Source: Oligoflexia bacterium (GTDB taxonomy: Bacteria; Bdellovibrionota; Bdellovibrionia; JABDDW01). Taken from it: a stretch of 64,000 nt of DNA. Made by a program: the position numbers and the translations under genes. The stretch spans positions 562-64,561 of the forward strand of contig JAYTHU010000094.1 in NCBI GenBank assembly GCA_043732305.1, written 5' to 3'. Positions 1 through 64,000 of this stretch are shown here, piece after piece. Positions within the stretch are counted from its first letter, which is position 1, and each line of letters begins with the position of its first letter. The notes below the pieces were generated by a model that worked only from the letters and a program-made list of their open reading frames with translations, made no database searches and was not told the origin of the DNA.

Positions 1-754
1 ACCAATAGACCCAAAGGCCAACGCCCATTGAGAATATAAAGATTGAAATGAACTGGCTGGTGCTCAAGTAAGGATCGATGACAAATCCGCGAATAGTGTC
101 GCCACGATATATTTCCACGATGCTGCGGCCGATGGCATAAAGAATCATGTAAATGCAAAGCTGCTGACCCATGAACTTTTTGTGTTTTTTGGCAATCATC
201 AGCACACCAAAAATTAAAAGTGCATTGAGAGCATCATAAAGTTGGGTAGGGTGCAGAGGAATTCCCAATGGAGCGAGTGAAAGTGGGTTTGAAAAAGTCA
301 CGGCCCAGGGAAGACTTCCTTCGACAGGTTTTCCAAAACAACAACCGGCAGAAAAACAGCCGAGTCGTCCAAAAAAGTGTGCGATGGCTAATGAAGGTAC
401 CGCGATGTCTACGATTTGCAAAAACGGTAATTTGTTTCGACGGCAATAAATGTAGAACGCCGTGATACCGCCGATGAATCCGCCGTAAAAAACCAATCCA
501 CCTTCCCAGAAATAAAGAACTTCTGCGACGTGTTGGCTGAAATAATCCCAGCGAGTGATGATGTAAACGATTCGTCCACCGAGAAGACCGGCGCCCAATC
601 CCCAAAACGAAACGTCCACAATTCTCTCGGGATTAATGCCCTGACGTCTAGCTTCTTTTTGCACGAAGTAAAGTCCGACGAGAAAGCCGGTGACAATCAT
701 CAATCCGTAGGTGTGAATTTTCAAAAATCCAAACTTAAAGAGCAGTGGATACAT
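1..754 (-). CDS. lgt: Prolipoprotein diacylglyceryl transferase paralog. It is partial: the C-terminus lies beyond the window start.
   Basis: It is missing from the ORF track because it runs off the window edge. Reverse-complement translation from the ATG (complement of 752-754) gives MYPLLFKFGFLKIHTYGLMIVTGF...YGGFIGGITAFYIY...GRLGCFSAGCCFGKP...GIPLHPTQLYDAL. The G-R-x-G-C-F-x-x-G-C-C-x-G and HPTQLY motifs are the Lgt signature. Confidence 0.8.
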   Translation of the reverse strand, partial: MYPLLFKFGFLKIHTYGLMIVTGFLVGLYFVQKEARRQGINPERIVDVSFWGLGAGLLGGRIVYIITRWDYFSQHVAEVLYFWEGGLVFYGGFIGGITAFYIYCRRNKLPFLQIVDIAVPSLAIAHFFGRLGCFSAGCCFGKPVEGSLPWAVTFSNPLSLAPLGIPLHPTQLYDALNALLIFGVLMIAKKHKKFMGQQLCIYMILYAIGRSIVEIYRGDTIRGFVIDPYLSTSQFISIFIFSMGVGLWVYW

Positions 755-1625
755 TTCTAGGTCCTTTGGTTTTCATTAAAAAATAAATTCCACATATGAC
801 GAGCACGATGCTTAGCCATGAGGATATACTCAGATTAAAGACAGTTTGGCCGCGAAAGTCATCACGAAACTGCTCGATCCACGCTCGACCTAAGCCGTGC
901 AGCACCAACCACAGAGAAAATATGAATCCTGGCATAGGATTAAACCGTGCTTGGGCAGTTCCAAGCTTTGCATTTCTCCGAGCCACTCTTTCAACCACGA
1001 GAAGCACAATCACGACTAGCCATTCCCAACCCGTGCAGTAAAGTTGGGTGGGGTGTAGCGGAATTCCTGTCGGTGCGTCGATTAAATTTCCGGTAGCACT
1101 GCCGGTCATACCCCCTGCGTAAGCCGCTGGAAATGTGACTGCCCATGGCATATGGGAAAGCCTGCCATAGCAACAACCGGCGGTGAAGCATCCGATGCGG
1201 CCTAATCCGTAGCCAAAAGCAAGAACAGGTGCAAGCAGATCGGCATAGAGAAAATAATCGAATCGCTTTTTACACCAATAGATCCAAGTGGCAATCATGG
1301 CCCCAATGAATCCGCCGTAGAAAACAAATCCACCATACCAAAACATTAAAATATATGACGGGTGGCTAAAGTAAAAAGCAGGTTGTTCGTAAAGCACATG
1401 AATAAGTCGTCCGCCAATGAATGCACCCAACATAATGCAAAACGAAAGATCTAATACCGTGTTCACCTGAAACACTTGGCTGTTGTCTCCGGGAAGTTTT
1501 AGCTGCTTATTTTGACTTTTTGCGCGTTTGACGGCCCAGTAGATTGAAAGGCAAAAAGCGAGGCTAGTAAAAACATAATAAGTTGGAATAAATCCCCGAA
1601 CTGGATCAGGGAGAAACGGCCACAC
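735..1625 (-). CDS. lgt: Prolipoprotein diacylglyceryl transferase.
   Basis: 296-aa ORF with YGGFIGAMIATWIY, GRIGCFTAGCCYG and GIPLHPTQLY motifs. It is multi-TM and hydrophobic. Its 3' end overlaps the start of the downstream lgt paralog by 20 nt. Confidence 0.85.
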   Translation of the reverse strand: MWPFLPDPVRGFIPTYYVFTSLAFCLSIYWAVKRAKSQNKQLKLPGDNSQVFQVNTVLDLSFCIMLGAFIGGRLIHVLYEQPAFYFSHPSYILMFWYGGFVFYGGFIGAMIATWIYWCKKRFDYFLYADLLAPVLAFGYGLGRIGCFTAGCCYGRLSHMPWAVTFPAAYAGGMTGSATGNLIDAPTGIPLHPTQLYCTGWEWLVVIVLLVVERVARRNAKLGTAQARFNPMPGFIFSLWLVLHGLGRAWIEQFRDDFRGQTVFNLSISSWLSIVLVICGIYFLMKTKGPRNVSTAL

Positions 1626-1626
1626 C

Positions 1627-2157
1627 TTAATTCAGCTCAGTTTTAGTAGGGGCTGTAAGGTCGGGCGATGGAGTTTGCATCTCAGCTTTTTTGAAGAGCA
1701 TTTGTAAAAGCAAAATACAGACTCCAACAACAATTGCGGAATCTGCTACATTGAAAGCGGGAAAGTAGTGATCATAAAAATGAAAATAAAGAAAATCAAT
1801 GACGTATTTAAATCTCAATCGATCGATATAATTTCCGATGGCTCCGCCAAAAACTAAAGACAAAGAAAGTATCGTCGTTTTTTGATCTTCAGAAGTGGCT
1901 CTGAGCAAACCAATGATAACAAGCAAGGCTGCAAGTGGGATCACCGAGAAAAATGTTTCTCGAAAAGCCGGCGGCATAGCTGCGAAAATCCCGAAAGCGG
2001 CGCCAGGGTTTCTCACGTAAGTGATATCAAAAATGTTTGCAATCATCGAGCTAGATTGGCCAAGAAAAAAATGAGTGTGAATATAAGTTTTAGTGAGTTG
2101 ATCGAGAGCAATGATCATTCCGCTGATGCTAGCTAAAAGTAAATATTTTATCTTCAA
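1627..2157 (-). CDS. lspA: Lipoprotein signal peptidase (signal peptidase II).
   Basis: 176 aa with NPGAAFG, GGAIGNYIDR and FPAFNVADSAI motifs. It sits in the classic ileS-lspA arrangement. Confidence 0.9.
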   Translation of the reverse strand: MKIKYLLLASISGMIIALDQLTKTYIHTHFFLGQSSSMIANIFDITYVRNPGAAFGIFAAMPPAFRETFFSVIPLAALLVIIGLLRATSEDQKTTILSLSLVFGGAIGNYIDRLRFKYVIDFLYFHFYDHYFPAFNVADSAIVVGVCILLLQMLFKKAEMQTPSPDLTAPTKTELN

Positions 2158-2167
2158 ATTATCCTCT

Positions 2168-5053
2168 TCAGGCTAGAGCCTTTACACATTTGGGGCAGAC
2201 GCCGGGAAATCGACTTTCAGCTCCAGTTAGAATGCTGTAGTTCCAGCAGCGCACGCACTTTTCTCCGTCGGCTTTTTGAATTCTCACGCTGGTCCCGGCA
2301 CTTTCGGATAAAACCACTTGCGAAACAATGAAAATACTTGGGAGATCGTTCTCGTACTTTTTAATAGTTTGCATGTCTTCCCGGGAAAGAGCGAGCAAAA
2401 CTTTAGCCTCGAGACTTGCACCAATGAGTTTTTCTTTGCGGGCCTCTTCTAAATGCTTTTGAACGAATGATCTCACTTCAAAAACTTGCGCCCACTCTGA
2501 TTCTATCCCCGCGTGCTTCCACTGTTCCAAAGGCACAGGAAAGTCTGTCAGGAAAATGCTCTGAGCTTTTTCACCAGGGAGAGAGGCATATACTTCTTCG
2601 CACAAAAACGAAAGAATCGGAGCCATGACGCCAACAAGATTTCTTAAAATCTGATAGATCACGGTTTGTGCCGCTCTTCTTTCAGGGCCAGTCTTTTTGA
2701 AAGTGTAAAGACGGTCTTTCAATATATCTAAGTAAGTCGCTGAGAGATCAACTGTGCAGTAGTTTTGAAGGGCGTGATAAATTTTATGATACTCATAAGC
2801 TTCATAAGCTTGTTTTGAAGTGGTCATGAAATCATAAAGTTTTGAGAGTGCCCACTTGTCTATTGGAAATAATTTTTCAAATTCGACAGTGTCTTTTGAA
2901 GGATCAAAATCTGAAAGGTTGCTTAAAATATATCGGCAAGTGTTCCTGACTCGACGATAACTTTCAGTCACGCGATCAAAACTTTCTTGGCCGGCTGCTA
3001 AATCATTTGTGTAATCTTCGTACGAAGTCCAAAGGCGCAAAATTTCTGCACCACTTTTTTCAATAAATTTGAGCGGGTCAACGACGTTGCCTAAACTCTT
3101 GGACATTTTTCTACCCTGAGCATCATTGACAAAACCATGAGTGAGAACTGTTTTGAACGGTGCTTTGTCATTCATTGCCACCGATGTCATGAGGCTCGAT
3201 TGGAACCATCCACGATGTTGATCGGACCCTTCTGAATAAAGATCGGCGGGGACCCCGTCCTTGTAACGTTTTGCTTGAACCGCTTCATGGCAAACTCCAC
3301 TATCAAACCAAACATCCAAGGTGTCTTTGCCGCGTCTGAATTTGTCATGACCACATTTGCTGCAAGACTTTTTATCAGATTGGTAGTCAGTGATTTCTGA
3401 ACTGTACCAACTTTCTAATCCTTCTTTTTCCATTCGATCGGCAACCAAATTCATGAGCTTGCCCGAAGTTTCATACTGTCCACAAGACTCGCAATAATAA
3501 ACGGGGATTGGAACGCCCCAAAGTCTTTGACGACTGATGCACCAGTCTGGGCGATTTTCCACCATGGCGGTGATGCGATTTTGTCCCCAAGCGGGAATCC
3601 ATTTTACATATTTAATTTCTCTCAAGGCGCGTGCGCGGAGGCTTTCACCGGATTTTGCTTCATCCATGGAAATAAACCATTGGGAGGTAGCCCGGAATAT
3701 CACTGGATTGTGGCAGCGCCAACAGTGGGGGAAGCTGTGATTGATCATGACCTCAGCAGCCAAATGTTTTGAAAGTTTCAAATTCTCAATGATTTTTGGA
3801 TTGGCATCAAAAACTCGGATGCCTTTCATATCTGGGTAAAGATCCGAATATTTTCCCCAATCGTCGACTGGGTTTAAACTCGCAATTCCATAGTTTTTGC
3901 AAACGAGATAATCTTCCACACCGTGTGCAGGTGCTGTGTGAACTGCACCTGTTCCGGCATCGAGAGTGACGTGATCACCCAAAATGACGGGGCCTTGACG
4001 TGAAGAAATAAACGGATGTTGGTAAACCAATCCTTCTGTTCCTTCAACGGAAATAGAAATGTTTTCTCCTCGGTCATCAAACTTGATCTGACTTCCTTCG
4101 CCGAATCCAATGTCTTTGCCTTTGAATTTTTTAAGCAAAGTTAAAGTTTGGCCGGTTGCCGTTTCAACAACACCTTCTAGTTCGAGTGCGATGATCCAAT
4201 TTTCCGCTAGATTTCCCGGCGCATTTTCTCCAGAGCCATCGACTTCAAATAAACCATACTCAAAATCGGGATGAATGCTCACTGCTAGGTTTGCTGGCAA
4301 GGACCAAGGAGTTGTGGTCCAGATCACAACATAAGTTTTGTTTTCTGGATTTCCTAATTTCTGCAACCCTTTAACAACTTCGAATTTAACGTAAATGGAA
4401 GGATCTTTGCGATCTGCATATTCAACTTCAGCTTCAGCAAGCGCTGTTCCATCGGACCAGCACCAATTGACAGGTTTTTCTCCGCGATAAACAAAACCAT
4501 TGTCATAAATTTTAGCTAGTGATCTGACAACGTCGGCCTCATAAGTGTAATCCATGGTGCGGTAGGGATGATCCCAATCAGCCAAAACACCAAGACGGCG
4601 GAACTGTTCTTTTTGTGAGGCCACAAATTTTTCAGCATATGCTCTGCATAACCCACGAAACTCAGCGTCGGTTTTCTCGCGTTTTTTATTTCCAAGTTCT
4701 TTGCTCACGGCATGCTCAATGGGAAGTCCGTGACAATCCCATCCAGGAATGAACGCGGATTTAAGTCCAATCATTGAGCGATATTTAATTGCAAAATCTT
4801 TAAGCAATTTATCTAAACAGTGCCCGATGTGAATGTTCCCATTGGCGTAAGGTGGACCGTCAGGCATGACAAATTCTTTGTTCGCTTTGTTTTTTTCTTG
4901 AATGAGATTGTAAAGTTGCTCGCCGTCCCATTTTTTAATCATCTCGGGTTCTCTCACGGAGAGACTGGCCTTCATGGGGAATTCAGTTTGGGGAAGATTG
5001 AGCGTGTTTTGATAAATGTCAGCGTTGTTTTTTTTATCTTCGTCTTGAGTCAT
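2168..5053 (-). CDS. ileS: Isoleucine--tRNA ligase.
   Basis: 961 aa with HIGH (NIHIGHCLDK) and KMSKS motifs. A C-terminal Cys cluster (CVRCWNY...CPKC) marks the zinc-finger type. An AAGAGG ribosome-binding site sits upstream. Confidence 0.95.
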   Translation of the reverse strand: MTQDEDKKNNADIYQNTLNLPQTEFPMKASLSVREPEMIKKWDGEQLYNLIQEKNKANKEFVMPDGPPYANGNIHIGHCLDKLLKDFAIKYRSMIGLKSAFIPGWDCHGLPIEHAVSKELGNKKREKTDAEFRGLCRAYAEKFVASQKEQFRRLGVLADWDHPYRTMDYTYEADVVRSLAKIYDNGFVYRGEKPVNWCWSDGTALAEAEVEYADRKDPSIYVKFEVVKGLQKLGNPENKTYVVIWTTTPWSLPANLAVSIHPDFEYGLFEVDGSGENAPGNLAENWIIALELEGVVETATGQTLTLLKKFKGKDIGFGEGSQIKFDDRGENISISVEGTEGLVYQHPFISSRQGPVILGDHVTLDAGTGAVHTAPAHGVEDYLVCKNYGIASLNPVDDWGKYSDLYPDMKGIRVFDANPKIIENLKLSKHLAAEVMINHSFPHCWRCHNPVIFRATSQWFISMDEAKSGESLRARALREIKYVKWIPAWGQNRITAMVENRPDWCISRQRLWGVPIPVYYCESCGQYETSGKLMNLVADRMEKEGLESWYSSEITDYQSDKKSCSKCGHDKFRRGKDTLDVWFDSGVCHEAVQAKRYKDGVPADLYSEGSDQHRGWFQSSLMTSVAMNDKAPFKTVLTHGFVNDAQGRKMSKSLGNVVDPLKFIEKSGAEILRLWTSYEDYTNDLAAGQESFDRVTESYRRVRNTCRYILSNLSDFDPSKDTVEFEKLFPIDKWALSKLYDFMTTSKQAYEAYEYHKIYHALQNYCTVDLSATYLDILKDRLYTFKKTGPERRAAQTVIYQILRNLVGVMAPILSFLCEEVYASLPGEKAQSIFLTDFPVPLEQWKHAGIESEWAQVFEVRSFVQKHLEEARKEKLIGASLEAKVLLALSREDMQTIKKYENDLPSIFIVSQVVLSESAGTSVRIQKADGEKCVRCWNYSILTGAESRFPGVCPKCVKALA

Positions 5054-5076
5054 GTTGGCCTCTTTTTAGAGAAAAT

Positions 5077-5619
5077 TTATTCGATAAGATTTTTGATTGT
5101 TTTGTAAGCAACAACTAAGCACATGCGAATGACTTCCGCATCGGAGCTAAGATTAAGACCATCGCGAATCTCATTCAAGATCTGACGGCTTTTGGGGTCG
5201 AGCTTGAGAGAATTTAAAAGCTGAGCGGGACTTGGAGTTTGTTGTTGAGCCTGTTGGGATTGCATTTGCACCTGCACCTGCATGGCTTGGCCCTGCTGCT
5301 GTTGCTGCGCTTGAGGAAACACATTGGGGTTCACAGGCTGTGTTGCTTCGTAGTGGGGTTGAGCTTGAGGGACAACTTCTGGAGGATCAAACTGTTCCAT
5401 CTCTGCTCGGAGATTTTGCAAAGTTTTTTGGAAGTCGTGTGATTTTTTGGTTTGAGCGTCGGGCTGAAATTTATCAAGGGTGCCCATAGATTTTGCGCGC
5501 AGGTAATTAAGAACCATTTGTTCCATGGTTTTTAATTCTTCGCGAACATGTGGTGGAAGCGTCTGAATCCATTTGTACGCTTCCCCAATATCGCGTGCTG
5601 TATATGCCTGCGGTATCAA
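5077..5619 (-). CDS. Hypothetical Gln-rich protein. Its C-terminus may be a ribbon-helix-helix-like segment.
   Basis: 180-aa ORF co-directional between the sigma-54 regulator and ileS. The central Q/A-rich tract is QAQQQQQGQAMQVQVQMQSQQAQQQ. The C-terminus KLDPKSRQILNEIRDGLNLSSDAEVIRMCLVVAY has a strand-helix-helix pattern. No family recognised. Confidence 0.55.
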   Translation of the reverse strand: MIPQAYTARDIGEAYKWIQTLPPHVREELKTMEQMVLNYLRAKSMGTLDKFQPDAQTKKSHDFQKTLQNLRAEMEQFDPPEVVPQAQPHYEATQPVNPNVFPQAQQQQQGQAMQVQVQMQSQQAQQQTPSPAQLLNSLKLDPKSRQILNEIRDGLNLSSDAEVIRMCLVVAYKTIKNLIE

Positions 5620-5706
5620 GATTTGGCTTCCCCATTTTTGGCCGTTGTTATTGTGAAAATTGGAGCTTCATTTAACCTGAAATCCAGATTCTCGGCAAGC
5701 TGGAAA

Positions 5707-7137
5707 TTACTCTTTTATGGCCGAAAAATCCCTCGGATTGATGGCATATTTTTCTATCTTTCTTAAGAGAGTTTTCTTAGGAATATTGGCATGGAGCGCG
5801 GTCTGATTGATTCGACCTTTGAATATTTTCAAGGCCTTGATTATAAACTCTTTTTCGAAGAGTTCCTTTTGTTTATTGAAATCTAAAAGCTCCTGGCCGC
5901 CATTGGGCGATGTTGCTGAGATGGAGTCTTCGAGCACGTCGCCCGTGCCTGCGACCTCATCCAAGCCTGAGATATTCTCAGGGAGACTTCTTAAAGTGAT
6001 CTTGTTCGATCCTTCGATAATAAAAGAATGCTCTATCACATTTTCGAGTTCGCGAATGTTTCCAGGCCAGTCATAGTTCTTCAAAGCTAGGAGTGCTTCC
6101 CCAGTGACCCCAGTAATTTCGCGCTCATGGCTTTTGTTGAACTTAGAAACAAAAAGTTCAATGAGATGCTCCATGTCGCTTTTTCTTTCACGAAGTGGTG
6201 GTAGCATCACTGGGATGACATTCAATCTGTAAAAAAGATCTTCACGGAATTGACCGGCTTTGATCATTTCTTCCAGATTACGATTTGTCGCAGCAATAAT
6301 TCTAACATCACTTTCAACTTCTCGATTTGCACCGACCGGAGTAAATTTTTTCTCTTGAAGCACACGCAGAAGTTTGACTTGCATGGCCATCGAGAGATCG
6401 CCAACTTCATCTAAGAATAAAGTTCCACCTTCAGCAAATTGAAATTTTCCAATCTTTCTTTGATCGGCTCCCGTGAAAGAACCTTTTTCGTGGCCGAAGA
6501 GTTCACTTTCAAAAAGTGTTTCGGGTATGGCTGAACAATTGATCGCGACAATCTTTTCACTTTTTCTTTGGCTATTGTAATGAATTGCGCGTGAGACAAG
6601 TTCTTTTCCCGTTCCAGACTCTCCACGAATCAATACGGGCGTGCTGACTTTGGAAAGTTTATTGATAATATTAAAAACTTTTTGCATCTCTCGGCTGCCA
6701 CTCATAAATTTCTGGCCACCTTCGAGTGTCAATGTTGGTGCACTGGCCGCCACTCTCTCGACTAAATCATGAGCCTCAAAAGCACGCTCGGTCATTTCTA
6801 AAATCTCACTGTGTTTGATCGGCTTAGAAACGTAATTGTACGCGCCTTCACGAACCGCTTTGACCGCGTCTTCTAGGCGACTATGTGCAGTTAAAATAAT
6901 CACAATAATTCGAGGGTCATGTTCTTTGATAAATTTCAGAGCTTCAAGGCCATTCAGCTGAGGCATGTCGACATCTAGGATGACGAGTGAATAATCCGCT
7001 CCCGCTTTTTTAACTTTAGCGACGGCCTCTAAACCATCTGCTGCTTCCTCTATTTCATATTTTCCAGAAGCTGCAAGTGCAGACTTTACGGATGCGCGTA
7101 GAGCTGAATCATCATCGACAACTAAAACTTTAGTCAT
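5707..7137 (-). CDS. Sigma-54-dependent response regulator (NtrC family: REC + AAA+ + HTH).
   Basis: The N-terminal receiver reads VLVVDDD...ILDVDMP. A Walker A motif (GESGTGKE) and a GAFTGA-type loop (GSFTGA) are present. The protein ends in a helix-turn-helix. Confidence 0.9.
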   Translation of the reverse strand: MTKVLVVDDDSALRASVKSALAASGKYEIEEAADGLEAVAKVKKAGADYSLVILDVDMPQLNGLEALKFIKEHDPRIIVIILTAHSRLEDAVKAVREGAYNYVSKPIKHSEILEMTERAFEAHDLVERVAASAPTLTLEGGQKFMSGSREMQKVFNIINKLSKVSTPVLIRGESGTGKELVSRAIHYNSQRKSEKIVAINCSAIPETLFESELFGHEKGSFTGADQRKIGKFQFAEGGTLFLDEVGDLSMAMQVKLLRVLQEKKFTPVGANREVESDVRIIAATNRNLEEMIKAGQFREDLFYRLNVIPVMLPPLRERKSDMEHLIELFVSKFNKSHEREITGVTGEALLALKNYDWPGNIRELENVIEHSFIIEGSNKITLRSLPENISGLDEVAGTGDVLEDSISATSPNGGQELLDFNKQKELFEKEFIIKALKIFKGRINQTALHANIPKKTLLRKIEKYAINPRDFSAIKE

Positions 7138-7165
7138 ACAAACTCCTTGTGATCAAAGACGCTTA

Positions 7166-8986
7166 TTAAACGGGTAAATCAATAGTGAATTGTGAGCCTT
7201 TGGTAAACTCAGACTCCACGTTGATTTGCCCGCCATGAAGCTCCACAAAATATTTGGCTAGATACAAACCTAAACCAGAACCTTTGATGGATGTCTCTTT
7301 GACATGCTTACTTCTATAAAACTTCAAAAACACATTGTCTATTTCATCTTGAGGAATGCCTCGCCCTTGATCTTTCACTTGCACTTGGATGCGGCCATTT
7401 TCTTCTTTCGAACAAATGGTTATCTTTGTGCCTTCTTTGCTGTACTTGATAGCATTTTCTATGAGGTTTGCAAGCGCCTGACGAATCAATTCAACATCTA
7501 CTTTGATGCTGAAAAGTGGTTCGAGCTGGGTTTCAAATTCAATATTTTTACTCTGGGCGAGAAATTCAAATTTCTTTACCACTTCATCAATCAAAGCGTT
7601 GATGTCACGACTCGTGCGATGAAGTTTAACGGCTTTGTCCTCGATGCGACTCACATCTAAAATACTGCCTATAAACCCGTTGAGCTGCTCACTCGAAAAA
7701 ATAATTGTTTGCAGAGCTTCCTTCTGATTTACCGCCAGACGTTCACTGTCGATAAGAGCAATCTCTGCCATTCCTTGAATACGCGCGATCGGCGTTTTCA
7801 AATCGTGGCTCATCATCGACATAAAATTTGTTTTAAGTTCTTCGACTTGCATGAGAAGTTTATTTTTCTGCTCGAACTCCCAACCACGTTTGTTTTCCAC
7901 AATGAGTCGATAGGGAATAAAGAAATAATAAGACACAAAAATCGCGATCAACGGATGAGTCATGTTCATCCAGTAACCAAAAATCACAAAGAGCAAATAA
8001 GAAAACGCGGCAAATCCGGCTGCCTGAGCCATGAGCAAGGTGATTCCTTTAACGGGTCTCACTGACCACACCACGAGCACGGTCAAATAAGAAACCGCTG
8101 CCGTAAATATAAGATCCCAAAGACTGCCAATTTTTTTGTAACCGTTATTTTGAATGAGAGTATTGATGATATTGGCTTGCCCTTCAAGACGGGACATGGC
8201 GAGCGGATCTCTTGAGTAAGGAGTGAGGATATAGTCTTCTGTGTCCGCGACGTTGTCTGTTCCGACGAGCACGATTTTTCCAGTGAAGCTTCCTTTGGGA
8301 AATCGACCATCTCTCACATCGATAAAACTCCATGGCTTGAACGTTCCTGCAGGAGCAAAATGAATGAGCGTGAATTCAGATCCATCGGCTTCAAAACGGC
8401 CACGAATATTTCCAATGGTGCCTTTGGCCATTTGAGCCAGTTTATATTGGAGCGTGGATTCATCTTCAAGACTCACCAGCAGACGGCGAGTGACTTTGTC
8501 TCCCGCAAACGTGATGTTGTCTCGTGTTATCGGGGCTGAACCCAAATTTAAAGTGTCATAAGGTTCCGGAAGTTTGAGTTGAGCATAGGAACTCACGGGA
8601 GAAATTTGATCTGTGGCAAAATAAAGTTGTGGTAAGGATTTTGCGTAATCCACAAAATTTATTTTCTCGGCAGGCTGTCCTTCCCACTTTGCGGGATCAT
8701 TCATAAAAATAACTGCTTGGGGTCTATCGCTTATAATTTCTTTGAGTAAATCAGTTTGGTCGGTGACCTTTGGTTCTTGTTTGAGAGCGTTCATTGTTTT
8801 CAGATCAAGCGCTACCAATTCTATTTTTTCTGAAATCTTGGAAGGCGGACTTAACCTGACGCGAACATCGTAAAGAGCGCCTTCGATAAAACTCAATGGG
8901 AATTGGGTGATTAGCCACGCAATGGTAACAGCTCCGAAGAACCGTACTAAAGGGTAGAATTTCTTCCATTTCACGACAATTTTCAT
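7166..8986 (-). CDS. Sensor histidine kinase with a periplasmic CHASE2-like domain.
   Basis: The track ORF extends to 9109, but MKIVVKWKKFYPLVRFFGAVTIAWL (start codon complement at 8984-8986, preceded by a GAGGAA ribosome-binding site) is the plausible start. It carries an extracytoplasmic domain, transmembrane helices, a HisKA motif (MSHDLKTP) and an HATPase_c region (GSGLGLYLAKYFVELHGG). Confidence 0.8.
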   Translation of the reverse strand: MKIVVKWKKFYPLVRFFGAVTIAWLITQFPLSFIEGALYDVRVRLSPPSKISEKIELVALDLKTMNALKQEPKVTDQTDLLKEIISDRPQAVIFMNDPAKWEGQPAEKINFVDYAKSLPQLYFATDQISPVSSYAQLKLPEPYDTLNLGSAPITRDNITFAGDKVTRRLLVSLEDESTLQYKLAQMAKGTIGNIRGRFEADGSEFTLIHFAPAGTFKPWSFIDVRDGRFPKGSFTGKIVLVGTDNVADTEDYILTPYSRDPLAMSRLEGQANIINTLIQNNGYKKIGSLWDLIFTAAVSYLTVLVVWSVRPVKGITLLMAQAAGFAAFSYLLFVIFGYWMNMTHPLIAIFVSYYFFIPYRLIVENKRGWEFEQKNKLLMQVEELKTNFMSMMSHDLKTPIARIQGMAEIALIDSERLAVNQKEALQTIIFSSEQLNGFIGSILDVSRIEDKAVKLHRTSRDINALIDEVVKKFEFLAQSKNIEFETQLEPLFSIKVDVELIRQALANLIENAIKYSKEGTKITICSKEENGRIQVQVKDQGRGIPQDEIDNVFLKFYRSKHVKETSIKGSGLGLYLAKYFVELHGGQINVESEFTKGSQFTIDLPV

Positions 8987-9212
8987 GGATTCCTCGCACC
9001 CGTTCTGGTGCCGCGATCCTTTTATTAGCAATCTCAAGGCCGGCCTAAAGTCTGGTTTGAGAACGTTGGGATCGATCTGACGCAAGTAGCGTGGCTTTTT
9101 TCGCCGCAAGTGGTGTCAAAATGACACTTTCTGTCGTGATTTTTTTTCCGGGATAACGCGGAAGTGCTTACGCCGCGTTACTACTTCCGGGCCATCCAAG
9201 TTTTATTAAGCT

Positions 9213-11552
9213 TTAAGGTTTCCAACAATTTGATGCTGGCTCCTGCCCTTTTCGAAACACCAATGACAAACTTTGTTGAGGCAAGAGGTAGGGTGGCATT
9301 TCCATCACGCAACTTTTATCGAAATTCAATTTTACCGCGCCGTCTGGAACGCTAAATGCGATCGGAGGTAAATGAGCTGCATACGCCTTCATGTAATCAA
9401 TCCATATTGGCAATGCGGCCATGGCGCCAGTCATTCCAGTTGGTTGAGGCTGGTCGAAACCAACCCAAACGATGGCCACATGCAAAGGTGTGAAACCACC
9501 AAACCAGCTGTCTTTGGTGTCTGATGTTGTTCCTGTTTTTCCAGCAGCGGGATGAATGAAGCCGGCGTCGCGTGCAGACTTTCCTGTTCCGCGATCAATC
9601 GCCCCTTCCATAAGACTGACGGTCTCGCGAGCCGCTACATCATCAACGGCTTGCAATGGTGATGGTTTAAATTCCCAAACAATTTTGCCTTGCTCGTTTT
9701 GAATTCGATACATAAAGGTCAAGGGATTGAGTTCACCATGGCGAGCAAGCGTGGAGTAAACTTGCAAAACTTCAAGTGGTGAGAGGGTGGCGGCACCCAG
9801 CGCTAAACTTGGCACCGAGAGCATTGAACTTTCGATTCCCATTTGTGATCCCGCTTCAGCAATTTTTTTAATTCCCACTTGCATCGCCACTTTGCTGGTA
9901 GAAGCGTTCAAACTTTTTTCAATCGCCAAATACAAAGGAATATTTCCAAAATATTTTAAATCGTAATTTTGTGGGGACCAAGATTGATTTTCATATTCCA
10001 CTGTGAAGGGCTCGTCCACTAACGGTGTCAAGGGAGTGAATGGTTTTCCATCGGCATTGCTATTTGAAAAAGCTGTCACAAAAACCACGGGTTTAAAAAT
10101 ACTTCCAACTTGGCGTTTGCTGTTCACGGCGCGGTTCAGTTGAGTTTCACCAAAACTTCTGCCACCCACCACTGCTTCCACAAATCCATTGGTGGGGTCT
10201 GCAGAAATCAAAACGCCTTGGAGTTTTTGTTTGTACTTCAATTCTTTTTTCTGAATGGCCGCAAAACTTTTTTCAATCGATAAAAGTCCACTGGTCACTG
10301 CTTGAGTGGCCGCTTGTTGCGCGCGCAAATTCAACGTAGTAAAAATTCGTAGACCATCCATGTTGTCAAATTTAAGGTTAGAAAGTTGATATTTAACCGA
10401 TTCAATAAAGAACGGGGCCTGGTCGCGAAGCAATCGTTGTGGCTGAGTGGGCAGAGCTTCTTTCTCCGCAGTCGAGTACTCCTCTTGATTGATAAGATTC
10501 AGTTCTAGCATGCGATGGAGAACTTGTTCGCGACGCTTGGTGGCTTTTTCCATGTGAGTGAATGGAGAATAAATCTGGGGACCACGAATACTCCCCGCGA
10601 GCATCGCTGATTCCGCCAATGTGAGTTCACTGGCTTGCTTGTTGAAAAAGAATTTTGCCGCGACGGCCACTCCATGGATTTCAAACGGTCCTGCTTGGCC
10701 CAAGTACACTTCATTCACATAAGTTTCTAGAATGTCGTCTTTAGAGAAACGTGATTCCAAAAGTAGCGCCATAATAATTTCAGTGATTTTTCTTTTGAAA
10801 GTTCTCTTCTGCGTGAGAAAATAATTTTTTACCAATTGCTGAGTGATGGTGCTTCCGCCTTCGCGCACTCCTCCATGCCAGAGATTTCTCAAAAAAGCGC
10901 GTCCCATTCCAGTCCAACTCACACCGGAGTGGGTGAGAAATTGACTGTCTTCAATGGCCATGACTGCATCAAGAAATGCCGTTGGAACATCAGAGAGTGT
11001 CACGATCTGACGCAAGACGGGTTGGCCGCCGTAGAATTGCGCAAAGAGTTCGGGTTCAAGTTCAATGACGGTTGCCGCTATTAACGGCGCCCCTTCATAG
11101 ACTTGCACCACGGCATCATCATTGTTCACTGACACCAATTGTTCAATTGGGTTTCCGCTGTTAGATGCGGAATTGATTTGGTCTTTGCGCGGATGAGACA
11201 GCCAATACCAGCAAGAACTTACCTCAGAAGGAAGATCGGAAATTTTAGCTTTGCACTTTTCAGCATTCAGTTTGGAATATTCTCCGGGTGCCAATTTCTT
11301 TTCTATAAGTACCGGTTTGTATTCAAGCCTAAATAAAGTTTGTTCAATGATTTTTGAGACTTGCGTTTGACCTTTGAGAATTCTTTCAGGGGCAGAGTAA
11401 AATTCTGTTGGCGCGACCCATCTTTTTCCGTTGAGTCGATCTTGAATAGTAGTATCCAAAGATTTAACCCAAAAAACTGCCAACACCAAACCAATGAGAC
11501 CGAAAGAAACGAGGCCAACCAACACTGAGATAAATCCATTTTTGTTTTTCAT
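9213..11552 (-). CDS. Class A penicillin-binding protein (bifunctional transglycosylase/transpeptidase).
   Basis: It has an N-terminal TM anchor. GT51 motifs are EDSQFLTHSGV and GGSTITQQLVKN. Transpeptidase motifs are SIFKP, SxN and KTGTT. Confidence 0.9.
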   Translation of the reverse strand: MKNKNGFISVLVGLVSFGLIGLVLAVFWVKSLDTTIQDRLNGKRWVAPTEFYSAPERILKGQTQVSKIIEQTLFRLEYKPVLIEKKLAPGEYSKLNAEKCKAKISDLPSEVSSCWYWLSHPRKDQINSASNSGNPIEQLVSVNNDDAVVQVYEGAPLIAATVIELEPELFAQFYGGQPVLRQIVTLSDVPTAFLDAVMAIEDSQFLTHSGVSWTGMGRAFLRNLWHGGVREGGSTITQQLVKNYFLTQKRTFKRKITEIIMALLLESRFSKDDILETYVNEVYLGQAGPFEIHGVAVAAKFFFNKQASELTLAESAMLAGSIRGPQIYSPFTHMEKATKRREQVLHRMLELNLINQEEYSTAEKEALPTQPQRLLRDQAPFFIESVKYQLSNLKFDNMDGLRIFTTLNLRAQQAATQAVTSGLLSIEKSFAAIQKKELKYKQKLQGVLISADPTNGFVEAVVGGRSFGETQLNRAVNSKRQVGSIFKPVVFVTAFSNSNADGKPFTPLTPLVDEPFTVEYENQSWSPQNYDLKYFGNIPLYLAIEKSLNASTSKVAMQVGIKKIAEAGSQMGIESSMLSVPSLALGAATLSPLEVLQVYSTLARHGELNPLTFMYRIQNEQGKIVWEFKPSPLQAVDDVAARETVSLMEGAIDRGTGKSARDAGFIHPAAGKTGTTSDTKDSWFGGFTPLHVAIVWVGFDQPQPTGMTGAMAALPIWIDYMKAYAAHLPPIAFSVPDGAVKLNFDKSCVMEMPPYLLPQQSLSLVFRKGQEPASNCWKP

Positions 11553-11601
11553 ATATCATGAGCCTAATTGTACATTGACAGAAAATCAAAATTAGATTCA
11601 G

Positions 11602-11889
11602 ATGGGGGCCATGAAAATCAATTCAAGCCAAATTGAAAGATTGGTGAGGGTAGTCATTGAGCGACTCAAAGACAAAGGCCTCATTCAATTCAAAATCCCC
11701 GAAAAACAAGTTTTTGATCGCGCCATACAGTTGGTTATGGACGATTTTAAAAAGGAAGACGACCTTCACGTCGAAGTGAACAAAATTCTCGACGATCTAG
11801 AAAAACAAAATCCTGGTGGTTTTGATCGTCGAAAGATGTTTTCAATGGTGAAGATCAAGCTCGCTAAGCAAAAGGGGATTGTCCTATGA
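11602..11889 (+). CDS. DUF507 family protein.
   Basis: 95-aa ORF resembling the small DUF507 family found in delta-type proteobacteria. It pairs with a second copy immediately downstream. Confidence 0.6.
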   Translation: MGAMKINSSQIERLVRVVIERLKDKGLIQFKIPEKQVFDRAIQLVMDDFKKEDDLHVEVNKILDDLEKQNPGGFDRRKMFSMVKIKLAKQKGIVL

Positions 11890-12158
11890 TTTTTTCCGAA
11901 GACAAGCAAACCCATTTGGCCCACGTCATTGTTGATGGGATTTGGAACGCCGATATAGTGGAGTATAATGATGAGGATCAGGCGATTCGCGAAGCTAAAA
12001 AAGCTGTCGTTGAGTATGTGAAGCAGGAAGTTTCCATAGATGAGGCTGTTTCTAAGAAAATAGCGACTTTGAAAAAAGGCGTTTTTGAAGGCTCTCGAGA
12101 ATACGATCTTCTCTATAAAAAGTACTATGAAGAAGAACAGAACAAGCATTCAAAATAA
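11886..12158 (+). CDS. DUF507 family protein (second tandem copy).
   Basis: 90 aa. Its start overlaps the upstream stop (ATGA). Size and charge pattern are similar to the first copy. Confidence 0.55.
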   Translation: MIFSEDKQTHLAHVIVDGIWNADIVEYNDEDQAIREAKKAVVEYVKQEVSIDEAVSKKIATLKKGVFEGSREYDLLYKKYYEEEQNKHSK

Positions 12159-12245
12159 AAATACTTGTATGGTAACGTATTGTACCGTATCGTTGGTTCA
12201 AGCGTTCACATCAAAGAGAATACATCTAACAAATAAGACATCAAT

Positions 12246-13748
12246 ATGCCCAAGGAGAATCTCTACGTGAACAAACTTGTGAACAAAACTATCGCGCTTA
12301 ATTTCACCTTACTTATATTTTTCATTTTAACTTTGGCCACAAACGCCGCGAGCGCCGCTGATCTTCAGTGGTCGGGTAGCTATCGCGCTGAAGGAAACTA
12401 TTTAAAGAATTTCACTTTCGACAATGGTGCCGGCAAAGAAGCCAGCTATATGACCAACCATTTGATTCTGTCTCCCAAAATTGTGGCCATGGACGGGCTG
12501 AATATCTATTCTCGCTTTGACCTCTTAAACAATGCCATTCAAAATAACTATTCTGGTCAGCCTTTAGGAACGTACACTGGGAACTTCACCAGCACCAGTG
12601 GACAATCATATCCACCTGCAGTCACAACTAATAGCCAAGGCAGCAATCAGACTTTCAATGTCACCGAGTTGTATATGAATTGGGTGAATGAATTCGGAGC
12701 CTTGGTTTTTGGTCGGGTGCCATTCGGATTCGGGCTCGGCATGCGATACAGCAAGGGCGAGGGCATGTTTGATCACTACGTGACCACTAAAGATATGGTG
12801 GGTTATCGTCTTGCCATCGGTAATTTTACTCTTATGCCAGCATACGGAAAAGTTAAAGAAGGCAATCTTCTTAATGAAGATGACATCAATGATTACATTG
12901 TGATGGCCGAATATAAAAATCCTGAATCTGATGTTGAATTTGGCGTTCTCTACGATCAGAGAATCGGCCCAGTAGATGCGAGTTCCCCCGTTAACGGCAA
13001 CGATATTCCCGCCACTTATTTTGATCCTACTGCAACCATTCAAGCTGGGTACAACGTCTACAACATGAATTTGTTTTTGAAAAAGAAAACCGAAAATTTC
13101 GATTTTGGCGTCGAAGGCGGATTTCAAAATGGTGATACAGGTGCGAGAACCTCTAGTGGGAAAATGGTTGATGTGGCTGGATTTGGTGTGGCCGCAGAGG
13201 CTACTTATCGTGCGGGCACTTTGACTTATAATTTACACGCAGGTATGGCAACTGGTGATAACCCCGATACCACTCGTTTTGAAGGATACTTTTTCAGCCC
13301 CAACTATAACTTGGCTATGATGATGTTTCATCATCCCATGGGACAGTATGATGCAATGAGATCTGCTCTTGCAGGATCTCGTCCTTGGCAATATTCATCC
13401 GACCCCGCAGTCCAAGCGCTTCAGGGTTTAGATACTGAAACAGTCAGTAATGCGATTTACCTTTCGCCTAAAGTCAGTTGGGCGATGGGCGAACGCTACG
13501 ATGCGACAGCAACTTTCTGCTACGCGATCACACAACAAAATCCACTGTCTGCCGCACTTGGCACCGTGGGTAACTCTCTTGGTTTTGAAATGGATTATGG
13601 ATTTAGATATCACATGGGCGATAAATTCGTGTGGGAGACAACAGTTGGTCTCTGGTTCCCAGGTTCTGCCTGGGCCGGAAGTCCTTCAAGCAACTACGCG
13701 ACCTCACTTGCTTATGGTGCAACTTCGAAAGCCGCCATCAACTTCTGA
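12246..13748 (+). CDS. Outer-membrane beta-barrel protein (porin or transporter-like).
   Basis: It has a signal peptide (LLIFFILTLATNAASAAD), alternating amphipathic G/Y/F/N-rich beta-strand pattern and a C-terminal aromatic residue (..AAINF), which is the typical OMP C-terminal signature. The true start may be GTG near 12267. Confidence 0.7.
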   Translation: MPKENLYVNKLVNKTIALNFTLLIFFILTLATNAASAADLQWSGSYRAEGNYLKNFTFDNGAGKEASYMTNHLILSPKIVAMDGLNIYSRFDLLNNAIQNNYSGQPLGTYTGNFTSTSGQSYPPAVTTNSQGSNQTFNVTELYMNWVNEFGALVFGRVPFGFGLGMRYSKGEGMFDHYVTTKDMVGYRLAIGNFTLMPAYGKVKEGNLLNEDDINDYIVMAEYKNPESDVEFGVLYDQRIGPVDASSPVNGNDIPATYFDPTATIQAGYNVYNMNLFLKKKTENFDFGVEGGFQNGDTGARTSSGKMVDVAGFGVAAEATYRAGTLTYNLHAGMATGDNPDTTRFEGYFFSPNYNLAMMMFHHPMGQYDAMRSALAGSRPWQYSSDPAVQALQGLDTETVSNAIYLSPKVSWAMGERYDATATFCYAITQQNPLSAALGTVGNSLGFEMDYGFRYHMGDKFVWETTVGLWFPGSAWAGSPSSNYATSLAYGATSKAAINF

Positions 13749-13821
13749 TTCAACCACGGAAAACTTCTAAGTACGACATCTGAGATTGCAACTTAAGAAC
13801 AGGCAAACGGCGGCGAGCAGG

Positions 13822-13852
13822 GCCCCCTGGGGAAACCCAGGGGTTTTTTGTT
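13822..13852 (+). terminator. Rho-independent terminator.
   Basis: CCCCTGGG-GAAA-CCCAGGGG hairpin followed directly by TTTTTTG, about 75 nt after the OMP stop codon. Confidence 0.8.
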
Positions 13853-13938
13853 CGTGATTAAAACACCGCGCGGAAATCCCGGGCATTCATATCCTCGAAA
13901 AAAGACCTTCATCCATAATTTTATGTGGCTTGAAGATT

Positions 13939-14856
13939 TTACGGAGAAATTAGGACTATAAATTCTTGTTCATACTTCTGAAAGCCGGGATCAAGCATGA
14001 TGCGGAGAATGCTTGAAGAATAAAGTGGGGCTTCGGCTTCGGTTAGGTTTTTCCGAGGGATCAATCCAGAGAGAACAAATCCCTGGCCTGCGGGAATATT
14101 GATGCTCTCCGAAAAATCTTGAGAAACCACTCTGATTTCTCCGTTGGTCCCGCTCTCAGGGATGCTACGTTTAATATTGATTTTATAATCCGCGTTGTTA
14201 ACAGCGAAGTGACTCATGAAGACATCAATTTGAATTCCAATGTTTTCCCGAGATTTTGGCTCTTGGGAGATCTGAGAAAAATGCGCTTGTTGTTGTTGGT
14301 CGAGAGCATGAGTTTCTGAGCTCAAACTCTGCAGTACCCTTGGAGGTTTAATAGCCGTAACAACAGATCCTGGAGAGCCCACTGAAAGTCCCAATTTTTC
14401 CATGGTCTCCTTTGGAGCAAGTGCAAACTCAACTGTGATTTGATTTGAAATTTCAGCATCCACTGCAGATGGCGCAGCCGTGGCATCCGGCGATGCACTT
14501 GCTTCTGAAACAGCCGCAGTAGGGACTGCGTCGCTTTTGTTAACTGGAGCTATGGCCGAATCATTTAAAGGAATTGGCTTCGAAGCCTCAGTGTTTTGTT
14601 TCGTAGCTTTGTTGAGTTCTTTATTGAAATCATCCAAAGCATCGCCAGTTTTCAGAGTATTGGTTTTGATTTTGTCGTAGGAGTCGGAAATTTTAATAGC
14701 AAGAAACCCCGCCATACTAATAAGTGCGAGACCAACAACAATTAACCCGAACTTAGATCTAGTTCGGGGAGCGGTAAAGGATTTCATGTTCACGCCGCAG
14801 CTGGCACAGAACACGTCTTCTGGTTGCTCGAATTCACATTTAGGGCATTTGACCAT
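13939..14856 (-). CDS. Membrane protein with N-terminal zinc ribbon, one TM helix, an Ala/Pro/Ser-rich linker and a C-terminal secretin-like fragment.
   Basis: The N-terminus is CPKCEFEQ...CASCG (CxxC...CxxC). The TM helix is FGLIVVGLALISMAGFLAI. The C-terminal ...INIPAGQGFVLSGLIPRKNLTEAEAPLYSSSILRIMLDPGFQKYEQEFIVLISP aligns with the C-terminal core of the cpaC secretin in this window (ALSGLIRSE...PILSSIPLLGELFKSR...ELVIFVTP). Confidence 0.65.
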   Translation of the reverse strand: MVKCPKCEFEQPEDVFCASCGVNMKSFTAPRTRSKFGLIVVGLALISMAGFLAIKISDSYDKIKTNTLKTGDALDDFNKELNKATKQNTEASKPIPLNDSAIAPVNKSDAVPTAAVSEASASPDATAAPSAVDAEISNQITVEFALAPKETMEKLGLSVGSPGSVVTAIKPPRVLQSLSSETHALDQQQQAHFSQISQEPKSRENIGIQIDVFMSHFAVNNADYKINIKRSIPESGTNGEIRVVSQDFSESINIPAGQGFVLSGLIPRKNLTEAEAPLYSSSILRIMLDPGFQKYEQEFIVLISP

Positions 14857-14915
14857 ATAGAAAAGGATAACACATAAAAATTGGGCGCCAAAAGGAAGCT
14901 GTTGGAAAAAGTGTA

Positions 14916-14944
14916 TTGACGCAACGATCAGAAAACCTTAAAGT
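14916..14944 (+). promoter_or_regulatory. Candidate sigma-70 promoter of the mra operon (Pmra).
   Basis: TTGACG (14916-14921), a 17-nt spacer, then TAAAGT (14939-14944). It lies about 120 nt upstream of the mraZ ATG and overlaps the first AGTGG repeat. Confidence 0.4.
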
Positions 14945-14980
14945 GGAGTCAAGTGGGGCAGAGTGGTAGAAAGTGGTAAT
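14941..14980 (+). promoter_or_regulatory. MraZ-type operator: four direct AGTGG repeats at exact 10-bp phasing.
   Basis: The sequence is aAGTGGagtc aAGTGGggca gAGTGGtaga aAGTGGtaat, with repeats at 14942, 14952, 14962 and 14972. MraZ is known to bind phased direct GTGG/TGGG repeats just downstream of its own promoter. Confidence 0.6.
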
Positions 14981-15065
14981 TTACGACAGCATGCTCTCTG
15001 CTCCACTTCTAAGCCTAAGGATGGGCTTGGGCTTATTTGTATGCCCCCATTGAGGTAACCAGTTC

Positions 15066-15542
15066 ATGAAGAACACACAACCTTTCCGCGGTCGCTTTGA
15101 ACTTAAAGTCGATCCAAAATTTAGATTGTCTCTACCTTCCGCTTTTCGCGAAATATTAGATTCCGTTTCTCGCGCAGGCTCCACGCCGAGTACGGTAATC
15201 ACCAATAGTCAATATCAGGGCAAAAAGTGTCTTGATGTTTATCCCTCCGCTGAATGGACTAAGTTGGAAAATCGAATCGCCAAATTGCCACAACTAAAAT
15301 TGGAAGTTCAAAACTTTCAAAGATTTTATCTTTCAGGCGGTCACAATGTGGATCTTGATTCTCAGGGCCGCATACTGATCCCGTCCTCTTTAAGAGCATA
15401 CGCTCAAATTCAAACAGAAGTTGTGATTGTCGGATTTGCAGGCAAGTTCGAAATCTGGGCTGCAGAAATCTGGAATGGTCTATTTGAAACTCTCGCCGAA
15501 GACTTCACGCAAACACTTGCTGCTGTGAGTTTACTGGAATGA
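15066..15542 (+). CDS. mraZ: Transcriptional regulator MraZ.
   Basis: 158 aa with a duplicated MraZ fold. The N-terminus is FRGRFELKVDPKFRLSLPSAFRE and the second half is ...DSQGRILIPSSLR. It is the first gene of the dcw cluster. Confidence 0.9.
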   Translation: MKNTQPFRGRFELKVDPKFRLSLPSAFREILDSVSRAGSTPSTVITNSQYQGKKCLDVYPSAEWTKLENRIAKLPQLKLEVQNFQRFYLSGGHNVDLDSQGRILIPSSLRAYAQIQTEVVIVGFAGKFEIWAAEIWNGLFETLAEDFTQTLAAVSLLE

Positions 15543-16456
15543 AACATCTTCCCGTTTTATTCGATGAAGTGATGCAGGCGTTTAAAGATCAGACAAAAGT
15601 TCCTGACAGAATTCTTGATGGAACGTTCGGGCGTGGTGGCCATACTGAGGGTTTACTACAAAGTTTCCCTAGTCTCCAGATAGCCGCGTTCGACAAAGAT
15701 CCCGATGCGGTTAAAATGGCCCTTGGAGATTTTACCGAAAAATTCAAAAAGCGGTTTCAAATTGTGCATGACGATTTTAAAAATCTTGCTGAACATGAGC
15801 TCGGATTTTTTGATGGCGCGCTCTTCGATCTCGGGATCAGCAGTCCTCAGATAGACGTTGCGGACCGTGGATTTAGTTTTATGAATGATGGCCCGCTTGA
15901 TATGCGGATGAACACGGCCGACCAATCTTTAAGCGCTAAAGAAATCATAAATGAATGGGAAGAAAAAGAGCTATCCGATCTTTTTTTCCATACGGGCGAA
16001 ATCAAGAAACCAAATCGAGTGGTGCGCGCCATCGTGAACGATAGAAAAACAAAACCTTTTGAGACCACTCGCCAACTGGCCTCTCTCATCGAGAGGGTAG
16101 ACGGATACAAAAGCAAAGGTCATCATCCTGCAACAAACTATTTCCTAGCATTGCGCTTGGTTGTCAATGGGGAGTTGGAGGGGCTTGAGACATTTCTGAA
16201 AACGATTCCTCAACACATGAGTCACGGTGCAAGAGTTTGTGTGATCAGCTTTCATAGCACTGAAGATCGCATTGTTAAAAACGCTTTTAAAGAATTAGCA
16301 GACAAGAAGTTTGGGTCCATCATAAATAAAAGAGTCATCGTCGGTTCTGACGCTGAAGTGAAGTCAAATCCTCGCTCAAGAAGTGCGAAATTACGAATAT
16401 TTGAAATTGGAACCCTCATTGATAAATCAAGGAAGAATAAATATGCTCAGGAATAA
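15539..16456 (+). CDS. rsmH: 16S rRNA (cytosine1402-N4)-methyltransferase.
   Basis: ILDGTFGRGGHTEGLL SAM-binding motif. Its ATGA start overlaps the mraZ stop. Confidence 0.9.
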   Translation: MKHLPVLFDEVMQAFKDQTKVPDRILDGTFGRGGHTEGLLQSFPSLQIAAFDKDPDAVKMALGDFTEKFKKRFQIVHDDFKNLAEHELGFFDGALFDLGISSPQIDVADRGFSFMNDGPLDMRMNTADQSLSAKEIINEWEEKELSDLFFHTGEIKKPNRVVRAIVNDRKTKPFETTRQLASLIERVDGYKSKGHHPATNYFLALRLVVNGELEGLETFLKTIPQHMSHGARVCVISFHSTEDRIVKNAFKELADKKFGSIINKRVIVGSDAEVKSNPRSRSAKLRIFEIGTLIDKSRKNKYAQE

Positions 16457-16769
16457 ATCTCTGGAAAGTTTTCAAACATCAGCTCAAAGCTGGGCACCCT
16501 TTCTTTCAGTCCTTATTTTAATTTTTACAGGACTCGCCTGTGTTTTTATAAAAATGGAAGTTGTTCAAGAAGGTTATCAGATTTTGAAAACGGGGAGAGC
16601 CGTCCGAGAATTGTCGGATGAAAAATCACGTTTGGAAATGCAATACGCCAAACTCACCCGGCCCTCACGTCTGGATAAAATTGGCACTGAAAGACTTGCG
16701 CTTGGGAAGATCCAAAAGAATCAAGTTATCATGATGGCCGGTCATGGTGAGATTGCCGTTCGCCAATGA
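16443..16769 (+). CDS. ftsL: Cell division protein FtsL.
   Basis: A small bitopic protein with one TM helix (FLSVLILIFTGLACVFI) and a coiled-coil tail, placed between rsmH and ftsI. Start chosen at ATG 16443; the track offers an upstream alternative at 16383. Confidence 0.75.
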   Translation: MLRNKSLESFQTSAQSWAPFLSVLILIFTGLACVFIKMEVVQEGYQILKTGRAVRELSDEKSRLEMQYAKLTRPSRLDKIGTERLALGKIQKNQVIMMAGHGEIAVRQ

Positions 16770-18733
16770 AAATTCGAGTCATTTTACTTTTCGTCTTTTT
16801 CATCATGCTTTTTTCGGCAGTGCTTGGTCGAGTTTTTTATCTTCAGGCATTGCCCCAGAGTAATTTGGCTAAACTAGAAAAAAGTCAGTACCAAGCAAGA
16901 ATTTCTCTTTTACCGCAACGTGGAAAAATATTAGATCGCGCCGGTGAAGAACTCGCCACTAGCACTTCTACTTCGTCCCTCTACGCCGATCCTGGAGTCT
17001 TGCAAGCAGATCACGGGAAAAAGGCATTGAAAAAAATCGCTAAAAAACTTTCGGGTTTGGTGAATCTTCCCACTCAAGTTATTTATGAGAAATTAATGAC
17101 TAGTGGAAAACGTTTCATTTGGCTCAAGCGGCAGCTTGAGCCTGAAGTTGTGGCACAAGTAAAAGCTCTCGGGGAAACGGGCCTCGCTTTTATTGATGAA
17201 GGTAAAAGAATCTATCCAAATTTGAATATGGCTCCACAAGTCTTGGGAATAGTCGGCATTGATGGAAGTGGTCTTGAAGGATTAGAGAAAAAATATGACG
17301 CCGAACTCAGAGGAGAAAAAGTTTCTATCTTGTCCAAGAAAGATGCTCACGGAAGACCACTCATTGTCAGTGGCCAAATTTTTGAAACATCTAATGATGG
17401 AGCCACAGTAGAAACAACCCTCGATAAAGACCTTCAGTATCAGTTGGAAAAAGAATTAGACGCCGTCTCTGAAAAGGAGCAAGCGGAATCCGCCATGGGA
17501 ATTATCATGGATCCTAACACGGGTGAAATTTTGGCGATGGCCAATGCGCCGAGATTTGATCCTACGGAACGTTTGACCCATCCTGAAAACATGCGCAACC
17601 GAGTGGTCACTGATGTTTTTGAACCTGGGTCGACTTTCAAAGTAATCACTGCTGCAGCTGCATTAAGAACTGGCCGAATCCATCCCAACACTAAATATTT
17701 TTGTGAACATGGCAAAATGCAAATTGGAAAGCATTGGATTCACGAGGCTGAAACAAACCATAAGTTCGAATGGCTAAGCCTTGCTGAAATTATTGAAGTG
17801 TCGTCAAACATCGGCAGCACTAAAGTTGCGTTTGATGTGGGAGAGAGTTCGTTTAAATCTATGATCGGCGACTTTGGTTTCGGAAAGCCTACTGGAATCG
17901 ATTTTCAAGGTGAAGCTTCTGGGATCATCACTCGAGATAAGTGGAGTGAACATTTACTCAGTAACGTTTCCTTCGGACACGGAATCGGTGTCACCGCGCT
18001 GCAAATGGCAACGGCATATTCCACAATTGCTAATGGTGGAAAATTACTTAAACCATATTTAGTGAAGCGAGTGGTAGACAGTCAGGGGCATATTATCCAA
18101 GAAACCGCCCAACAAGTGGGTAAACCTGTTCTCACTCCGAGAGAAGCCTCCACTCTGACGCTCATGCTTTCCGGTGTGACTCAAGAGGGTGGCACCGGTA
18201 CACTCGCCCGTGTCGACGGATATCCTGTGGCAGGAAAAACCGGAACCGCCCAGAAGGTCAATCCCAATGGCGGTGGTTATATAAAAGGCGGATACATTTC
18301 TAGCTTCGCGGGATTTGTTCCTGCTAATCAGCCACAATTTGTAATTTACATCGTTGTCGATAGTCCAAAGAAAAATTTCTACGGAGCTCAAGTGGCAGCT
18401 CCCTTGTTTCATAAGATTGCTTCTTTCGCACTTCGAAAACGCGGTTTCCTGCCTATCATCTTGTCTAATAATTCTGAGTTAGATTCTAAGAAAGTCTCCG
18501 CAGCTGCGTTAGCTAAAGCAGAAGCCAAATCTTTTTCTAGCAGCGAAAACATCCCGGACTTCAAAGGATTGACCGTAAGAGAAGTCAGTCGTCGGATTGA
18601 AAAAGACACAAGGTTAAGTAAAACTCACTGGGAAGTTTTTGGATCCGGCGTGGCATTTAACCAATCTCCTCTGCCTGGAAGCCCTATTAAAGACAATGAA
18701 CACATAAGAATCTATTTGCAGCCAGTCCATTAG
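16766..18733 (+). CDS. ftsI: Peptidoglycan D,D-transpeptidase FtsI (PBP3) with a C-terminal PASTA-like domain.
   Basis: N-terminal TM anchor. Transpeptidase motifs are STFK, SSN and KTGT. The final ~65 aa (IPDFKGLTVREVSRRI...GSGVAFNQSPLPGSPI...IRIYL) fit the PASTA consensus. Confidence 0.9.
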   Translation: MKIRVILLFVFFIMLFSAVLGRVFYLQALPQSNLAKLEKSQYQARISLLPQRGKILDRAGEELATSTSTSSLYADPGVLQADHGKKALKKIAKKLSGLVNLPTQVIYEKLMTSGKRFIWLKRQLEPEVVAQVKALGETGLAFIDEGKRIYPNLNMAPQVLGIVGIDGSGLEGLEKKYDAELRGEKVSILSKKDAHGRPLIVSGQIFETSNDGATVETTLDKDLQYQLEKELDAVSEKEQAESAMGIIMDPNTGEILAMANAPRFDPTERLTHPENMRNRVVTDVFEPGSTFKVITAAAALRTGRIHPNTKYFCEHGKMQIGKHWIHEAETNHKFEWLSLAEIIEVSSNIGSTKVAFDVGESSFKSMIGDFGFGKPTGIDFQGEASGIITRDKWSEHLLSNVSFGHGIGVTALQMATAYSTIANGGKLLKPYLVKRVVDSQGHIIQETAQQVGKPVLTPREASTLTLMLSGVTQEGGTGTLARVDGYPVAGKTGTAQKVNPNGGGYIKGGYISSFAGFVPANQPQFVIYIVVDSPKKNFYGAQVAAPLFHKIASFALRKRGFLPIILSNNSELDSKKVSAAALAKAEAKSFSSSENIPDFKGLTVREVSRRIEKDTRLSKTHWEVFGSGVAFNQSPLPGSPIKDNEHIRIYLQPVH

Positions 18734-18750
18734 AGAAATATTCTGAAACG

Positions 18751-20250
18751 GTGAAACTCTCTGAACTCCTTCAAGATTTAACTCCTGTCTACATCAAAGC
18801 CCCTCAGGCTTCGGCGTCTGTGGAGGTCACTGGTATTTGCCATGATTCTCGCGTATTCCATGCCGGCAATCTCTTTGTAGCGGTACGCGGTCATCAATTT
18901 GATGGCCATTTATTTGTGTCAGCGGCTTGCGATTTGGGAGCTAGTGCAGTCATGGTCGAAGACGATCACATGGTACCGAGTAAATTTAAAGGTGCCGTGA
19001 TCAAAGTTAAAAACTCTCGGAAGAGCATCGACGTCCTTGCTTCGCGATTTTATAATTTCCCTTCGGAGCATCTTTTCGTAGTGGGGGTGACGGGCACGAA
19101 TGGCAAAACCACAACCACTCATATGATCGAGGCGATTTTAAATCCCGAACTGCCAACATCAGTGATGGGCACCATCGATTATCATTTTGGCGGACATGTT
19201 TCTGCTTCTACTCACACCACTCCAGATGCCTTGCAAATTCAAAAATATTTTTCTGAGTGGGTCAAGATGGGAGCCAAGGCAGTTGCGGTCGAAGTTTCTT
19301 CACATGCACTGTCACTAAATAGAGTCGATTCCGTGCAGTTTGATGCTGCGGTGTTTACTAATCTCACTCGCGATCATTTAGATTTTCATAAAACTATGGC
19401 CCTCTACGAGCAAGCTAAATCGAAACTATTTAGTGAAGTTTTAGTTAAATCTATCAAGAAATCTAAACGTGCTATTGTGAATGGAGATGATCCACACGCC
19501 TTTTCTATGATGTCCCGCGAGGTCCCAACCTGGACTTATGGGTTGAGAAGTGGCGACATAAAAATTCTTAATCATAAGTTGACTCTCGATAAATCTGAAA
19601 TGACAGTGCAGACACCTTGCGGAGTGACAACTGTAGAACTTTCGATGATTGGTCTTCACAATTTATATAACGCCATGGCAGCCATCGGCGTGGGTTTACA
19701 CGCGGGAATGGACCTAAAAAATATTTCAGAAAAACTTTCCTATCTCAAATCTGTTCGCGGAAGACTCGAACGCGTAGATGCACCGCACAGTTCAATAAGA
19801 GTTTTTGTTGACTATGCGCACACTGATGACGCACTCAGGAGCAGCCTCACTTTTTTAAAAGATCTTCGTGCGCAATCAGGCGAAAAAAATCGCATTATCA
19901 CGATGTTCGGTTGCGGCGGCGATAGAGACAGGGGCAAAAGGCCTCTTATGATGAAGACGGCAGAAAGTCTTTCTGATCTCGTTATTGTAACCAGTGACAA
20001 TCCTCGAACGGAAAATCCCGAGAGCATTATTGATGAAGTTTTAGCTGGTGCGACTCCAATGAGAATCGCCGATGGCATTATTTTGGTTGAGGCGGACAGG
20101 CGTAAAGCCATTGCTTTGGCTATAAAAAAGGCAGATCCTGGAGATGTGGTTCTTATTGCTGGCAAAGGTCATGAGGACTATCAAATCATTGGCACTAAAA
20201 AATTTCCTTTTGACGATCTAAAAATCGCTATGGAGGCACTGAACTCATGA
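18751..20250 (+). CDS. murE: UDP-N-acetylmuramoyl-L-alanyl-D-glutamate--2,6-diaminopimelate ligase.
   Basis: GVTGTNGKTTTTHMI P-loop with Mur ligase middle and C-terminal domains. GTG start. Position in the dcw cluster. Confidence 0.9.
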   Translation: MKLSELLQDLTPVYIKAPQASASVEVTGICHDSRVFHAGNLFVAVRGHQFDGHLFVSAACDLGASAVMVEDDHMVPSKFKGAVIKVKNSRKSIDVLASRFYNFPSEHLFVVGVTGTNGKTTTTHMIEAILNPELPTSVMGTIDYHFGGHVSASTHTTPDALQIQKYFSEWVKMGAKAVAVEVSSHALSLNRVDSVQFDAAVFTNLTRDHLDFHKTMALYEQAKSKLFSEVLVKSIKKSKRAIVNGDDPHAFSMMSREVPTWTYGLRSGDIKILNHKLTLDKSEMTVQTPCGVTTVELSMIGLHNLYNAMAAIGVGLHAGMDLKNISEKLSYLKSVRGRLERVDAPHSSIRVFVDYAHTDDALRSSLTFLKDLRAQSGEKNRIITMFGCGGDRDRGKRPLMMKTAESLSDLVIVTSDNPRTENPESIIDEVLAGATPMRIADGIILVEADRRKAIALAIKKADPGDVVLIAGKGHEDYQIIGTKKFPFDDLKIAMEALNS

Positions 20251-21641
20251 GCGTATGGAAAATCGAAAACTTAGTTGATGCTACGGCGGGAATACTTTCG
20301 CACCGAGGCACTTGCACTTTGGATGGTGTAGGCACGGACACTCGCTCGAATCTCAATAATAAAATATTTTTCGCGTTGAAAGGCGAAAATTTTGATGCCC
20401 ATGATTACGTAGAAGTTGCCATTCAAAATGGTGCATCCGCTGTGATTGTGGATCGACATATCTCCGTGAGTGTTGGCGCCGACGTGCATGTTGTTGTGGT
20501 TGAGGATGTCTTAAAAGCTTTGCAAAAATTTGCAAGCTGGCATCGCAAGCAGTGGCACGGAAAAATGATTGGACTCACGGGAAGCAATGGAAAAACAACT
20601 ACCAAAGAATTTATTTATACAATTCTGAGCATGAAACATCTCACGGCTTGCACTCAGGGAAATTTAAATAATCATATTGGAGTTCCACTCACACTTTTAG
20701 ATTTGCGTGAGGAACATAAGTTTTCAGTTGTCGAAATGGGAATGAGCCATGCCCATGAAATAGAAGAACTCGTGCAAATGAGTTTGCCAGATGTTGTTCT
20801 TGTGACCAACGTAGGCACTGCTCACATCGAAAGTTTTGGCACCATAGATAAAATCGCAAATGCGAAGGAAGAAATTTATGAATTCGCACTACCACACGCA
20901 ACGCGAATTTATAATCTCGATGACGAATATACAGCAATGATGCGAGCTCGCGCTCCCGGCGGTTGCAAGATTCTCACTTATTCGAGTCACACCCGTGACG
21001 TGAATGTTTCTTTGAAAGAAAAGTTTTTTACTTTTGACTACCTTGAAGTTCAAGGAGTCATTGGTGAAGATCCCGGTCAGGCCAGAGTTCCAGTGTTCGG
21101 GCGCCATCAAATTTCTAACTGTATGGCTGCTGCTGCTGTTGGGCTTGCATTCAATATTGATGCTCCCACAATTTGGAAAGGCCTTACTAAATTCCATGGC
21201 AGTTGGGGGCGCGGACAAATTGTAGAACTCACAGGTGGAGCAAAAGTTTTGTTTGATGCTTACAATGCGAATCCAGATAGCACGAAGGTCGCGCTGGATA
21301 ATTTTTCTCGTTTGAAAATACTCGGCAAAAAATATCTTGTGCTGGGAGATATGCTGGAGCTTGGCATAGACTCTCCACAACTCCATTTTGAAATTGGGCG
21401 AGAAGCTTCAAAACTTAATCCGGATGGAGTTTTGTTGATTGGCCAATTTGCAAATGACATTGGCCGGGGAATGCAAGATGCTGGATATAAGAAAACTACT
21501 GTAATATCAAAGACTTATGAAGAAAAGCTTGCAGCTCAAATGGGGAACATGCTAGAAACTGGAGACGTTGTTTTGGTTAAAGGATCTCGCGGGATGAAGC
21601 TTGAACGAGCAGTTCAGCTTTGGAGTCCGCTCAACTTTTGA
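20247..21641 (+). CDS. murF: UDP-N-acetylmuramoyl-tripeptide--D-alanyl-D-alanine ligase.
   Basis: GLTGSNGKTTTKEFI P-loop. ATGA overlap with murE. Confidence 0.9.
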   Translation: MSVWKIENLVDATAGILSHRGTCTLDGVGTDTRSNLNNKIFFALKGENFDAHDYVEVAIQNGASAVIVDRHISVSVGADVHVVVVEDVLKALQKFASWHRKQWHGKMIGLTGSNGKTTTKEFIYTILSMKHLTACTQGNLNNHIGVPLTLLDLREEHKFSVVEMGMSHAHEIEELVQMSLPDVVLVTNVGTAHIESFGTIDKIANAKEEIYEFALPHATRIYNLDDEYTAMMRARAPGGCKILTYSSHTRDVNVSLKEKFFTFDYLEVQGVIGEDPGQARVPVFGRHQISNCMAAAAVGLAFNIDAPTIWKGLTKFHGSWGRGQIVELTGGAKVLFDAYNANPDSTKVALDNFSRLKILGKKYLVLGDMLELGIDSPQLHFEIGREASKLNPDGVLLIGQFANDIGRGMQDAGYKKTTVISKTYEEKLAAQMGNMLETGDVVLVKGSRGMKLERAVQLWSPLNF

Positions 21642-21663
21642 GAGCGAAAAAACTTAGATAAAA

Positions 21664-22740
21664 ATGTTATATCAATTTCTCTACTCGCTGCATGAAAAAA
21701 TTTCTTTCTTCAACGTCTTTAAGTATCTTACTTTCAGATCGCTTATGTCTTTTTTGACTGCGTTTCTTTCTTGCTGGCTATTAGGCCCAAGATTTATTCG
21801 CGGACTTCAATCTCAACAAATGAAACAAAGCATTCGCGAAGATGGACCAAAATCACATCTCTCGAAAAATGGCACGCCCACTATGGGTGGCGCTCTCATT
21901 TTACTCAGCATTTTTATCACAAGCGTTCTCTGGGCAGACGTTTCCAACATCATGATTTGGTGCGCACTTTTTGTTTGCGCAGGCTTCGGTCTCATCGGTT
22001 ACACTGATGATTATTTGAAAGTCAGTAAGAAAAACAGCAAGGGACTTTCCGGTAAATTGAGATTGCTGTTAGAATTTGCGATTGCGGCCGTTGTTTGTTT
22101 CATCGTTTATAAATCATCTGATGCTGCTTCTACTTTAGATTTTCCCTTCTTCAAGGGCGCCGTCATCCACATGGGCGCTTGGTACATTCCTTTCGGCATG
22201 CTTGTGATTGTGGGAACGGCAAATGCCGTGAATCTCACTGACGGACTAGACGGCTTGGCCATCGGTCCTGTGATGATCAGTGCTCTGACTCTCGCCATTC
22301 TTGCCTACGTTTGCGGGAATGCTAAAATCGCTGGATATTTACAAATTCCATTCGTCAAAGGTTCTGGAGAGCTAGCTATTGTTTGCATGGCCGTGGCAGC
22401 ATCTGGTTTAGGTTTTTTATGGTACAACACCTATCCTGCCCAAGTTTTTATGGGAGATGTTGGTTCTCTAAGTTTAGGCGGAATTTTGGGGACGATTGCG
22501 GTACTGACTAAGAATGAAATTTTGATGGTTGTCCTCGGCGGGATTTTCGTAGTCGAAGCTCTGTCCGTCATCATTCAAGTGGTTTCTTTTAAAACCACTG
22601 GTAAAAGAGTTTTTAAAATGGCTCCGATTCATCATCACTTTGAACTCAAAGGATGGGCGGAGCCAAAAGTGATTGTGCGTTTTTGGATAATTAGTATATT
22701 GCTCGCGATACTTGCGTTGAGCACTTTGAAGTTGAGGTAA
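21664..22740 (+). CDS. mraY: Phospho-N-acetylmuramoyl-pentapeptide-transferase.
   Basis: 358-aa polytopic membrane protein with conserved DD motifs ([19 protein letters not shown]) and an HHH motif near the C-terminus. Confidence 0.9.
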
Positions 22741-22745
22741 TTTTC

Positions 22746-24155
22746 TTGATGACCAAATATAAAGACAAAAAAGTTCTCATTGTTGGCGCGCAGAATTCGG
22801 GAATTTCGCTAGCGAAATTCTTTAGCCAGCAAGGTGCAAAGATAACTATTAGCGATCTCAAGACCAAAGAACAATTGGGTGGGGTGGTTGATCAATTGGA
22901 AGAATTTGAACCAGCCTGGGACTTGGGTGGACATTCTATCAAAGCCTTTACTGGCCAAGATTTAATTGTTCTAAGTCCTGGTGTGAATCCTCACCACAAG
23001 ACAATTGAGGCTGCAAAAGCAGCGGGAGTTCCCATCACTGGCGAACTTGAACTTGCTTCTACCTTCATCAAAGATCCAATCATTGCCATCACGGGGACCA
23101 ACGGAAAATCGACTGTCACAAAACTTGTGTATGAGTTTTTGAAGGCATCGGAAATTCCCACATGGATTGGTGGAAATTACGGCGTGCCTTTGATTGAGTA
23201 CGTCATGCAAAAAGCGAAAGCTAAGGTTCTAGTAGTAGAACTTTCCAGTTTCCAACTGGAAACCATTGATACCTTTAAGCCTAATCATGCAGTTCTGCTG
23301 AATATGGCCGAAGATCATTTGGACAGATACAAGTCTCCCCAAGATTATTATATCGCCAAAAAGCGTATTTTTAAAAATGCCGGCGTTGAGACTGTTTCCA
23401 TTCTGAATGCGGATGACTCGATGGTCATCGATACTGCCAGAGATCCTTTAGTGCAAAGATCTAAGCTGCAGTATTTTTCTAAAAAAGCGGGTCTGGAAGA
23501 GCAAATCAAGAAAATTGGCGGGGCTGTTTGCCTGACTATTCATGGTGGCCAAGAAGTTCGCTTCTATCAGCCACCCAAACTTGGGGCTCAAACTGGGGAA
23601 ATGGAAAAGTTCAGTCTCGCAAAAATGAAGTTGCGCGGAAAACATAATATCGAAAACGTCATGGCTGCTATCATTTGTGCACGCGCGTACGGCGCAAAGC
23701 CTGAAGCCATCCAACAAGTCATCAATGCTTTCCCTGGACTGCCTCACAGGCTCGAGTTTGTGAAAAGTCGCGGCGGAGTCGCTTTCTATAATGACTCCAA
23801 AGCTACCAACGTTTCTGCAGTGGTGCGAGCACTGGAAGCCTTCAATGAACCCGTGATTTTGATCGCGGGAGGTAAAGACAAGGGAGTGGACTTCGGGCCG
23901 CTCGTTGACCCTGTAACGCGCAAAGTTAAGAATCTGATCCTCATGGGTGAGTCCAAAGAGCGTCTCAATCGGGTGATTGGGGACTTCAGCGAGACCTTCA
24001 TTATTGGTACTTTTGAGGAAGCTGTTCTAGTGGCTTACCAAAAGTCTAGGAGTGGCGACGTTATTTTATTAAGTCCTGGTTGCTCTAGCTTCGATAGATT
24101 TGCTAACTTTGAAGAACGTGGAAATTACTTCAAAGAACTTATCCAAAAGCTTTAG
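22746..24155 (+). CDS. murD: UDP-N-acetylmuramoylalanine--D-glutamate ligase.
   Basis: ITGTNGKSTVTKLV P-loop and an N-terminal Rossmann-like region. The likely start is ATG 22749; the track starts at TTG 22746. Confidence 0.9.
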   Translation: MMTKYKDKKVLIVGAQNSGISLAKFFSQQGAKITISDLKTKEQLGGVVDQLEEFEPAWDLGGHSIKAFTGQDLIVLSPGVNPHHKTIEAAKAAGVPITGELELASTFIKDPIIAITGTNGKSTVTKLVYEFLKASEIPTWIGGNYGVPLIEYVMQKAKAKVLVVELSSFQLETIDTFKPNHAVLLNMAEDHLDRYKSPQDYYIAKKRIFKNAGVETVSILNADDSMVIDTARDPLVQRSKLQYFSKKAGLEEQIKKIGGAVCLTIHGGQEVRFYQPPKLGAQTGEMEKFSLAKMKLRGKHNIENVMAAIICARAYGAKPEAIQQVINAFPGLPHRLEFVKSRGGVAFYNDSKATNVSAVVRALEAFNEPVILIAGGKDKGVDFGPLVDPVTRKVKNLILMGESKERLNRVIGDFSETFIIGTFEEAVLVAYQKSRSGDVILLSPGCSSFDRFANFEERGNYFKELIQKL

Positions 24156-25260
24156 TCCCGGTTTCGATCAGAGTTTACTTCTCAGCGTGTTTTCGTTGAT
24201 GGGTATCGGACTGGTTTTGATCTACAGCGCGAGTTTTATTTTCGCGACTGAAACTTATGGCGATGGACTTTATTTTTTCAAACGACAATTGATTTTTACG
24301 TGCGTCGCTATTTTATCTTTGTTCGGCGCAAGCCGCGTTCCCATTCGTTTTATAAAAAAACTTTTCTGGCCCCTCTACGGATTGATGATCTTTGGATTGG
24401 TGGCAACGCTAATCCCAGGATTTGCACATAAAGCGGGCGGAGCTTCCCGGTGGATTTCTCTGCCCGGTGGATTTCATCTTGAGCCGAGTGAAATTGCAAA
24501 ACTCATGTCTGCTGTGATTTTTTCTTGGCTCATGACTTACGAGCGAAAGCCTGGAGCTCCATCTTCACGTTTTTGGTCCATGGCCATGGGCCTAGTTATA
24601 TTTCCCATTCTGCTTTTATTGGGCGAACCTGATTTTGGCTCTTGCGTGATATTTTTTGGTGTGGGTCTCACTCTGCTTTTTTGTTTTGGTCTTCCGTGGA
24701 GTTATTTGATTTCAGCATTCTTAGTTGCCTTGCCAACTTTTTATCTTTTAGTTATGCGAGTGGATTATAGACGGCGAAGAGTTTTGGCATTTTTAAATCC
24801 TTGGTCTGATGTTTCTAACAGTGGATTCCAAGTGATTCAATCGCTTCTCAGTTTCCATGCGGGTGGTTTTTGGGGAACGGGACTTGGCAAAGGCCAGTCG
24901 AAACTTTATTTTTTGCCAGAAGCGCACACTGATTTTATATTATCTGTCCTTGGTGAAGAAACTGGATTTTTTGGTTTTGCTATCGTGACTCTTTTATTTG
25001 TTTGGGTGGTGTTGCGCGGTTTGCAAATAGCGATGCGTGCACAAGATCCGTTTGCGCGACGTTTAGCCGTAGGCTTAAGCAGTCTCATTGGTTATCAAGC
25101 TGTCATCAACATGGGTGTGGTCACGGGTCTGTTGCCAACTAAGGGTCTCACAATGCCATTTCTTTCTTACGGCGGGAGTAGTTTGGTTGCAGTGAGCCTA
25201 GCTTGTGGCGTGCTTGTGCGAATTCATAAGGAAGCCGGCATTCAAAATGCTCAAAAATAG
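24100..25260 (+). CDS. ftsW: Peptidoglycan glycosyltransferase FtsW (SEDS family).
   Basis: Polytopic membrane protein with SEDS motifs and position in the dcw cluster. The start is uncertain: the ORF overlaps murD by 56 nt, and ATG 24199 is an alternative. Confidence 0.85.
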   Translation: MLTLKNVEITSKNLSKSFSPGFDQSLLLSVFSLMGIGLVLIYSASFIFATETYGDGLYFFKRQLIFTCVAILSLFGASRVPIRFIKKLFWPLYGLMIFGLVATLIPGFAHKAGGASRWISLPGGFHLEPSEIAKLMSAVIFSWLMTYERKPGAPSSRFWSMAMGLVIFPILLLLGEPDFGSCVIFFGVGLTLLFCFGLPWSYLISAFLVALPTFYLLVMRVDYRRRRVLAFLNPWSDVSNSGFQVIQSLLSFHAGGFWGTGLGKGQSKLYFLPEAHTDFILSVLGEETGFFGFAIVTLLFVWVVLRGLQIAMRAQDPFARRLAVGLSSLIGYQAVINMGVVTGLLPTKGLTMPFLSYGGSSLVAVSLACGVLVRIHKEAGIQNAQK

Positions 25261-25284
25261 AATATTTTTAGGTTTGGAAAACTT

Positions 25285-26379
25285 ATGAGTAATCTTATTC
25301 TAATAGCCGGTGGCGGTACCGGCGGTCACATTTATCCAGCTATAGCCATCGCACAGAAAATTAAAAAAATCGATCCAAGTGTCACGATTGAATTTGTGGG
25401 GACAGAGTTGGGCCTCGAGAAAAAAATCATTCCGCGTGAAGGTTACAAATTGCATTTTATCAAGGCTGCTGCCTTAAACAACGTGGGATTTCTAGCGAAG
25501 ATTTTTTCTCTCGCTATTTTGCCTTGGGGAATTCTTCAATCGATATTTTTAATTCTAAAATTAAAACCGCGCCTCGTTTTTGGCGTCGGTGGATATGCGT
25601 CTGGACCTATGATGTTTGCCGCCCTTTTACTTCGGCAAAAAACTTGCGTCTTTGAATCAAATGCGCATCCTGGTTTTACCAATCGGGTACTTGCTTCCTT
25701 TGTAAATCTAGCGTTTGTAAATTTCGAAGTATCAAAAAAGTTTTTTAAAAATGCTTTGGTTTTGGGATTTCCCGTGCGTGAAGGTATGAGCCCGGAATAT
25801 CACGCTATCAAACAATCTCGCCTATCAGACCAAAAGCTTAAAGTTTTGATCTTTGGTGGAAGCCAAGGAGCGCGCGGAATAAACAAGACTGTATTAGCTG
25901 CAATACAGAAATCAGATCCGGTACAGAAATCCTGGTTGGAAGATTTTGAGATCGTTCATCAAATTGGATCTGCCGATTGGAAATTTTATGAGGGCGAGTA
26001 TAAAAAACTTATTGCACCTCAAGTAAAATATTTTGAATTTCTTTACGACATGCCAGAACGCTATCAGTGGGCCGATCTTGTTGTCTGCCGCGCGGGAGCG
26101 GCAACGCTTGCGGAGCTTGCCTGTTGCGGCAAAGCCGCTGTTTTAATTCCTTTCCCATTCGCATCAGATGATCATCAGCGAAAAAATGCCGAAGCTATGG
26201 TCAGTGCCGGCGCCGCACAGATGATCGTTCAAAATGATTTCACTCCCGAAAAATTTATCGCCACTTTGCAATACTATCGGCAAAATAGCGATGGTCTCAA
26301 GAATTTGGAAAACCAAATCATCAAATTTTATTCTCTCAACGCCTCCAAAGCGATTTCCCAAAAGATTTTGGCATTGTAA
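25285..26379 (+). CDS. murG: UDP-N-acetylglucosamine--N-acetylmuramyl-(pentapeptide) pyrophosphoryl-undecaprenol N-acetylglucosamine transferase.
   Basis: GGGTGGHIYPAIAIA N-terminal G-loop of the GT28 family. It is the last dcw gene present in this window. Confidence 0.9.
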   Translation: MSNLILIAGGGTGGHIYPAIAIAQKIKKIDPSVTIEFVGTELGLEKKIIPREGYKLHFIKAAALNNVGFLAKIFSLAILPWGILQSIFLILKLKPRLVFGVGGYASGPMMFAALLLRQKTCVFESNAHPGFTNRVLASFVNLAFVNFEVSKKFFKNALVLGFPVREGMSPEYHAIKQSRLSDQKLKVLIFGGSQGARGINKTVLAAIQKSDPVQKSWLEDFEIVHQIGSADWKFYEGEYKKLIAPQVKYFEFLYDMPERYQWADLVVCRAGAATLAELACCGKAAVLIPFPFASDDHQRKNAEAMVSAGAAQMIVQNDFTPEKFIATLQYYRQNSDGLKNLENQIIKFYSLNASKAISQKILAL

Positions 26380-26381
26380 AT

Positions 26382-26457
26382 AAAAAATCCCCCGATTTTC
26401 GCTTGGCGATCAATCGGAGGATGGGGGGTTCTCAGGGGGATGAGAACTTTAATTCTT
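26382..26457. terminator. Bidirectional terminator region between convergent murG and the secreted-protein gene.
   Basis: Hairpin 1 is TCCCCCGATT(26388-26397)...AATCGGAGGA(26412-21) with an A-run 26382-26387. On the minus strand this is a 10-bp stem followed by a U-run. Hairpin 2 is GTTCTCA(26428-34)-GGGGGA-TGAGAAC(26441-47) followed by TTTAATTCTT on the plus strand. Confidence 0.65.
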
Positions 26458-28024
26458 AGTTAGTAGTAGATCTTGATCCAACGGATGAGCGCAATGGACC
26501 CAATCCAGTAGCTGGACTCAAGGCAGCGACTTTTGCTCCATTGTTACCGAAGGGAGATAAACCGGGAAGATTTACATCGGTTGCTGTTGCACTTCTTCCG
26601 CAAACACGAGCCTGATGATTTTGTCTCATGAGAGCATTTAAGTTGTCGTTGAAGTCAGTAGAATCAGCGGCTGTGTTTCCAGCACCGCAAGTGAAGCTGC
26701 TTGCAGCACTTGAAGCTGCCGTGTTGTCGGCAAGTGCAGAGGGTGCCCCGTCAAGACTGAATCCGAATGTTCCACCGGTTGCGACTGTTCCATTTTTGCC
26801 AGCTGACTTTGCATATTTTTGAATGTCTGAATCTAAAGATTTAGTGATCGCAGTCAATCCAGCATTTGAAGAAGCTTGCACGCTTGAAAGATTTGCTCCA
26901 AATTGAGCGTAAGCGGGGTTTGCAGCTACCAAGTCTTTAGCAGAGTATCCACTGACACCTTCAACAAAGTTTTTCTTTGCCACTGCGGCCATATCAGTTA
27001 CATTTTGACCAGCTTGTTTATATTCAGCGGCCATCGCGACCACTTGGCCGCGAATAGCGTTGGCACCAGCAATATCACCAGATGCTGCCAAGACATGAGC
27101 TCGATTAATATGTTCTTGAAGGAGCGTGTGCATTTTATCGAATCGTTGATACTGTGCGCTGGCTTGAGACATCAATGCATTATTGAGAAGTGCTTTGGTT
27201 GCGAAGTCTGAACTTTTGTTGCCACCGCTTCTGATAACATCGTTGAAATAACTCACAAAAGCAGAGTCTCTATCATTCACACCTGCGATCACATCATTAG
27301 TGTATTTTTCTGTGACTAAAGCGAGCAATTCGTTTCCGCGTTTTTTATCGACCGCTTTGTCAGATGCTAAGTAGTTTTCAATCTTATCTTTAGCGTAATC
27401 CATTCGAGCTTGGCTGGAAATGGTGTCGTCATTGATAAAGTTTTTCAAAAGAGTCTGCGCTTTTTTGGCGGCGTCATTTTTTGATTTAGCAGAAGCTTCA
27501 GAATTTTGGCTTATTGCCAATTGGGCATCTATCTTATCAGTGAAACATTTTGCGCGATCATCACCTTCGATTTCAATTCCGTCTTTATCTTCTTTGCAAT
27601 TCTTTTGAGCGAGATCATGCTCTTTTATTTCTTTATTGGTGAGTTTCGAAGTGTCTTTTCCTTGATCTAATTTTGCTACAATTTGAGCAGCCTGTTCTTT
27701 TGCTTTAGCTAAAGTAGACAATTCGTCTGCGCCTGCAGAAACCGTAAGGTCAGCATCTTTTAATTCACTCATTCGATCTTTATGATTTTTGAAATCGATA
27801 GTGGTGTTCTTTCCTTTTTGAATGATGTCGTATACGTAATCGTTGTTTATGAGGAGCCCGGAAGACAGTGTCTTCACTTCGCTCGCGATCACAGACATTG
27901 GTGCTGGTGGCCCCATCAGTTCAGTAGCTTTGGCCATGCTGTAATAAGCGATGGTGAACAGTAATGTCAGACCGAGTGTTAAATAAATCTTCTTCATAAA
28001 TTCTCCCTCTGAGATCGTTATCAC
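26456..28024 (-). CDS. Secreted low-complexity protein: K/A/D-rich helical region plus S/G/A/T-rich tail.
   Basis: The signal peptide MKKIYLTLGLTLLFTIAYYSMAKA means the real start is probably near 27995. The protein is highly charged and coiled-coil-like, with scattered Cys residues and a C-terminal low-complexity tail. No catalytic motif recognised. Confidence 0.6.
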   Translation of the reverse strand: MITISEGEFMKKIYLTLGLTLLFTIAYYSMAKATELMGPPAPMSVIASEVKTLSSGLLINNDYVYDIIQKGKNTTIDFKNHKDRMSELKDADLTVSAGADELSTLAKAKEQAAQIVAKLDQGKDTSKLTNKEIKEHDLAQKNCKEDKDGIEIEGDDRAKCFTDKIDAQLAISQNSEASAKSKNDAAKKAQTLLKNFINDDTISSQARMDYAKDKIENYLASDKAVDKKRGNELLALVTEKYTNDVIAGVNDRDSAFVSYFNDVIRSGGNKSSDFATKALLNNALMSQASAQYQRFDKMHTLLQEHINRAHVLAASGDIAGANAIRGQVVAMAAEYKQAGQNVTDMAAVAKKNFVEGVSGYSAKDLVAANPAYAQFGANLSSVQASSNAGLTAITKSLDSDIQKYAKSAGKNGTVATGGTFGFSLDGAPSALADNTAASSAASSFTCGAGNTAADSTDFNDNLNALMRQNHQARVCGRSATATDVNLPGLSPFGNNGAKVAALSPATGLGPLRSSVGSRSTTN

Positions 28025-28264
28025 CCTGCCATCAAAGCTTGAGGTGGTTACATAGGTTTACTAATCCAATAAACGAGCCGGTTGGCGTGAAGTGCTATGT
28101 GTTGATTTTAATTGAACAATGATCGAACTTCGCACAAACATGGACTAACCGGTTTTGAGGCCTAATCCAACAGGCCTTAAGCATCTGAACTAAATTCCCG
28201 TGAGGTATTGAGGGGTTGGTCCTGTAAAGACTCTTGACAGGCCTAACGACACTAAGCGACAACA

Positions 28265-29491
28265 ATGGACCAATATATGAGATTTGAATTTTTATCCGCT
28301 CCAAAAGAGCTCTTTTTTAAGTCTACTCCTCCCATTGCTTCAGGCAAGAGTGCCCTCAATTGGGACAGTTGGACTTGGCAAATGCAAAACCGTCTCGAAA
28401 CCCAGAACGAGTATGCCTGTCACTTTAAGCTTACTCCTGATGAGGTAGAAGGTTTTCGCGATTCCGAAAACTTTTTCAAAATCTCGACTACACCTTACTA
28501 CGCAAGCCTTGCATTGAACTGTGAGCCACTTCGAAAAGTCATCATGCCTACAGGTCAAGAAAAGCAAGCCGGAACCCAAGAAATGCCAGATCCGTTGGGC
28601 GAAGTTAAAAATGCTACCGCCGCAAGACTGGTGCACCGCTATTCTGATCGCGTTCTTTTTCTGGTGACGGACACTTGTTCAATTTACTGTCGGTATTGTT
28701 TACGCAAGCACTTTACCGGCAAGGATCAGGGGTTTTTAGGTTCTAAAGATTATGAAGAATCACTAACATATATTAAAAAGCATCCCGGGATTCGTGAGGT
28801 TATTTTATCAGGCGGAGATCCTCTCACGCTGGGTAATAACGTTTTAGATAGGATTTTAGGAGATATTCGCGCCATCGAACACGTAGAGATCATTCGCATT
28901 GGATCTCGTATGCCCGTTTTTTGTCCGCAACGAATTGATCTCGAACTCTGTGAGATTTTGAAAAAGCACAAACCGGTTTATGTGATGTCCCACATCAATC
29001 ATCCAAAGGAACTTACGGCTGAATCCGTTCTAGGGTTAACAAATCTAGTTGATCACGGGGTTCCTGTTTACAACCAAACAGTGTTGCTCAACGGCGTGAA
29101 CAACCATGTGCACATCATTCAGGCATTGAATCGACGACTCATTTATCTTCGTGTAAAACCCTATTATCTTTTCCAGTGCGATCCTAGTCAGGGGACAGAT
29201 CATCTACGAACTAAAATTGAAACGGGCGAAGCTATACAGCGGGAACTCTGGGGACATCTCTCAGGTTTGGCAATGGCAAATTTTTCTTTGGACATTCCTG
29301 CGGGCGGTGGCAAAACAACCCTCGTGCCTAATTTCACAACTTTGAATACTCCGGAGCGTAGAGAGTTTGTGGGTTGGGATGGAAAAAGTGGTGAGTACCT
29401 CAATCCAGAGGGTAAAGAGATCCCACCTGCGGATCATGAAGAGTATGCTCGCGAGTGGAATTTACTTAAAGCTGGCAAACAAGAATTATAA
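28265..29491 (+). CDS. KamA-family radical SAM protein (lysine 2,3-aminomutase-like).
   Basis: It carries W-x-W-Q-x-x-N-R-x-E-T, ITPYYASL, HRYSDRVL, CSIYCRYCLRK (CxxxCxxC), GGDPL, VEIIRIGSR, NHP, QCD and PAGGGK motifs, all matching KamA. It lacks the C-terminal Cys cluster seen in clostridial KamA. Confidence 0.85.
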   Translation: MDQYMRFEFLSAPKELFFKSTPPIASGKSALNWDSWTWQMQNRLETQNEYACHFKLTPDEVEGFRDSENFFKISTTPYYASLALNCEPLRKVIMPTGQEKQAGTQEMPDPLGEVKNATAARLVHRYSDRVLFLVTDTCSIYCRYCLRKHFTGKDQGFLGSKDYEESLTYIKKHPGIREVILSGGDPLTLGNNVLDRILGDIRAIEHVEIIRIGSRMPVFCPQRIDLELCEILKKHKPVYVMSHINHPKELTAESVLGLTNLVDHGVPVYNQTVLLNGVNNHVHIIQALNRRLIYLRVKPYYLFQCDPSQGTDHLRTKIETGEAIQRELWGHLSGLAMANFSLDIPAGGGKTTLVPNFTTLNTPERREFVGWDGKSGEYLNPEGKEIPPADHEEYAREWNLLKAGKQEL

Positions 29492-29696
29492 ATTTTTTAA
29501 TTCTGATTCACGAAGAGTCACGTTTTTGCTTGGAGTTTTGTAAATGGTTTCCGGTAGAAAGAATATGCCATAACAGCCCCTCGGCAAATTTGCGGGAAAT
29601 CTTATAGTTTTAGTTTTTTCTCTCATTGGCTTGCTATTGCAAGCGAGTTTCAATCGAATATTAAAATCTGTGCATTTGTAAAGGTCGTGCCAGAGG

Positions 29697-32006
29697 TTAG
29701 ACTTTTTCGAGACGAGCGAACTTAACGACAAATTTTTTCATAGAGTTATTGGGAAACAATATTGTTACTTTTTGATCTGGGCCCTGGCCTTCCAGTTGGT
29801 GAACCGTTCCTACTCCAAAGCTTGGATGACGAACGCGCATCCCTTTTCTCAGACCATCACCATCTGTGTCACTACTCGCATCATAAGATGAAGGATTCCA
29901 TCCACCTGAAATATCGACGTCGTAATTGGGCATAACAGATTGAGTATCGGAATTAAAATCGCTACCAAATAGAGTTGAGCGCTGCTGCCACTGTGGAGTT
30001 TTCATGCGTGAAGTTTTATTGATGAAGCGTTCCGGAATTTCTGCCAAAAATCGACTAGGTGGATTTGATTGCTCATTGCCCCAAACTTTTCTGGAACGTG
30101 CATGACTTAAATATAATCTTTGGCGCGCACGCGTCATTCCAACATAGAAAAGTCTTCGCTCTTCTTCCGACTCATTTTGTCCGAAGTCGTCATCGCGAAT
30201 AGAAGGGAACAGCCCATCTTCTAATCCAACAATAAAGACAACCGGAAATTCTAAACCTTTAGAAATATGCAAGGTCATAAGCGTGACATTGTTTGCTACT
30301 TCTTGCAGATTTCGATCACTCTCAGTCACGAGAGCTACTTCTTCTAAGAATGCAGCAAGTGTTGCATCATCACCTCGCTCGCGTTCGAACTCACCAATTG
30401 CTGAATCAAGTTCTTCTAAGTTTTCAATACGTGCGAGGGACTCAGGAGTGTTTTCAAGTTTTAGTTTTTGAACGTACTGAGTGGCATCGAGGGCCGCATG
30501 ATACATTTCGCTGGGAGAAAGTTCCGATGCTTTTTGTCTCAGGCCTTGGATCACTTCAACGAATGCGAGAACTTTACTGCTCGCACCTCTATCCAATATT
30601 TTATCTTGGATAGCAGGGACCAGTCCTTCAAAAAGGGAAATTTCCTTAGAGTCAGAGTAAGCTTCCAATTTTTCAACGGTGGTTTTGCCGATGCCTCGGC
30701 CGGGAGAATTGATAATTCGCTTGAGACCAACATTGTCTTTTGGATTCAGGCAAATTTTTAAATAGCTTAATAGATCTTTGACTTCGGCCCGATCATAAAA
30801 CTTAATGCCGCCGATAATCTTGTATGGAATGGCTTGAGACCGCAGCTGATCCTCAAGGACTCGGGACTGAGCATTGGTGCGATAAAAAATCGCAAAGTCA
30901 TTGTGAGTGAGATTGTCTTCGCTGGCGAGAGTAGCTATCTCACGCGCGACGCCTCTTGCTTCCTCAAATTCATTGTACTCTTCACGCACTTGAATGGGAT
31001 GACCGGCTTCATTGCTTGTCCAAAGAGTTTTATCCTTGCGTTCAGAATTTCTTTTGATCACGTGTGATGCCGCTTCAACAATGTTTTTTGTCGAGCGATA
31101 GTTTTCTTCAAGTTTTACAATCTTAGCTTCAGGAAAATCTTTTTCGAAATTTAAAATATTACTGATGTCAGCTCCGCGCCAAGAATAAATACTTTGATCT
31201 TCATCGCCTACAACGCAAATATTTTTATATTTGGTAGAAAGCATTTTGATCAAAACATATTGCACGTGATTGGTGTCTTGATACTCGTCCACCATGATGT
31301 ATTTGAAACGCTCTTGATACTGATCTAATAAATCCGGGTTGTCCCGAAAAAGCTCGGTTGTTTTATAAAGCAGATCTCCGAAATCCAAGGCATTGTGTTG
31401 CCTCATCATCCGCTCGTATAAACCGTAAACTTTAGTGATCTTGTCACTCAGAAACTGAGTTGCACGCTCTTTCTGATAATTGTCAGGAGAAATAAATTCA
31501 TTCTTTGCTTTGTTGATTTGATGCTGGAAAGTTTTAGGTGGATACATTTTGTCATTCAGATCGAGCGCCGCACAAACTTTCTTGAGAACGGCCAGTTGTT
31601 CAGAATCATCGTAAATGACAAAATTTCCGTCATAGCCATCGATCAAGTGAATGTGTTGTCTTAATATTCGCGCACATGATGAGTGAAATGTGCTGATCCA
31701 AACGGGGTCTCGGCCGTAGAGGGGAACTCCCACACGTCCAAGTAAACTGACTGAACGTTCGAGCATTTCTTTGGCGGCTTTATTGGTGAACGTTACTGCA
31801 AATATTTCTGATGCTTTAGCTTTTCCCGACGCAACCAAATAGGCAATGCGGTACGTAAGCGCACGGGTTTTTCCAGAGCCTGCACCGGCTAAAATAAGCA
31901 ATGGACCGTCAGTGGTATTGACTGCTTCCCACTGGTGAGGATTGAGTTCCGCTGCAAAATTTACAGAGAGTTCCAAGAAATCGCCCCTTAATTCAGGTAC
32001 AAACAC
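29697..32006 (-). CDS. uvrD: ATP-dependent DNA helicase of the UvrD/PcrA family.
   Basis: Walker A motif AGAGSGKTRALT plus helicase motifs I-VI. A C-terminal ~60-aa Tudor-like segment follows (GMRVRHPSFGVGTV...). Confidence 0.9.
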   Translation of the reverse strand: MFVPELRGDFLELSVNFAAELNPHQWEAVNTTDGPLLILAGAGSGKTRALTYRIAYLVASGKAKASEIFAVTFTNKAAKEMLERSVSLLGRVGVPLYGRDPVWISTFHSSCARILRQHIHLIDGYDGNFVIYDDSEQLAVLKKVCAALDLNDKMYPPKTFQHQINKAKNEFISPDNYQKERATQFLSDKITKVYGLYERMMRQHNALDFGDLLYKTTELFRDNPDLLDQYQERFKYIMVDEYQDTNHVQYVLIKMLSTKYKNICVVGDEDQSIYSWRGADISNILNFEKDFPEAKIVKLEENYRSTKNIVEAASHVIKRNSERKDKTLWTSNEAGHPIQVREEYNEFEEARGVAREIATLASEDNLTHNDFAIFYRTNAQSRVLEDQLRSQAIPYKIIGGIKFYDRAEVKDLLSYLKICLNPKDNVGLKRIINSPGRGIGKTTVEKLEAYSDSKEISLFEGLVPAIQDKILDRGASSKVLAFVEVIQGLRQKASELSPSEMYHAALDATQYVQKLKLENTPESLARIENLEELDSAIGEFERERGDDATLAAFLEEVALVTESDRNLQEVANNVTLMTLHISKGLEFPVVFIVGLEDGLFPSIRDDDFGQNESEEERRLFYVGMTRARQRLYLSHARSRKVWGNEQSNPPSRFLAEIPERFINKTSRMKTPQWQQRSTLFGSDFNSDTQSVMPNYDVDISGGWNPSSYDASSDTDGDGLRKGMRVRHPSFGVGTVHQLEGQGPDQKVTILFPNNSMKKFVVKFARLEKV

Positions 32007-32099
32007 TTCAAATCTTTCGTAAAACCAGCTTATATTGGCCTCGAACTTGCTTTTAGGCTAGTGAATATTGAATACAAAATTTTGAAAAATGGAATGTAA

Positions 32100-33407
32100 A
32101 TGAAATTCGCCCACTTCCTCATCACAATCCTCCTTTTGCCAGTTATTTTCATGGTTGGCTGCGGAGATTCTAACGTCAGTGGGGATCGTATTTTGCTGGC
32201 GTTTGATAATGGGACCGGACACTACGTTAAGAAAGAAGTGACTCTTAAATATGTGACGGATTTGGCTCACATGCAGGATAAAGCAGTCACGGTAAACTAT
32301 GGCGGAACGCTTCATGTTGAAGCCCAGCCTAATGGTCAAAATATGCGAGCTTATTTTGAAAAAGGGCGCGCTCCTAACGCTCAATTCATAAAATCCTCTG
32401 GCGTTTTAATTCCACAAGATTATGACACTCGGATTATGGCCACTATTCTCTTTTCGTATGAGCAACTGAAAGATTTTTACGAAAGTTTGGGCGCCACTTC
32501 TAAAATGACCTTCCCTCAAACTGTCTATGCTCAGGCCAAAATTATGGATGGTGCAGGAAAAGTTTCTGGTGACAATGCAGCTTACATTTCAACATTTGAT
32601 GCTTTTATTTTTTGGCTTTTTGATCTTCCCTCAATGTATCCCATTCCTCTTAACACTGGAATTATTGCCCATGAGTATTTTCACAGCGTGTTTACGTCTC
32701 TCACTCCAAAAACAACTTTGATGCAGAACAAGCCTGATACATCTGCTGACTTGCTCGAAATGTGGAGAGTCGCGGCGGATCCAAGGATTGTAGCCGATGG
32801 CAATTACTTTTCAGATTTATGCCAAGGTAAATCAAATCTTCATCTCGTGAACAGCGGCGCGCTAGTGGCAAGCAATTTTTATATTTTCTCTGCCATCAAT
32901 GAAGGTATGGCTGATTACTTCGGTTATCTATATTCAACAAACCCAGGATGGATTGCCGCTTCACTCGATGGTCAGATACCGCGTGATCTGCGACACGAAA
33001 ATATTTTAAACTGTTCAGTTGAAGAGCAAGGGGCTTGGATATATGGAGCAGCTCAAAATCTGCTTCGTCTAAAAGATCGACGCATTCGGCCCATGGAACG
33101 TGATGTGCTGCCGGACATTCACATGTACGGTTCTATTTGGTCTCATTTTTTATACTCTGTAGATATCGGTCGAAAAAATCAGGGGCTTCCTGCCAGTACA
33201 CCAAAACAAGTTCTCGAATTCGCAAAAAAAATCGATGATCTCTTCAGTAATACTTCTCCCACAAAAATTATTAGTCTCGGTGATTTGGCTCAAATTTTTA
33301 TAGAATCTGGAGACATTGACTTCGCAGTTTGTGAAAGCGTGAGAAAAGTTTTTCCGCAAAGCAAATCGGCAATACACGAAGCCTGTTTTAAAGGTGGGGT
33401 TTTATGA
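32100..33407 (+). CDS. Lipoprotein with an HExxH motif (putative zinc metallopeptidase).
   Basis: Lipobox at the end of the signal peptide (VIFMVGC). An internal IAHEYFHSV (HExxH) motif is present. No closer family assignment possible. Confidence 0.6.
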   Translation: MKFAHFLITILLLPVIFMVGCGDSNVSGDRILLAFDNGTGHYVKKEVTLKYVTDLAHMQDKAVTVNYGGTLHVEAQPNGQNMRAYFEKGRAPNAQFIKSSGVLIPQDYDTRIMATILFSYEQLKDFYESLGATSKMTFPQTVYAQAKIMDGAGKVSGDNAAYISTFDAFIFWLFDLPSMYPIPLNTGIIAHEYFHSVFTSLTPKTTLMQNKPDTSADLLEMWRVAADPRIVADGNYFSDLCQGKSNLHLVNSGALVASNFYIFSAINEGMADYFGYLYSTNPGWIAASLDGQIPRDLRHENILNCSVEEQGAWIYGAAQNLLRLKDRRIRPMERDVLPDIHMYGSIWSHFLYSVDIGRKNQGLPASTPKQVLEFAKKIDDLFSNTSPTKIISLGDLAQIFIESGDIDFAVCESVRKVFPQSKSAIHEACFKGGVL

Positions 33408-33931
33408 GTTTTCGATTTTTATGGAAGTCCTTGTTCTCACTTACTCTTTTATTTTCAATGTTTTGCTGGGCCGATTATTACATCGCACCTACCATTGGGT
33501 ACATGTCTGTCGAACAAACCTCTGGAGAAAGTGGCGGAGATCCCACTTACGGTTTTGAGGGGCTTTATCTCTATGGCCATTGGCTTGCGGGATTGAAGTA
33601 TGATCACTGGAGTTCGGAAGAGAATGGAAATTCTCTAGTGAGTGTTTCCGGTTCCAAAAACATATTGGCCGCTGAAGGCGGCTGGCGCCTTTCCAATTCG
33701 AGCTTCAGCCCGTATGTGTTTGTTGGCATGGGTTCTTACTTCCAGAGTGTCACGACCAAACTCATGGGAGATGTGTCTAATGATTACGCAGCAGACATGG
33801 TCTATAAACTGGGATTAGGTTTATTGGGTAGGTTTTCCGACAATTTTGCTTTGGGGGCAGGAATTCATTATTACCCCCAAGCCTTCGTTAACAGCGTGGA
33901 TTTTGTTTTTTCGGGTGGCTACTATTTTTGA
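33404..33931 (+). CDS. Small outer-membrane beta-barrel protein.
   Basis: 175 aa with a signal peptide, alternating aromatic/Gly beta-strand pattern and a C-terminal ...GGYYF. Its ATGA start overlaps the upstream lipoprotein stop. Confidence 0.6.
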   Translation: MSFRFLWKSLFSLTLLFSMFCWADYYIAPTIGYMSVEQTSGESGGDPTYGFEGLYLYGHWLAGLKYDHWSSEENGNSLVSVSGSKNILAAEGGWRLSNSSFSPYVFVGMGSYFQSVTTKLMGDVSNDYAADMVYKLGLGLLGRFSDNFALGAGIHYYPQAFVNSVDFVFSGGYYF

Positions 33932-33991
33932 GATCTTGATAACGCTGTGCCATTTGGATAGGATAATTTACGGGTGGAGGAAACCTGAAAC

Positions 33992-34624
33992 ATGAATAAA
34001 AAAATGCTTCTCGGAAATTTTTTCTTTTTACTAGGGATCTCCGCATTAACTGCGCAAGCTTTTGCCATGCCTTCACCTACCTACAAAGATCCAGCGACGG
34101 GCATCGATAGATTGATGATCCGTCAAATTCATATGGCCGATTATCTCAAGAATATTTCGAGCAACCAAATTGTTGAAAAAATGGATTCTCAAGGTAAAGG
34201 TAAACCTGATATTTTCATCGTGTACGACAAAAAAGAAAACGGCGGCAGAGTCTTAAGCATTCAACTTTTTGATCTCAATCGAGATGGTAAAATCGATCTT
34301 GTGAAGTTCTATGAAAAAGGAAAATTGGTTCGAACAGAATCCGATCTGGATTTTGACGGAAGCGTTGATTTAGTTACTGAGTATGATCCTATCAATGGTT
34401 CCGTGAAAAAGAAAATTCAGGCGGACAGCTCCACCAACATCTGGACTTATTTTTCTAAGGGTGAAATCAAGCGCAAAGAAATTGATCGTAATTTCGATGG
34501 CAAGCCTGACATGTGGGTTTATTACCGGAACGGAAAACCGTATCGCACTGAAGTAGATCAGACTTTCAATGGCAAGATTGTCCGTGCAGACAATGAGCTA
34601 TTGACCCCGGCCAACTTAAACTAA
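33992..34624 (+). CDS. Secreted protein with DxDxDG-type calcium-binding repeats.
   Basis: Signal peptide ...LTAQAFA. Four repeats of about 22 aa are DLNRDGKIDLV, DLDFDGSVDLV, DRNFDGKPDMW and DQTFNGKIV, each with a D-x-[DN]-x-D-G-x-x-D loop. Confidence 0.6.
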   Translation: MNKKMLLGNFFFLLGISALTAQAFAMPSPTYKDPATGIDRLMIRQIHMADYLKNISSNQIVEKMDSQGKGKPDIFIVYDKKENGGRVLSIQLFDLNRDGKIDLVKFYEKGKLVRTESDLDFDGSVDLVTEYDPINGSVKKKIQADSSTNIWTYFSKGEIKRKEIDRNFDGKPDMWVYYRNGKPYRTEVDQTFNGKIVRADNELLTPANLN

Positions 34625-35674
34625 TTTTTTTAGGTTTTTATTTTTCTGAAGTTCAGCAACGAGAGTTTTGATCTCTTGAGCGCTATCTTTGCTGCAAATC
34701 AGAAGAGCGTCATCAGTTTCTACGATTATCAGATTATGAACTCCGACCAAACCCAAGAATTTTTTTGAACTCATATCTGCAATGATGCCCGTGGAATCGA
34801 TTGCTACATGCTCACCCTGAGTTTTGATAAGACCCGCTTGATCGTTAGAGGGTAAAACTTCCGAAAGTGCAGGCCAAGAGCCTACGTCATTCCAGCCAAA
34901 GTCACCGGGAATGAGTGCGCCGTTCTGAGTTTTTTCCATTAGCGCAGTATCCAAAGGCTCTTTAGGCAGAGATTTAAACATCTTTGCTAACTTAGCTTTT
35001 TGACCTTTAGCTTTTTCAAAGGCTCGGAAATAATCTGGTGCGTGAAGTCGCACTTGTTCTTTGAATGTAGAGATTTTGAAAACGAAAATACCTGCGTTCC
35101 AAAGATATTTTCCACTTCGAAAAAGTTCTTCAGCTTTTTGTTGAGAAGGTTTTTCCATGAACTTGTCTATTTTATAAATGCTTTGTTTCAAGGCTGCGCC
35201 AACTTTGATGTAACCGTAAGCGGTGGCAGAGAAGGTAGGCGTTATTCCCAAGCATACGATCACTTCATTTGTTGAGGCGAAATCGAAACACCGGCTGAGA
35301 GCAGAGCGATAATTTTTTTCGTCTTCAATGTGAGCATCTGCCGGAAGTACCGCCAGGACAGTTTCCTGATTTTTGAAAGACCACGCGGCCAAGCAAACTG
35401 CCGCCATAGTGTTGCGGGCTTCTGGCTCATGAATGATTTTGGTCGTGCTTCCTAGATGTTTTTTAATCAGCGAGTTTAAACTCTGCGGGCTCACTACAGA
35501 AATATTTTTCTTCTGAACCACTCCCATGAGTCTGTCGCGTGTCAGTTGAATCATGGATTTTTTATCGACGAGGGAAAGAAATTGCTTCGGGAGTTTTTGA
35601 GAACTTTTAGGCCAGAAACGAGTGCCGCTTCCACCTGCCATAATCACCGCGGCTCGACTTATTTCCGAATTCAT
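34616..35674 (-). CDS. manC: Mannose-1-phosphate guanylyltransferase (nucleotidyltransferase portion).
   Basis: AVIMAGGSGTRFWPKS..LPKQF G-rich NTP-transferase motif. The 352-aa length corresponds to the N-terminal two thirds of bifunctional ManC. Confidence 0.85.
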   Translation of the reverse strand: MNSEISRAAVIMAGGSGTRFWPKSSQKLPKQFLSLVDKKSMIQLTRDRLMGVVQKKNISVVSPQSLNSLIKKHLGSTTKIIHEPEARNTMAAVCLAAWSFKNQETVLAVLPADAHIEDEKNYRSALSRCFDFASTNEVIVCLGITPTFSATAYGYIKVGAALKQSIYKIDKFMEKPSQQKAEELFRSGKYLWNAGIFVFKISTFKEQVRLHAPDYFRAFEKAKGQKAKLAKMFKSLPKEPLDTALMEKTQNGALIPGDFGWNDVGSWPALSEVLPSNDQAGLIKTQGEHVAIDSTGIIADMSSKKFLGLVGVHNLIIVETDDALLICSKDSAQEIKTLVAELQKNKNLKKLV

Positions 35675-36036
35675 TTTGAGACTCTACCGTATCGATCTTC
35701 GAGGCGCACGACATCGTCAAGTTCTGGTGTACTGACTTCGAGGATGTCGGTGTCCTCAAGCGCAATCATGCGATGAACAAGTTTTGGAGTGATGCGGAAA
35801 CTCTGGCCGGGAATTAGAATTATTTCTTCTAATTTTTGCTCAGAGGTTTCTTGAAATTTTCCGATCTGAAATCTTATGGAGCCGTTTTGAATGTGAATTG
35901 TCTCATCTTTGAAGTTGTGAAATTGAAGACTTAATGATTCACCTTTTTTGATATGTAGGATTTTCCCAACATATTTTTCAGTTTCTGCAAATATAAGCTC
36001 AAAGCCCCAGGGTTTTTCAATTCGTTTGGTTTCCAT
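35671..36036 (-). CDS. Cupin-domain protein (mannose-6-phosphate isomerase type II C-terminal-like).
   Basis: 121-aa cupin beta-barrel (KPWGFELIF...GESLSLQFH...HIQNGS). It overlaps manC by 4 nt and lies immediately upstream of it. Confidence 0.7.
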   Translation of the reverse strand: METKRIEKPWGFELIFAETEKYVGKILHIKKGESLSLQFHNFKDETIHIQNGSIRFQIGKFQETSEQKLEEIILIPGQSFRITPKLVHRMIALEDTDILEVSTPELDDVVRLEDRYGRVSK

Positions 36037-36080
36037 ATTCCTCTATTGTTACCTTATTTTCGGGCCAATATCAAATCGAC

Positions 36081-36110
36081 AAAAAAATCCCCCAAACTTT
36101 CGTTTGAGGG
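36081..36110 (-). terminator. Rho-independent terminator after the SPOR-domain gene.
   Basis: On the minus strand: CCCTCAAAC-GAAA-GTTTGGGGG followed by TTTTTTT (plus-strand A-run 36081-36087). Confidence 0.7.
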
Positions 36111-36138
36111 ACATTAAAAGAGATAAAACGATTGATAT

Positions 36139-36936
36139 TTACTTAGCGATCTTCTGAATGATAGCGCTCTCAATTCCAGTGTCCTTGATGATTTTGGCGC
36201 GGTATTCCATTGCGGATTTGCGGTCATCTAGAGTGCCTGCGCTCACGCGGTACCATTTTTTGCCGTTCACGTCGGCAGGAACAATAAAGGCGCTCACGCC
36301 TTTGGCTTTGAGCTCGCCTATTTTTTTGTTTGCTTCAGCTTCTGAGGCAACAGCGGCAAACTGAACAGTGAATTTGTCCAAGACTGAATTTTTTAATTCT
36401 TTAGGCTTTGCAACTACGACAGTCTTTGTGTCTGTTATAGCGCTCGATGTTGCAGCACTCGAAGGCATACGGGAGTCACTAGCAGCTAATCTTTTAGCCA
36501 CTCTATTGATCTCGTCATGAATAGAGGCAGAGTCGGGGACGGACTTCTTGGGAGCCGCAACGGCATCTGCAGCATCTGTTGATTCATTCTTGGCAGTGGC
36601 TGAGTCTGCTGCTGCAGGAGTTGTGTCTGCTTTTTCTTTATTCACGAATTCGTCAGAAAGCTTTGCTATTTCCTCTTCAGAAATAGCTTGGTTGGGCTCT
36701 GCTTTTCTTTCAGGAATAGATGCTGTCACGCGATCATTGTTTTCAGTTTCGAGATCAGCAATTTTGTGCTGACTGTCACTGAATTGCTTGCCAACAAACG
36801 TTCCAACTGAGAACGAAAGTAGAGAGAGGAAAAACACAAGCACGAGTTTGATCAGTGTATCTGTCCTTGAGCCACCGTTTTGATTCTTCATTTCTATATG
36901 CCCCTTCATAAAATTTACTGAGTTATTACAGCCCAT
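36139..36936 (-). CDS. SPOR-domain cell-division/septal peptidoglycan-binding protein.
   Basis: N-terminal TM helix and a charged/Ala-rich linker. The C-terminal SPOR fold is FTVQFAAVASEAEANKKIGELKAKGVSAFIV...WYRVSAGTL..AMEYRAKI. Confidence 0.75.
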   Translation of the reverse strand: MGCNNSVNFMKGHIEMKNQNGGSRTDTLIKLVLVFFLSLLSFSVGTFVGKQFSDSQHKIADLETENNDRVTASIPERKAEPNQAISEEEIAKLSDEFVNKEKADTTPAAADSATAKNESTDAADAVAAPKKSVPDSASIHDEINRVAKRLAASDSRMPSSAATSSAITDTKTVVVAKPKELKNSVLDKFTVQFAAVASEAEANKKIGELKAKGVSAFIVPADVNGKKWYRVSAGTLDDRKSAMEYRAKIIKDTGIESAIIQKIAK

Positions 36937-37052
36937 GGTTATTGTTGCGGACCTGAGACTTTATAATACAGACCTAGGCAGCTAGCTGTCAATTGCCAGA
37001 CCAGCCTCATTTCCGTCTTTTAGACCATGGGCTAGTATGCTAGGTTCTTGCC

Positions 37053-37850
37053 ATGGACAAGAAGCAGCAAAATCACCTGTTAAAAGTAGCCAACCTCGCG
37101 GCCTTCGAGGGTGGGAAAATTGCGCTCAAATATTTCCGTAAACTTAAAAAGATAGACATCAAAGAAGGCGCAGGTCTAGTTTCTGAAGCCGATCGCGAAA
37201 GCGAAGCCGTCATTCGAAGGATTATTAAAAAGAAATTTCCAGAGCATTTATTCTTAGGTGAAGAGACCTCAGTAAAAGACGAAGTGCTTTCAAGCGATAA
37301 AGGTCTTTGGGTGGTTGACCCTATCGATGGCACTACAAATTACGTTCATGGATTCCCGATGTTCTGCGTTTCTATTGGGTTTGAATTCAAAGGTGTGATT
37401 GAAGTTGGTGTCGTTTACGCCCCTCTTTTAAAATACACTTTCACTGCTATTCGTGGTCGCGGAGCTTTCATGAATGGAAAGCCCATTTCTGTAAGCAAAA
37501 CTGAAACTTTGGAAGATAGCCTTCTTGCTACGGGTTTTAGTTACATGAGAAACGAAGTTCTCCAAGATGAATTACGTCGCTTTAAAATTTTCTCCGAAAA
37601 ATCTCGAGGTTTGAGACGGGCTGGAAGTGCGGCACTCGATATGTGTTTTGTTGCTGCTGGTATTTTTGACGGTTTCTGGGAACGAGAATTGGCTCCTTGG
37701 GACACCGCTGCCGGCTCTTTAATCGTTCGAGAAGCGGGTGGAGAAGTAAGCAATTTTAACGGTGATCCTTTTCATTATATGATGAAGTCGGTGGTTGCCG
37801 GAAACAGCAAAATCAGTAGTCAAATCAAAGAAATAATCCAAGGAGATTAG
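37053..37850 (+). CDS. suhB: Inositol monophosphatase family protein.
   Basis: WVVDPIDGTTNYVHG metal-binding motif. Also EE(T/S) and DxxxG motifs. Confidence 0.85.
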   Translation: MDKKQQNHLLKVANLAAFEGGKIALKYFRKLKKIDIKEGAGLVSEADRESEAVIRRIIKKKFPEHLFLGEETSVKDEVLSSDKGLWVVDPIDGTTNYVHGFPMFCVSIGFEFKGVIEVGVVYAPLLKYTFTAIRGRGAFMNGKPISVSKTETLEDSLLATGFSYMRNEVLQDELRRFKIFSEKSRGLRRAGSAALDMCFVAAGIFDGFWERELAPWDTAAGSLIVREAGGEVSNFNGDPFHYMMKSVVAGNSKISSQIKEIIQGD

Positions 37851-38282
37851 TTAGTCGCGGGATGAATCTACTGGGAAATATTTCGTCATGTGACCGTAGC
37901 GGCGATAGCTCCCCTCGTCTGGTTGCTGCAATACGGGCTCAATTTCGACACTCGAAATTTTCAAAATTACTATTCCATTCGGATTTTTAAAATAGTCAAT
38001 TGTATACGTGCCTTGATCAGTCTGACCGGTAAAGGTAAGCATTTGACCTGGGGAAGCTTTGCTTTGCAAAATCGAAGCTATATTTTCTGCAAGCAATCTC
38101 ATCGCCTTCGGTTTGTCTGCAGAAATCCCTGGCCATTCATCTGCTGTCGTCGCGTTGAACTGCACGTTCTCCTGATTTTTTATGCTAACCTCCTCAGAAA
38201 TTTTGGCTATTTTTTCCCTGCAATTACCGGCAAAAGTTTGAACAGAATAAAGAGCAAATAATGTAGCGAAGAGTGTCCTCAT
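37851..38282 (-). CDS. Small secreted hypothetical protein.
   Basis: 143 aa with signal peptide MRTLFATLFALYSVQTFA. No recognised domain. It is divergent from the flagellar operon promoter. Confidence 0.45.
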   Translation of the reverse strand: MRTLFATLFALYSVQTFAGNCREKIAKISEEVSIKNQENVQFNATTADEWPGISADKPKAMRLLAENIASILQSKASPGQMLTFTGQTDQGTYTIDYFKNPNGIVILKISSVEIEPVLQQPDEGSYRRYGHMTKYFPVDSSRD

Positions 38283-38548
38283 AATGTCCTCTTCATTTGC
38301 AACAGTCAGACCAACTCGAATACCGATTTGCTTTGAATTGACCGATTTAAAATTAAAAAAAGAACGATAACATTTTTACTATGTGGCGTAGTGCCATATT
38401 GCTCAAAACTCTAGCACTAGACATTCGTATTGAACATCGGAAATACCCGCCAAAATTCTGACCTCACGTTACTACTTATTGGCGATCTTTGCCTCGCGAC
38501 GCGCCCACACTTCAAGCACTTACAGCATATTTCTCGGCGAAGGTCGTG

Positions 38549-38563
38549 TGGCACTGAGCTTGC
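38549..38563 (+). promoter_or_regulatory. Sigma-54 (RpoN) -24/-12 promoter upstream of fliL.
   Basis: TGGCAC-tgagc-TTGCt, a perfect match to the TGGCAC-N5-TTGC(A/T) consensus. It sits about 55 nt upstream of the GGGAGG ribosome-binding site and GTG start of fliL. Confidence 0.75.
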
Positions 38564-38615
38564 TTTGTGATTATCAATGACAGTGTATGTGTCAGATGTG
38601 TCAGGGAGGATACAA

Positions 38616-39176
38616 GTGGCGGACGAAAAAAAGGAAGAGTCAAAACCGACAGTCGCAGTAGCACCCGTTTCATCGGGGTCGCCTGGACCGCAAAAACCAA
38701 TTGTGCTTATCGCAATCGCTGCGTTAAATATGATCTCAATGGGAGCTGTAGCTTTCATCTTATGGAGTTCACATAAAGCAGATCAGAAAAAAGCGCGACT
38801 CGATGACGTGGTTGAAGCGGTTCATAAAACCGACTCTGAACGTGATCCGTCTTCCATAAACAAGGAAGATATTGTTGGAAAGCTAATTCCGATGGAAACT
38901 TTCTTGGTGAATCTTGCCGGCAGTCGCGGGAGTAAGCTTGTTAAAATGAATATTGAGCTTGAAGTCGACAATGAAGCGGCTCTTGCTGAAATTGTACGTC
39001 GCAAGCCCCAAATCAGAGACAAAGTTATCATTCTTCTTTCCAGCAAAAATTATGAATTTATGAGTTCTAAAGAAGGTAAGCTCGCCCTTCGAGACGAAAT
39101 CAAAGATGTCGTCAATGAGTTCATGGCCAATGGAAAGATTAAAAATATTTATTTCACTGACCTGGTGGTGAACTAA
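38616..39176 (+). CDS. fliL: Flagellar basal-body-associated protein FliL.
   Basis: Single TM helix (IVLIAIAALNMISMGAVAFILW) and the FliL core (ETFLVNL...KLVKMNIELEV). The preferred start is GTG 38616, 6 nt after GGGAGG. The track ATG at 38577 would sit at the predicted sigma-54 transcription start. Confidence 0.8.
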   Translation: MADEKKEESKPTVAVAPVSSGSPGPQKPIVLIAIAALNMISMGAVAFILWSSHKADQKKARLDDVVEAVHKTDSERDPSSINKEDIVGKLIPMETFLVNLAGSRGSKLVKMNIELEVDNEAALAEIVRRKPQIRDKVIILLSSKNYEFMSSKEGKLALRDEIKDVVNEFMANGKIKNIYFTDLVVN

Positions 39177-40174
39177 TGAATCAGGTGTTGTCGCAAAATG
39201 AAGTTGATGCGCTATTAGCAGCGGTTTCAGACGGCGAAGTTGCCGGTGGGGCCGATGGTTCCGGCGGCGGCAGTGGAAATGATCCTGGCGTTATTGTTTA
39301 CGATCTCACGAGCCAAGATAGAATCATTCGCGGACGCATGCCGCAGCTTGATGTCATTTATGAAAAATTCATGCGCGCCTTTCGCGTTTCTCTCTCTTCA
39401 GCTTTGAGAAAAATAGCTTCACTCAATCACGCGTCTACGGATTTTTTGAAGTTCGGCGAATTTATTAATACCCTTCCTATTCCTACTTGCATGAGCGTTC
39501 TGCGTTTCAATGCGCTCCGTGGATCTGCACTTATTGTTGTTGAAAGTAAACTCGCCTACGCATTGGTGGATAGTTTCTTGGGTGGTGTGGACAGACCTTA
39601 CACCAAAATTGAAGGCAAAGAATTCACCGCGATCGAATTGAGTATTGTAAGACGCGTAGTGGAACTTGCTCTTGCAGATTTAGAAACCGCCTGGGCTTCG
39701 GTCACAACTATTGATGCTAGTTTTGTGCGAACGGAAATCAATCCTCAGTTTGTTGGAATTGTTCCTCCTACAGATGTGGTCATTGCTTCCACTTTCGATG
39801 TCGAATTGGAAAACGCAAATGGAACAATCACTTTAGTCATTCCTTACTCGACGATCGAACCTATCAAACAAAAACTATCTAATGGTTTTCAAGTGGAATC
39901 CGATCAAACGGACAAAAAACTTTGGACTTCTGTTTTGCGTCAGCAGTTTATTGATACAGACGTGGAACTCAAAGTTTTGCTCGGTACCACACAGGTCGAC
40001 ATGAGTGAACTCTTGAATATGCAAGTGGGAGATGTCATTCCTCTCGATCAAGACGCAACCGGTGAACTTAATTTGGAAGTCGAAGGCGTCAAAAAATTCA
40101 AATGTTATTACGGCATCAGCCACGGAAACGTGGCAGTACAAGTCACAAAAGTTTTCAAAGATAAACACGGATAA
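39176..40174 (+). CDS. fliM: Flagellar motor switch protein FliM.
   Basis: N-terminus MNQVLSQNEVDALL is the CheY-P binding motif. A middle FliM domain and a C-terminal SpoA-like segment follow. Confidence 0.9.
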   Translation: MNQVLSQNEVDALLAAVSDGEVAGGADGSGGGSGNDPGVIVYDLTSQDRIIRGRMPQLDVIYEKFMRAFRVSLSSALRKIASLNHASTDFLKFGEFINTLPIPTCMSVLRFNALRGSALIVVESKLAYALVDSFLGGVDRPYTKIEGKEFTAIELSIVRRVVELALADLETAWASVTTIDASFVRTEINPQFVGIVPPTDVVIASTFDVELENANGTITLVIPYSTIEPIKQKLSNGFQVESDQTDKKLWTSVLRQQFIDTDVELKVLLGTTQVDMSELLNMQVGDVIPLDQDATGELNLEVEGVKKFKCYYGISHGNVAVQVTKVFKDKHG

Positions 40175-40206
40175 CCCCGGCGTATAAGCCTTTTTGGGAG
40201 GGATTT

Positions 40207-40590
40207 ATGGCAGACAAAGCATCAGCAGTAGCCCCGATCACAGATATTGGACCCGCAGTAGTAGAAGCAGCACCACAGGATCTTTCAGCCGCGGCGGAAA
40301 AGCCTCGCACCGATGGTGGAAAAGGCAATGAGAGAAATCTCGATTTGATTATGGATATTCCGTTGAAGGTCACGGTCGAACTCGGCCGCGCCAAGATGGT
40401 GGTTCATGATCTTTTAGCTTTGGGACAAGGGTCAGTCATCGAACTTTCGAAATTGGCCGGAGAGCCGATGGAAGTTTTAGTGAATGACAAGCTTGTCGCG
40501 CGCGGTGAAGCGGTTGTAGTCAACGAAAAGTTTGGTGTGCGGCTGACTGATATCATTTCGCCGACTGAACGCATTCAACAGTTAAAATAG
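40207..40590 (+). CDS. fliN: Flagellar motor switch protein FliN.
   Basis: 127 aa with a C-terminal SpoA domain (IPLKVTVELGRAKMVVHDLLALGQGSVIEL...). Confidence 0.9.
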   Translation: MADKASAVAPITDIGPAVVEAAPQDLSAAAEKPRTDGGKGNERNLDLIMDIPLKVTVELGRAKMVVHDLLALGQGSVIELSKLAGEPMEVLVNDKLVARGEAVVVNEKFGVRLTDIISPTERIQQLK

Positions 40591-40600
40591 GGGCTAATCG

Positions 40601-41383
40601 GTGAACCAAAGAATGAAATTTTCGAGTTTGATTTCAATCATTTTTGTTTGTGGTATTTTATTTGCTTCAACTCACAGTGCCGCAGATAGCAAAATAACTG
40701 TTGCTCCTGCTGCTGCAGGAACTTTGGACGCAGAGGTTTTGTCTTTGGTCAAAACCGCGACCGAACCCACCCCGACCTCGACATCTGGGGCGACGCAGTC
40801 ATCTACAGACTCAAAAATTGGAGATATCAAAATCCCCGATGGTAAAGATGCTGTTAAGGCTTCGGCAATGGCTTCGATAGCAGAAGAGTCTCTTCCCGTT
40901 TTTAAAGCGATCGCCGTTAAAACTGACAAAGCTGATAAAAAAACAAGCGTGTGGATTTGGCTGCGCATGCTCGGAAGTCTTGCCGTTGTTTTGACAATGT
41001 TTATTGGCGGAGTCTATGGATTTAAAAAGATGCCCATGGCCAATAAAATGGGCCAAAAAGCAAAAATGATTCATGTTTTGGGCCAGCATCATTTGGGTGC
41101 GAAAAAATCTCTCGCAGTCGTTCGAGTTGCCGGTGAAACAGTTTTGATTGGAATCACCGACAACAATATTTCCATTTTAAAAACATTAAGTCTTCTTGAT
41201 GACGATCTCCCTGGAGAAACCGTCAGTAAGAAATCAAATTTCGCATCTACCTTAAAAAATCAAGTGAACAGGGAAACACTACGAGGCGACGCAGCCGACG
41301 ACTTAACAGAAGAATTCAGCATGCAGGGAATTAAAGACATCGTTAGCAAACGAATCAAAGATTTAAAAGGAAGCCGACAGTGA
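40601..41383 (+). CDS. fliO: Flagellar biosynthesis protein FliO with a long N-terminal extension.
   Basis: The C-terminal ~120 aa (TM helix WIWLRMLGSLAVVLTMFIGGVYGF, then ..SLAVVRVAGETVLIGITDNNISILKTL) is FliO-like. The N-terminal ~130 aa is a signal/TM plus a T/S/A-rich region. Confidence 0.7.
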   Translation: MNQRMKFSSLISIIFVCGILFASTHSAADSKITVAPAAAGTLDAEVLSLVKTATEPTPTSTSGATQSSTDSKIGDIKIPDGKDAVKASAMASIAEESLPVFKAIAVKTDKADKKTSVWIWLRMLGSLAVVLTMFIGGVYGFKKMPMANKMGQKAKMIHVLGQHHLGAKKSLAVVRVAGETVLIGITDNNISILKTLSLLDDDLPGETVSKKSNFASTLKNQVNRETLRGDAADDLTEEFSMQGIKDIVSKRIKDLKGSRQ

Positions 41384-42150
41384 AGAAAATTATTTTCTTT
41401 GCTCTTATTTTAGTAGGCGTGGTTCTGATTCCTTCATCACAAGTGTGGGCTCAAGCCAAGACAGTGGGCGGAATCACTCTTCCCACTTTAAATATGGGAT
41501 TCACTTCTACGCATGATCCCAACGAAGTCGTTAACGTTCTAAAAATTATTATGCTTTTGACTGTTCTTACTTTGGCTCCCGCAATTCTTATCATGATGAC
41601 CAGTTTCACTCGCATTGTGATTGTCTTGGCTTTTTTAAGGCAGGCCTTGGGAACGCAGCAGATGCCTCCAAACCAATTGTTGGTCGGGCTTTCTCTTTTC
41701 CTCACATTCTTCATCATGGCGCCAGCTCTAAATGAAATTAATGTGAACGCGCTTCAACCCTATATGAAGGGAACAATGGCTCAGGAAGATGCGGCTGACG
41801 CAGCCATGAGACCTCTTCGAAAATTCATGTTCAATCAAACTCGGGACACGGATTTGCAATTGTTTATTAAGCTCGGGAGAATTCAAGCCCCACGCACACG
41901 TCAAGATGTTCCTTCACTGGTCCTGATTCCCGCGTTTGTGATTTCTGAACTCAAAACATCTTTTGAAATCGGGTTTGTCATCTATCTGCCGTTTCTCATC
42001 ATTGACATGGTTGTAGCCAGCGTTTTGATGGCAATGGGTATGATGATGGTTCCGCCAATCATAGTCTCGCTACCTTTTAAAATTATGTTGTTTGTGCTTG
42101 TGGATGGATGGGCACTCGTTGTGGGTTCCATTGTTAAAAGTTTCGGCTGA
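41380..42150 (+). CDS. fliP: Flagellar type III export protein FliP.
   Basis: Signal peptide followed by FTRIVIVLAFLRQALG and ..PAFVISELKTSFEIGF.., both FliP hallmarks. Confidence 0.9.
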   Translation: MKKIIFFALILVGVVLIPSSQVWAQAKTVGGITLPTLNMGFTSTHDPNEVVNVLKIIMLLTVLTLAPAILIMMTSFTRIVIVLAFLRQALGTQQMPPNQLLVGLSLFLTFFIMAPALNEINVNALQPYMKGTMAQEDAADAAMRPLRKFMFNQTRDTDLQLFIKLGRIQAPRTRQDVPSLVLIPAFVISELKTSFEIGFVIYLPFLIIDMVVASVLMAMGMMMVPPIIVSLPFKIMLFVLVDGWALVVGSIVKSFG

Positions 42151-42165
42151 GAAAGGTTCTCTAAA

Positions 42166-42435
42166 ATGTCACCAGAACTCGTGATGTCAATCGGCCAAGA
42201 GGCCATTAAAACAATGTTGCTCTTATCCGCACCTCTTTTGATTTGCGCGCTAGTGGTTGGTCTCGCTGTCAGTATTTTTCAAGCTGTGACCCAAATCAAT
42301 GAAGCCACATTGTCATTCGTTCCTAAAATTGTGGCGATTGTTGTGACTTTAATTTTTTGTGGACCTTGGATGATCGATGTGATGAGCCGATTCACCATCA
42401 CGCTTTATGACAATATTTCAACTTACGTGAGGTAA
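42166..42435 (+). CDS. fliQ: Flagellar export protein FliQ.
   Basis: 89 aa with two TM helices and typical FliQ sequence (GLAVSIFQAVTQINEATLSFVPK). Confidence 0.9.
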   Translation: MSPELVMSIGQEAIKTMLLLSAPLLICALVVGLAVSIFQAVTQINEATLSFVPKIVAIVVTLIFCGPWMIDVMSRFTITLYDNISTYVR

Positions 42436-42441
42436 GAAAGA

Positions 42442-43224
42442 GTGTTTGAGATCTACAAATTCAGTGAAACGGAATTTATAGCGTTTGCGCTGATGCTCGT
42501 ACGCATCTCAGCTTGCCTTGTCACAATGCCTATCTTTGGAAACCGAGACATTCCTGCTCACGTCAAAGTTCTCTTCAGTTTACTCATCACTATGATTTTA
42601 TTCTCAAGTGCCAGAGCCCACATCTTAGCCACCACGCACATTGAATCCCAAGATTTGATCTTGCTTACTTTACGTGAAGCTTTTTTAGGAACCTTGATTG
42701 GGTTTTTATGTCGCGGAATTTTTTGGGCCGTGCAGATGGCGGGACAGTTGCTGGGCTTTTCAATTGGGTTCAGTGCCGCGCAAGCTTTTAATCCTGCTTT
42801 GGGTGACACGGGAACAATGATTGAGCAGTTTCAATCCATTCTCGCGATGCTTTTGTTTTTAGGAATCAATGGGCATCACTGGATGATTCGAGCAATCGCC
42901 CAGAGTTTTGAACTGGTGCCTCTCTCGCTCACTACAATTAAAACGGAAACCATTTACGGATTAGGAAATTACATCCAGACGATTTCTGAAATCGCGGTCA
43001 AGCTTTCTGCTCCTATGATGGCGGTAATTATTTTTCTCAACGGCGCTATGGGAATTGTTGGTAGAGCCGTTCCTCAGATAAATACGTTTGTGACGAGTTT
43101 CCCGGTGAATATTTTGGTTGGGCTTTTTGTGTTTATGGTTTCTATTCCACTGCTTTTAACTGTGATGGAAAATGATTTTGCCAGAATGACCGTTATTGTT
43201 TTCCAATTTATTAAAGCGTTTTAG
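42442..43224 (+). CDS. fliR: Flagellar export protein FliR.
   Basis: 260-aa polytopic membrane protein immediately after fliQ, with conserved FliR architecture. Confidence 0.85.
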   Translation: MFEIYKFSETEFIAFALMLVRISACLVTMPIFGNRDIPAHVKVLFSLLITMILFSSARAHILATTHIESQDLILLTLREAFLGTLIGFLCRGIFWAVQMAGQLLGFSIGFSAAQAFNPALGDTGTMIEQFQSILAMLLFLGINGHHWMIRAIAQSFELVPLSLTTIKTETIYGLGNYIQTISEIAVKLSAPMMAVIIFLNGAMGIVGRAVPQINTFVTSFPVNILVGLFVFMVSIPLLLTVMENDFARMTVIVFQFIKAF

Positions 43225-43250
43225 TTTTAGATTTATAAAAGGGGAGCCTT

Positions 43251-44402
43251 TTGGCAGAAGATAGTTCAGAAGAAAAAACAGAAGCACCGACGCAGCAACG
43301 TCGGGACGACTTTAGAAAGTCGGGCCAAGTCGCTCAAAGCCGCGAGATCGGAAGCATTCTTGTACTTCTTGGTGTTGCTGTGGTTTTTTACTTTCTGTCC
43401 AAAGACTTCATCCTTCAGATAGAAACTTTGTTTAAATCCGCATTCACAGATTATTTTCTGTTGGCAGCACGCAGCGGAGACATGATTCCCGCATTGAGAT
43501 TTTGTTTTGAACGTGGATTTGCGATCATCACGCCTATTTTTGCGGTAGCTATGATCACCGGCACTGCGGCGACAGTCATGCAGATTGGATTTTTGGCCGC
43601 TTGGGAACATATCAGTCCGGATATCGAGCGTATTAATCCCGTTAGCGGTTTTGCCCGACTTTTTAAAATGCGAAATCTCATTGAAGGCGCAAAATCTGTT
43701 TTGAAAGTTAGTGTCATTAGTTTTATCGCATACCTGACAATTAAAAAAGAAATGCAGTTCACTCCCCAGATGGTCTTGCTTTCGGTTCCCCAAATCCTAT
43801 CTTACATTGGGCATGTGCTTTTTAAACTATTCGGAAGCATCAGTGCTCTCATGGCTTTTGTGGCGATGCTTGATTACGGATTTCAAAAGTGGGAATTAGA
43901 GAAGCGCATGCGCATGAGCAAGCAAGAAATCAAAGAAGAGTACAAACAGCGTGAAGGTGATCCGCTTATTAAATCACGGATCAAGAGAATCGCTCGTGAG
44001 CTCGCACAAAAGCGCATGATGGATCAAGTTCCCAAAGCAGATGTCATCATCACTAATCCCACTCACATTGCTGTGGCCATAAAATATGATCGCACATCTA
44101 TGGCGGCTCCCGCCCTCATTGCTAAAGGTGCTGACCTCATTGCAGAAAAAATGAAGCAGGTCGCGCGGGCGCACGGAATTCCTGTAGTCGAGAATAAAAT
44201 GCTAGCTCGTACTATTTTCAAAACTATGAAAGTGGGACACGGTATTCCTAAATCTTTATATCATGCGGTCGCAGAAATCTTAGCTTACGTTTACCGAATT
44301 AAAGGGAGACTTCAACAGGTGACCAGAGAATTAAATAGTGACGTCGTGAAACCGGCTCGGGGCACTAATATGGTTAATGCAAACGGAGAAGTTAATTTAT
44401 GA
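43251..44402 (+). CDS. flhB: Flagellar export switch protein FlhB.
   Basis: N-terminal TM domain and the NPTH autocleavage motif (ITNPTHIAVAIKYD). Confidence 0.9.
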   Translation: MAEDSSEEKTEAPTQQRRDDFRKSGQVAQSREIGSILVLLGVAVVFYFLSKDFILQIETLFKSAFTDYFLLAARSGDMIPALRFCFERGFAIITPIFAVAMITGTAATVMQIGFLAAWEHISPDIERINPVSGFARLFKMRNLIEGAKSVLKVSVISFIAYLTIKKEMQFTPQMVLLSVPQILSYIGHVLFKLFGSISALMAFVAMLDYGFQKWELEKRMRMSKQEIKEEYKQREGDPLIKSRIKRIARELAQKRMMDQVPKADVIITNPTHIAVAIKYDRTSMAAPALIAKGADLIAEKMKQVARAHGIPVVENKMLARTIFKTMKVGHGIPKSLYHAVAEILAYVYRIKGRLQQVTRELNSDVVKPARGTNMVNANGEVNL

Positions 44403-46495
44403 ATGATCTTTATAAATTCTTTAAAAGTTTCAGCAAATATCTTAAAAACAGTGACATATTCATTGCCTTAGCACTTGTTGGAATTTTGGTGGTCATGTTG
44501 ATCCCCATTCCACCAATTATTGTCGACATGTTTCTTACCCTATCGTTTACAGCAAGTCTTCTGATTTTGCTGACGAGCGTTTACACCAACAAGCCTTTAG
44601 AGTTCAGCGTTTTCCCAAGTATGCTTCTTATCACTACACTTTTTCGATTGAGTTTGAACGTTGCATCTACACGTTTGATTCTCGTTCACGGTCATGAAGG
44701 TCCTGAATCTGCCGGCGGATTGATTCAAGCCTTTGGTAGTTTTGTGGTCGGTGACAATTACGTTGTTGGAATGATCGTGTTTATAATTCTCGTTGTGATT
44801 AACTTTGTTGTTATCACAAAGGGTTCCGGTCGAGTGGCAGAAGTTGCCGCCAGATTTACATTGGATGCAATGCCCGGTAAACAAATGTCCATTGACGCGG
44901 ATTTAAACGCCGGCCTGATTAATGATGAAGAGGCACGCAAGCGCAGAAAATCGATCGAAGCTGAAGCTGACTTCTACGGATCTATGGATGGTGCGAGCAA
45001 GTTCGTTCGCGGAGATGCAATTGCTGGTATTCTCATCACGTTGATTAATATTATCGGCGGGTTGTTGATCGGGGTTATTCAACGTGGAATGGATATTGGT
45101 GCTGCCGCACAAACTTACACTAAGCTCACTATCGGTGAAGGCTTGGTTGCACAAATTCCTGCTCTCATTATTTCTACCGCGGCTGGTATAATTGTCACCA
45201 GAGCATCTTCTGATAAAAACTTGGGAGCGGAAGTCACTTCCCAATTGTTTGTGCATCCTCGAGCCATCGGGATTGTTGCCGCAATTCTCTTTCTATTTGG
45301 ATGTGTTCCCGGAATGCCCAAACTTCCATTTTTTACGTTTGCAATCATGGGCGGAATTTTAGCTTGGGTAATTGATCGCACTCAGAAGGATGAAGCAAAA
45401 GATAAAGTCGCAAAAGCGACCGCTGCCGCAAGCAAACCGGATAAGGAAAAGATTGAAAGTCTGCTCCCCCTCGACATGCTCGAGCTTGAAGTGGGTTATG
45501 GCTTAATAAATATTGTAGATAGCGATCAAAGCGGTGATTTGCTTGAGCGAATTGTCAGTATCCGAAAACAATTCGCCATGGATTTGGGAATTGTTGTTCC
45601 TAGCGTTCACATCAGAGACAACCTGCAACTTCAACCCGGCGAATATCAGATCATGATCAAGGGTGTGAAAGTGGCTGGAGGAGTTCTTATGGCTGACCAT
45701 TATTTGGCGATGGATCCTGGAAACGTCACCCGCGTGATTGATGGTGTGGCCACAGTTGAGCCCGCCTTTGGTCTACCTGCGCTGTGGATTTCTAAACCAC
45801 TTAAAGAAGACGCTGAGATTGCTGGTTACACGGTTGTTGATTTACCCACTGTCATTGCGACCCATTTGACTGAAATTGTTAGAACTCATGCGCATGAATT
45901 AATTGGTCGCCAAGAAGTTCAAAGATTGATCGAGAGCTTCCAGAAAACCAATCCTAAGGTTGTCGAAGAACTCATTCCCAATCTTCTTGCTCTTGGTGCA
46001 GTTGTTCGAGTGTTGCAAAATCTTTTGCGCGAGCAAGTGTCTATCAGAGATCTTCTCACCATCTTTGAAACACTCGCGGATGAGTCCTTGAAAACTAAAG
46101 ACGCTGATCTGCTCACCGAAAATGTCAGACGCGCTCTTGCCCGCGGTATAACTAAGAAGTATACAAATGATGATCAACAAATCCCGGTTATATCGCTTGA
46201 TCGCCGTGTTGAAGAGGCGATTTCGAATTCTTTGCTGCAAACAGAACAAGGTGTGCAGATGGTTTTGGATCCTCAGTACGCTCAGCAAATTCTCAACGCA
46301 GTAACAAAAACAATTGAAACAAATCCGTTGATAGCTGCACAACCTATCCTTTTGACTAGTCCTAGCATCAGGAGACATTTACGGAAACTTACGGAACGGT
46401 TTATCCCTCAGCTCGTGGTATTATCGCATAGTGAGTTGATCCCAACGGCAAATGTCAAATCTGTCGAAGTTGTGAGGTTGAGAGATGCAAGTTAA
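44399..46495 (+). CDS. flhA: Flagellar export gate protein FlhA.
   Basis: 698 aa with an N-terminal 8-TM domain, FHIPLT-like linker and large cytoplasmic domain. ATGA overlap with flhB. Confidence 0.9.
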   Translation: MNDLYKFFKSFSKYLKNSDIFIALALVGILVVMLIPIPPIIVDMFLTLSFTASLLILLTSVYTNKPLEFSVFPSMLLITTLFRLSLNVASTRLILVHGHEGPESAGGLIQAFGSFVVGDNYVVGMIVFIILVVINFVVITKGSGRVAEVAARFTLDAMPGKQMSIDADLNAGLINDEEARKRRKSIEAEADFYGSMDGASKFVRGDAIAGILITLINIIGGLLIGVIQRGMDIGAAAQTYTKLTIGEGLVAQIPALIISTAAGIIVTRASSDKNLGAEVTSQLFVHPRAIGIVAAILFLFGCVPGMPKLPFFTFAIMGGILAWVIDRTQKDEAKDKVAKATAAASKPDKEKIESLLPLDMLELEVGYGLINIVDSDQSGDLLERIVSIRKQFAMDLGIVVPSVHIRDNLQLQPGEYQIMIKGVKVAGGVLMADHYLAMDPGNVTRVIDGVATVEPAFGLPALWISKPLKEDAEIAGYTVVDLPTVIATHLTEIVRTHAHELIGRQEVQRLIESFQKTNPKVVEELIPNLLALGAVVRVLQNLLREQVSIRDLLTIFETLADESLKTKDADLLTENVRRALARGITKKYTNDDQQIPVISLDRRVEEAISNSLLQTEQGVQMVLDPQYAQQILNAVTKTIETNPLIAAQPILLTSPSIRRHLRKLTERFIPQLVVLSHSELIPTANVKSVEVVRLRDAS

Positions 46496-48017
46496 AAAAT
46501 TCGAAGCGAAAACCATTAAAGAAGCACTTCAAATGGTTAAACAAGAATTGGGACCTGAGGCGGTCATCATCAGCGCCAAGGACAACAAAAAATCATTCGG
46601 TCTTGCCGGTGAAGGCAGTGTGGAAGTAACCGCTGCGATCACCGATAAATCTTTGCAGAAAAAACAATATGCGGAAAGCAGACTTTCTCCTCAAGACAAA
46701 GTACGCTTCAATAATCAGACAGCGGAAGTTCAGAAAAAGTTTATTGATAAAACTGTCGGAAAATATCAGGCAAAAAAATCTGCGGCTGTTTCGGAAGCTG
46801 CAAGACGAGCTTCTGGAAAAGCTCGCGCTCGGGCGCTGACTGATCTCATTTACGATGAAGATTCCATGTCAGGCTCTGGGTCGGGTGGCGGTGAAATGCA
46901 AATTCATGCTCGCCCTCAATCCGCAGTGATCAGGCCCACAACGGGACGCCGCTACATCGATATTGCTGATGAAGACGACACACAAATATTAGGACATAGT
47001 GTTGAACAGGCGCTCGAAAATTTTAAGATGCAGGGGCAGAGTTTTCAAGAGTCGGATGTGAGACCCGCGCCGGCAAGGCAGCCAGCGGTTGTCTCTGAAG
47101 ACATGTCAAATCTCAAAACTGAGGTTCAGCAACTGAGATTGCTTTTGAGTCAACTGGCTCAGGCAAACAACACGACGACAAAATCCGTGTCACGCCATCC
47201 AGGTGCCGAGTACGATCTTCCTTTTGAACTAGCCTATCAGTATGAGAAGTTGGCCAACAGTGGTATTGACACTCGCTACATCGTTGAGATTTTAGAAAAA
47301 GCAGACAAAGATCTTACAGGTGTAGATAAAAAGCGCAAGCCCTTGATAGACGCTTGGGTGGCTAGATACATCATGTCCCATACGGATGTGGTGGGACAAT
47401 ATTCCCAAGACGGGGATCCTAAGTTGCATTTGTTCCTGGGGCCTTCAGGACATGGAAAAACAACTATGCTTGTTAAGATGGCAAGTCACTTCGTGATGAA
47501 CGAGAAAAAGAAGGTAGCCGTATTTACGACCGATAATTTCAAAGTTGGGTCTCAGGAGCAGCTGAAAATATTTTGCCAGATTTTAAATGTCCCACTTGAG
47601 AATGTTCGTCACTCTATCGAATTCGAAAAGCTTTCATCTAAATATAATAATTACGATGTGATCTTAGTCGATTATCCAGGATTCGCGCTGAGAGACATCT
47701 CCGAGATCGATCAGTTGAGGGCATTGATGCCTCATCGAGACATTCCTCGCAAGACACATTTGGTCTTAGGCGCCACGAGCAAAGATCTGGATGCTTATGA
47801 AATCACTCAGCGTTACAACGTCACCCAGTATGACAATTTGATTCTGACTAAAGTAGACGAAAGTTTTAATCATGGAGTTCTTTATAACATTCAAAGAAAA
47901 ACCCAGAAGCCCATTTACTGCTTTGGTACGGGCTCGAGGATTCCCGAAGATATTGAAATCGCAACAAAAGAGAGAGTCTTGGATCTGATTTATAAAATAA
48001 CAAAAAATAATTTTTAA
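46485..48017 (+). CDS. flhF: Flagellar placement GTPase FlhF (SRP-type).
   Basis: SRP-family G domain (GPSGHGKTTMLVKMA; DTAG-type motifs; TKVDE) and a long charged N-terminal region. Confidence 0.85.
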   Translation: MQVKKFEAKTIKEALQMVKQELGPEAVIISAKDNKKSFGLAGEGSVEVTAAITDKSLQKKQYAESRLSPQDKVRFNNQTAEVQKKFIDKTVGKYQAKKSAAVSEAARRASGKARARALTDLIYDEDSMSGSGSGGGEMQIHARPQSAVIRPTTGRRYIDIADEDDTQILGHSVEQALENFKMQGQSFQESDVRPAPARQPAVVSEDMSNLKTEVQQLRLLLSQLAQANNTTTKSVSRHPGAEYDLPFELAYQYEKLANSGIDTRYIVEILEKADKDLTGVDKKRKPLIDAWVARYIMSHTDVVGQYSQDGDPKLHLFLGPSGHGKTTMLVKMASHFVMNEKKKVAVFTTDNFKVGSQEQLKIFCQILNVPLENVRHSIEFEKLSSKYNNYDVILVDYPGFALRDISEIDQLRALMPHRDIPRKTHLVLGATSKDLDAYEITQRYNVTQYDNLILTKVDESFNHGVLYNIQRKTQKPIYCFGTGSRIPEDIEIATKERVLDLIYKITKNNF

Positions 48018-48029
48018 TAGGAGAATAAA

Positions 48030-48872
48030 ATGTCAGCAAGGACGTCGGCATTCATCCCTTCGGTGGTGAGACAAACAAGAACTATCAGTATCACTTCCGG
48101 CAAAGGTGGAGTGGGAAAAACCACGGTGGTTGTCAACATGGCAAGCCAACTCGCAAAGCTAGGAAAGAATGTTCTCATTCTTGACGGGGATTTGGGAATG
48201 GCCAATGTGGATATCATGTTTGGAGTTAGGGCAAAATATAATGTTTTGGATTTGCTCAATGGCAATAAACGCATTGACGAAGTTCTTACACAAATAGATC
48301 CACACATTTGGATCTTGCCTGGAGGCAGTGGCCTCACCGAACTTCAAAACTTAAGTGAAATGGAAAAACGTTGCATATTGGATCAGCTCGCAAGTATCAA
48401 ACAAAAGTTTGATTACATGCTGATAGACACTGCGCCTGGCATTGATAGCAACGTCATGTATTTCAATACTTCGGCCCAGGAAATTTGCGTTGTTGTAACT
48501 CCTGATCCTTCAAGCTTTGCTGATGCTTATGCTTTGATAAAAGTTTTGAACACTTATTATCAGGAGAAGAAATTTTCCATCATCGCGAATCAAGTGCGTG
48601 ATGATCAAGAAGGGCTTTCAGTTTTTCAAAAGCTCTCTGATATCAGTCAGAAATTCCTCTACATAAGTCTTGATTACATCGGTTCCATACCAAGCGATGT
48701 CGTTGTGAGGCGCGCAACGAAAGCCCAGCAAATTTGTGTGACTGCTTCACCTGATGCAGTTGCTAGCCAAGCGATCAAACGCGTTGTCGAAAAAATCAAC
48801 ATGCGACAAGACATTGGTCACGTCAAAGGCGGTATACAGTTCTTCTGGGAACAAATCGTTGGCGTAGCATAA
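48030..48872 (+). CDS. flhG: MinD/ParA-type ATPase FlhG (FleN).
   Basis: Deviant Walker A motif SGKGGVGKTT. Position after flhF. Confidence 0.85.
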   Translation: MSARTSAFIPSVVRQTRTISITSGKGGVGKTTVVVNMASQLAKLGKNVLILDGDLGMANVDIMFGVRAKYNVLDLLNGNKRIDEVLTQIDPHIWILPGGSGLTELQNLSEMEKRCILDQLASIKQKFDYMLIDTAPGIDSNVMYFNTSAQEICVVVTPDPSSFADAYALIKVLNTYYQEKKFSIIANQVRDDQEGLSVFQKLSDISQKFLYISLDYIGSIPSDVVVRRATKAQQICVTASPDAVASQAIKRVVEKINMRQDIGHVKGGIQFFWEQIVGVA

Positions 48873-48954
48873 TAATAAAAAAGACCCTTAGGGTTTGAGT
48901 ATTTTTTTGGTAAAATAAGAGCAAGTTTAAGTCTTAAAAAAATCGGGGGCGATT

Positions 48955-49752
48955 TTGAGTAAGGGGTCAAAAACAATGAGCAGTCAACTTCTTCGTAAGT
49001 ATAAAGAAGAACCTAGTAAACTCACATCCATGCAAAAAGATAAATTGATTATGGAATATGCTCCCATGATTAAATATATCGCGCAAAAAATTGCAGTGAG
49101 ACTTCCCTCAAATATCGAATTAGATGATTTGATTTCGAGTGGTGTCATTGGACTCATGGATGCAATTGAAAAGTATGATCCTTCTCGAGACAATAAATTT
49201 AAAACGTACGCTGAGTTCCGCGTTCGCGGCGCCATTTTAGATGAGCTTCGTGCGCAAGACTGGGTTCCACGTAGTGTTCGGGACAAAGCTAAGTTACTCG
49301 ATCGAACTTACGCGGCACTCGAGCAATCACTCGGCCGTGCGGCCACTGATGAAGAAGCCGCAGCTGAGTTAAAAATGAACATGGATGAATTCTATGATCT
49401 CATCAATCAAGTGCGACCGGTTTCGCTTTTATCGATAGACGACGTCAATACATTTTCTAACGTCGATAAAAAATCTATTTTGAATTTGCTTGATGTGACT
49501 AAAGTGAATAATCCTCTGAGCCAATTGAATTTGAAAAAAGTTAAAGAAGTTGTCGCGGTAGCGATTGAAGACTTGCCGGAAAAACAAAGATTAGTTCTTA
49601 GTCTTTATTATTATGAAGATCTCAATCTGAAGGAAATTGGGCGAGTGCTCGATGTCACGGAGAGTCGCGTCAGTCAGTTGCACGCTCAAGCAGTCTCTCG
49701 TTTACGTTCCAAGCTCTCCACTTTTTTTGATCAAGACGAAGAAGCTAGCTAA
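48955..49752 (+). CDS. fliA: Flagellar sigma factor FliA (sigma-28).
   Basis: Sigma-70 region 2 (YAEFRVRGAILDELR), region 3 and a region 4 helix-turn-helix (LKEIGRVLDVTESRVSQLHAQAVSRLR). 265 aa. Position after flhG. Confidence 0.85.
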   Translation: MSKGSKTMSSQLLRKYKEEPSKLTSMQKDKLIMEYAPMIKYIAQKIAVRLPSNIELDDLISSGVIGLMDAIEKYDPSRDNKFKTYAEFRVRGAILDELRAQDWVPRSVRDKAKLLDRTYAALEQSLGRAATDEEAAAELKMNMDEFYDLINQVRPVSLLSIDDVNTFSNVDKKSILNLLDVTKVNNPLSQLNLKKVKEVVAVAIEDLPEKQRLVLSLYYYEDLNLKEIGRVLDVTESRVSQLHAQAVSRLRSKLSTFFDQDEEAS

Positions 49753-49759
49753 AATAATC

Positions 49760-51295
49760 CTACGGTCTGAAGTAGTCGTGCAGCGTAGAAGTGTGCGGTT
49801 GGGGATGGGGCGTGTCTTTGGTTTTTTGTCTTTTCCATTGTGCTAGGTCCGTCACTCTGTAATTTTCTGCAGCTTGATCCAACTCAACTTCTGACATCCA
49901 CAATCCAGATTTTGCATACTGCTCCTGATCCGCTTTTATAATAGGAGCGACCATCATCGCCGCCACTCGTTTCACACCGGCAATCATCGCGATCATTGAG
50001 CTTGGAACATCTGGCGTGTAATCCACAGGAATGCTTGAAATCAAAGATGAGATTCTCCAGGCCCAGGGGATTGATCTTGTTGCCCAAAGAACTTTCGCTA
50101 ATTCAGATTCAACACCATCATGAATTTTGTAACCAAGATCTCCCATCATGTGGAGCATGGCGCGTAAGGTGGAATCTTTTTCCCAAGAGTTTCTAACAAG
50201 TCGCACGTCAGTCCAGTCAGCAGCGATATCAAATCGGGAATCGATTTCCATGTCGGCAGGAACCATCATTGGTCCTTGAGAAATACCAATACCCTTGAGA
50301 AAAGCTTTGTCCTTAAAATCAATGTTACTTTTGTGTTCAGGCAGAATGACGGTATCAGTTGAAGCACTCTTAAAACCTTCGTAAGCGACTTGTTCGCACG
50401 ACATTTTGGTGTGATCGTCAAAATCTAGAGCGTAGTTGTAAGGAATGTAGGTGCCAGTTTGTTTCTTTTGCATCACTAGGTTGTAAATATAATCTGACGC
50501 ATCACTTGCAAGCTGAGGTTCTTTAGCTCGAAGTATAAGAATGCGTGCGTTTTCATTTTTTAGGGCATAGACAAGGTCAAACGTCGCGACGCCTTTACCA
50601 ATATAAGATTCAATAGATTCTGTTTCTGCCCCGACGTGCATAAAAACAATGTGACTGAAGAGTGCGCTTTTTTCCGGCAAGCTTGAGATCAAGCTAGAAG
50701 AATAAAGTGAGACTCCTTTGGTGATCATGATGTCACCATTGCGGAATTTGAATCGCACGTCCTGTCCGTCTAGTCCATTTGCGTAGTGGGCGGGAGAATA
50801 AGTTTGCATCGCTTGAGAGGTGCGATCATAAAGTGGCGCTGGATTTAATGGAGTTTCGAATGTTCCGCCACCAACGGTTTCAGATGCAATCTGCCTGACA
50901 TCACTGGAAGCCGCGTAATAATAAACGCTAATGTAGTCTTCAAGTGCTCGCGAATATCGGAAATAATTTTTCATTTCGCGCGCGCAAACATCGGACATTC
51001 CAGCAAGATGGTTGTGAAACTCTAACCTAGTCTGGAACAAGTTTTCCAAAATAACTTTTCCATCCTGTTCAACTGCCAACCGATCCATATCTTTTGGAAT
51101 GAGAGCTTTTACGTAAGTCACCGCCGGAGTGAGTTCGGCTAAGCAGCGGCTGGGGTCTAAGGAATGAGTGCGAGCAAACGCGAGAAGATTTTCGGAATTA
51201 TTTAATGGTTTGGATAAAAAAGTGTCCGCAAATGAAGTTGAACCAATAAACACAAAGGTCCCAAGCAAAATTAAAACTATCCGCTGTTTTTTCAT
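49760..51295 (-). CDS. Secreted hypothetical protein, co-transcribed downstream of rpoH.
   Basis: 511 aa with signal peptide MKKQRIVLILLGTFVFIGSTSFA. It contains an ordered His (..FSHIVFMHVG..) then Cys (..TKMSCEQVAYEGF..) pair. The stop codon lies only 7 nt from the fliA stop on the opposite strand. Confidence 0.55.
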   Translation of the reverse strand: MKKQRIVLILLGTFVFIGSTSFADTFLSKPLNNSENLLAFARTHSLDPSRCLAELTPAVTYVKALIPKDMDRLAVEQDGKVILENLFQTRLEFHNHLAGMSDVCAREMKNYFRYSRALEDYISVYYYAASSDVRQIASETVGGGTFETPLNPAPLYDRTSQAMQTYSPAHYANGLDGQDVRFKFRNGDIMITKGVSLYSSSLISSLPEKSALFSHIVFMHVGAETESIESYIGKGVATFDLVYALKNENARILILRAKEPQLASDASDYIYNLVMQKKQTGTYIPYNYALDFDDHTKMSCEQVAYEGFKSASTDTVILPEHKSNIDFKDKAFLKGIGISQGPMMVPADMEIDSRFDIAADWTDVRLVRNSWEKDSTLRAMLHMMGDLGYKIHDGVESELAKVLWATRSIPWAWRISSLISSIPVDYTPDVPSSMIAMIAGVKRVAAMMVAPIIKADQEQYAKSGLWMSEVELDQAAENYRVTDLAQWKRQKTKDTPHPQPHTSTLHDYFRP

Positions 51296-51312
51296 AAGAT
51301 CCTCAATTGAAA

Positions 51313-52326
51313 TTAATCAGTAGCGTTATTGATTTTATAGTCGGGAAATACCTTTTGCATGTGTTCGCGCATTCTTAAGAGCACACGCTCTTCTAACTGA
51401 CGTGCTCGTTCACGCGTGATACCAAAATGATCTCCAACTTCTTGTAATGTCAGTGGTGGATCTCCGAGCACCCGTTTTTCTAAAATGTATTTTTCTTTCT
51501 CATTGAGCAGTTTGACGATTTTTTTTATTTCGCGGCGAAAAATAATCTTCTCTTCTTTGCCTGCTAAGGCATCATCGGGTGCCGTCGCGCTATCGTCGGC
51601 TTGATTCTCTAGAAAGGTGCGAGCATTAGAGTCTTCGCCGGAGCCAATGGGAGCATCGAGAGAGAGATCGTGACCGGAAAGTCTTTGTGTCATTTCCACA
51701 ACTTCTTGCTCAGTAACCCCTAAACGCTCACTAAGTACTTTGGTGTTTTGCTTTTCGCCCATGGAATCAAGGCGCGCTTTTTCTTTATTTAAATGATAGA
51801 AAAGTTTTTTCTGAGCTTGGGTAGTTCCTATTTTAACCTGCGAGTAATTTTTCATCAAATACTCTTGAATGTATCCTCTGATCCACCAAACGGCATAAGT
51901 AATAAGGCGCACCCCTTTGTAAGGATTAAACTCTTTTACCGCATGTATGAGACCGACATTTCCCTCTTGGATGAGGTCAATCATTCGTGCGCCAAAGCGA
52001 GAATATTCTGCGGCAACTTTAACTACAAAACGCAGATTGGAAGTCACTAGCAATTCTGCAGATTTTTTATCTCCCGTTTCTTTTACTTTGACCGCAAGCT
52101 CTCGTTCTTGTTCCGGCGTGAGTAGGGGATAGCGTCTGATATCTGCTAAGTATTTTTGAAGTGGGTCTCCACCAACAAGTCCGGGCTCTGAAGCTGCTGT
52201 GTGACTGGGACCATCTTCATGGTCACGATCAACAACTTCAGGGGCAATAGAATATTTCCGAGGCTTAAGTTTTATTGCTGGTTTTTTAGTTACTTTTTTT
52301 AGGGTGGATTTTTTAGCTTTGGGCAT
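51313..52326 (-). CDS. rpoH: RNA polymerase sigma-32 factor RpoH.
   Basis: Sigma-70 regions 2 and 4 plus an RpoH box (TTQAQKKLFYHLNKEKARL, consensus Q[RK][KR]LF[FY]xL[RN]K). Basic N-terminal extension. Confidence 0.8.
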   Translation of the reverse strand: MPKAKKSTLKKVTKKPAIKLKPRKYSIAPEVVDRDHEDGPSHTAASEPGLVGGDPLQKYLADIRRYPLLTPEQERELAVKVKETGDKKSAELLVTSNLRFVVKVAAEYSRFGARMIDLIQEGNVGLIHAVKEFNPYKGVRLITYAVWWIRGYIQEYLMKNYSQVKIGTTQAQKKLFYHLNKEKARLDSMGEKQNTKVLSERLGVTEQEVVEMTQRLSGHDLSLDAPIGSGEDSNARTFLENQADDSATAPDDALAGKEEKIIFRREIKKIVKLLNEKEKYILEKRVLGDPPLTLQEVGDHFGITRERARQLEERVLLRMREHMQKVFPDYKINNATD

Positions 52327-52344
52327 AAGAATAATTCTCGTGGT

Positions 52345-52647
52345 TCAGCCCAAAATTTTGGACAATTTTTCTTTTAATGTGTTCTCCACCGTGGATTTGA
52401 ATGGCGTAAGAAGCAGAGGCAACGTGACAGTCATGGATATTTTGGTGGGACCGTTCCCAACCACTTTAAAATCACATTCAAATTTAGAGCCTTTGACGTA
52501 CCCTGTTTTCGTGGACTTATCGAATTTCCAGTCCAGGTTCGGGTCCAATTTCTTCAGACCATCACTGCTTTCTAGATAGTCGCAAACTTTGTCAAAAGTG
52601 TTATCGAGAGGGAGCTTTGTTTCATGTTCAACTGTAAACTTGGGCAT
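52345..52647 (-). CDS. Small conserved protein (polyhydroxyalkanoic-acid-system-family-like).
   Basis: 100 aa starting FTVEHETKLPLDNTFDKV...LDWKF..GYVKGSKFECDFKVVG....ISMTVTL. This resembles the ~90-aa PHA-system family pattern. It lies 18 nt upstream of rpoH. Confidence 0.45.
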   Translation of the reverse strand: MPKFTVEHETKLPLDNTFDKVCDYLESSDGLKKLDPNLDWKFDKSTKTGYVKGSKFECDFKVVGNGPTKISMTVTLPLLLTPFKSTVENTLKEKLSKILG

Positions 52648-52725
52648 AGAGGAAAGTTATGTTATTTTTCACAAGGGATCAAGCTATTTGACACCCTTTG
52701 CGCAATACGAGTATTCTCGAAAAAT

Positions 52726-54018
52726 ATGTCGAAATCAATGAAAGCTGAGCTAATTAAAGGCCCTAAGGGTATGAACGATGTCGTCGAACCTGAAACTTTT
52801 GCCTGGCGACACGTCGAAAGCAAAATCAAATCTCATTTCGAGAATTTCGGGTTTAGTGAAATCCGCACCCCCATTGTGGAGTACACGGCACTTTTTGCGC
52901 GCGGGGTTGGTGGCGAAACTGACATTGTCAAAAAAGAGATGTATAGCTTTTTGGATCGAAATGAAGAAAGTTTAACTCTCAGACCAGAGGGTACCGCATC
53001 AGTGGTTCGTGCTTTAGTTGAACAGAATTTACTCAACACCGATCCTATTCAAAAGCTTTATTATTTTGGTCCCATGTTTCGATATGAGCGTCCTCAAAAA
53101 GGCCGCTCGCGTCAATTTTATCAGTATGGATTTGAAGTCTTCGGAATTTCCTCTCCGCGAATCGATGCCGAAATTATTTTCATGCTCTATGATCTCTATG
53201 AAAAACTTGGCTTGAAAAATCTGGCCGTTAAAATTTCTTCACTGGGTTGTGAAATTTGCCGTCCCGCTTATTTAGAAAAGTTAGTGGCTGAACTTACCAA
53301 AGTGGAATTGCAGCTTTCTCCGGAGAGCCAGGATCGCCTGAAGAAAAATCCGCTAAGAATTTTAGATAGCAAAAACCCCGTAGACAAAGCGATTGTTGCC
53401 GGTATGCCCGTGATGGTCGATTATCTTTGCGGAGATTGTCTCGCCCATTTTGATTTGGTGAAAAAAGATTTGGAACTTCTAAAAGTAAATTATGTTTTAG
53501 ATAAAACTTTAGTGCGTGGACTTGATTATTACAATCGCACGGTTTTTGAAATCACCAGTGATGATCTCGGCGCGCAAAACGCCGTCGGTGGTGGTGGACG
53601 TTATGATAAACTTGTTGAAGAACTCGGCGGAGCGGCTACACCAGCCGTTGGTTACGCCGGCGGCATGGAGCGTTTGATTTTGCTCTTGGCTCCGGAAGCT
53701 TCCGCGATGGAAAAATTTCGCCCAACACTATCTGCTTTTTTTATTGTTCCGGATGAAGCAGGAAAAGAAAAAGCATTTCTATTTGCAAATGAACTTCGTC
53801 AAAATGGCGTGCGCGTGGAAATTGATCACTCCGCAAGAAGTATGAAATCACAAATGAAAAGAGCCGATCGTTTGAAAGCAAAATATGCTGTCATTATTGG
53901 TAGTACTGAAATTGAAAAGAATTTAGCGGTCGTCAGAAATATGGCGACCAAAGAACAAGTTGAAGTTGAGCTTGGAGAATTAGTGCAAAAAATTATGTCT
54001 TTAGAGAGGAATTTATGA
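52726..54018 (+). CDS. hisS: Histidine--tRNA ligase.
   Basis: Class II aaRS motifs 1-3 and an anticodon-binding domain. Preferred start is ATG 52726 (MSKSMKAELIKGPKGMNDV); the track ORF begins earlier at 52624. Confidence 0.9.
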   Translation: MSKSMKAELIKGPKGMNDVVEPETFAWRHVESKIKSHFENFGFSEIRTPIVEYTALFARGVGGETDIVKKEMYSFLDRNEESLTLRPEGTASVVRALVEQNLLNTDPIQKLYYFGPMFRYERPQKGRSRQFYQYGFEVFGISSPRIDAEIIFMLYDLYEKLGLKNLAVKISSLGCEICRPAYLEKLVAELTKVELQLSPESQDRLKKNPLRILDSKNPVDKAIVAGMPVMVDYLCGDCLAHFDLVKKDLELLKVNYVLDKTLVRGLDYYNRTVFEITSDDLGAQNAVGGGGRYDKLVEELGGAATPAVGYAGGMERLILLLAPEASAMEKFRPTLSAFFIVPDEAGKEKAFLFANELRQNGVRVEIDHSARSMKSQMKRADRLKAKYAVIIGSTEIEKNLAVVRNMATKEQVEVELGELVQKIMSLERNL

Positions 54019-55838
54019 AGCGCACACATTATTGTGGAGAACTTACCGCAATCCACGCCGGACAAACTGTCACTCTAAAAGGATGGGTTAATACCCGCCG
54101 CGATCATGGTGGTTTAGTGTTTGTCGATCTTAGAGATCGCGAAGGAATCACTCAGGTCATGCTGGATCCCAACGCTAAGGGTATGGAAGCGGCTAAAGAT
54201 TTACGCAAAGAATTTGTCATTTCAGCGACTGGGCTTGTTCAAGCTCGCCCAACGGGGATGACAAATAGCAAAATTAAAACAGGCGAAGTTGAATTGATCG
54301 TTTCTGAATTAAAAATTCTCTCTTCCGCTGCGACTTTGCCGTTTGATCCGGAAGATGCCAATGTGAATGAAATGTTGCGCTTGAAATATCGCTACTTGGA
54401 ATTACGCTCACCGGCACTTCAGGAAAAACTTTTTCTAAGATCTAAATTTTGCAACCTCGTTAGAAATTATTTCGAGGAGAACGGCTTCATTGAAGTTGAA
54501 ACTCCCATTTTATGGAAGAGTACCCCTGAAGGAGCACGCGATTATTTGGTTCCCTCGCGAGTGACCCCTGGAAGTTTCTACGCTCTCCCTCAATCTCCTC
54601 AAACTTTAAAGCAACTTTTGATGATTTCTGGGTTTGACCGTTACTATCAAATTGCTCGTTGCTTCCGTGACGAAGATTTGCGAGCTGATCGTCAGCCTGA
54701 ATTCACACAAGTAGATATTGAAATGTCCTTTGTCGATGAAGAAGATGTCATGCATGTCAACGAAGGTGCATTTAAAGCCATTTGGAAAAAGATCAAAAAC
54801 GTCGATATCCCTACTCCGTTTCCACGCATGACGTTTAAAGAAGCCATGGACCGTTTTGGAAATGACAAGCCTGACATTCGCTTTGCTATGGAAATCAAAG
54901 ATCTTTCCGAAGTCTGCCGCCATTCCGGATTTAAAGTTTTCGATGACGTTCTTGCACGCAATGGCGTGGTTCGTGGGATCACCGTTCCTGGTGGCGCAAA
55001 GTTTTCTCGTAAAGATTTCGACGAACTCACTGACATTGCTAAAAAATCTGGAGCCAAGGGCCTTATGTGGGTCAAGTGGGATGACACTGGATTTAATTCT
55101 CCAGCAAGCAAATTTTTAGCTCCAGAAAAACTTCAAGCCATTTGCGAAAAAGTAGCTGGTGGTAAAGACAAAGGCAAAGGCGATTGTGCACTCGTCATTT
55201 CTGATGATTACGATGTTGCCTGTCGCACACTCAGCGTTTTGCGTTTGCATCTTGGTAACAAGTTAAACTTGATAGACACGACCAAAGATTTATTTCTTTG
55301 GGTCACAGATTTCCCTCTTTTGGAATTTGATCCACTTGCCAAAAGATGGAACGCCCTCCATCACCCTTTCACCGCACCTCAAGAGCAGGACATGGAAGCT
55401 TTCTTGTCCGGTGAACATGACAAAATGGTGAACATCAAAGCCAGAGCTTACGATCTTGTTTGTAACGGTTATGAAATTGCTGGTGGCAGTATCCGAATCC
55501 ACAGACAAGACGTTCAAGACGCTATGTTTACGGCGCTGAAAATCACAAAAGAAGAAGCACAATTGAAATTTGGATTTTTCTTGGAAGCTCTCTCATACGG
55601 AACTCCGCCGCATGGTGGAATTGCATGGGGAGTAGATCGATCGGTAATGATTTTATGCAAAACTGATTCTATTCGTGAAGTCATTGCGTTTCCAAAAACT
55701 CAAAAAGCTGCTGATCAAATGTCCGAAACTCCGAGCGAAGTCACTCGGGATCAATTGGCTGAACTTGGTATCAGGATTGCGCTCGACAGTCGTAGTACCG
55801 GTGCCATTGAAACTTTAGCGCCGGATTCCGCCAAATGA
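54015..55838 (+). CDS. aspS: Aspartate--tRNA ligase.
   Basis: N-terminal OB fold (..LKGWVNTRRDHGGLVFVDLRDREG..), class II motifs including QSPQ..KQLLM, FRDEDLRADRQPEFTQ and GGSIRIH. 607 aa with a GAD insertion. Confidence 0.95.
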   Translation: MKRTHYCGELTAIHAGQTVTLKGWVNTRRDHGGLVFVDLRDREGITQVMLDPNAKGMEAAKDLRKEFVISATGLVQARPTGMTNSKIKTGEVELIVSELKILSSAATLPFDPEDANVNEMLRLKYRYLELRSPALQEKLFLRSKFCNLVRNYFEENGFIEVETPILWKSTPEGARDYLVPSRVTPGSFYALPQSPQTLKQLLMISGFDRYYQIARCFRDEDLRADRQPEFTQVDIEMSFVDEEDVMHVNEGAFKAIWKKIKNVDIPTPFPRMTFKEAMDRFGNDKPDIRFAMEIKDLSEVCRHSGFKVFDDVLARNGVVRGITVPGGAKFSRKDFDELTDIAKKSGAKGLMWVKWDDTGFNSPASKFLAPEKLQAICEKVAGGKDKGKGDCALVISDDYDVACRTLSVLRLHLGNKLNLIDTTKDLFLWVTDFPLLEFDPLAKRWNALHHPFTAPQEQDMEAFLSGEHDKMVNIKARAYDLVCNGYEIAGGSIRIHRQDVQDAMFTALKITKEEAQLKFGFFLEALSYGTPPHGGIAWGVDRSVMILCKTDSIREVIAFPKTQKAADQMSETPSEVTRDQLAELGIRIALDSRSTGAIETLAPDSAK

Positions 55839-56812
55839 AATCCGCCGTTATTGTAAACCCCTATTCCGGGGGAGGCAGAACGGCTGCGATGTGGCGCGGA
55901 GTGCGAAATGAAGTTCGCTCACGTTTAGGATCTTTGGAAGAATTTGTAACCAAAGGTCCAATGGACGCGACCAGGTTTGCTAAGCAAATCGCTCATTCGG
56001 ACTATGAGCTTTTGATCGTCGCCGGCGGCGATGGAACAATCAACGAAGCCGTCAATGGACTTTATGATTTGAACGCTGAAGGAAATTCTGGCGGCCACAC
56101 TGTAGTCCAGGCCGTTCACGGTGGATTTCCTAAACCAATTAATCTTGAATTGAAATTTGGAATTCTCAGTGCCGGCCGCGGTTGCGATTTTATAAAGAGT
56201 GTTGCTGTGCCCGAAGATGCACGAAAGGCCATTGATCTATTTATCGAGCCGAAAGTTCAAAAAATAGATATTGGGTTGTGTCTTTTCAAAGATGAGTTTG
56301 GCCGAGACAAACAAAGATTTTTTGTGAATATCGCATGTGCTGGTGTTGCTGGCAAAGTGGCAAAACAAGTGAGTCACACTCCAAGATTTTTGCCTCCCTC
56401 ATTGGCTTACTTCTCTGCGGTTGTCACAAACTTTGTGACTTATCGCCCGCAACGATTACGAGTTTTATTAGACAATAAAGAATTTTTCGAAGGCTTAGCT
56501 ATGAATGTGTTTGTCGCCAATGGTGGATATTCTGGTGCGGGCATGTGTTGGGCGCCAAATGCTCAAGTGGACGATGGTTTTTTCGACGTGATATTGGCAG
56601 AGCCTTCTCCCAAACTCATGACTTTGCTTCAGCAACACAAAATTTATGATGGCAGTTTTCTTGAAATCCCTGGCGTGCATCACAAGCTTGCCAAAAAAGT
56701 TGTCATTGAAACACAAGAAGACGTGTTGCTAGAAATCGATGGCGAACAGCCGGGCCTTGCTCCAGCGCTGTACACCATCCTACCCAAATCTCTCAACTTG
56801 GTTGTCGCTTAG
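55835..56812 (+). CDS. Diacylglycerol/lipid kinase of the YegS/DagK family.
   Basis: DAGK_cat motif LIVAGGDGTINEAVNGL and an N-terminal NPxSG loop (VNPYSGGG). Confidence 0.8.
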   Translation: MKSAVIVNPYSGGGRTAAMWRGVRNEVRSRLGSLEEFVTKGPMDATRFAKQIAHSDYELLIVAGGDGTINEAVNGLYDLNAEGNSGGHTVVQAVHGGFPKPINLELKFGILSAGRGCDFIKSVAVPEDARKAIDLFIEPKVQKIDIGLCLFKDEFGRDKQRFFVNIACAGVAGKVAKQVSHTPRFLPPSLAYFSAVVTNFVTYRPQRLRVLLDNKEFFEGLAMNVFVANGGYSGAGMCWAPNAQVDDGFFDVILAEPSPKLMTLLQQHKIYDGSFLEIPGVHHKLAKKVVIETQEDVLLEIDGEQPGLAPALYTILPKSLNLVVA

Positions 56813-56912
56813 GTACGCCGTACCGTATCCGCAAATCTGGAGCAGATAGACATTCTAGCGGTTTTGGTACGTAACATAAGCTGAGAAGCTAAGGCTTACC
56901 AATGGACTCACC

Positions 56913-56939
56913 TTAAGTCTCAAGTTCCTCCACCGATAG
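56913..56939 (+). promoter_or_regulatory. Candidate sigma-28 (FliA) promoter upstream of the FliG-like gene.
   Basis: TTAAGTCT-N11-ACCGATAG versus the consensus TAAAGTTT-N11-GCCGATAA (6/8 and 6/8 matches). It lies about 105 nt upstream of ATG 57044. Confidence 0.3.
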
Positions 56940-57043
56940 CCGAAAGTATAGTAAGGGGCATTTCCTAGGACTGGGGATGCGCGGATTATCAATTCAGGTC
57001 TCGTGGGTAGGATTAAAGTCGAGACGCTGTTGGAGGTACGTTT

Positions 57044-57511
57044 ATGTCAATGCTTGCGCGCTATAAGAAACCAGGTGGAGTGGAACAGCTGCTCTCACTT
57101 CTCGAATCATGCTTGAGTAAGAAGAAAGAACTTTTGCTTAACACCATCATGCAGGAAGACAAAGCTTTCGGCGAAATGATCAAAGCCAAAATTCTCACCG
57201 TCGATAAAATTCTAAAATGGGATCCGCTTATTGTGTCAGAAGCCTCTGCTAAAGTGGGAGAACGAACTCTCGCTGTGGCACTCAAAGGACTTCCTGAGGA
57301 AGCTTTTGCGGTTCTCACGCACACGATGCGAGATTTAAAGAAACGCGAAATTGCGAATCTTCTTGAGACAGTCAAACCAACTAATGTCGAAATCGAATCT
57401 GCTTTTATCAAGATCATTGAAAAAGCTCGCGAGCTCGAACGCTCCGGGCAAATCAAACTTGATGAAAACGAGATGCCCATTATTGGTGTTGCGATGGCCA
57501 AAGCCGCTTGA
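57044..57511 (+). CDS. Standalone FliG-C-terminal-domain-like protein.
   Basis: 155 aa. The C-terminal half LAVALKGLPEEAFAVLTHTMRDLKKREIANLLETVKPTNVEIESAFIKIIEKARELERSGQI matches the FliG_C pattern (LALALKG..nMSqRaae.l.edle.lgpvr..dVEeAq..Iv...r.L...GeI). A GGAGG ribosome-binding site sits upstream. Confidence 0.65.
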   Translation: MSMLARYKKPGGVEQLLSLLESCLSKKKELLLNTIMQEDKAFGEMIKAKILTVDKILKWDPLIVSEASAKVGERTLAVALKGLPEEAFAVLTHTMRDLKKREIANLLETVKPTNVEIESAFIKIIEKARELERSGQIKLDENEMPIIGVAMAKAA

Positions 57512-57517
57512 GCAGAT

Positions 57518-58651
57518 TTATGTGATCTCTTCTAGCAGGTAGCCGAAATCTTCGGCTCCACGCAAAAGTGCGGTCTGAGAAACTACTCTCAGGCCGTTTT
57601 TTTTTGAGCAAATAATAACAACATCAATGCTGTCCACAATGATTTGTCTGACGGCATGCATGCTCCATTGGGAACACGCTCTGAGCACTAAAGATTCCAA
57701 ACGCTTCAGCGCATGTTGTGCAGAATGTGCGTGCAATGTGCAAATGGCTCCTCGGTGGCCAGTTGAAAGCGCGTCCAATAGTGTCAGCGCCTCTGCGCCT
57801 CTCACTTCGCCCACCACAATTCGATCGGGTCTCATGCGCAAAGTATTTTTCAACAAAAGCGAAAGATCTACCGCTGGAATTAAACCTTCTGGATCAGGTC
57901 GGGTGATCATTGTCACGTGGTGAGGGCCAACACTTCCGAGCTCCGGGGTATCCTCCAATGAAACGATTCTCTCACTCGGTGAACATTCTTTTAGAACCGC
58001 ACGCATGAATGTGGTTTTGCCCGAACCGGTAGCCCCGCAAACTAAAATATTTTTCTTTTCCGAAATCCATCCCCGTAGCTGTCCTAAAAATGTCTGTGAA
58101 AACATTCCCTGCAGCAGAAGATCGTTTAGTCCCCAGTTCTGGTGCCCGTGTTTTCTAATCGTCACAACGGGAGTCTGACTGATGGGTGGTAGACTTAGGT
58201 GCACGCGGGCATTTTCAAAAACTCCGTCTACCAGCGGATGCCGAATGTCGCCTGTTTTATCGATAAGTTTCAGAAGGTTTTTAATAAATCGAGAATAGAT
58301 CACCGGTGAGGAAAAACCATTTTCAGCTCTAAACAGCAATCCTGATTTTTCATAGAAAATTTGATCGTGAGAATTTGCGCAAATTTCGGTAACCTCAAGA
58401 TCGTCTAATAATTTTTGTAGCGGTCCAAATCCATCAATCTCAGACTTTAGTTCTCGAATCCAATCGGCAATATCACCTTCGCTAGACTCGTAAATTTTAT
58501 GGCCTTCGCTATTTTCGTAGGATTGGTATTTAGTTAAAATCAAATTGATCGTGTGATCCGTGGTATTTTCATCTATGCCAGCCAGCACTTCATCGACCAA
58601 TTGCGAGAAGTCAGGCTTTTGACGAAGATCCATTAGAAGTCTTCTTTCCAA
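57518..58651 (-). CDS. cpaF: CpaF/TadA-family secretion ATPase (VirB11 superfamily).
   Basis: Walker A LVCGATGSGKTTFM, an Asp box and a His box (RMRPDRIVVGEVRGAEALTLLDALSTGHRGAICTLHA). 377 aa. Confidence 0.85.
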   Translation of the reverse strand: MERRLLMDLRQKPDFSQLVDEVLAGIDENTTDHTINLILTKYQSYENSEGHKIYESSEGDIADWIRELKSEIDGFGPLQKLLDDLEVTEICANSHDQIFYEKSGLLFRAENGFSSPVIYSRFIKNLLKLIDKTGDIRHPLVDGVFENARVHLSLPPISQTPVVTIRKHGHQNWGLNDLLLQGMFSQTFLGQLRGWISEKKNILVCGATGSGKTTFMRAVLKECSPSERIVSLEDTPELGSVGPHHVTMITRPDPEGLIPAVDLSLLLKNTLRMRPDRIVVGEVRGAEALTLLDALSTGHRGAICTLHAHSAQHALKRLESLVLRACSQWSMHAVRQIIVDSIDVVIICSKKNGLRVVSQTALLRGAEDFGYLLEEIT

Positions 58652-59961
58652 AATTGTTTGATGGGGGCTTCAGAATAATGTTCCGGAGAAATCACCCTTG
58701 GGGTTACAAAAATAACCAGTTCAGAATTATTTTCCTTATAGTCTCGACTTTTAAACAACTCGCCAAGCAGTGGTATTGAACTCAAAATTGGGGTGTCTTG
58801 TACACCACGCCCAATCTCACTTCTAATCAATCCCGAGAGCGCAATCGTTTTCTCCCCACGAATATCAAAGTGTGTTTCGATTCGATTGGTTAAAAATCCC
58901 GGAATACCATCAACCTTATGTGCTTCATCTATCAGACTTACTTCCGTCACAAGTTTAGTGGAAATGCCGCTTTGAGAATCGGCTCGAGGAGTGATATCTA
59001 AAATGACTCCGTAGCGTTTCCAAATCACATTTGCTAATTGCCAGCTCATGAGTTTGATTGGGATTTCTCCACCTGCAACAAAATGAGCCTGTTCGCCACT
59101 TCTGCAAATAATTTTAGGATTGGCGATGACTTTCCCGGCATGCTCTTCCATCTGTGCGTTTAGCTGCAAGTTCATGGGGTTTAAATTTCCCATGAAAGAT
59201 CCTAAATCCGCAGACGGAATAATTGTTCCAGAAAAGCTTTGTGGAAAAGCTAAACCTAAATTTCTAATTTTATTTTTTTTAACTTCGGCAATGGTGATGT
59301 CAATTTCGACCATGGGTTTAAGTTCCACTCGCGATGACTCTTCTGCTGCGGGGAGTCCCCAGTCTTTAGCTATTTCATCTACCATTTTGCGCTCTTTAAC
59401 ATCCTGTGTGGCCGTGACAAGTTTCAGATGGCCATGATGGGCTTCTACGTTAGTAGAAAATAGAGCTCGAGATTCCAAATCTTTTTCTATAGCCACTTGA
59501 ACATCTTTGGCCGCGTTTTCTGAAAGTGTGAGTTCAAGATCGACAATTTGGGGATAAGAATTTTTAGCAGTGGAAAAGGTGATCCAATCGTCTAAAGATT
59601 CGCAGGCTCCTTTGATAAGAATTTTCTTGGGACTCATTGCTATTTCATATCCGGTTACGCCAGTCAGTGCCGATTCTAAAAACTTCTTTGCGGGTTCAAG
59701 TTTGGTTGGATAGACAACTACTTTCATGGGAAGTTTTGTACCGGCTTTTAAAAAAGCTTCTCCTGGCTTTTTGCCAATGAGAATGAGATTGGTCTTCTGC
59801 CTTTTTAAAATCACACTCTGTGCGCTGGTGAGAGACACCTCGACAGATGATTTGTACGGCAGAATTTTCTGTTCCCCAACCATCAGATCAATTTCGGTGG
59901 TGGCGGAAGCTTCGTTTACGATCACTAAAATAAGTAGGAACAAGAATACGATTATTTTCAT
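58633..59961 (-). CDS. cpaC: Tad/Flp-type secretin (CpaC/RcpA-like).
   Basis: Signal peptide, N-terminal BON/secretin-N-like region and a C-terminal secretin core (NPKIICRSGEQAHFVAGGEIPIKL...SSIPLLGELFKSR...ELVIFVTPRVI). It overlaps cpaF by 19 nt. Confidence 0.85.
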   Translation of the reverse strand: MKIIVFLFLLILVIVNEASATTEIDLMVGEQKILPYKSSVEVSLTSAQSVILKRQKTNLILIGKKPGEAFLKAGTKLPMKVVVYPTKLEPAKKFLESALTGVTGYEIAMSPKKILIKGACESLDDWITFSTAKNSYPQIVDLELTLSENAAKDVQVAIEKDLESRALFSTNVEAHHGHLKLVTATQDVKERKMVDEIAKDWGLPAAEESSRVELKPMVEIDITIAEVKKNKIRNLGLAFPQSFSGTIIPSADLGSFMGNLNPMNLQLNAQMEEHAGKVIANPKIICRSGEQAHFVAGGEIPIKLMSWQLANVIWKRYGVILDITPRADSQSGISTKLVTEVSLIDEAHKVDGIPGFLTNRIETHFDIRGEKTIALSGLIRSEIGRGVQDTPILSSIPLLGELFKSRDYKENNSELVIFVTPRVISPEHYSEAPIKQFWKEDF

Positions 59962-60074
59962 GCTAGGAGTTCATTGCAAAAATGAAATTGGACTCATGAT
60001 CAATTGAAGGCGTTAGGTGGCCGGTCGGACGTCAATTCCGGACGGAGCGGACGTAGCCCGGAAGTTCAAACAAG

Positions 60075-61154
60075 TTACACATCAAAACTCACGGTGGTTT
60101 GGTTTTCGGAAGATTCAATTTTGATCTCTGAACCATGCGCCCGCAAGAGACTTTGGCTGACCGCAAGCCCCAACCCCATGCCCTGCGAGTGATTTAAAAT
60201 ATTTTCATCTAGGTTAAAAGGTTTTAAAATATGTTCGATCTGACTTTCGCTCAAAGCTGGACCATGATTTGAAATTTCCACTTTTCCTGGCTCTTGCAAA
60301 CTCACTACGATTTCTGAACCTTCGTCAGAAAATTTAACGGCATTGTGAATAATTTTTTTCACAACTTTTGCCATGAGCATTTCGTCAATTTCTGCTTTTT
60401 CAAAACCCCAATTAAATTTCATCCGGAGATTTTTCTTAGTCAACTGATTAATAAAAATCTTTTCCACATTTTCAATCACTAAGCGCAGAGATGATTCTTT
60501 TTTTCTAACCGTCATCTGGCGCGTCTCTGCTGCGAGCAGATCTAGGACATCAAAAACGATATCGTTCAATCGAGCTAAGCCTTGATTGACTCTTAGAAGA
60601 TATTTAACATGGTCAGGATTTTTTAATTCTTCACTCAACAAAGAAAGATAAGACGTCATAGTGGTCAACGGTGTTTTTAATTCGTGGCCAATCAAAATCA
60701 TGAAATGACTTTTTGCTTCGTCTAATGTTCGAAGTTCTCGATTAGCTGCTTCTAACTTTTTATTTTTCTCTTTCACTTCCGCGCGCAGATCATAACTTTC
60801 GATTGCTTTTTTAATGACGATATCGAGTTCCACTGGATCCCAGGGCTTAGTGATATAGCGATAAATCTGGCCATTGTTGATAGCCGCAATTACAGAATCG
60901 ACATCGGTGTAACCGGTGAGAAGAATGCGAATGGCATCTGGCTGAACTATTTGAGCCTTTTCAAACATTTGCACGCCTGTCATTTCCGGCATGCGCTGGT
61001 CACTTAAAATCAAATGTACTTTTTCTTTTTGCAATATTTTTAGCGCTTCGAAGCCGGAAAAAGCTTTGAAGACGGTATAGTCCCTCCGGAACTGACGCTC
61101 CAGGGAGTCGACAATATCTTTTTCGTCATCAACGACGAGAATCGCATGCTTCAT
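60075..61154 (-). CDS. Hybrid response-regulator receiver / histidine kinase (REC-HisKA-HATPase_c).
   Basis: N-terminal REC domain (ILVVDDEKD...LILSDQRMP...ITKPWD), HisKA motif (IGHELKTPLTTM) and HATPase_c (GMGLGLAVSQSLLRAHG). It has no TM segment, so it is cytoplasmic. Confidence 0.85.
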   Translation of the reverse strand: MKHAILVVDDEKDIVDSLERQFRRDYTVFKAFSGFEALKILQKEKVHLILSDQRMPEMTGVQMFEKAQIVQPDAIRILLTGYTDVDSVIAAINNGQIYRYITKPWDPVELDIVIKKAIESYDLRAEVKEKNKKLEAANRELRTLDEAKSHFMILIGHELKTPLTTMTSYLSLLSEELKNPDHVKYLLRVNQGLARLNDIVFDVLDLLAAETRQMTVRKKESSLRLVIENVEKIFINQLTKKNLRMKFNWGFEKAEIDEMLMAKVVKKIIHNAVKFSDEGSEIVVSLQEPGKVEISNHGPALSESQIEHILKPFNLDENILNHSQGMGLGLAVSQSLLRAHGSEIKIESSENQTTVSFDV

Positions 61155-61349
61155 ATATTTTCTTTTCGGATAAGTTCTCGAGAGGGTGAAGTTAGGGGGC
61201 TGGACCTTGGTTTAGCAAATGTAAAATCTAGCCCGAGGGCTGGGTGTGGGTTTGGCAATAGGTCATGGTAAATAAATTTTAGTGATTGAAGTTCCGTGAC
61301 GAAGATACCTCAGTAAGGGTATACTTTTAGCTGGGGAGTAAGCTAAGAA

Positions 61350-63311
61350 ATGATAAAACTCAATAGTTTCTATACGATGTTAGTTGTAATACTTTTCACC
61401 ACGAATGCTTGGGCACAATTGGTTTCGCCGAGTATTGCTGCAAATCCAAACGAAGGGTTGTGGGGAACAGGTGCTGGTGGCCTCGTACAAACTTGTCAGA
61501 ACGGTGCTAGCCTAGCAAAGACAATTGATATCAATGAAGACGATGATGTTCGTGAAGCGCGTGATGCTGGTCGCGAAGCAAAAAGTCACTTAGCAGAATT
61601 AAAGACTAAGCTCGCCGAAATAAAATCGACAAATAAGAATCAAAAAAGTGACCTTCGCCATGCATTTAGTGTTGGAAGTGAAGCTGATTCATTTTTTCAG
61701 ACCGTGACCGCTTGTCAGGAAGTTTTCGATGAAGGAAACAATGCAGAGAAGAGAATCGCTGCAGACGACAAGACCTATCCTAAGCAGAGTGATAAAACTA
61801 ATGCAATATCTGCAGCTCGAGAAACCGCCATTAATTCTCGATTTACTAATGAAACTGGAGATACAGGCAGCAGTGTTCGTGGAGGAGACAAAATAACTAA
61901 TTGCAGACAGGCCGTGTCGCAAGGTGGGGCTCACCCTAGTAAATTTATTGATGCCAAATTACTCTGTGGCGTTCACGATGGACCAGTTGAAAGTGTTTTG
62001 GGCGGATCAACTGACCAAGTTCACCACTCTAAGACTGATGTTGTAGCCTGTCAAAAATCAGCAAGTGGTTTACTAGAAAATATCGAAGCCGAAAGAGTTG
62101 CACAAGGTGAATTTGATAAAGCAAAAAAAGACCTCAGCAAACAAACATCAGAAATCTCAAAAACTATTGCGAAGCGTAAACGTGAGTTAGCCAAAGATTA
62201 CGCTGATGACAAAAAGCTCGCGAAAGAATTGGGCGAAGATGATTCCGGAATCAATTTCACCGATAGCGCCATGGGCGTTCGTGATTGCAAAGATGGAACC
62301 TGCGGTATTGTTCGTGTTGTTGGCGCTAGCAACAACAACAATGACATGTTCGATAAAATTGGTCCCATCATGTTGGGTGCAACTCTCATCGAAACTTTAG
62401 GCAGTGTTTACAACGCTTCGGCTGGACAAAGAACTTGTAAATCATATGGTTATTGCGCTCCTCAGGGACCCAATTACTGGATGCAGCCTGCACAAACTCT
62501 GAACAATGGTATTTCCAATTACGCGCAGCTGGCTTTGCTGAATCAAAAACTCAACAGTTCGGGTTATGGATATCCAATGTCTGGTATTGGCACTGGAATG
62601 GGCAACGGCGCGTTTAGCTGCGCACAACTTGTCGGGTCATCGATTTACAATCAAGTTGGTCAAAATGGAAATATTCTCGGGCCTTATTCTGCTCAGCAAT
62701 CACCTTACGCACAATTGTTGCAGCAACAGCAAGGCCGTTTCAATCCAATGATGAATGGCCAAGTGGGCGTCATGCCAGTCGGTAACGGACAAATGATGTA
62801 TAATCAAAATGGCCAGCTTGCAGCCAACTGCATTCAATTTCCTTGCAACACCAGTGGTCTTGGCAACACACAGGTTTATAATCCTGGAGTGTTTAACGGA
62901 AACGGAAACCAGTCTGGTGGCAATCAGTTCGGCAACAATCAATTTGGCGCTAACGGCGGACTCAACAATTTCAATTCAGGGATTTACGGGCAAAATGCGG
63001 GTGGAGTAAATATGGGTGCTGCCGTTTATGCGGACTCAATGCGTGAAGCTCAACAAGCTCAGTATCTTATGGGTGCTAGCCAGGCGGGCCTTTCATTTGC
63101 TCAGCAATCTCAGTATTTCGGTGGAAACACCGGCGCCATCAGCAACGGCAATGGTCAAAACCAATTCAATTTGAATTTGAGTTACAATCCTGCCAATTCA
63201 AACGGAGCAAGTAGTCCTTTTGGATCTCAATATGGTTTGCCCACGCTAGGTACCGGTGGAAGCACTTATCTGCCTGGCGTGACCACTGGCGCCTCAGTCT
63301 TCGGTAGATAA
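61350..63311 (+). CDS. Secreted protein with a charged helical N-terminal half and a long Q/N/G-rich prion-like C-terminal half.
   Basis: Signal peptide MIKLNSFYTMLVVILFTTNAWA. It has about 10 Cys in the N-terminal half. The C-terminal ~300 aa is dominated by Q, N, G, S and Y (QQSPYAQLLQQQQGRFNPMMNGQ...NGNGNQSGGNQFGNNQFGANGG...). Confidence 0.65.
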   Translation: MIKLNSFYTMLVVILFTTNAWAQLVSPSIAANPNEGLWGTGAGGLVQTCQNGASLAKTIDINEDDDVREARDAGREAKSHLAELKTKLAEIKSTNKNQKSDLRHAFSVGSEADSFFQTVTACQEVFDEGNNAEKRIAADDKTYPKQSDKTNAISAARETAINSRFTNETGDTGSSVRGGDKITNCRQAVSQGGAHPSKFIDAKLLCGVHDGPVESVLGGSTDQVHHSKTDVVACQKSASGLLENIEAERVAQGEFDKAKKDLSKQTSEISKTIAKRKRELAKDYADDKKLAKELGEDDSGINFTDSAMGVRDCKDGTCGIVRVVGASNNNNDMFDKIGPIMLGATLIETLGSVYNASAGQRTCKSYGYCAPQGPNYWMQPAQTLNNGISNYAQLALLNQKLNSSGYGYPMSGIGTGMGNGAFSCAQLVGSSIYNQVGQNGNILGPYSAQQSPYAQLLQQQQGRFNPMMNGQVGVMPVGNGQMMYNQNGQLAANCIQFPCNTSGLGNTQVYNPGVFNGNGNQSGGNQFGNNQFGANGGLNNFNSGIYGQNAGGVNMGAAVYADSMREAQQAQYLMGASQAGLSFAQQSQYFGGNTGAISNGNGQNQFNLNLSYNPANSNGASSPFGSQYGLPTLGTGGSTYLPGVTTGASVFGR

Positions 63312-63330
63312 TTTAATCTATAAATTTTAT

Positions 63331-64000
63331 TTAGTACGCTGCCTCAGTCACTCTGTGGCTGGGGTTGGCGTTGTTTGACTGATTTTCGCCCTGTTTAATC
63401 GCAACAATCGTCCCAATTGTAACAACACTTACTCCCACCCAAAACCACGGGGATCTAGTCAGTTTTGAAAACCAACTATTGCCACGCTTTACTGGGGTAA
63501 ATTCAGATTTACCTACCAAGTCAATTTTTTGCACTAATTTTTCTTCCTTGATAGGAAGTCGTGAAATTTTTGTGACATCTTTCATCAATGCTTTTGGAAT
63601 GTCTCCGGGAAGAGTTGGGGTTTCGGCGACGATCATGATTTGTCGGCCCTTGAGATCGAACCAAGAATCCCCGTCGTAAACTCTGAGACATCTGCCATCA
63701 TCAAACACGGTGACTAGTCTAGTGTGCGCAGGCAGGAAGAGTTTTTTGTCCACGCTGGGTTGTTCACAGCTTCCAAGCACAAGCGGTTCTGGTTTGAATA
63801 CGAATGAGATGAAGTTATCGCGACTGCTGATTCCCGTGATATTTTGGGCTTCGAAGTTTTCCACCTGCCATGAACTTCCTGGAATCAAAACAGCCCATTG
63901 ATGTTTCCCGGTATAAACCTTAGTTTTTCCAGAGACTTCAATAAATTTCTGTCCATCTAAGTAAATGAGACTCGAGCGTGGCACTTGAATTTTCAAAGTC
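63331..64000 (-). CDS. Hypothetical C-terminally membrane-anchored protein, possibly partial.
   Basis: The first in-window Met is at 63996. If that Met is not the true start, the reading frame would continue past the window end. It has a C-terminal TM helix (WFWVGVSVVTIGTIVAI) and a short N/Q-rich tail. No recognised domain. Confidence 0.4.
   Translation of the reverse strand, partial: TLKIQVPRSSLIYLDGQKFIEVSGKTKVYTGKHQWAVLIPGSSWQVENFEAQNITGISSRDNFISFVFKPEPLVLGSCEQPSVDKKLFLPAHTRLVTVFDDGRCLRVYDGDSWFDLKGRQIMIVAETPTLPGDIPKALMKDVTKISRLPIKEEKLVQKIDLVGKSEFTPVKRGNSWFSKLTRSPWFWVGVSVVTIGTIVAIKQGENQSNNANPSHRVTEAAY

Follow-up and report, generated by a model that had tools for sequence, protein, structure and literature searches.

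A Bdellovibrionota protein family joins a divergent secretin core to a zinc ribbon and a predicted inner-membrane anchor

In a 64,000-nucleotide stretch of DNA from an Oligoflexia bacterium (hereafter the window), we identified a gene for a 305-aa protein whose family combines a predicted cytoplasmic zinc ribbon and inner-membrane anchor with a secretin pore domain, connected to them by a long flexible linker. The open reading frame is real and conserved, and profile comparisons identify its C-terminal 171 aa as a genuine, highly divergent secretin core. Our best reading, to which we give a probability of about 0.5, is that the protein forms an inner-membrane-tethered, self-anchored and envelope-spanning secretin-type ring.

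Identification of the protein and its family

The open reading frame begins with ATG, and no in-frame start codon was found upstream. From the N-terminus, the protein consists of a C4 zinc ribbon, a hydrophobic anchor, a linker of about 80 aa and a beta-rich C-terminal domain of 171 aa. A preliminary description of this DNA had proposed the same layout of zinc ribbon, TM helix, linker and secretin-like domain, and the ORF, an alignment of 142 members and a structural model all confirmed it; the peptides it had quoted (GQGFVLSGLIPRKN, APLYSSSILRIMLDPGFQ and EFIVLISP) were found in the ORF translation. The features of the gene are as follows.

13939..14856 (-): zinc-ribbon/secretin-core CDS, 305 aa plus stop (ORF call)
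14785..14856 (-): predicted cytoplasmic C4 zinc ribbon, residues 1-24, MVKCPKCEFEQPEDVFCASCGVNM (conservation, Zn_ribbon_3, model)
14689..14784 (-): basic stretch and predicted signal-anchor/TM helix (about 36-56), residues 25-56 (apolar run, model)
14455..14688 (-): juxtamembrane helix 57-84 and disordered, predicted periplasmic linker 85-134 (composition, model)
13942..14454 (-): minimal but complete secretin-core homolog, residues 135-305 (hhalign, HMMs, Foldseek)
14236..14280 (-): Gate 1 position, cut to a short hairpin turn, residues 193-207 (segment length)
13963..14067 (-): 'sGLiPR' strand end, amphipathic-helical-loop helices and start of the final strand, residues 264-298 (alignment, model)

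The family comprises 592 homolog representatives, nearly all of 300-370 aa and matched over their full length. All of the approximately 590 representatives are annotated as "hypothetical protein", and all named genomes that carry a member belong to Bdellovibrionota. A word-indexed homolog search returned only two relatives, and its rerun with a deep alignment added little. Per-residue conservation and architecture counts were taken from the alignment of 142 homologs, in which the C-terminal domain measures 186 +/- 7 aa. In Bdellovibrionota, the gene belongs to the vertically inherited core and is present as a single copy. The preliminary description had also held that this is not a described secretin class. 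In keeping with this, the annotation holds no such class, and our literature search found no inner-membrane-anchored or zinc-ribbon secretin, an absence that is no proof given the limited coverage of that search.

Conservation peaked in the zinc ribbon: of the 13 columns of the whole protein that reach 90% or above, 11 lie here (C4, P5, C7, F9, Q11, P12, D14, C17, A18, C20 and G21; 142 homologs). The C4 motif is carried by 133 of the 142 members, 106 of them match Pfam Zn_ribbon_3, and the ribbon was modelled with a pLDDT of 96-97. This conservation, together with the lack of an upstream start, ruled out the earlier concern that the ribbon might be an artefact of a wrongly chosen start codon. 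Elsewhere, the same module was found fused to TPR, to a retropepsin-like protease and to T2SSF, and the T2SSF fusion occurred in two unrelated loci. The zinc-ribbon-T2SSF gene at locus L013 was considered as part of a pilus cluster and rejected, no such genes being present among its neighbours.

Profile comparison of the C-terminal domain with secretins

The window also encodes a canonical secretin, 44 kb from the zinc-ribbon gene, which served as comparator.

58633..59961 (-): canonical CpaC/RcpA-type secretin, outside the locus (PF00263, 1e-32)

When the family was aligned by hhalign with 32 CpaC-type secretins, the match reached 96.7% probability and an E-value of 3.7e-10 over 195 columns, pairing residues 134-305 with residues 214-431 of the secretin in the window. 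A smaller alignment of 11 sequences (the window protein, the two word-search homologs and eight orthologs from syntenic loci) gave 96.4% and 1.1e-9. The alignment was co-linear across the whole core, and the signature motifs matched at both ends. In a search of 177,635 PDB sequences with a family HMM, the top five hits were all secretins (E 2.4e-5 to 1.2e-3), as were the top six in a second family HMM search of the PDB (E up to 2e-3). Within the window, the CpaC secretin was the best non-self match of the family HMM (E 2.5e-6), and the reverse search from CpaC returned the zinc-ribbon ORF (E 0.0077), so that the two are reciprocal best non-self matches. Pfam Secretin was reached individually by five of the 142 members, with a best E-value of 6.8e-5.

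Searches with the single protein gave less. Pfam and NCBIfam detected no Secretin match in the full-length sequence, and BLASTP against the CpaC protein of the window was not significant. In Pfam, the isolated domain matched Secretin as its sole hit, with an E-value of 0.015 and 15.3 bits, below the gathering cutoff of 27.5 bits; the profile check suggested in the preliminary description thus fell short of threshold on this one sequence. Given the profile results, we read these single-sequence failures as insufficient rather than negative. Several tests at the family level, which used different methods and different target sets, exclude a chance resemblance, and the similarity, as judged from the profiles, is beyond chance and significant at the family-profile level only. 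The preliminary description had limited the similarity to the final portion of the secretin fold, at residues of about 190-305. The homology itself stood, and the extent had to be revised, since the whole core is present at about 134-305. Its proposal of a direct comparison with the CpaC protein likewise failed by BLASTP and succeeded by hhalign, which aligned the entire core.

Structural model and gate regions

An AF2 model built from 142 sequences, which replaced an earlier one from three sequences (pLDDT 63), had a pLDDT of 85.8, with 94-98 in the C-terminal domain, where it shows long beta-hairpins. In a Foldseek search of the PDB, the top 13 hits were all secretins of T2SS, T4P and Tad systems, followed by the T3SS secretin InvG; the best hit had an E-value of 2.6e-4 and a probability of 1.00, and probabilities among the top 13 were 0.90-1.00. 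The TM-scores were low (0.20-0.26, with large RMSD) because a lone protomer was compared with subunits of 13-15-mers, and we base the assignment of the fold on the ranking, the probability and the sequence profiles instead of a tight superposition.

Using published definitions of Gate 1 and Gate 2 (PMC10499894), we compared segment lengths and found that those of the core equal the lengths in true secretins apart from Gate 1 and the C-terminal tail. The hinge-to-Gly segment at the Gate 1 position measures 14 residues (IQR 14-14), compared with 24 (IQR 24-24) in CpaC-type secretins, and Gate 1 of GspD has about 31; G207 is kept in 134 of the 142 members. The tail has 9 aa instead of the 28 aa of true secretins, and the S-domain is missing. 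The Gate 2 region is retained (56 residues vs 59 in CpaC-type secretins), and the lip region varies in length within the family, with 50 aa in the window protein against a median of 64. Residues 264-298 were aligned by hhalign with the CpaC segment 'LSGLI...IPLLGELFKS..F....SELVIFVTP'; here G264 is conserved in 128, P267 in 123, F292 in 123 and E298 in 93 of the 142 members, and the model places helices at 276-293. Compared with full secretins, the protein lacks the signal peptide, the N-domains, the S-domain and most of Gate 1.

Putative membrane anchor and periplasmic linker

Behind the zinc ribbon, a stretch with the basic residues K25, R31, R33 and K35 precedes a 19-residue apolar run (36-54) that was modelled as a helix. 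Across the family, the run has a median of 16 residues and starts at about residue 43-46, and in many members it is merely 15-18 residues long. By comparison, the signal peptides of true secretins have a 12-residue apolar run at residue 3. An architecture scan of the 142 members detected no lipobox. The positive-inside bias is modest, the net charge (K+R minus D+E) being +1.8 before and +0.8 after the segment. The statement in the preliminary description that the protein has no signal peptide was borne out, as its N-terminus is a folded zinc ribbon and the apolar segment is internal and longer than that of secretin signal peptides. The topology suggested by these features is that of a bitopic inner-membrane protein with the ribbon on the cytoplasmic side.

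The linker has 80 aa in the window protein and 93 +/- 16 aa across the 142 members, and is rich in A (17%), S (12%), P (9%) and T (9%). Residues 57-134 had a pLDDT of 51-72, and the linker was modelled as disordered. No periplasmic N-domain was matched by Pfam in any of the 142 members.

Conservation of the gene at the dcw boundary

The zinc-ribbon gene is transcribed divergently from the dcw cluster, whose first gene, mraZ, is followed by rsmH (PF01795, 2.1e-87), ftsL and ftsI (PF00905, 1.8e-86). The intergenic features are as follows.

15066..15542 (+): mraZ, first dcw gene, divergent from the zinc-ribbon gene (PF02381, 4.9e-25)
14943..14976 (+): MraZ operator, four GTGG boxes with exact 10-bp spacing (sequence scan)
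14916..14944 (+): sigma-70-like mraZ/dcw promoter, TTGACG, 17 nt, TAAAGT (consensus scan)

The TTGACG element is conserved in syntenic loci, and the 10/10/10 spacing of the GTGG boxes was found in the window and in six further loci (L001, L002, L004, L005, L006 and L035). The boxes begin at the 3' end of the mraZ -10 element and lie 87-120 nt upstream of the zinc-ribbon ATG. The divergent arrangement with a shared, operator-bearing intergenic region, as given in the preliminary description, is therefore correct; no Rfam match was detected in this region. Of 25 loci, 21 have the gene next to the dcw 5' end in divergent orientation, comprising 14 with mraZ and the fourfold GTGG operator and seven without mraZ, which keep the gene beside rsmH-ftsL-ftsI. 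GTGG boxes were absent from the mraZ-less loci examined (L012 and six intergenic regions). The earlier emphasis on dcw context thus holds for the adjacency, and the tie is to the dcw 5' end rather than to MraZ. As a regulator of the zinc-ribbon gene, MraZ is a weakened candidate in view of the distance of the boxes from the ATG and the seven loci that have neither mraZ nor boxes.

The dcw-divergent arrangement spans at least five deeply divergent subgroups by BLAST clustering. No genes for type II, III or IV secretion, pili or phage assembly were conserved neighbours in the 25 loci; the other neighbours were recurrent unannotated ORFs of about 263 aa and about 176-200 aa, or a holA context. 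Retention of the gene at the dcw 5' boundary suggests a housekeeping envelope role rather than a part in an accessory secretion system. The synteny could also reflect a stable genomic block, since the downstream genes recur as well.

Proposed mechanism

In the reading that we prefer, a single uncleaved signal-anchor helix would pass through the inner membrane, with the C4 ribbon in the cytoplasm, and a helix and disordered linker of about 80 aa would cross the periplasm. The core appears to retain the strands of the outer and inner barrels, the Gate 2 region and the amphipathic-helical-loop region, with Gate 1 trimmed to a turn and without N0-N3 rings, S-domain or signal peptide. By homology, it most likely forms a secretin-type multimeric ring. 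As every subunit would be tethered to the inner membrane, the result would be a self-anchored ring at or in the outer membrane, and the ring of conserved zinc ribbons on the cytoplasmic face may dock a partner. Ring formation and outer-membrane insertion are what homology to secretins leads us to expect, and the function proposed here is likewise read from the sequence.

The inner-to-outer membrane distance in B. bacteriovorus is about 20 nm (bioRxiv 10.1101/2022.06.13.496000). By our estimate, a 28-aa helix and a 50-aa extended chain should be able to bridge the inner membrane and the base of an outer-membrane-associated barrel. Two points weigh on the other side. The family is without the signal peptide, the N-domains and the S-domain/pilotin site, all the parts that are known to act in secretin targeting and stabilisation, and an outer-membrane pore with a trimmed Gate 1 might be leaky. 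Membership in the unassigned 'rose-like complex' that cryo-ET has revealed in B. bacteriovorus was considered and rejected, since nothing links the two and the authors of that work favour a T1SS-like identity.

We put forward a bolder version only tentatively. Here, a machine made from one gene, with 12-16 copies, a Gate-1-less barrel at the outer membrane, every chain passing through periplasm and inner membrane, and a ring of invariant zinc ribbons in the cytoplasm, would couple both membranes of Bdellovibrionota physically and informationally, independently of any pilus or secretion system. Their unusual filamentous non-binary division or envelope remodelling might be the setting for such coupling.

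Alternative explanations

The ring may instead stay in the periplasm near the inner membrane as a scaffold or collar and never enter the outer membrane, much as SpoIIIAG and the inner rings of T3SS are inner-membrane-anchored ring formers; we consider this unlikely. Such a collar would suit a protein without signal peptide, pilotin-binding S-domain or N-domains and with a lip region of variable length, its tether would hold the domain near the inner membrane, and a trimmed Gate 1 would be harmless in a ring that is no membrane pore. However, it makes the long Pro/Ala-rich linker, present in 142 of 142 members within a narrow length range, hard to explain, and the amphipathic-helical-loop region, whose place in real secretins is at the membrane (PMC10499894), has been kept with conserved hydrophobic residues.

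The preliminary description suggested that the protein might cap, plug or dock onto a true secretin. In this reading, which we judge improbable, it would form no ring of its own and would, by docking, capping, plugging or co-assembly, regulate a canonical secretin (PilQ, GspD or the CpaC-type one of this genome) or tether it to the inner membrane. At least one canonical secretin is encoded in the genome, the zinc-ribbon module is also fused to T2SSF platform proteins, separate inner-membrane tethers of secretins are known (OutB/GspB, PMC9239104), and in Caulobacter the placement of CpaC is controlled by ZitP, which is bitopic and has a zinc ribbon (PMC5182063). However, none of the conserved neighbours in the 25 loci is a gene for a secretin, a pilus or secretion, the CpaC gene of the window is distant, the known tethers bind N0 via HR domains and not via a secretin core, and a complete core with all barrel strands exceeds what a plug would need. 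We know of no mixed secretin rings.

Very improbable is a monomeric periplasmic sensing or binding beta-domain whose signal is relayed by the zinc ribbon in the style of anti-sigma factors or ZitP, the tie to secretins being evolutionary or accidental. The failed or sub-threshold single-sequence tests, the low TM-scores and the promiscuity of the zinc-ribbon module would fit this explanation, but chance is excluded by hhalign (1e-9 to 4e-10), the PDB HMM searches, the Foldseek ranking and the reciprocal matches; it also has to face a co-linear alignment of the whole core with signature motifs at both ends, and a neighbourhood with no conserved sigma factor or regulator other than mraZ, itself dispensable for the arrangement.

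We give least credit to cleavage of the hydrophobic segment as an export signal with a zinc-ribbon N-extension, leaving a free minimal outer-membrane secretin, for although the run is short in many members and a core set free would look much like secretins poor in N-domains, the run begins at about residue 46, behind a folded ribbon whose top conservation is unexpected in a discarded leader, has 16 residues against 12 in true secretins, lacks a lipobox and continues as a predicted helix to residue 84, and a conserved 90-aa linker would be pointless afterwards.

Significance and comparison with known systems

If the tethered, envelope-spanning ring is the correct reading, it would reveal what the core can do alone (assembly, targeting and gating without Gate 1) and would extend the secretin superfamily beyond secretion and pilus machines. 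The family is also a candidate envelope component of predatory bacteria at the division/cell-wall cluster, a candidate whose compactness would suit structural studies and the engineering of pores, and a source of annotation for about 590 clusters of "hypothetical protein".

By definition, secretins are free channels of the outer membrane and use N-terminal rings, pilotins and partners for targeting and for the link to the inner membrane. The core of the canonical secretins (GspD, PilQ, RcpA/CpaC, InvG and pIV; PF00263) is co-linear with the C-terminal 171 aa of the family, and both share the motifs 'V.I.vaEV', hinge 'F.G', the Gly of 'yGi.L.i.P', 'sGLi' and 'sE(F/L)vIFi.P'. In contrast to these secretins, the family has a zinc ribbon and a TM anchor in place of the Sec signal peptide, is devoid of periplasmic ring domains, N0-N3 included, and lacks the S-domain; no secretion or pilus genes lie near its 25 loci.

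GspB/OutB, GspC and PilP, which provide the tether in classical systems, resemble the family in that an N-terminal TM anchor and a periplasmic region reach towards the secretin (PMC9239104). A secretin ring fastened to the inner membrane would be the end result in both cases. Each of these tethers is a polypeptide distinct from the secretin, whose N0 is bound by an HR domain, whereas the family carries anchor and core in one chain and has neither HR domain nor N0. Tad RcpA has a single VirB9-like N-domain, and its core works with few N-domains (PMC10499894); GspD-like secretin homologs have been mentioned in mitochondria (PMC9239104). Unlike the family, RcpA and the mitochondrial proteins retain export signals, one or more N-domains or a partner, an intact Gate 1 and partners dedicated to pili or secretion, and they have no membrane anchor and no cytoplasmic domain.

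The family also shares its overall layout with ZitP of Caulobacter crescentus, which is bitopic, measures about 310 aa and has a cytoplasmic N-terminal CxxC...CxxC ribbon, one TM and a periplasmic C-domain; ZitP governs the polar placement of CpaC in connection with the cell cycle (PMC5182063). Pfam detected no zinc_ribbon_5 or DUF3426 match in the window protein or the 142 members, and the only ribbon matches were of the Zn_ribbon_3/DZR type. ZitP carries a zinc_ribbon_5 (PF13719) with a 19-residue spacer and a DUF3426 domain in the periplasm, whereas the family has a ribbon of the Zn_ribbon_3 type, whose spacer is 9 residues long, and a secretin core as its predicted periplasmic domain.

Layout and conservation of the zinc-ribbon protein

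The zinc-ribbon gene and its surroundings comprise the following features:

12246-13748 (+), 500-aa protein, convergent neighbor of the zinc-ribbon gene
13824-13843, terminator after the 500-aa gene (strong GC-rich hairpin and T-run)
13939-14856 (-), zinc-ribbon ORF, 305 aa, ATG start
14864-14872 (-), extended -10-like element (TGTTATCCT), stopping 7 nt ahead of the zinc-ribbon ATG
14943-14976, MraZ operator, four GTGG boxes at exact 10-bp spacing, abutting the -10 of a TTGACG/TAAAGT promoter
15011-15028 (+), hairpin AAGCCTA-AGGA-TGGGCTT in the mraZ leader, past the MraZ boxes and ahead of the mraZ start codon
from 15066, mraZ (PF02381, 4.9e-25), divergent from the zinc-ribbon gene

A preliminary description had proposed an N-terminal zinc ribbon, an apolar anchor, an Ala/Pro/Ser-rich linker and a secretin-like C-terminal domain, and the ORF and family alignment bore out this layout. 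The N-terminus (MVKCPKCEFEQPEDVFCASCGVNM) carries the ribbon. After it come a basic region, an apolar segment of 19 residues (FGLIVVGLALISMAGFLAI), an Ala/Ser/Pro/Thr-rich stretch and a beta-rich C-terminal domain (C-domain) ending in EFIVLISP. A word-indexed homolog search found two relatives (37-40% identity). When 1.84 billion representatives were searched exhaustively with an HMM, 592 family members passed E<=1e-3 and 197 passed E<=1e-10; almost all were 300-370 aa long and matched end to end. In a 142-member family alignment, the anchor began near residue 43, the linker measured 93 +/- 16 aa (A 17%, S 12%, P 9%, T 9%) and the C-domain 186 +/- 7 aa; none of the 142 had a lipobox. Members with public-source names were all "hypothetical protein" (e.g. 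MBK9294572.1 from an Oligoflexia MAG). The named genomes with full-length members were Bdellovibrionia, Oligoflexia or Bdellovibrionales MAGs; one further genome, labelled only "Proteobacteria bacterium", showed the same synteny.

The zinc ribbon did not prove to be a wrong-start artefact. The ORF call has no alternative start codon upstream, and because the C4 motif (133 of 142 members) and the ribbon columns are conserved, the ribbon and start codon are real. Of the 13 columns with >=90% conservation, the ribbon holds eleven (C4, P5, C7, F9, Q11, P12, D14, C17, A18, C20, G21) and the C-domain the other two, G207 and G264, indicating that the cytoplasmic zinc-ribbon module is the most strongly constrained part of the protein. 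The -10-like element 7 nt from the ATG and the lack of a Shine-Dalgarno motif ahead of the window gene's start suggest a leaderless mRNA or a very short leader. Among 28 family loci, a TGnTA...T-like element stood 7-13 nt before the start in seven, and SD-like motifs occurred in only seven.

Secretin homology of the C-domain

Single-sequence searches and family-level profiles gave different answers. With the full protein, Pfam returned only a sub-threshold Zn_ribbon_3 match, Pfam Secretin did not match even at E<=10, and NCBIfam gave nothing useful; BLASTP against the window's own secretin was not significant (E 2.9 and 37). For the isolated C-domain, Secretin was the sole family returned of 24,736; it scored 15 bits (E 0.015-0.028), below the cutoff of 27.5 bits. 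This sub-threshold result alone would look like a refutation of the proposed similarity, but the family-level profiles were significant. The canonical CpaC/RcpA-type secretin used for comparison, and further window genes, are:

57044-57511, 155-aa protein, FliG C-terminal domain match (PF01706) and weaker ARM-repeat match
57518-58651, CpaF-like T2SSE ATPase, overlapping the canonical secretin
58633-59961 (-), canonical secretin (CpaC; PF00263, 1e-32)
60075-61154, hybrid response-regulator/histidine kinase flanking the secretin region
26456-28024 (-), 32100-33407 (+), 49760-51295 (-), 61350-63311 (+), 63331-63996 (-), long ORFs of 221-653 aa, no Pfam family at E<=0.001-0.01

The window showed neither pilin genes nor TadB/C or CpaB genes.

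Against 177,635 PDB sequences, the five best matches of a profile from an 11-sequence alignment were secretins (GspD, EpsD, Acidithiobacillus secretin; E 2.4e-5 to 1.2e-3), with profile positions 136-312 co-linear with GspD 404-583; with the 142-sequence profile, secretins filled the top six. Five family members independently matched PF00263 (best 6.8e-5). The family was then aligned by hhalign with 32 CpaC-type secretins seeded from the window's own, giving 96.7% probability (E 3.7e-10, 195 columns) and pairing residues 134-305 with CpaC 214-431. The 11-sequence alignment, which includes no match from the exhaustive search, gave 96.4% (E 1.1e-9) by itself. Within the window, the family HMM had the secretin ORF as its top non-self match (E 2.5e-6), and the CpaC HMM had the zinc-ribbon ORF (E 0.0077). 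An AF2 model on the deep alignment reached a mean pLDDT of 85.8 (94-98 in the C-domain), and a Foldseek search of the PDB with it put secretins of T2SS, T4P or Tad systems in all of the first 13 places (best E 2.6e-4, probability 1.00); T3SS InvG came next after these and one unrelated match. TM-scores were low (0.20-0.26). Low values are to be expected for a single protomer, with 134 N-terminal residues outside the domain, set against subunits taken from 13-15-mers, and they make the fold evidence a matter of ranking. These results establish the secretin homology of the C-domain at family level, and the architecture and homology taken together are very probably correct.

The C-domain had been described as only the last part of the secretin fold, which the alignment contradicts. 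Conserved residues in the hhalign alignment served as anchors for comparing segment lengths, using published structural definitions (PMC10499894):

Segment lengths in the family and in CpaC-type secretins
First strand to hinge (lip region): family 64 aa (window protein 50); CpaC-type 63 aa
Gate 1: family 14 aa; CpaC-type 24 aa (both IQRs zero-width; GspD about 31)
Gate 2 region: family 56 aa; CpaC-type 59 aa
Amphipathic-helical-loop region: family 34 aa; CpaC-type 37 aa
Tail after last strand: family 9 aa; CpaC-type 28 aa

Because lengths match apart from Gate 1 and the tail, these data indicate that the secretin core is whole except for the S-domain and the greater part of Gate 1. The AF2 model placed no N-domain ahead of this core: a helix extends to residue 84 and is followed by disordered linker.

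Topology and the zinc-ribbon module

Across the family, the apolar run has a median length of 16 residues from near residue 46 (19 from residue 36 in the window protein), whereas in the 32 true secretins the signal peptide spans 12 residues at residue 3. The run is thus longer and far more internal, and it comes after a folded Cys4 ribbon and leads into a predicted helix. This favors an N-in signal anchor that stays uncleaved, with the core in the periplasm, in keeping with the signal peptide's reported absence; charge bias around the anchor is modest.

Other membrane proteins carry the same ribbon module (M.CP.CGF.QP.D..CA.CG), including two T2SSF (GspF/PilC/TadB-type) platform proteins at unrelated loci:

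L013:6001-7197, Myxococcota MAG, 1.7e-27
L051:1543-2868, 3.6e-19

The first has no pilus genes among its neighbors. Several TPR proteins have the module too, some together with a retropepsin-like protease and some without; four loci (L023, L027, L030, L036) combine ribbon, TPR and retropepsin-like aspartyl protease. To our knowledge, neither the T2SSF nor the TPR-retropepsin architecture has been described. A recurrent link to type-IV-filament components is weakly indicated; apart from this, the module resembles a promiscuous docking element on the cytoplasmic side.

Genomic context

Beyond mraZ lie rsmH, ftsL and ftsI, likewise divergent from the zinc-ribbon gene. In 21 of 25 loci with enough flank, the gene and the dcw cluster diverge, the cluster's 5' end facing the gene. 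mraZ was present in 14 dcw-adjacent loci (the window, L001-L007, L010, L018, L020, L025, L035, L040); in seven without it (L012, L019, L028, L031, L038, L043, L047) the gene lay directly beside rsmH-ftsL-ftsI, and RsmH was 49-51% identical to the window's in six metagenome loci of this kind. Dcw-adjacent members span at least five deeply divergent subgroups, and the four loci elsewhere (L014-L016, near holA, and L017) form one tight subgroup. This synteny, the recurrence of downstream genes and the lack of a paralog in the window indicate that the gene behaves like part of the core genome, present once, inherited vertically and kept within a stable block.

The seven mraZ-less loci are Bdellovibrionota-like. 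Compared with the window RsmH, the called RsmH ORF has an N-terminal extension of ~30-50 aa in L019 (e.g. MKKYKPGTGEKIAVVEEVVPPKVELPFEF) and L028, and probably also in L031, L038 and L047. The 500-aa convergent neighbor, with a signal-peptide-like N-terminus and C-terminal Phe, is probably an outer-membrane beta-barrel; it had no Pfam match, and its adjacency is not conserved in other loci.

The preliminary description had also placed an MraZ operator in the intergenic region shared with the dcw cluster. Its boxes and promoter pattern recur in six related loci, and the operator is judged real. The boxes lie 87-120 nt upstream of the zinc-ribbon ATG, and the seven mraZ-less loci lack them and keep the arrangement. 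MraZ control of the zinc-ribbon gene is therefore not required, and any such control would be hypothetical. The mraZ-leader hairpin shows compensatory stem changes (GCCCA/TGGGC in L001-L003 and L010; GTCCA/TGGAC in L004 and L006; GGTCCA/AGGACC in L005) around a conserved nGGA loop. A consensus scan flagged it as terminator-like, and it had no Rfam match.

A proposed tethered secretin-type ring

The best-supported reading, at a probability of about one half, is that the protein forms an inner-membrane-tethered secretin-type ring, the core multimerising as its homology would predict. The window protein's linker consists of a 28-aa helix and 50 disordered residues and is longer in most members. 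Secretin barrels project from the outer membrane well into the periplasm. In B. bacteriovorus the envelope measures ~20 nm across (bioRxiv 10.1101/2022.06.13.496000), and given this width, the linker length and the reach of the barrels, the linker could plausibly connect the inner membrane with the lower end of a barrel associated with the outer membrane. Insertion into the outer membrane is the step held with least confidence, in view of the trimmed Gate 1 and the lack of targeting determinants; the same features leave room for a ring that is periplasmic or inner-membrane-proximal. The protein might instead be an accessory to a canonical secretin, as zinc-ribbon ZitP is to CpaC, set against a core of its own that is nearly complete. 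Release of a free minimal secretin by cleavage is a much less likely alternative to the favored uncleaved anchor. A monomeric sensor domain is likewise unlikely, its chance-resemblance form being effectively excluded by the family-level homology.

The protein is best seen as a variant within secretins, not a categorically new entity: it shares the core homology of canonical secretins and departs from several of their defining features (signal peptide, N-domains, Gate 1, genomic association). The suggestion of an undescribed class held to the extent that the literature, Pfam and NCBIfam yielded no paper or model that joins a secretin core with a membrane anchor and cytoplasmic domain. In classical systems the inner-membrane tether of the secretin is a separate protein, OutB/GspB (PMC9239104), whereas here tether and core share one chain. 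In Caulobacter, the bitopic zinc-ribbon protein ZitP positions a separate CpaC secretin (PMC5182063), whereas this protein carries its own secretin core; the roles of OutB/GspB and ZitP would thus be merged into a single chain.

Follow-up and report, generated by a model that had tools for sequence, protein, structure and literature searches.

Genes of the locus and its continuation past the window

The window, by which we mean the whole 64-kb stretch of DNA that was analysed, carries three closely spaced minus-strand genes encoding a TadA2/CpaF-type ATPase (57518..58633, 371 aa from an ATG at 58633), an RcpA2/CpaC-type outer-membrane secretin of 442 aa with a signal peptide (58633..59961) and a cytoplasmic REC-HisKA-HATPase_c protein (60075..61154; REC-HK). 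Flanking them on the plus strand are the genes for a standalone FliG_C-like protein of 155 aa (57044..57511) and for a secreted 653-aa protein that begins with a signal-peptide-like sequence and is rich in G/N/Q/Y in its C-terminal half (61350..63311). An earlier note had listed these five genes, and Pfam, composition and hydrophobicity analysis confirms them: profile HMMs of FliG_C, T2SSE, Secretin and Response_reg/HisKA/HATPase_c matched, and the Pfam search of the 653-aa protein returned no match.

The ATPase (57518-58651, minus strand) matches T2SSE at 7.7e-35 in Pfam. Its nearest solved relative in the PDB is CpaF (E 2e-43), its homologues are named CpaF or TadA, and the Walker A, Asp box, Walker B and His box motifs are invariant in an alignment of nine orthologues. 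The secretin (58633-59961, minus strand) matches the Pfam Secretin domain at 1e-32; its homologues are named CpaC, with PF13629 present in some, and its top PDB sequence matches are RcpA (8odn) and 8jvb, which is deposited merely as “Type II and III secretion system protein”. The 19-nt overlap of the two genes given in the earlier note holds only if the ATPase begins at a TTG at 58651 (377 aa; the region reads ...GACTTCTAATGGAT...), whereas the public gene call from the ATG at 58633 leaves a 1-nt overlap, TAATG. Under either start the two genes are tightly coupled.

The REC-HK gene lies immediately upstream of the secretin gene, a position kept in orthologous loci, and its product has no hydrophobic segment. 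Seven orthologues keep the D/T/K residues of the REC domain together with the H-box His and the N and G2 boxes, and in all seven the G1 box reads N-x-G, not DxGxG; because this box is atypical, kinase activity is uncertain. Together with the invariance of the ATPase motifs, the kept kinase motifs probably reflect purifying selection in the locus. The 653-aa protein has a Cys-containing N-terminal half and a C-terminal half composed of 17% G, 13% N and 11% Q. All loci encode a positional orthologue of 650-710 aa, its gene separating the pilin genes from the HK–secretin–ATPase operon, and invariant Cys and Gly residues are seen across seven aligned orthologues.

The same contig runs on beyond position 64000 (locus L001, whose coordinates are converted to those of the window by adding 51349). 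The ORF at 63331 (63331..64000, minus strand) is the 3' part of a gene for a 400-aa protein with a signal peptide and a C-terminal TM anchor (p400), and closes a minus-strand operon that extends past the window end and comprises p400, p175, p92, p241, p117 and Flp. In window-equivalent coordinates, and all on the minus strand, the remaining members are p175 (64530-65057; bitopic, 175 aa), p92 (65054-65332), p241 (65333-66058), p117 (66055-66408) and the Flp pilin (66377-66670; 15028-15321 in L001). Flp passes the Pfam Flp_Fap cut-off (38.6 bits vs 32.2) and carries the G/XXXXEY motif (...NQSG/QSLVEYLVIVAIIAIG). The matches of p241 to Tad and TadE fall below threshold (E about 0.05-0.07), and p117 and p92 have, by eye, prepilin-like G/Q...E N-termini; from these sub-threshold matches and by-eye motifs the three appear to be prepilin-like, with cleavage motifs of the G↓Q type. 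For p175, searches of Pfam, NCBIfam and PDB profiles gave no match, and an RcpC-like role is only putative. Alignments of orthologues were made for the operon genes (A2 and A3). A pilin gene past the window end, which would speak against an isolated secretin–ATPase pair, had been raised in the earlier note; it was looked for and found, with Flp encoded outside the window at 5.2 kb from the end of the studied feature (61154).

Directly 5' of the secretin start lies an 18-nt box, TTTTGCAATGAACTCCTA (59964..59981, minus strand; repeat search, family D6), of which a near-identical copy is found upstream of the Flp gene. In several loci a TTTGCA box occurs at a conserved offset 5' of both flp and the secretin gene, which suggests that the two operons may be co-regulated. 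The flp leader also contains a compensated hairpin that is kept across loci and is predicted to sequester the Shine-Dalgarno sequence.

Distribution and the probable HD100 counterpart

The block FolD–Flp–minor pilins–REC-HK–secretin–ATPase–AspRS…FliA was found in more than 12 Bdellovibrionota genomes. It is present as a whole in seven close loci, and in L025, L027, L031, L032 and L033 (L031 and L032 carrying the label Bdellovibrio sp.) at an ATPase identity of about 36-42%. Its chromosomal place is constant, with FolD on one side and AspRS, an RpoD-like gene and FliA–FlhG–FlhF–FlhA on the other. An rcpA–tadA pair without a platform, between flp3/folD and aspS…fliA, is seen in Bdellovibrio sp. 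and Bdellovibrionales genomes alike. Copies in Bdellovibrio sp. MAGs have a layout identical to that of the window locus, but protein identity to them is only about 30-45%, and the lineage of the window differs in having DAGK and FliG_C-like genes inserted between tadA2 and aspS and in lacking an Amidohydro_3 gene that the Bdellovibrio copies carry.

By synteny in the Bdellovibrio sp. MAGs, combined with published gene numbers, the locus matches bd3297 (flp3)–bd3306 (secretin)–bd3307 (cpaF) of B. bacteriovorus HD100, published as tad locus 2. The gene numbers place flp3 and fliA at bd3297 and bd3318 in HD100 and at a11q_630 and a11q_617 in B. exovorus (PMC5430801), and bd3306 and bd3307 of HD100 are given as “pilQ” and cpaF (PMC3818213). 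As here, tad locus 2 of HD100 has adjacent rcpA–tadA genes, no tadB/tadC/tadZ, a Flp gene about nine genes off, a histidine-kinase gene nearby, and the neighbourhood folD … aspS … fliA–flhG–flhF–flhA. The gene order had at first been regarded as unusual; the synteny check reveals instead an ordinary conserved accessory Tad locus of the relatives. We consider it highly probable that REC-HK, secretin and ATPase form one arm of an accessory Tad (type IVc/Flp) pilus locus conserved in Bdellovibrionota, the counterpart of HD100 tad locus 2. The secretin/ATPase pair is in that case not an orphan, belonging to an accessory Tad locus type that has already been published.

Tad locus 2 of B. bacteriovorus is dispensable for predation, which is normal in ΔrcpA2 and ΔtadA2 strains (bioRxiv 10.64898/2026.07.08.737194), and flp3 was silent in every condition tested, its deletion being without phenotype (PMC5430801). 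Such results are what might be expected of a decaying duplicate, namely a Tad system that arose by duplication, lost its platform and now survives as a silent, idle relic. Decay is nevertheless very unlikely: every gene is intact across more than 12 genomes whose divergence reaches 30-40% identity, the ATPase has invariant catalytic motifs and the kinase invariant phosphorylation motifs, and gene order, the cis box and the compensated leader hairpin are conserved. Attack-phase and host-independent cells also differ in bd3307 transcript (PMC3818213), which likewise argues against an idle locus.

The FliG_C-like neighbour

The earlier note had recognised a FliG C-terminal domain in the 155-aa protein, and this is borne out by a Pfam FliG_C score of 46 bits (E 6.8e-12; cut-off 23.3), a profile match to T. 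maritima FliG in the PDB (E 4e-9) and an AF2 model (pLDDT 89) whose top 16 Foldseek PDB matches are all FliG. The protein covers the ARM_C and C-terminal domains; the fliG equivalog TIGR00207 reaches 32 bits against a cut-off of 226.7, with only FliG positions 192-328 matched. It shares with FliG the ARM_C and C-terminal domain fold and the ALKG lysine, and K266 is kept in the T. maritima FliG alignment. Unlike FliG, it has no N-terminal and middle domains, and the FliF-/FliM-binding part is therefore absent. In the profile alignment T. maritima R283 is replaced by L, D290 by N, E291 by L or F, and R298 by no constant residue. The description of this domain as the stator-contacting part of FliG is thus right as to the fold, but the torque-helix charges through which FliG contacts MotA are not kept, either here or in the homologues. 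The family comprises 313 clusters at E<=1e-10, always starting at residue 1, and its members are either about 155 aa or about 235 aa long, the sampled long forms ending in a coiled-coil/leucine-zipper-like stretch.

The gene appears to have a transcription unit of its own. A σ28 (FliA)-type promoter-like site, CTTAAG-N14-CCGATAG, lies 5' of it (56912..56939, plus strand), and an intrinsic terminator with an 11-bp stem and T8 lies inside the 3' coding end of the ATPase gene (57570..57607, plus strand). Across the family, TAA-N15-19-CCGATW is found within 140 nt upstream of the gene in 12 of 20 loci, against a background of 1% (binomial P 1e-19).

It had been proposed that a secretin and an ATPase wired to this protein and to REC-HK constitute a minimal regulated extrusion machine with neither pilin nor platform. 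The FliG_C-like gene does abut the ATPase gene, with stop codons 6 nt apart, and the same adjacency is seen in seven related loci; but housekeeping neighbours are syntenic in those loci too, which makes the adjacency uninformative, and the two genes, being convergent, are not co-transcribed. Comparative genomics separates them in both directions. The FliG_C-like gene is absent from L025, L026 and L027, where the slot after the ATPase holds unrelated small genes, and from L031, L032 and L033, where AspRS follows the ATPase directly; conversely, no Tad gene accompanies a second paralogue (L009) or the homologues that share 30-35% identity. With σ28-type promoters belonging to the family itself, and with a Flp pilin and three prepilin-like genes in the same locus just past the window end, a pilin-less extrusion device is extremely improbable, and the proposed wiring of the FliG-like protein to the secretin and ATPase does not hold. 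On comparative grounds the gene is not a component of the locus; it is most plausibly an independent σ28-regulon neighbour, in a slot of varying content that separates tadA2 from aspS.

A Tad locus without platform genes

No T2SSF protein (TadB/TadC) is encoded in any of the more than 12 loci with their 10-kb flanks, nor in the 64-kb window; likewise neither Peptidase_A24 (TadV/CpaA) nor TadZ/CpaE was found in any copy of the locus or in the window, and the locus encodes no polytopic membrane protein and no recognisable RcpC/CpaB or TadD. Of the Tad-gene absence initially reported, the part concerning platform, TadZ and peptidase stands, and that concerning pilins falls with the Flp and prepilin-like genes just beyond the window. 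The layout is indeed not that of a standard Tad, T2SS or T4P system, in that it is not self-contained, since platform, TadZ and peptidase are missing.

Canonical Tad systems (Aggregatibacter tad, Caulobacter cpa, Pseudomonas rcp-tad) share with the locus a CpaF/TadA-type ATPase, an RcpA/CpaC-type secretin, a Flp with G/XXXXEY and TadE-like prepilins (putative here), but differ in having TadB/TadC, TadZ/CpaE, TadV/CpaA, RcpC/CpaB and TadD. The ATPase here is also short (about 355-383 aa), lacking most of a stretch of roughly 136 residues found at the N-terminus of Caulobacter CpaF. For a two-component gene inside a tad locus, PprAB of P. aeruginosa is presumably a precedent. The Kil system of the predatory bacterium Myxococcus xanthus encodes platform proteins of its own, unlike the window locus. 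Kil is a Tad-like system split over two clusters with signalling genes alongside (PMC8460266, PMC12075869); its killing function is neither shown nor implied for the window locus.

The best-supported reading, already one of the options in the earlier note, is a split machine that borrows its platform, TadZ and peptidase from elsewhere in the genome. Judged by its genes, the locus encodes a fibre and an outer-membrane channel of its own, together with an ATPase motor whose catalytic motifs are intact, besides the bitopic 175-aa, anchored 400-aa and secreted G/N/Q-rich proteins. The ATPase hexamer would dock on an inner-membrane platform encoded elsewhere, the prepilins would be cut by a peptidase likewise encoded elsewhere, and a Flp3-type fibre would be polymerised through the RcpA2 secretin. 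HD100 provides a precedent for borrowed parts, with an unlinked tadC and with Flp1 processed by PilD, which is used in place of the missing TadV (bioRxiv 10.64898/2026.07.08.737194). REC-HK may take phosphoryl input on its receiver domain and relay the signal to an unlinked partner, and the flp leader hairpin would gate pilin translation.

A gene for a large, secreted protein of low complexity always separates the pilin operon from that of HK, secretin and ATPase. This raises a further option, in which a short T2SS-like pseudopilus built of Flp3 and the minor pilins, and not an adhesive pilus, pushes or presents the G/N/Q-rich protein through RcpA2. An RHS-like gene, bd3309, near bd3306/bd3307, and the link of the related Bd0109 to pilus regulation (PMC3818213), would be in keeping with such a role. 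Against it, export of the G/N/Q-rich protein, or contact with it, is only putative, the protein is itself equipped with a Sec-type signal peptide and expressed from a divergent promoter, and the missing platform is left unaccounted for. We also know of no precedent for a Tad system as a protein exporter, and regard this option as unlikely. It is likewise doubtful, if a little easier to entertain, that Flp3, the minor pilins, RcpA2, the short TadA2, the dedicated REC-HK and the G/N/Q-rich protein make up a distinct phylum-wide machine, either time-sharing a platform or exporting or displaying that protein. Were this so, a single TadB/TadC platform would be shared with the predation-essential Tad system, amounting to a switch, under regulation, between fibres and channels on a common motor base, or else the G/N/Q-rich protein would be exported or displayed; expression would in either case be gated by the TTTGCA box and the Shine-Dalgarno-sequestering hairpin of the flp leader.

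A Tad locus cut by the window edge

The five genes described in the earlier note are present, as judged from ORF listing and profile searches. The minus-strand trio consists of a T2SSE ATPase of the TadA2/CpaF type (57518-58651, -), which among solved structures is closest to those of CpaF (E 2e-43), with VirB11 behind, a secretin of the RcpA2/CpaC type (58633-59961, -) and a REC-HisKA-HATPase_c protein (REC-HK; 60075-61154, -) without a hydrophobic segment. Homologues of the secretin are annotated CpaC, and its best PDB sequence matches are RcpA and 8jvb (“Type II and III secretion system protein”, the sole deposited description). Walker A, Asp box, Walker B and His box of the ATPase are invariant in all nine orthologues compared. 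The secretin and ATPase genes do overlap; the 19 nt first proposed need a TTG start, and the sequence ...TTCTAATGGAT... together with the public gene call favours an ATG start at 58633, shortening the overlap to 1 nt (TAATG). The plus strand carries a FliG_C-like gene on one side and, on the other, a 653-aa protein (61350-63311, +) with a signal-peptide-like N-terminus and a C-terminal half containing 17% G, 13% N and 11% Q.

The same contig was found in public assemblies by exact-protein match, adding 9.3 kb beyond the window end (locus L001; L001 coordinate + 51349 = window coordinate). The ORF at 63331 that leaves the window represents the 3′ end of p400, a gene of 400 codons. It is the last gene of a minus-strand operon that also contains p175, p92, p241, p117 (all named by length in aa) and the gene for an Flp pilin of 97 aa. 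The Flp gene (window-equivalent 66377-66670, -) lies 5.2 kb beyond the end of the finding, and its product passes Pfam Flp_Fap and N_methyl, reading ...NQSG|QSLVEYLVIVAIIAIG. The N-termini of p117, p92 and p241 are prepilin-like with G|Q, and p241 has Tad and TadE matches, both sub-threshold. The statement that no pilin accompanies the pair is therefore overturned: Flp and prepilin-like genes sit just past the window end, the very place where the earlier note had said that a flp gene would speak against its reading. The observation is real, though cut off by the window edge, and the oddity of the pair is largely an artefact of that edge and of an uninformative neighbour.

The remaining proteins of the operon are less easily named. 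Neither Pfam nor NCBIfam yielded a match above noise for p175, p400, p92, p117 or p75, and profile searches against the PDB returned no match for p175 (alignment A2) or p400 (A3). From the motif IPKGFLLVPIEL…GVIDL, p175 could be RcpC/CpaB-like, which remains a guess because all of these searches were empty. The 75-aa protein p75, encoded between FolD and Flp (L001 15466-15693, window-equivalent 66815-67042, -), ranks with the most conserved proteins of the block, at 55-87% identity in every locus reaching this position; it may regulate the pilin operon or may be a housekeeping protein unrelated to it. Rfam gave no match at E<=0.1 over the whole locus.

T2SSF (TadB/TadC), Peptidase_A24 and TadZ are found neither in L001, nor in any related locus with 10-kb flanks, nor in the rest of the 64-kb window, and none of the locus proteins is polytopic. 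The window also carries IleRS, lspA, lgt, a CHASE2 kinase with an NtrC-type regulator, the dcw cluster, UvrD, fliL-M-N-O-P-Q-R-flhB-flhA-flhF-flhG-fliA, an rpoD-like gene, HisRS, AspRS and a YegS-like lipid kinase. Encoded in the Tad locus are thus a set of fibre proteins, a channel, a motor with intact catalytic motifs and a receiver-kinase; platform, peptidase and TadZ are missing from it. We infer a split Tad machine, in which a TadB/TadC platform and a PilD-type peptidase would be supplied from elsewhere and the REC-HK would integrate a phosphorelay signal. The interpretation first proposed is partly right, in its “split machine”, and wrong on the lack of a pilin and on the link to FliG.

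Probable orthology with the accessory Tad locus of Bdellovibrio

Searches with tblastn of all locus proteins against the fetched loci recovered the whole block in seven close relatives, and also in L025, L027, L031, L032 and L033, where the ATPases are about 36-42% identical; two of these loci, L031 and L032, carry the label Bdellovibrio sp. The gene order is Rieske/FolD – p75 – Flp – two to three prepilin-like genes – p175-like – p400-like – (Amidohydro_3) – a secreted protein of about 610-715 aa – REC-HK – secretin – ATPase – AspRS – … – RpoD-like – FliA – FlhG – FlhF – FlhA. One locus, L026, keeps the secretin–ATPase pair alone. Block synteny, the invariant ATPase motifs and the conserved kinase boxes argue for purifying selection rather than decay. 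Across Bdellovibrionota the conserved locus has a pilin set and a REC-HK of its own, and the platform is always absent.

A locus of this kind is already known and has recently been described. In B. bacteriovorus HD100 flp3 is bd3297 and fliA is bd3318, and in B. exovorus they are a11q_630 and a11q_617 (Avidan et al., PMC5430801); there, the distance of thirteen genes from flp3 to fliA agrees with the gene count in L031. Counted from Flp, the secretin and ATPase of L031 stand exactly at +9 and +10, in agreement with bd3297 to bd3306/bd3307, the “bd3306 pilQ and bd3307 cpaF” reported beside the RHS-like gene bd3309 by Capeness et al. (PMC3818213), who list bd0470 as tadC. This agreement of gene order and count with the published HD100 and B. 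exovorus gene numbers indicates that the window locus is probably the orthologue of the described accessory Tad locus, in an uncultured Oligoflexia/Bdellovibrionia lineage, a placement backed by the names on the nearest database proteins. The finding can be filed under that locus accordingly.

In B. bacteriovorus, flp3 is reported to be silent and dispensable (PMC5430801). The accessory module is dispensable for predation, and its expression differs from that of core genes, as does that of flp3; also reported are an unlinked tadC, the lack of TadV, processing of Flp1 by PilD, and histidine-kinase genes close to tad genes (Tesseur et al., bioRxiv 10.64898/2026.07.08.737194). The leads added here, namely the locus's own pilin set, a dedicated REC-HK, the consistently absent platform, a shared cis box and a leader hairpin, are handles on the apparent silence and dispensability of flp3, rcpA2 and tadA2 in B. 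bacteriovorus.

Putative control elements and the receiver-kinase

An 18-nt box, TTTTGCAATGAMCTCCTA, lies upstream of the secretin (window 59964-59981, -) and, in near-identical form, upstream of flp (L001 15338-15355, -). These are its only two sites in 74 kb, and they were recovered independently by repeat search. In several orthologous loci the offset of the TTTGCA core is constant, near -30 relative to flp starts and near -17 relative to those of the secretin. From these sequence features, a shared box appears to tie the operon of the pilins to that of secretin and ATPase. A σ54 site was considered for the TTTGCA box and rejected, as checking by hand found no GG at -24 in any locus, and neither a σ54 promoter at the Tad locus nor a σ28 motif upstream of flp, secretin or REC-HK was found. 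The sole σ54-dependent regulator pair within the window is a CHASE2-HisKA-HATPase sensor kinase adjoining a REC-σ54-activator (NtrC-type) regulator (5707-9109, -).

Directly downstream of the box, the flp 5′ leader forms a predicted hairpin (L001 15322-15350, -). In six flp leaders (L001, L002, L003, L027, L031 and L032) the Shine-Dalgarno sequence is predicted to base-pair with an anti-SD upstream of it, and substitutions between loci are compensatory, as in GACCTCC/GGAGGTC, AGCCTCC/GGAGGCT and AATCTCCT/AGGAGATT; minimum free energies are -7 to -13 kcal/mol, versus about -3 to -6 for shuffles. The hairpin is weaker in L008. Such a leader structure would be in keeping with flp3 seeming silent.

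Seven orthologues of the REC-HK retain the D/T/K residues of REC as well as the H, N and G2 boxes. The G1 box of HATPase_c (residues about 300-306) reads N-x-G, not DxGxG, in all seven, and its kinase activity may be weak or atypical, or the protein may act chiefly as a phosphatase or in phosphotransfer. One metagenomic copy has a Y1 (IS200-like) transposase gene between REC-HK and secretin (L027 7971-8675).

The FliG_C-like neighbour

The 155-aa protein encoded at 57044-57511 (+) matches Pfam FliG_C significantly (E 6.8e-12), as had been proposed, and has a real FliG fold. Its family profile matches T. maritima FliG with E 4e-9 over ARM_C and the C-terminal domain, and the top 16 PDB matches of its AF2 model (pLDDT 89) are all FliG. 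Its score of 32 bits is far below the fliG equivalog cut-off of 226.7. In the profile alignment, the ALKG lysine alone is retained of the torque-helix charges: R283, D290, E291 and R298 of T. maritima FliG are replaced in the family by L, N, L/F and a variable residue.

The gene is not part of the Tad locus. The earlier note had pictured the secretin and ATPase as wired to its product, a proposal contradicted by homologues elsewhere, a variable slot and a promoter motif of its own. Homologues with 30-35% identity (Pseudobdellovibrionaceae, Bdellovibrio MAGs) adjoin PhoR/PhoB/PhoU/PstB-like or other unrelated genes, and a second paralogue with 53% identity (L009 4638-5141, same MAG as L008) adjoins a 1404-aa protein and transporter genes, away from any Tad gene. 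The ATPase–aspS slot holds a DAGK and the FliG_C-like gene in the window (55835-57511), a DAGK and an unrelated 104-aa gene in L027 (11089-12499), and 74-aa and 170-aa genes in L025 (11139-12034); it is empty in L031 and L033 and in the Bdellovibrio sp. copies, and in L031, L032 and L033 AspRS follows the ATPase directly. The small genes beyond the ATPase in L025, L026 and L027 are unrelated, and hmmsearch --max found no FliG_C-like protein among these convergent genes. In HD100 the RHS-like bd3309 may, at a guess, occupy this slot.

The gene is convergent with that of the ATPase, the stop codons being 6 nt apart, and a strong intrinsic terminator of its transcript (57570-57607, +; 11-bp stem and T8) lies inside the ATPase C-terminal coding region. 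Upstream is a σ28 (FliA)-type promoter motif (56912-56939, +). Within 140 nt upstream of FliG_C-like genes, the motif (TAA-N15-19-CCGATW) occurs in 12 of 20 loci against a 1% background (P about 1e-19). Written as TAAA-N15-17-CCGATAA, it stands in 12-14 of 20 loci versus 1-2.5% expected, with the window, L002, L013-L020, L023 and L024 as the loci concerned. The σ28 argument rests on this cross-locus conservation because a window-wide scan, taken alone, is not significant (five overlapping pattern matches at three sites, versus 3.5 expected).

In the literature searched we found no description of a short FliG-like family and nothing relevant on FliG-like proteins in Bdellovibrio, and no names are on record for the longer members. 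With its σ28-type promoters, the short family is a candidate flagellar accessory factor. A full-library profile search at E<=1e-10 yielded 313 clusters (50% identity), with members of about 155 aa or about 235 aa, in all of which the domain starts at residue 1. Several sampled forms of about 235 aa show a short C-terminal coiled-coil/leucine-zipper-like stretch, with weak, sub-threshold bZIP/HALZ matches.

Follow-up and report, generated by a model that had tools for sequence, protein, structure and literature searches.

A gene at 61350..63311 of the window, the 64-kb stretch of DNA analysed here as a whole, encodes an exported protein that ends in a long uncharged tail rich in Gln, Asn, Gly and Tyr. 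An earlier note on this DNA described the tail as prion-like and offered the protein as a candidate substrate, or surface or matrix component, of the secretin/ATPase module transcribed divergently beside it. The locus raises the question of what such a protein does, and whether it works with the module that it adjoins.

Reading frame and upstream elements

The coding sequence lies on the forward strand, includes the stop codon and specifies 653 residues. It belongs to what is called here the 'slot' family. Repetitive DNA can yield low-complexity reading frames by chance, which would favour an annotation or assembly artefact, the ORF being spurious or fused by a frameshift. The DNA of this gene, however, contains no meaningful tandem repeats, and the 653-codon frame is open while the longest ORFs in the other five frames reach at most 81 aa. 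The identical protein is present in two independent sources, the NCBI assembly and the Logan assembly of SRR22198290. In nine relatives the architecture is preserved to the last residue, with the same long frame kept through a conserved C-terminal Arg. The artefact reading is refuted by these observations and retains next to no probability. The ORF is genuine.

A promoter-like motif precedes the gene (Table 1) and was detected in a consensus scan as GTGACG-18-TATACT. In the window the composite motif is present at one site, against about 0.9 occurrences expected. A TG[TA]CGA element is found 5' of the slot gene in all 10 loci, mostly 40-55 nt from the start. The slot family has its own conserved promoter-like motif, a candidate promoter. 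Since the other Tad operon depends on FliA, a sigma-28 promoter was also weighed; none was evident upstream of the gene, and the candidate was dropped.

Table 1. Features of the slot gene, its product and the neighbouring genes (positions in the window; aa, residues of the 653-residue protein).
Feature	Position	Strand	Basis or remark
Promoter-like motif TGACGA-N17-TATAC	61297..61324	+	53 nt 5' of start codon
Shine-Dalgarno-like GGGGAG	61333..61338	+	11 nt before ATG; read from sequence
Sec signal peptide, aa 1-22	61350..61415	+	Predicted cleavage between AWA and Q
Charged, Cys-containing helical N-terminal domain, aa 23-330	61416..62339	+	Composition, conserved columns, AlphaFold2 helices, profile-profile match
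Long helix 1, aa 65-105, of probable coiled-coil hairpin	61542..61664	+	N-domain model, pLDDT 73-86
Long helix 2, aa 228-293, of probable hairpin	62031..62228	+	pLDDT 62-83
Uncharged low-complexity tail, aa 331-653	62340..63308	+	G 17%, N 13%, Q 11%, Y 6%; 12 charged residues
Moderately hydrophobic conserved helix, aa 334-361	62349..62432	+	Model helix, alignment
Family signature YGYPM...G-x-G-x-G-A-F-S-C, aa 406-424	62565..62621	+	Invariant P409, G416, G420, C424
Most Q/N-rich stretch, aa 452-531	62703..62942	+	29 Q/N per 80 aa; NQFG-type motifs
Q-rich patch, aa 560-590 (YADSMREAQQAQYL...AQQSQY)	63027..63119	+	Aligned with relatives
C-terminal Arg codon (R653)	63306..63308	+	Invariant, 10/10 members
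Stand-alone FliG_C-domain protein	57044..57511	+	Syntenic with ATPase in closer loci
TadA/CpaF/VirB11-class secretion ATPase	57518..58651	-	Pfam T2SSE 7.7e-35
CpaC/RcpA-type secretin	58633..59961	-	Pfam Secretin 1e-32; homologs named CpaC by JGI
REC-HisKA-HATPase_c cytoplasmic receiver-histidine kinase	60075..61154	-	Pfam; divergent neighbour, adjoins slot gene in all loci
Convergent 400-aa gene, 3' part	63331..64000	-	Signal peptide, C-terminal transmembrane helix

Signal peptide and N-terminal domain

The N-terminus, MIKLNSFYTMLVVILFTTNAWA followed by QL after the predicted cleavage site, combines a hydrophobic core with an A-x-A cleavage motif. An equivalent N-terminus with a small-x-A site aligns in all 10 family members. 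The signal is a classical Sec signal rather than a G/XXXXEY prepilin motif, and contains neither a lipobox nor a twin-arginine motif.

Residues 51-300 are predicted to be helical and carry 20-50% charged residues. The protein has 12 Cys in total. Within the N-domain, C49, C122, C206, C234 and C313 are conserved, and C185 and C318 are shared by close relatives. The second long helix is followed by an acidic patch and a conserved GVRDC..GTCG motif. The N-domain is probably a disulfide-stabilised helical hairpin. The two long helices come from an AlphaFold2 model whose input was a two-sequence alignment and whose mean pLDDT is 37.8 over the full length and 48.5 over the N-domain. Foldseek comparison of the models with the PDB returned generic coiled coils only (best E 0.065), and a PDB sequence search with the family profile gave no match below E 0.1. 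The clear signal peptide and the Cys-containing, charged helical N-terminal half described in the earlier note are both borne out.

The low-complexity tail

The tail stands apart from the 18 other genes of the window in its composition. Gln and Asn together account for 24.1% of its residues versus 7.5% (binomial P 3e-20), Gly for 17.3% versus 6.2% (P 3e-12), and the charged residues Asp, Glu, Lys and Arg for 3.7% versus 25.3% (P 6e-26). The Q/N count of residues 452-531 (P 3e-13) is the maximum among window ORFs of at least 150 aa. The aromatic residues are evenly spaced, with a coefficient of variation (CV) of 0.45 versus 0.89 after shuffling, an evenness unmatched among 2000 shuffles (0/2000). 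No repeated 5-mers were found in the 653-residue protein. The pLDDT of the tail is 21-30, which, given the two-sequence alignment, is weak evidence of disorder.

The tail is thus as extreme as the earlier note had claimed, and its uncharged Q/N/G/Y composition and evenly spaced aromatics do resemble prion-like and FG/GLFG domains. The label 'prion-like' holds only in part. The Michelitsch-Weissman criterion, from a paper of 2000, reportedly asks that an 80-residue window somewhere in the protein contain 30 or more Q+N. The protein misses it as a borderline case, one residue short at 29, and the only family member that passes is that of locus L008, which reaches 40 per 80 due to a Q-rich helix. 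The label describes the composition of this lineage; Q/N richness is not family-wide.

The helix at the start of the tail is directly followed by an LGYP-type motif, which reads SYGYCAP in this protein. A transmembrane topology was judged unlikely for the helix, whose Kyte-Doolittle 19-aa mean of 1.04 is below the usual threshold. Across the family, the best internal 19-aa windows score 0.98-1.45 versus the usual 1.6 on this crude scale, and the summed Hessa values are +5 to +9 for the internal segments versus +3 to +5 for the signal peptides. The helix is probably not transmembrane. Further along, the Q-rich patch aligns to a long Q-rich helix-like segment of all relatives.

An unnamed, fast-evolving family

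The protein has no family in Pfam at E up to 0.1 and none in NCBIfam, where a lone SMC coiled-coil match is spurious and far below cut-off. It does not represent a common annotated adhesin family, an outcome that the earlier note had allowed for. An exhaustive HMMER search of the whole library yielded P0002 as the sole relative (4.5e-21), and a scan of GTDB genomes recovered P0002's contig alone. A full-length search of 5.8 billion clusters returned the query itself only, candidates probably being swamped by low-complexity words, and a profile built on the two N-domains brought up no further sequence. Metagenome scans gave no relative with alignment-derived patterns and 45 stretches with a hand-made GYPTGPNP pattern, none of which matched the family HMM. 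There was no Rfam match within the window.

Six more slot proteins were reached via synteny, and these align across the whole N-domain. BLASTP of the protein against that of locus L007 gave 3e-13, and an hhalign profile comparison with distant members, covering the N-domain, gave 99.3% (E 4.7e-20). In the 10-member alignment, C49, C234, C313, P409, G416, G420, C424 and R653 are invariant. The protein belongs to a fast-evolving family that has no name and counts at least 10 proteins. These are predicted to be Sec-exported and share the signal peptide, conserved Cys, LGYP and G-x-F-G-C motifs, the Q-rich helix and the C-terminal Arg. Its identity to the closest relative is 29%, versus 51-76% for the ATPase, secretin, kinase and FliG_C proteins.

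The tails range from 213 to 351 aa (about 320 aa from residue 331 in this protein) and contain 1-4% charged residues in every member. Those of the relatives are rich in G/Y/P, G/M/A or G/N/L, while the present tail is rich in Q/N. Aromatic spacing is more regular than in shuffles in five of eight members. The conserved property of the tail is its uncharged, Gly-rich character with mostly evenly spaced aromatics, not Q/N richness. Conservation here is physical rather than by sequence.

A second protein of the window (26456-28024) had been credited with a similar architecture and was considered as a paralog. It does possess a signal peptide and a charged helical body. Its tail is rich in A/S/G/T, with 5-18% Q+N per 50-aa block, and the protein is unrelated (BLASTP E 0.42, no match to the family HMM).

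A conserved position in a Tad-like cluster

The divergent orientation of the slot gene relative to the kinase, secretin and ATPase genes is confirmed. The ATPase also matches NCBIfam TIGR03819 at 2.8e-62, below the model cut-off. On the other side, the convergent 400-aa gene is the last of a Flp-pilin/pseudopilin operon that runs past the window end. The locus L001, which extends the window, contains the Flp pilin (Pfam Flp_Fap 1.2e-09).

Ten loci from Bdellovibrionota/Oligoflexia were examined (the window together with L001, then L002 and L004-L011). In all of them the slot gene is inverted between the Flp-pilin/pseudopilin operon and the kinase/secretin/ATPase operon, and this synteny persists down to 29% secretin identity. 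The window and L001 contain no TadB/TadC, TadZ or prepilin peptidase, and the slot protein matches no Pfam or NCBIfam model for known Tad/Flp components (Flp, TadE/F/G, RcpA/B/C, TadZ/A/B/C/D, TadV). The strict synteny argues for some functional tie to the Tad-like module, a tie that the best explanation given below leaves unaccounted for.

The positional ortholog Bd3304

In Bdellovibrio bacteriovorus, flp3 is bd3297 and fliA is bd3318 (PMC5430801), and bd3306 and bd3307 are pilQ and cpaF, respectively (PMC3818213). The gene order in strain 109J is hydrolase, EP01_RS01730/Bd3304, hybrid HK/RR, pilus assembly protein and Flp ATPase (PMC6561027 Data Set S2), identical to that of loci L008, L010 and L011. 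Bd3304 occupies the same slot, adjoining the hybrid HK/RR, which is followed by the secretin bd3306 and the Flp ATPase bd3307; the metal-dependent hydrolase lies on the opposite side. By gene order, locus-tag numbering and annotation flavour, the window cluster corresponds to the 'flp3' type locus and the slot gene is the positional ortholog of Bd3304. The two differ in that Bdellovibrio-type loci have an amidohydrolase gene after the slot gene, which is absent in the window. In addition, Bd3304 is annotated 'No signal sequence' in the table of Duncan et al. 2019 (PMC6561027), whereas all ten slot proteins examined have one.

In the full Tn-seq screen of strain 109J, Bd3304 had predation fitness (W) values of 0.0036, 0.060, 0.036 and 0.083, and in the mini screen values of 0.0009-0.0099; these are screen values in a host-independent background, without individual validation (PMC6561027). 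The adjacent hybrid kinase, secretin and ATPase scored 1.4-1.9, and the neighbours overall, pseudopilin-like genes included, 1.1-2.6 (PMC6561027). Bd3304 is induced 11.7-fold in attack phase, and its attachment and rounding scores of 0.72 and 0.89 are near normal (PMC6561027). The scores predict that a mutant would be blocked only once rounding is over, like class IV mutants. By positional orthology, the slot gene may be needed for productive predation, with the flanking kinase, secretin, ATPase and pseudopilin genes dispensable. The phenotype may not transfer to the window's organism, a distant relative, because secretin identity between the window and the 'Bdellovibrio sp.' loci is only 29-40%.

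RAST labelled Bd3304 a 'PE family protein', and PHYRE matched it to collagen and colicin Ia (PMC6561027). These labels fit the Gly-rich tail and the long helical hairpin. Among the 104 genes required for B. bacteriovorus predation on planktonic V. cholerae, 41 are 'hypothetical' (PMC6561027). Through the window, a Bd3304-type 'hypothetical' predation gene gains a defined anatomy and a family. The family features (Cys, two motifs, terminal Arg, promoter-like motif and the physical property of the tail) make an anonymous screen hit testable. For the field of Tad/Kil pili in predators, a gene locked inside a dispensable, partly silent pilus cluster is a puzzle.

Possible roles of the slot protein

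The best explanation as a whole is that the fast-evolving exported slot protein serves as a cohesive or adhesive envelope protein in predation, a reading to which we give an even chance. Once the protein has been exported by Sec and its disulfides have formed, its helical domain would place it in the predator envelope or where predator and prey meet. Through aromatic 'stickers' spaced evenly along it, the long uncharged tail would engage in numerous weak contacts, cohesive or adhesive, whose partners may be the tail itself, cell-wall glycans, or components of pili or channels. The tail would behave like a gel or glue, not like a folded enzyme. The role would be independent of the adjacent secretin and ATPase, at least in laboratory predation. 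A bolder reading, which we consider distinctly improbable, is that the tail forms an extracytoplasmic gel or condensate like that of FG-nucleoporins, anchored through the disulfide-bonded hairpin and the terminal Arg, and that this material carries out a mechanical post-attachment step of predation. Sealing or gating of the entry pore and plugging of an envelope conduit are examples of such steps. If true, a bacterial predator would depend for its survival as a predator on a protein that phase-separates outside the cytoplasm.

The position of the slot gene between the two operons in all 10 loci and its fast evolution, typical of surface-exposed proteins, would suit a substrate of the Tad-like machine next door, or one of its external parts (adhesin, matrix or tip-associated protein). 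Such a protein would be exported by Sec and then through the neighbouring secretin, driven by the ATPase and pseudopilins; the Sec signal comes without an outer-membrane targeting feature, and surface exposure would need a secretin-type route. This role, which the earlier note had proposed on the strength of the gene arrangement, is disfavoured because Bd3304 is strongly required (W 0.004-0.08) while the flanking kinase, secretin and ATPase, like the pseudopilin-like genes, are not (W 1.1-2.6); the conserved arrangement itself stands. Moreover, flp3 is not transcribed and not required (PMC5430801), yet Bd3304 is switched up in attack phase, and the slot gene carries a promoter-like motif of its own and is oppositely oriented. 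The missing TadB/TadC, TadZ and prepilin peptidase also speak against it. Bd0112, the secretin of the other Tad system, or PilQ may act redundantly, and the role as a whole appears unlikely. In another reading, the protein would regulate or scaffold pilus dynamics from the periplasm, like the hit-locus pair Bd0108/Bd0109, and act on type IVa or the other Tad pili, with the disordered tail binding pilins, peptidoglycan or a secretin vestibule. Exported disordered pilus regulators have a precedent in the Bdellovibrio Tad locus (PMC3818213, PMC4267844), and Bd0109-like 'RHS' genes adjoin pilus genes, one of them near bd3306/bd3307 (Capeness et al., PMC3818213). A Sec-only signal favours the periplasm, and the modelled helical hairpin may be of periplasm-spanning length. 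However, pilus mutants of the same screen lose attachment and rounding (pilC 0.11 and 0.018), whereas Bd3304 is close to normal in both (PMC6561027), and the slot protein has no RHS/YD similarity in Pfam at E up to 0.1. A pilus regulator is in our view doubtful.

A functional amyloid or true prion-like switch, in which the Q/N-rich tail forms a self-templating cross-beta structure outside the cytoplasm as in curli, would draw on the 29 Q/N per 80 aa, the few charges and the Gly/Tyr richness, and secreted Q/N/G-rich amyloids such as curli CsgA exist. Against it, Q/N richness is no common trait of the family. A number of its proteins have at most 14-18 Q/N per 80 aa and 43-44% Gly, a content that generally disfavours amyloid. 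The tail also lacks regular imperfect repeats, repeated 5-mers and meaningful tandem repeats in its DNA, the curlin repeat is absent by Pfam, and no CsgG/CsgB-like gene is nearby. Amyloid formation is very improbable.

Comparison with known systems

Besides Bd3304, parallels among predator proteins are those of the hit locus: Bd0108, disordered and exported, and Bd0109, an exported 62.5-kDa protein described as 'YD/RHS-like'. Like the slot protein, they are of unknown fold and encoded inside a Tad/Flp cluster. They combine periplasmic disorder with a proposed action on pili other than the one encoded beside them. They lie in another locus (bd0108-0119), where they are co-transcribed with Tad genes, whereas the slot gene is inverted. 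Bd0109 is described as a beta-rich YD-repeat protein; the slot protein has no match to RHS_repeat (PF05593) in Pfam at E up to 0.1, and its tail is almost without Asp and Glu. Identity with Bd0109 was considered and rejected, the two being set apart by locus position and published description.

Mycobacterial PE_PGRS-type proteins share with the slot protein a Gly-rich, low-charge, repetitive C-terminal region, and this composition is the likely source of the RAST label on Bd3304. Unlike them, the slot protein has no PE domain by Pfam and carries a Sec rather than an ESX signal, so that the resemblance is compositional only.

The curli proteins CsgA and CsgF provide a precedent for exported low-complexity proteins with aromatic-driven self-association at an outer-membrane channel. 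CsgF is secreted and phase-separates at the CsgG outer-membrane channel (PMC10133297). The slot protein gave no match to curlin repeats (Pfam Curlin_rpt, E up to 0.1), and no csgG/E/F-type neighbours were found in the window and L001. The slot protein differs from curli in having no curlin repeat or CsgG/E/B-like genes nearby and a far longer tail. CsgF needs its channel; the phenotype of Bd3304, by contrast, does not depend on the secretin next door.

The resemblance to GLFG-type FG-nucleoporins and eukaryotic prion-like domains is one of composition only, without homology, and its Q/N character is lineage-specific. Unlike FG-nucleoporins, the slot protein is predicted to be extracytoplasmic, contains Cys, and has five FG dipeptides in 229 aa. 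In common with these domains, it has an uncharged Q/N/G/S/Y/F tail with NQFG-type motifs, evenly spaced aromatics, predicted disorder and a coiled-coil 'anchor' domain. It would add a rare example of a long domain of this kind, prion-like or FG-like, that functions beyond the cytoplasm of a bacterium.

The slot gene encodes an exported protein with a low-complexity tail

The target gene lies at a fixed inverted position, termed the slot, between a Flp-pilin/pseudopilin operon and a kinase/secretin/ATPase operon. It codes for 653 residues. The longest ORF in other frames across it is at most 81 aa, and the identical protein is recorded in the NCBI assembly (74-kb contig) and in an independent Logan assembly of run SRR22198290, excluding the frameshift artefact that the earlier note had considered, and artefacts in general. 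The protein is Sec-exported: its N-terminus, MIKLNSFYTMLVVILFTTNAWA followed by QL, is a Sec signal of classical type whose cleavage motif is A-x-A, and contains neither a lipobox nor a twin-arginine motif. Residues 51-300 have a charged fraction of 20-50%, and the protein contains 12 cysteines in total. No real tandem repeats were found in the target DNA.

The tail differs sharply in composition from 18 other window genes (binomial P). It is rich in Q+N (24.1% vs 7.5%, P 3e-20) and G (17.3% vs 6.2%, P 3e-12) and poor in D+E+K+R (3.7% vs 25.3%, P 6e-26). Its densest 80-aa stretch, residues 452-531, contains 29 Q/N, the most among window ORFs of at least 150 aa. The long exported Q/N-rich protein described in the earlier note is therefore present. 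The second most Q/N-rich ORF in the window encodes 180 aa with a Q-rich central tract (...PQAQQQQQGQAMQVQVQMQSQQAQQQ...), 27 Q/N in 80 aa and no signal peptide seen by eye.

A second window protein had been proposed to share the architecture. Its charged helical body does come with a signal peptide; its tail, however, is rich in A/S/G/T, and the protein is unrelated (BLASTP E 0.42, no family-HMM match). This secreted 513/522-aa K/A/D-rich helical protein contains 4 Cys, belongs to no Pfam/NCBIfam family and forms a singleton cluster in the protein collection.

Coordinates of features in the window and related loci (L001 extends the window past its end; L002 and L004-L011 are related loci)
Feature	Location	Strand	Remarks
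Target gene	window 61350-63311	+	tail, aa 331-653
Tad-like cluster	window 57518-61154 and L001 11982-15348		lacks TadB/TadC platform genes, TadZ and prepilin peptidase
400-aa protein	past window end (L001)	-	signal peptide, C-terminal transmembrane helix
175-aa protein	past window end (L001)	-	N-terminal transmembrane helix; no family match
Three TadE/G-like pseudopilins	past window end (L001)	-	92, 241, 129 aa
Flp pilin	past window end (L001)	-	Pfam 1.2e-09
Region of AGGTCTAGA(T) motif	window 61155-61349		equivalents in L002, L006-L008, L010, L011
Stand-alone FliG_C protein	window 57044-57511	+	
Stand-alone FliG_C protein	L002 2220-2690		
Stand-alone FliG_C protein	L004 12402-12869		
Stand-alone FliG_C protein	L005 12401-12874		
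Stand-alone FliG_C protein	L006 8161-8619		
Stand-alone FliG_C protein	L007 12391-12807		
Toxin-antitoxin-like pairs	L005 4479-5052 and 7351-7897		BrnT/CopG-type, NTP_transf_2
Q-rich 180-aa ORF	window 5077-5619	-	between ileS and NtrC-type regulator
K/A/D-rich protein	window 26456-28024	-	flanked by murG and KamA-like radical-SAM gene
fliA	window 48955-49752		
511-aa signal-peptide protein	window 49760-51295	-	function unassigned; between fliA and RpoH-like sigma gene; absent at that position in related loci examined

A family at one genomic position

The target has no family match in Pfam or NCBIfam. An exhaustive HMMER scan with residues 23-440 against 1.84 billion representatives returned a sole relative, P0002 (E 4.5e-21; 611 aa, 31% identity), from a Bdellovibrionia MAG, with the same architecture and genomic position. 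A word-indexed search with the profile of these two sequences yielded no further relatives. Additional members were found via the neighbouring secretin. The contigs of eight secretin homologs (53-29% identical) each contain, at the same inverted position, a 634-727-aa gene without a Pfam match, and the translated genes follow the target's plan. The slot proteins are homologous, as BLASTP aligns the target with the L007 protein at 3e-13 across residues 8-410, and hhalign matches the target and P0002 profile to a profile of four distant members (probability 99.3%, E 4.7e-20). The family is wider than sequence searches can detect: in about 15 billion proteins they pick up two members only. The slot gene is present in one copy per locus, and the family HMM found no paralog in the window.

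Domain anatomy and predicted structure

Anatomy of the slot family, from ten aligned members (residue numbers follow the target)
Segment	Features
1	signal peptide, small-x-A, Gln usually next
2	short G-S-G...Q-x-C-x-[YF]-G motif, C49 invariant, and acidic patch
3	charged helical region with conserved C122, C206 and C234; then acidic patch, G-[VC]-[RK]-[DN]-C, C313 invariant
4	moderately hydrophobic Gly/Ala-rich helix (Kyte-Doolittle 0.98-1.45); then basic residues, L-G-Y-P-T-x-P
5	[YF]-G-[YF]-P...G-x-G-x-G-x-[FYW]-[GS]-C; P409, G416, G420 and C424 invariant
6	tail of 213-351 aa, charged 1-4%, Gly 18-44%
7	Q-rich helix-like patch, short in the target (aa 560-590), up to ~70 aa in L008 and L011
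8	Gly-rich end, last residue Arg in 10/10 members

The conserved cysteines imply folding in an oxidising compartment. The Gly/Ala-rich helix is probably not transmembrane, judging from its hydropathy. To our knowledge, the invariant C-terminal Arg matches no known sorting signal, as no hydrophobic segment precedes it. AlphaFold2, run with a two-sequence alignment, predicts long helices at residues 65-105 and 228-293 (pLDDT 62-86), consistent with a coiled-coil hairpin, and gives the tail a pLDDT of 21-30. Foldseek and a PDB sequence search returned generic coiled coils only.

The 23 aromatic residues of the target tail are evenly spaced, with a CV of 0.45 vs 0.89 +/- 0.16 in shuffled sequences (0/2000 shuffles as even). 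The tails of four further members are likewise even (no more than 0.6% of shuffles), and those of three are not more even than shuffles. Phase-separating prion-like domains show such evenly placed aromatics, a pattern called 'sticker-and-spacer'. The tail is dominated by Q/N/G in the target, G/Y/P in L005, L006 and L010, G/M/A/P in L009, G/N/Q/L in L008 and A/N/G/Q/Y in L011. This drift indicates that the Q/N 'prion-like' character is one lineage's variant of a physical property shared across the family; the physics of the tail is conserved, its sequence is not.

The slot in a Tad-like cluster

The kinase side of the slot encodes a cytoplasmic REC-HisKA-HATPase kinase, a CpaC-type secretin, a TadA/VirB11-class ATPase and a stand-alone FliG_C protein. 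The receiver domain of the kinase precedes the HisKA domain, and the kinase has no membrane segment. On the other side, the 175-aa protein is possibly CpaB-like. Sequence change in the slot protein greatly outpaces that in the flanking genes: identity to the closest relative is 29% for the slot protein, 51% for the ATPase, 53% for the secretin, 70% for the kinase and 76% for FliG_C. The FliG_C proteins (138-157 aa, 54-76% identity) adjoin the Tad-like ATPase, an unusual placement for such a module. In L005, toxin-antitoxin-like pairs are inserted on both sides of the slot gene, which is not displaced.

A TG[TA]CGA motif precedes the slot gene in 10/10 loci, usually 40-55 nt before the start, and in the closer loci is followed after 17 nt by TATAC-like bases. 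From its sequence, the combined element resembles a promoter of the slot gene's own, of a type other than sigma-28. The slot gene is locked into a flp3-type cluster, yet has its own promoter-like motif and the opposite orientation. A second conserved intergenic motif, AGGTCTAGA(T) (GGTC[TC]AG), lies ~100-150 nt upstream of the slot gene in 6/10 loci. It could serve as an operator or form the promoter region of the kinase operon, which is transcribed divergently. The window copy is degenerate (GAGGGCTGG).

A probable positional ortholog in Bdellovibrio bacteriovorus

At the target locus, the Flp gene is the 16th gene after fliA. Avidan et al. place the flp3 gene at bd3297 and fliA at bd3318 in B. 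bacteriovorus HD100, and at a11q_630 and a11q_617 in B. exovorus; they reported flp3 as silent and dispensable and termed it 'non-TAD-associated' (PMC5430801). Capeness et al. list bd3306 as pilQ and bd3307 as cpaF (PMC3818213). The 109J order in Data Set S2 of Duncan et al. is four hypothetical genes, a metal-dependent hydrolase (EP01_RS01725), hypothetical EP01_RS01730 (Bd3304), a hybrid sensor kinase/response regulator, a pilus assembly protein and a Flp pilus ATPase (PMC6561027). L008, L010 and L011 show exactly this order (Amidohydro_3, slot, REC-HK, secretin, ATPase). Synteny therefore points to Bd3304 as the positional ortholog of the family. Its annotations, 'PE family protein' by RAST and collagen I alpha and colicin Ia by PHYRE (PMC6561027), agree with a long helical hairpin that carries a Gly-rich tail.

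Tn-seq fitness around Bd3304 in 109J, run in a host-independent background (PMC6561027)
Gene	Fitness W
Bd3304, full screen (planktonic and biofilm V. cholerae and E. coli)	0.0036, 0.060, 0.036, 0.083
Bd3304, mini-library	0.0009-0.0099
Hydrolase downstream of Bd3304	0.17-0.65
Hybrid kinase	1.4-1.6
Secretin	1.7-1.9
ATPase	1.4-1.9
Four hypothetical genes past hydrolase (RS01705-01720)	0.8-2.0
RS01750 and RS01755, past ATPase, first condition	2.6 and 1.8

The fitness of Bd3304 is comparable to that of type IVa pilus genes (PMC6561027). A polar effect cannot account for it, given the milder values of the hydrolase. In the first condition (planktonic V. cholerae), flanking-gene insertions across EP01_RS01705-01755 except the hydrolase score 1.1-2.6, and the slot gene 0.004 (PMC6561027). 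Effects of opposite sign inside a single conserved cluster might point to antagonism and not just to independence. Attack-phase induction of Bd3304 is listed as 11.7-fold, and its screen scores are 0.72 for attachment (controls 0.97, 'low' <0.5) and 0.89 for prey rounding (controls 1.2, 'low' <0.4) (PMC6561027). No main-text discussion of Bd3304 was found in the literature searched. Through positional orthology, we infer that the slot family acts in predation after attachment and rounding and, under laboratory conditions, independently of the flanking machine.

Possible functions of the slot family

We favour, with moderate to low confidence, a reading in which the helical hairpin would position the protein, either within the envelope or where predator and prey meet, and the long uncharged sticker-and-spacer tail would act as a gel or glue through multivalent contacts of a cohesive or adhesive kind. 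It offers no explanation for the persistence of synteny with a dispensable machine at secretin identities as low as 29%. That synteny upholds the link to the adjacent module drawn in the earlier note and favours a substrate or component of the secretin; the Tn-seq dissociation of Bd3304 from its flanking genes and the silence of flp3 speak against such a role, which we consider unlikely. A pilus regulator resembling Bd0108/Bd0109 is plausible but similarly doubtful, since pilus mutants lose attachment and rounding and Bd3304 mutants do not. A curli-like amyloid or true prion is very improbable, because Q/N content is not conserved, relatives are very high in Gly and repeats are absent.

Predators are already known to have Tad/Kil-like loci, exported disordered regulators of pili are known as well, and bacterial prion-like candidates have been surveyed (PMC6400439). 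No description appears to exist of the slot family itself, of the architecture defined for it or of its link to a predation-fitness gene that has lacked an explanation. The family would be of high interest if its tail turned out to form a gel outside the cytoplasm and to be required for predation. Among bacteria, CsgF sets a precedent for such a gel- or glue-like tail: its Phe residues drive phase separation at the curli channel (PMC10133297).
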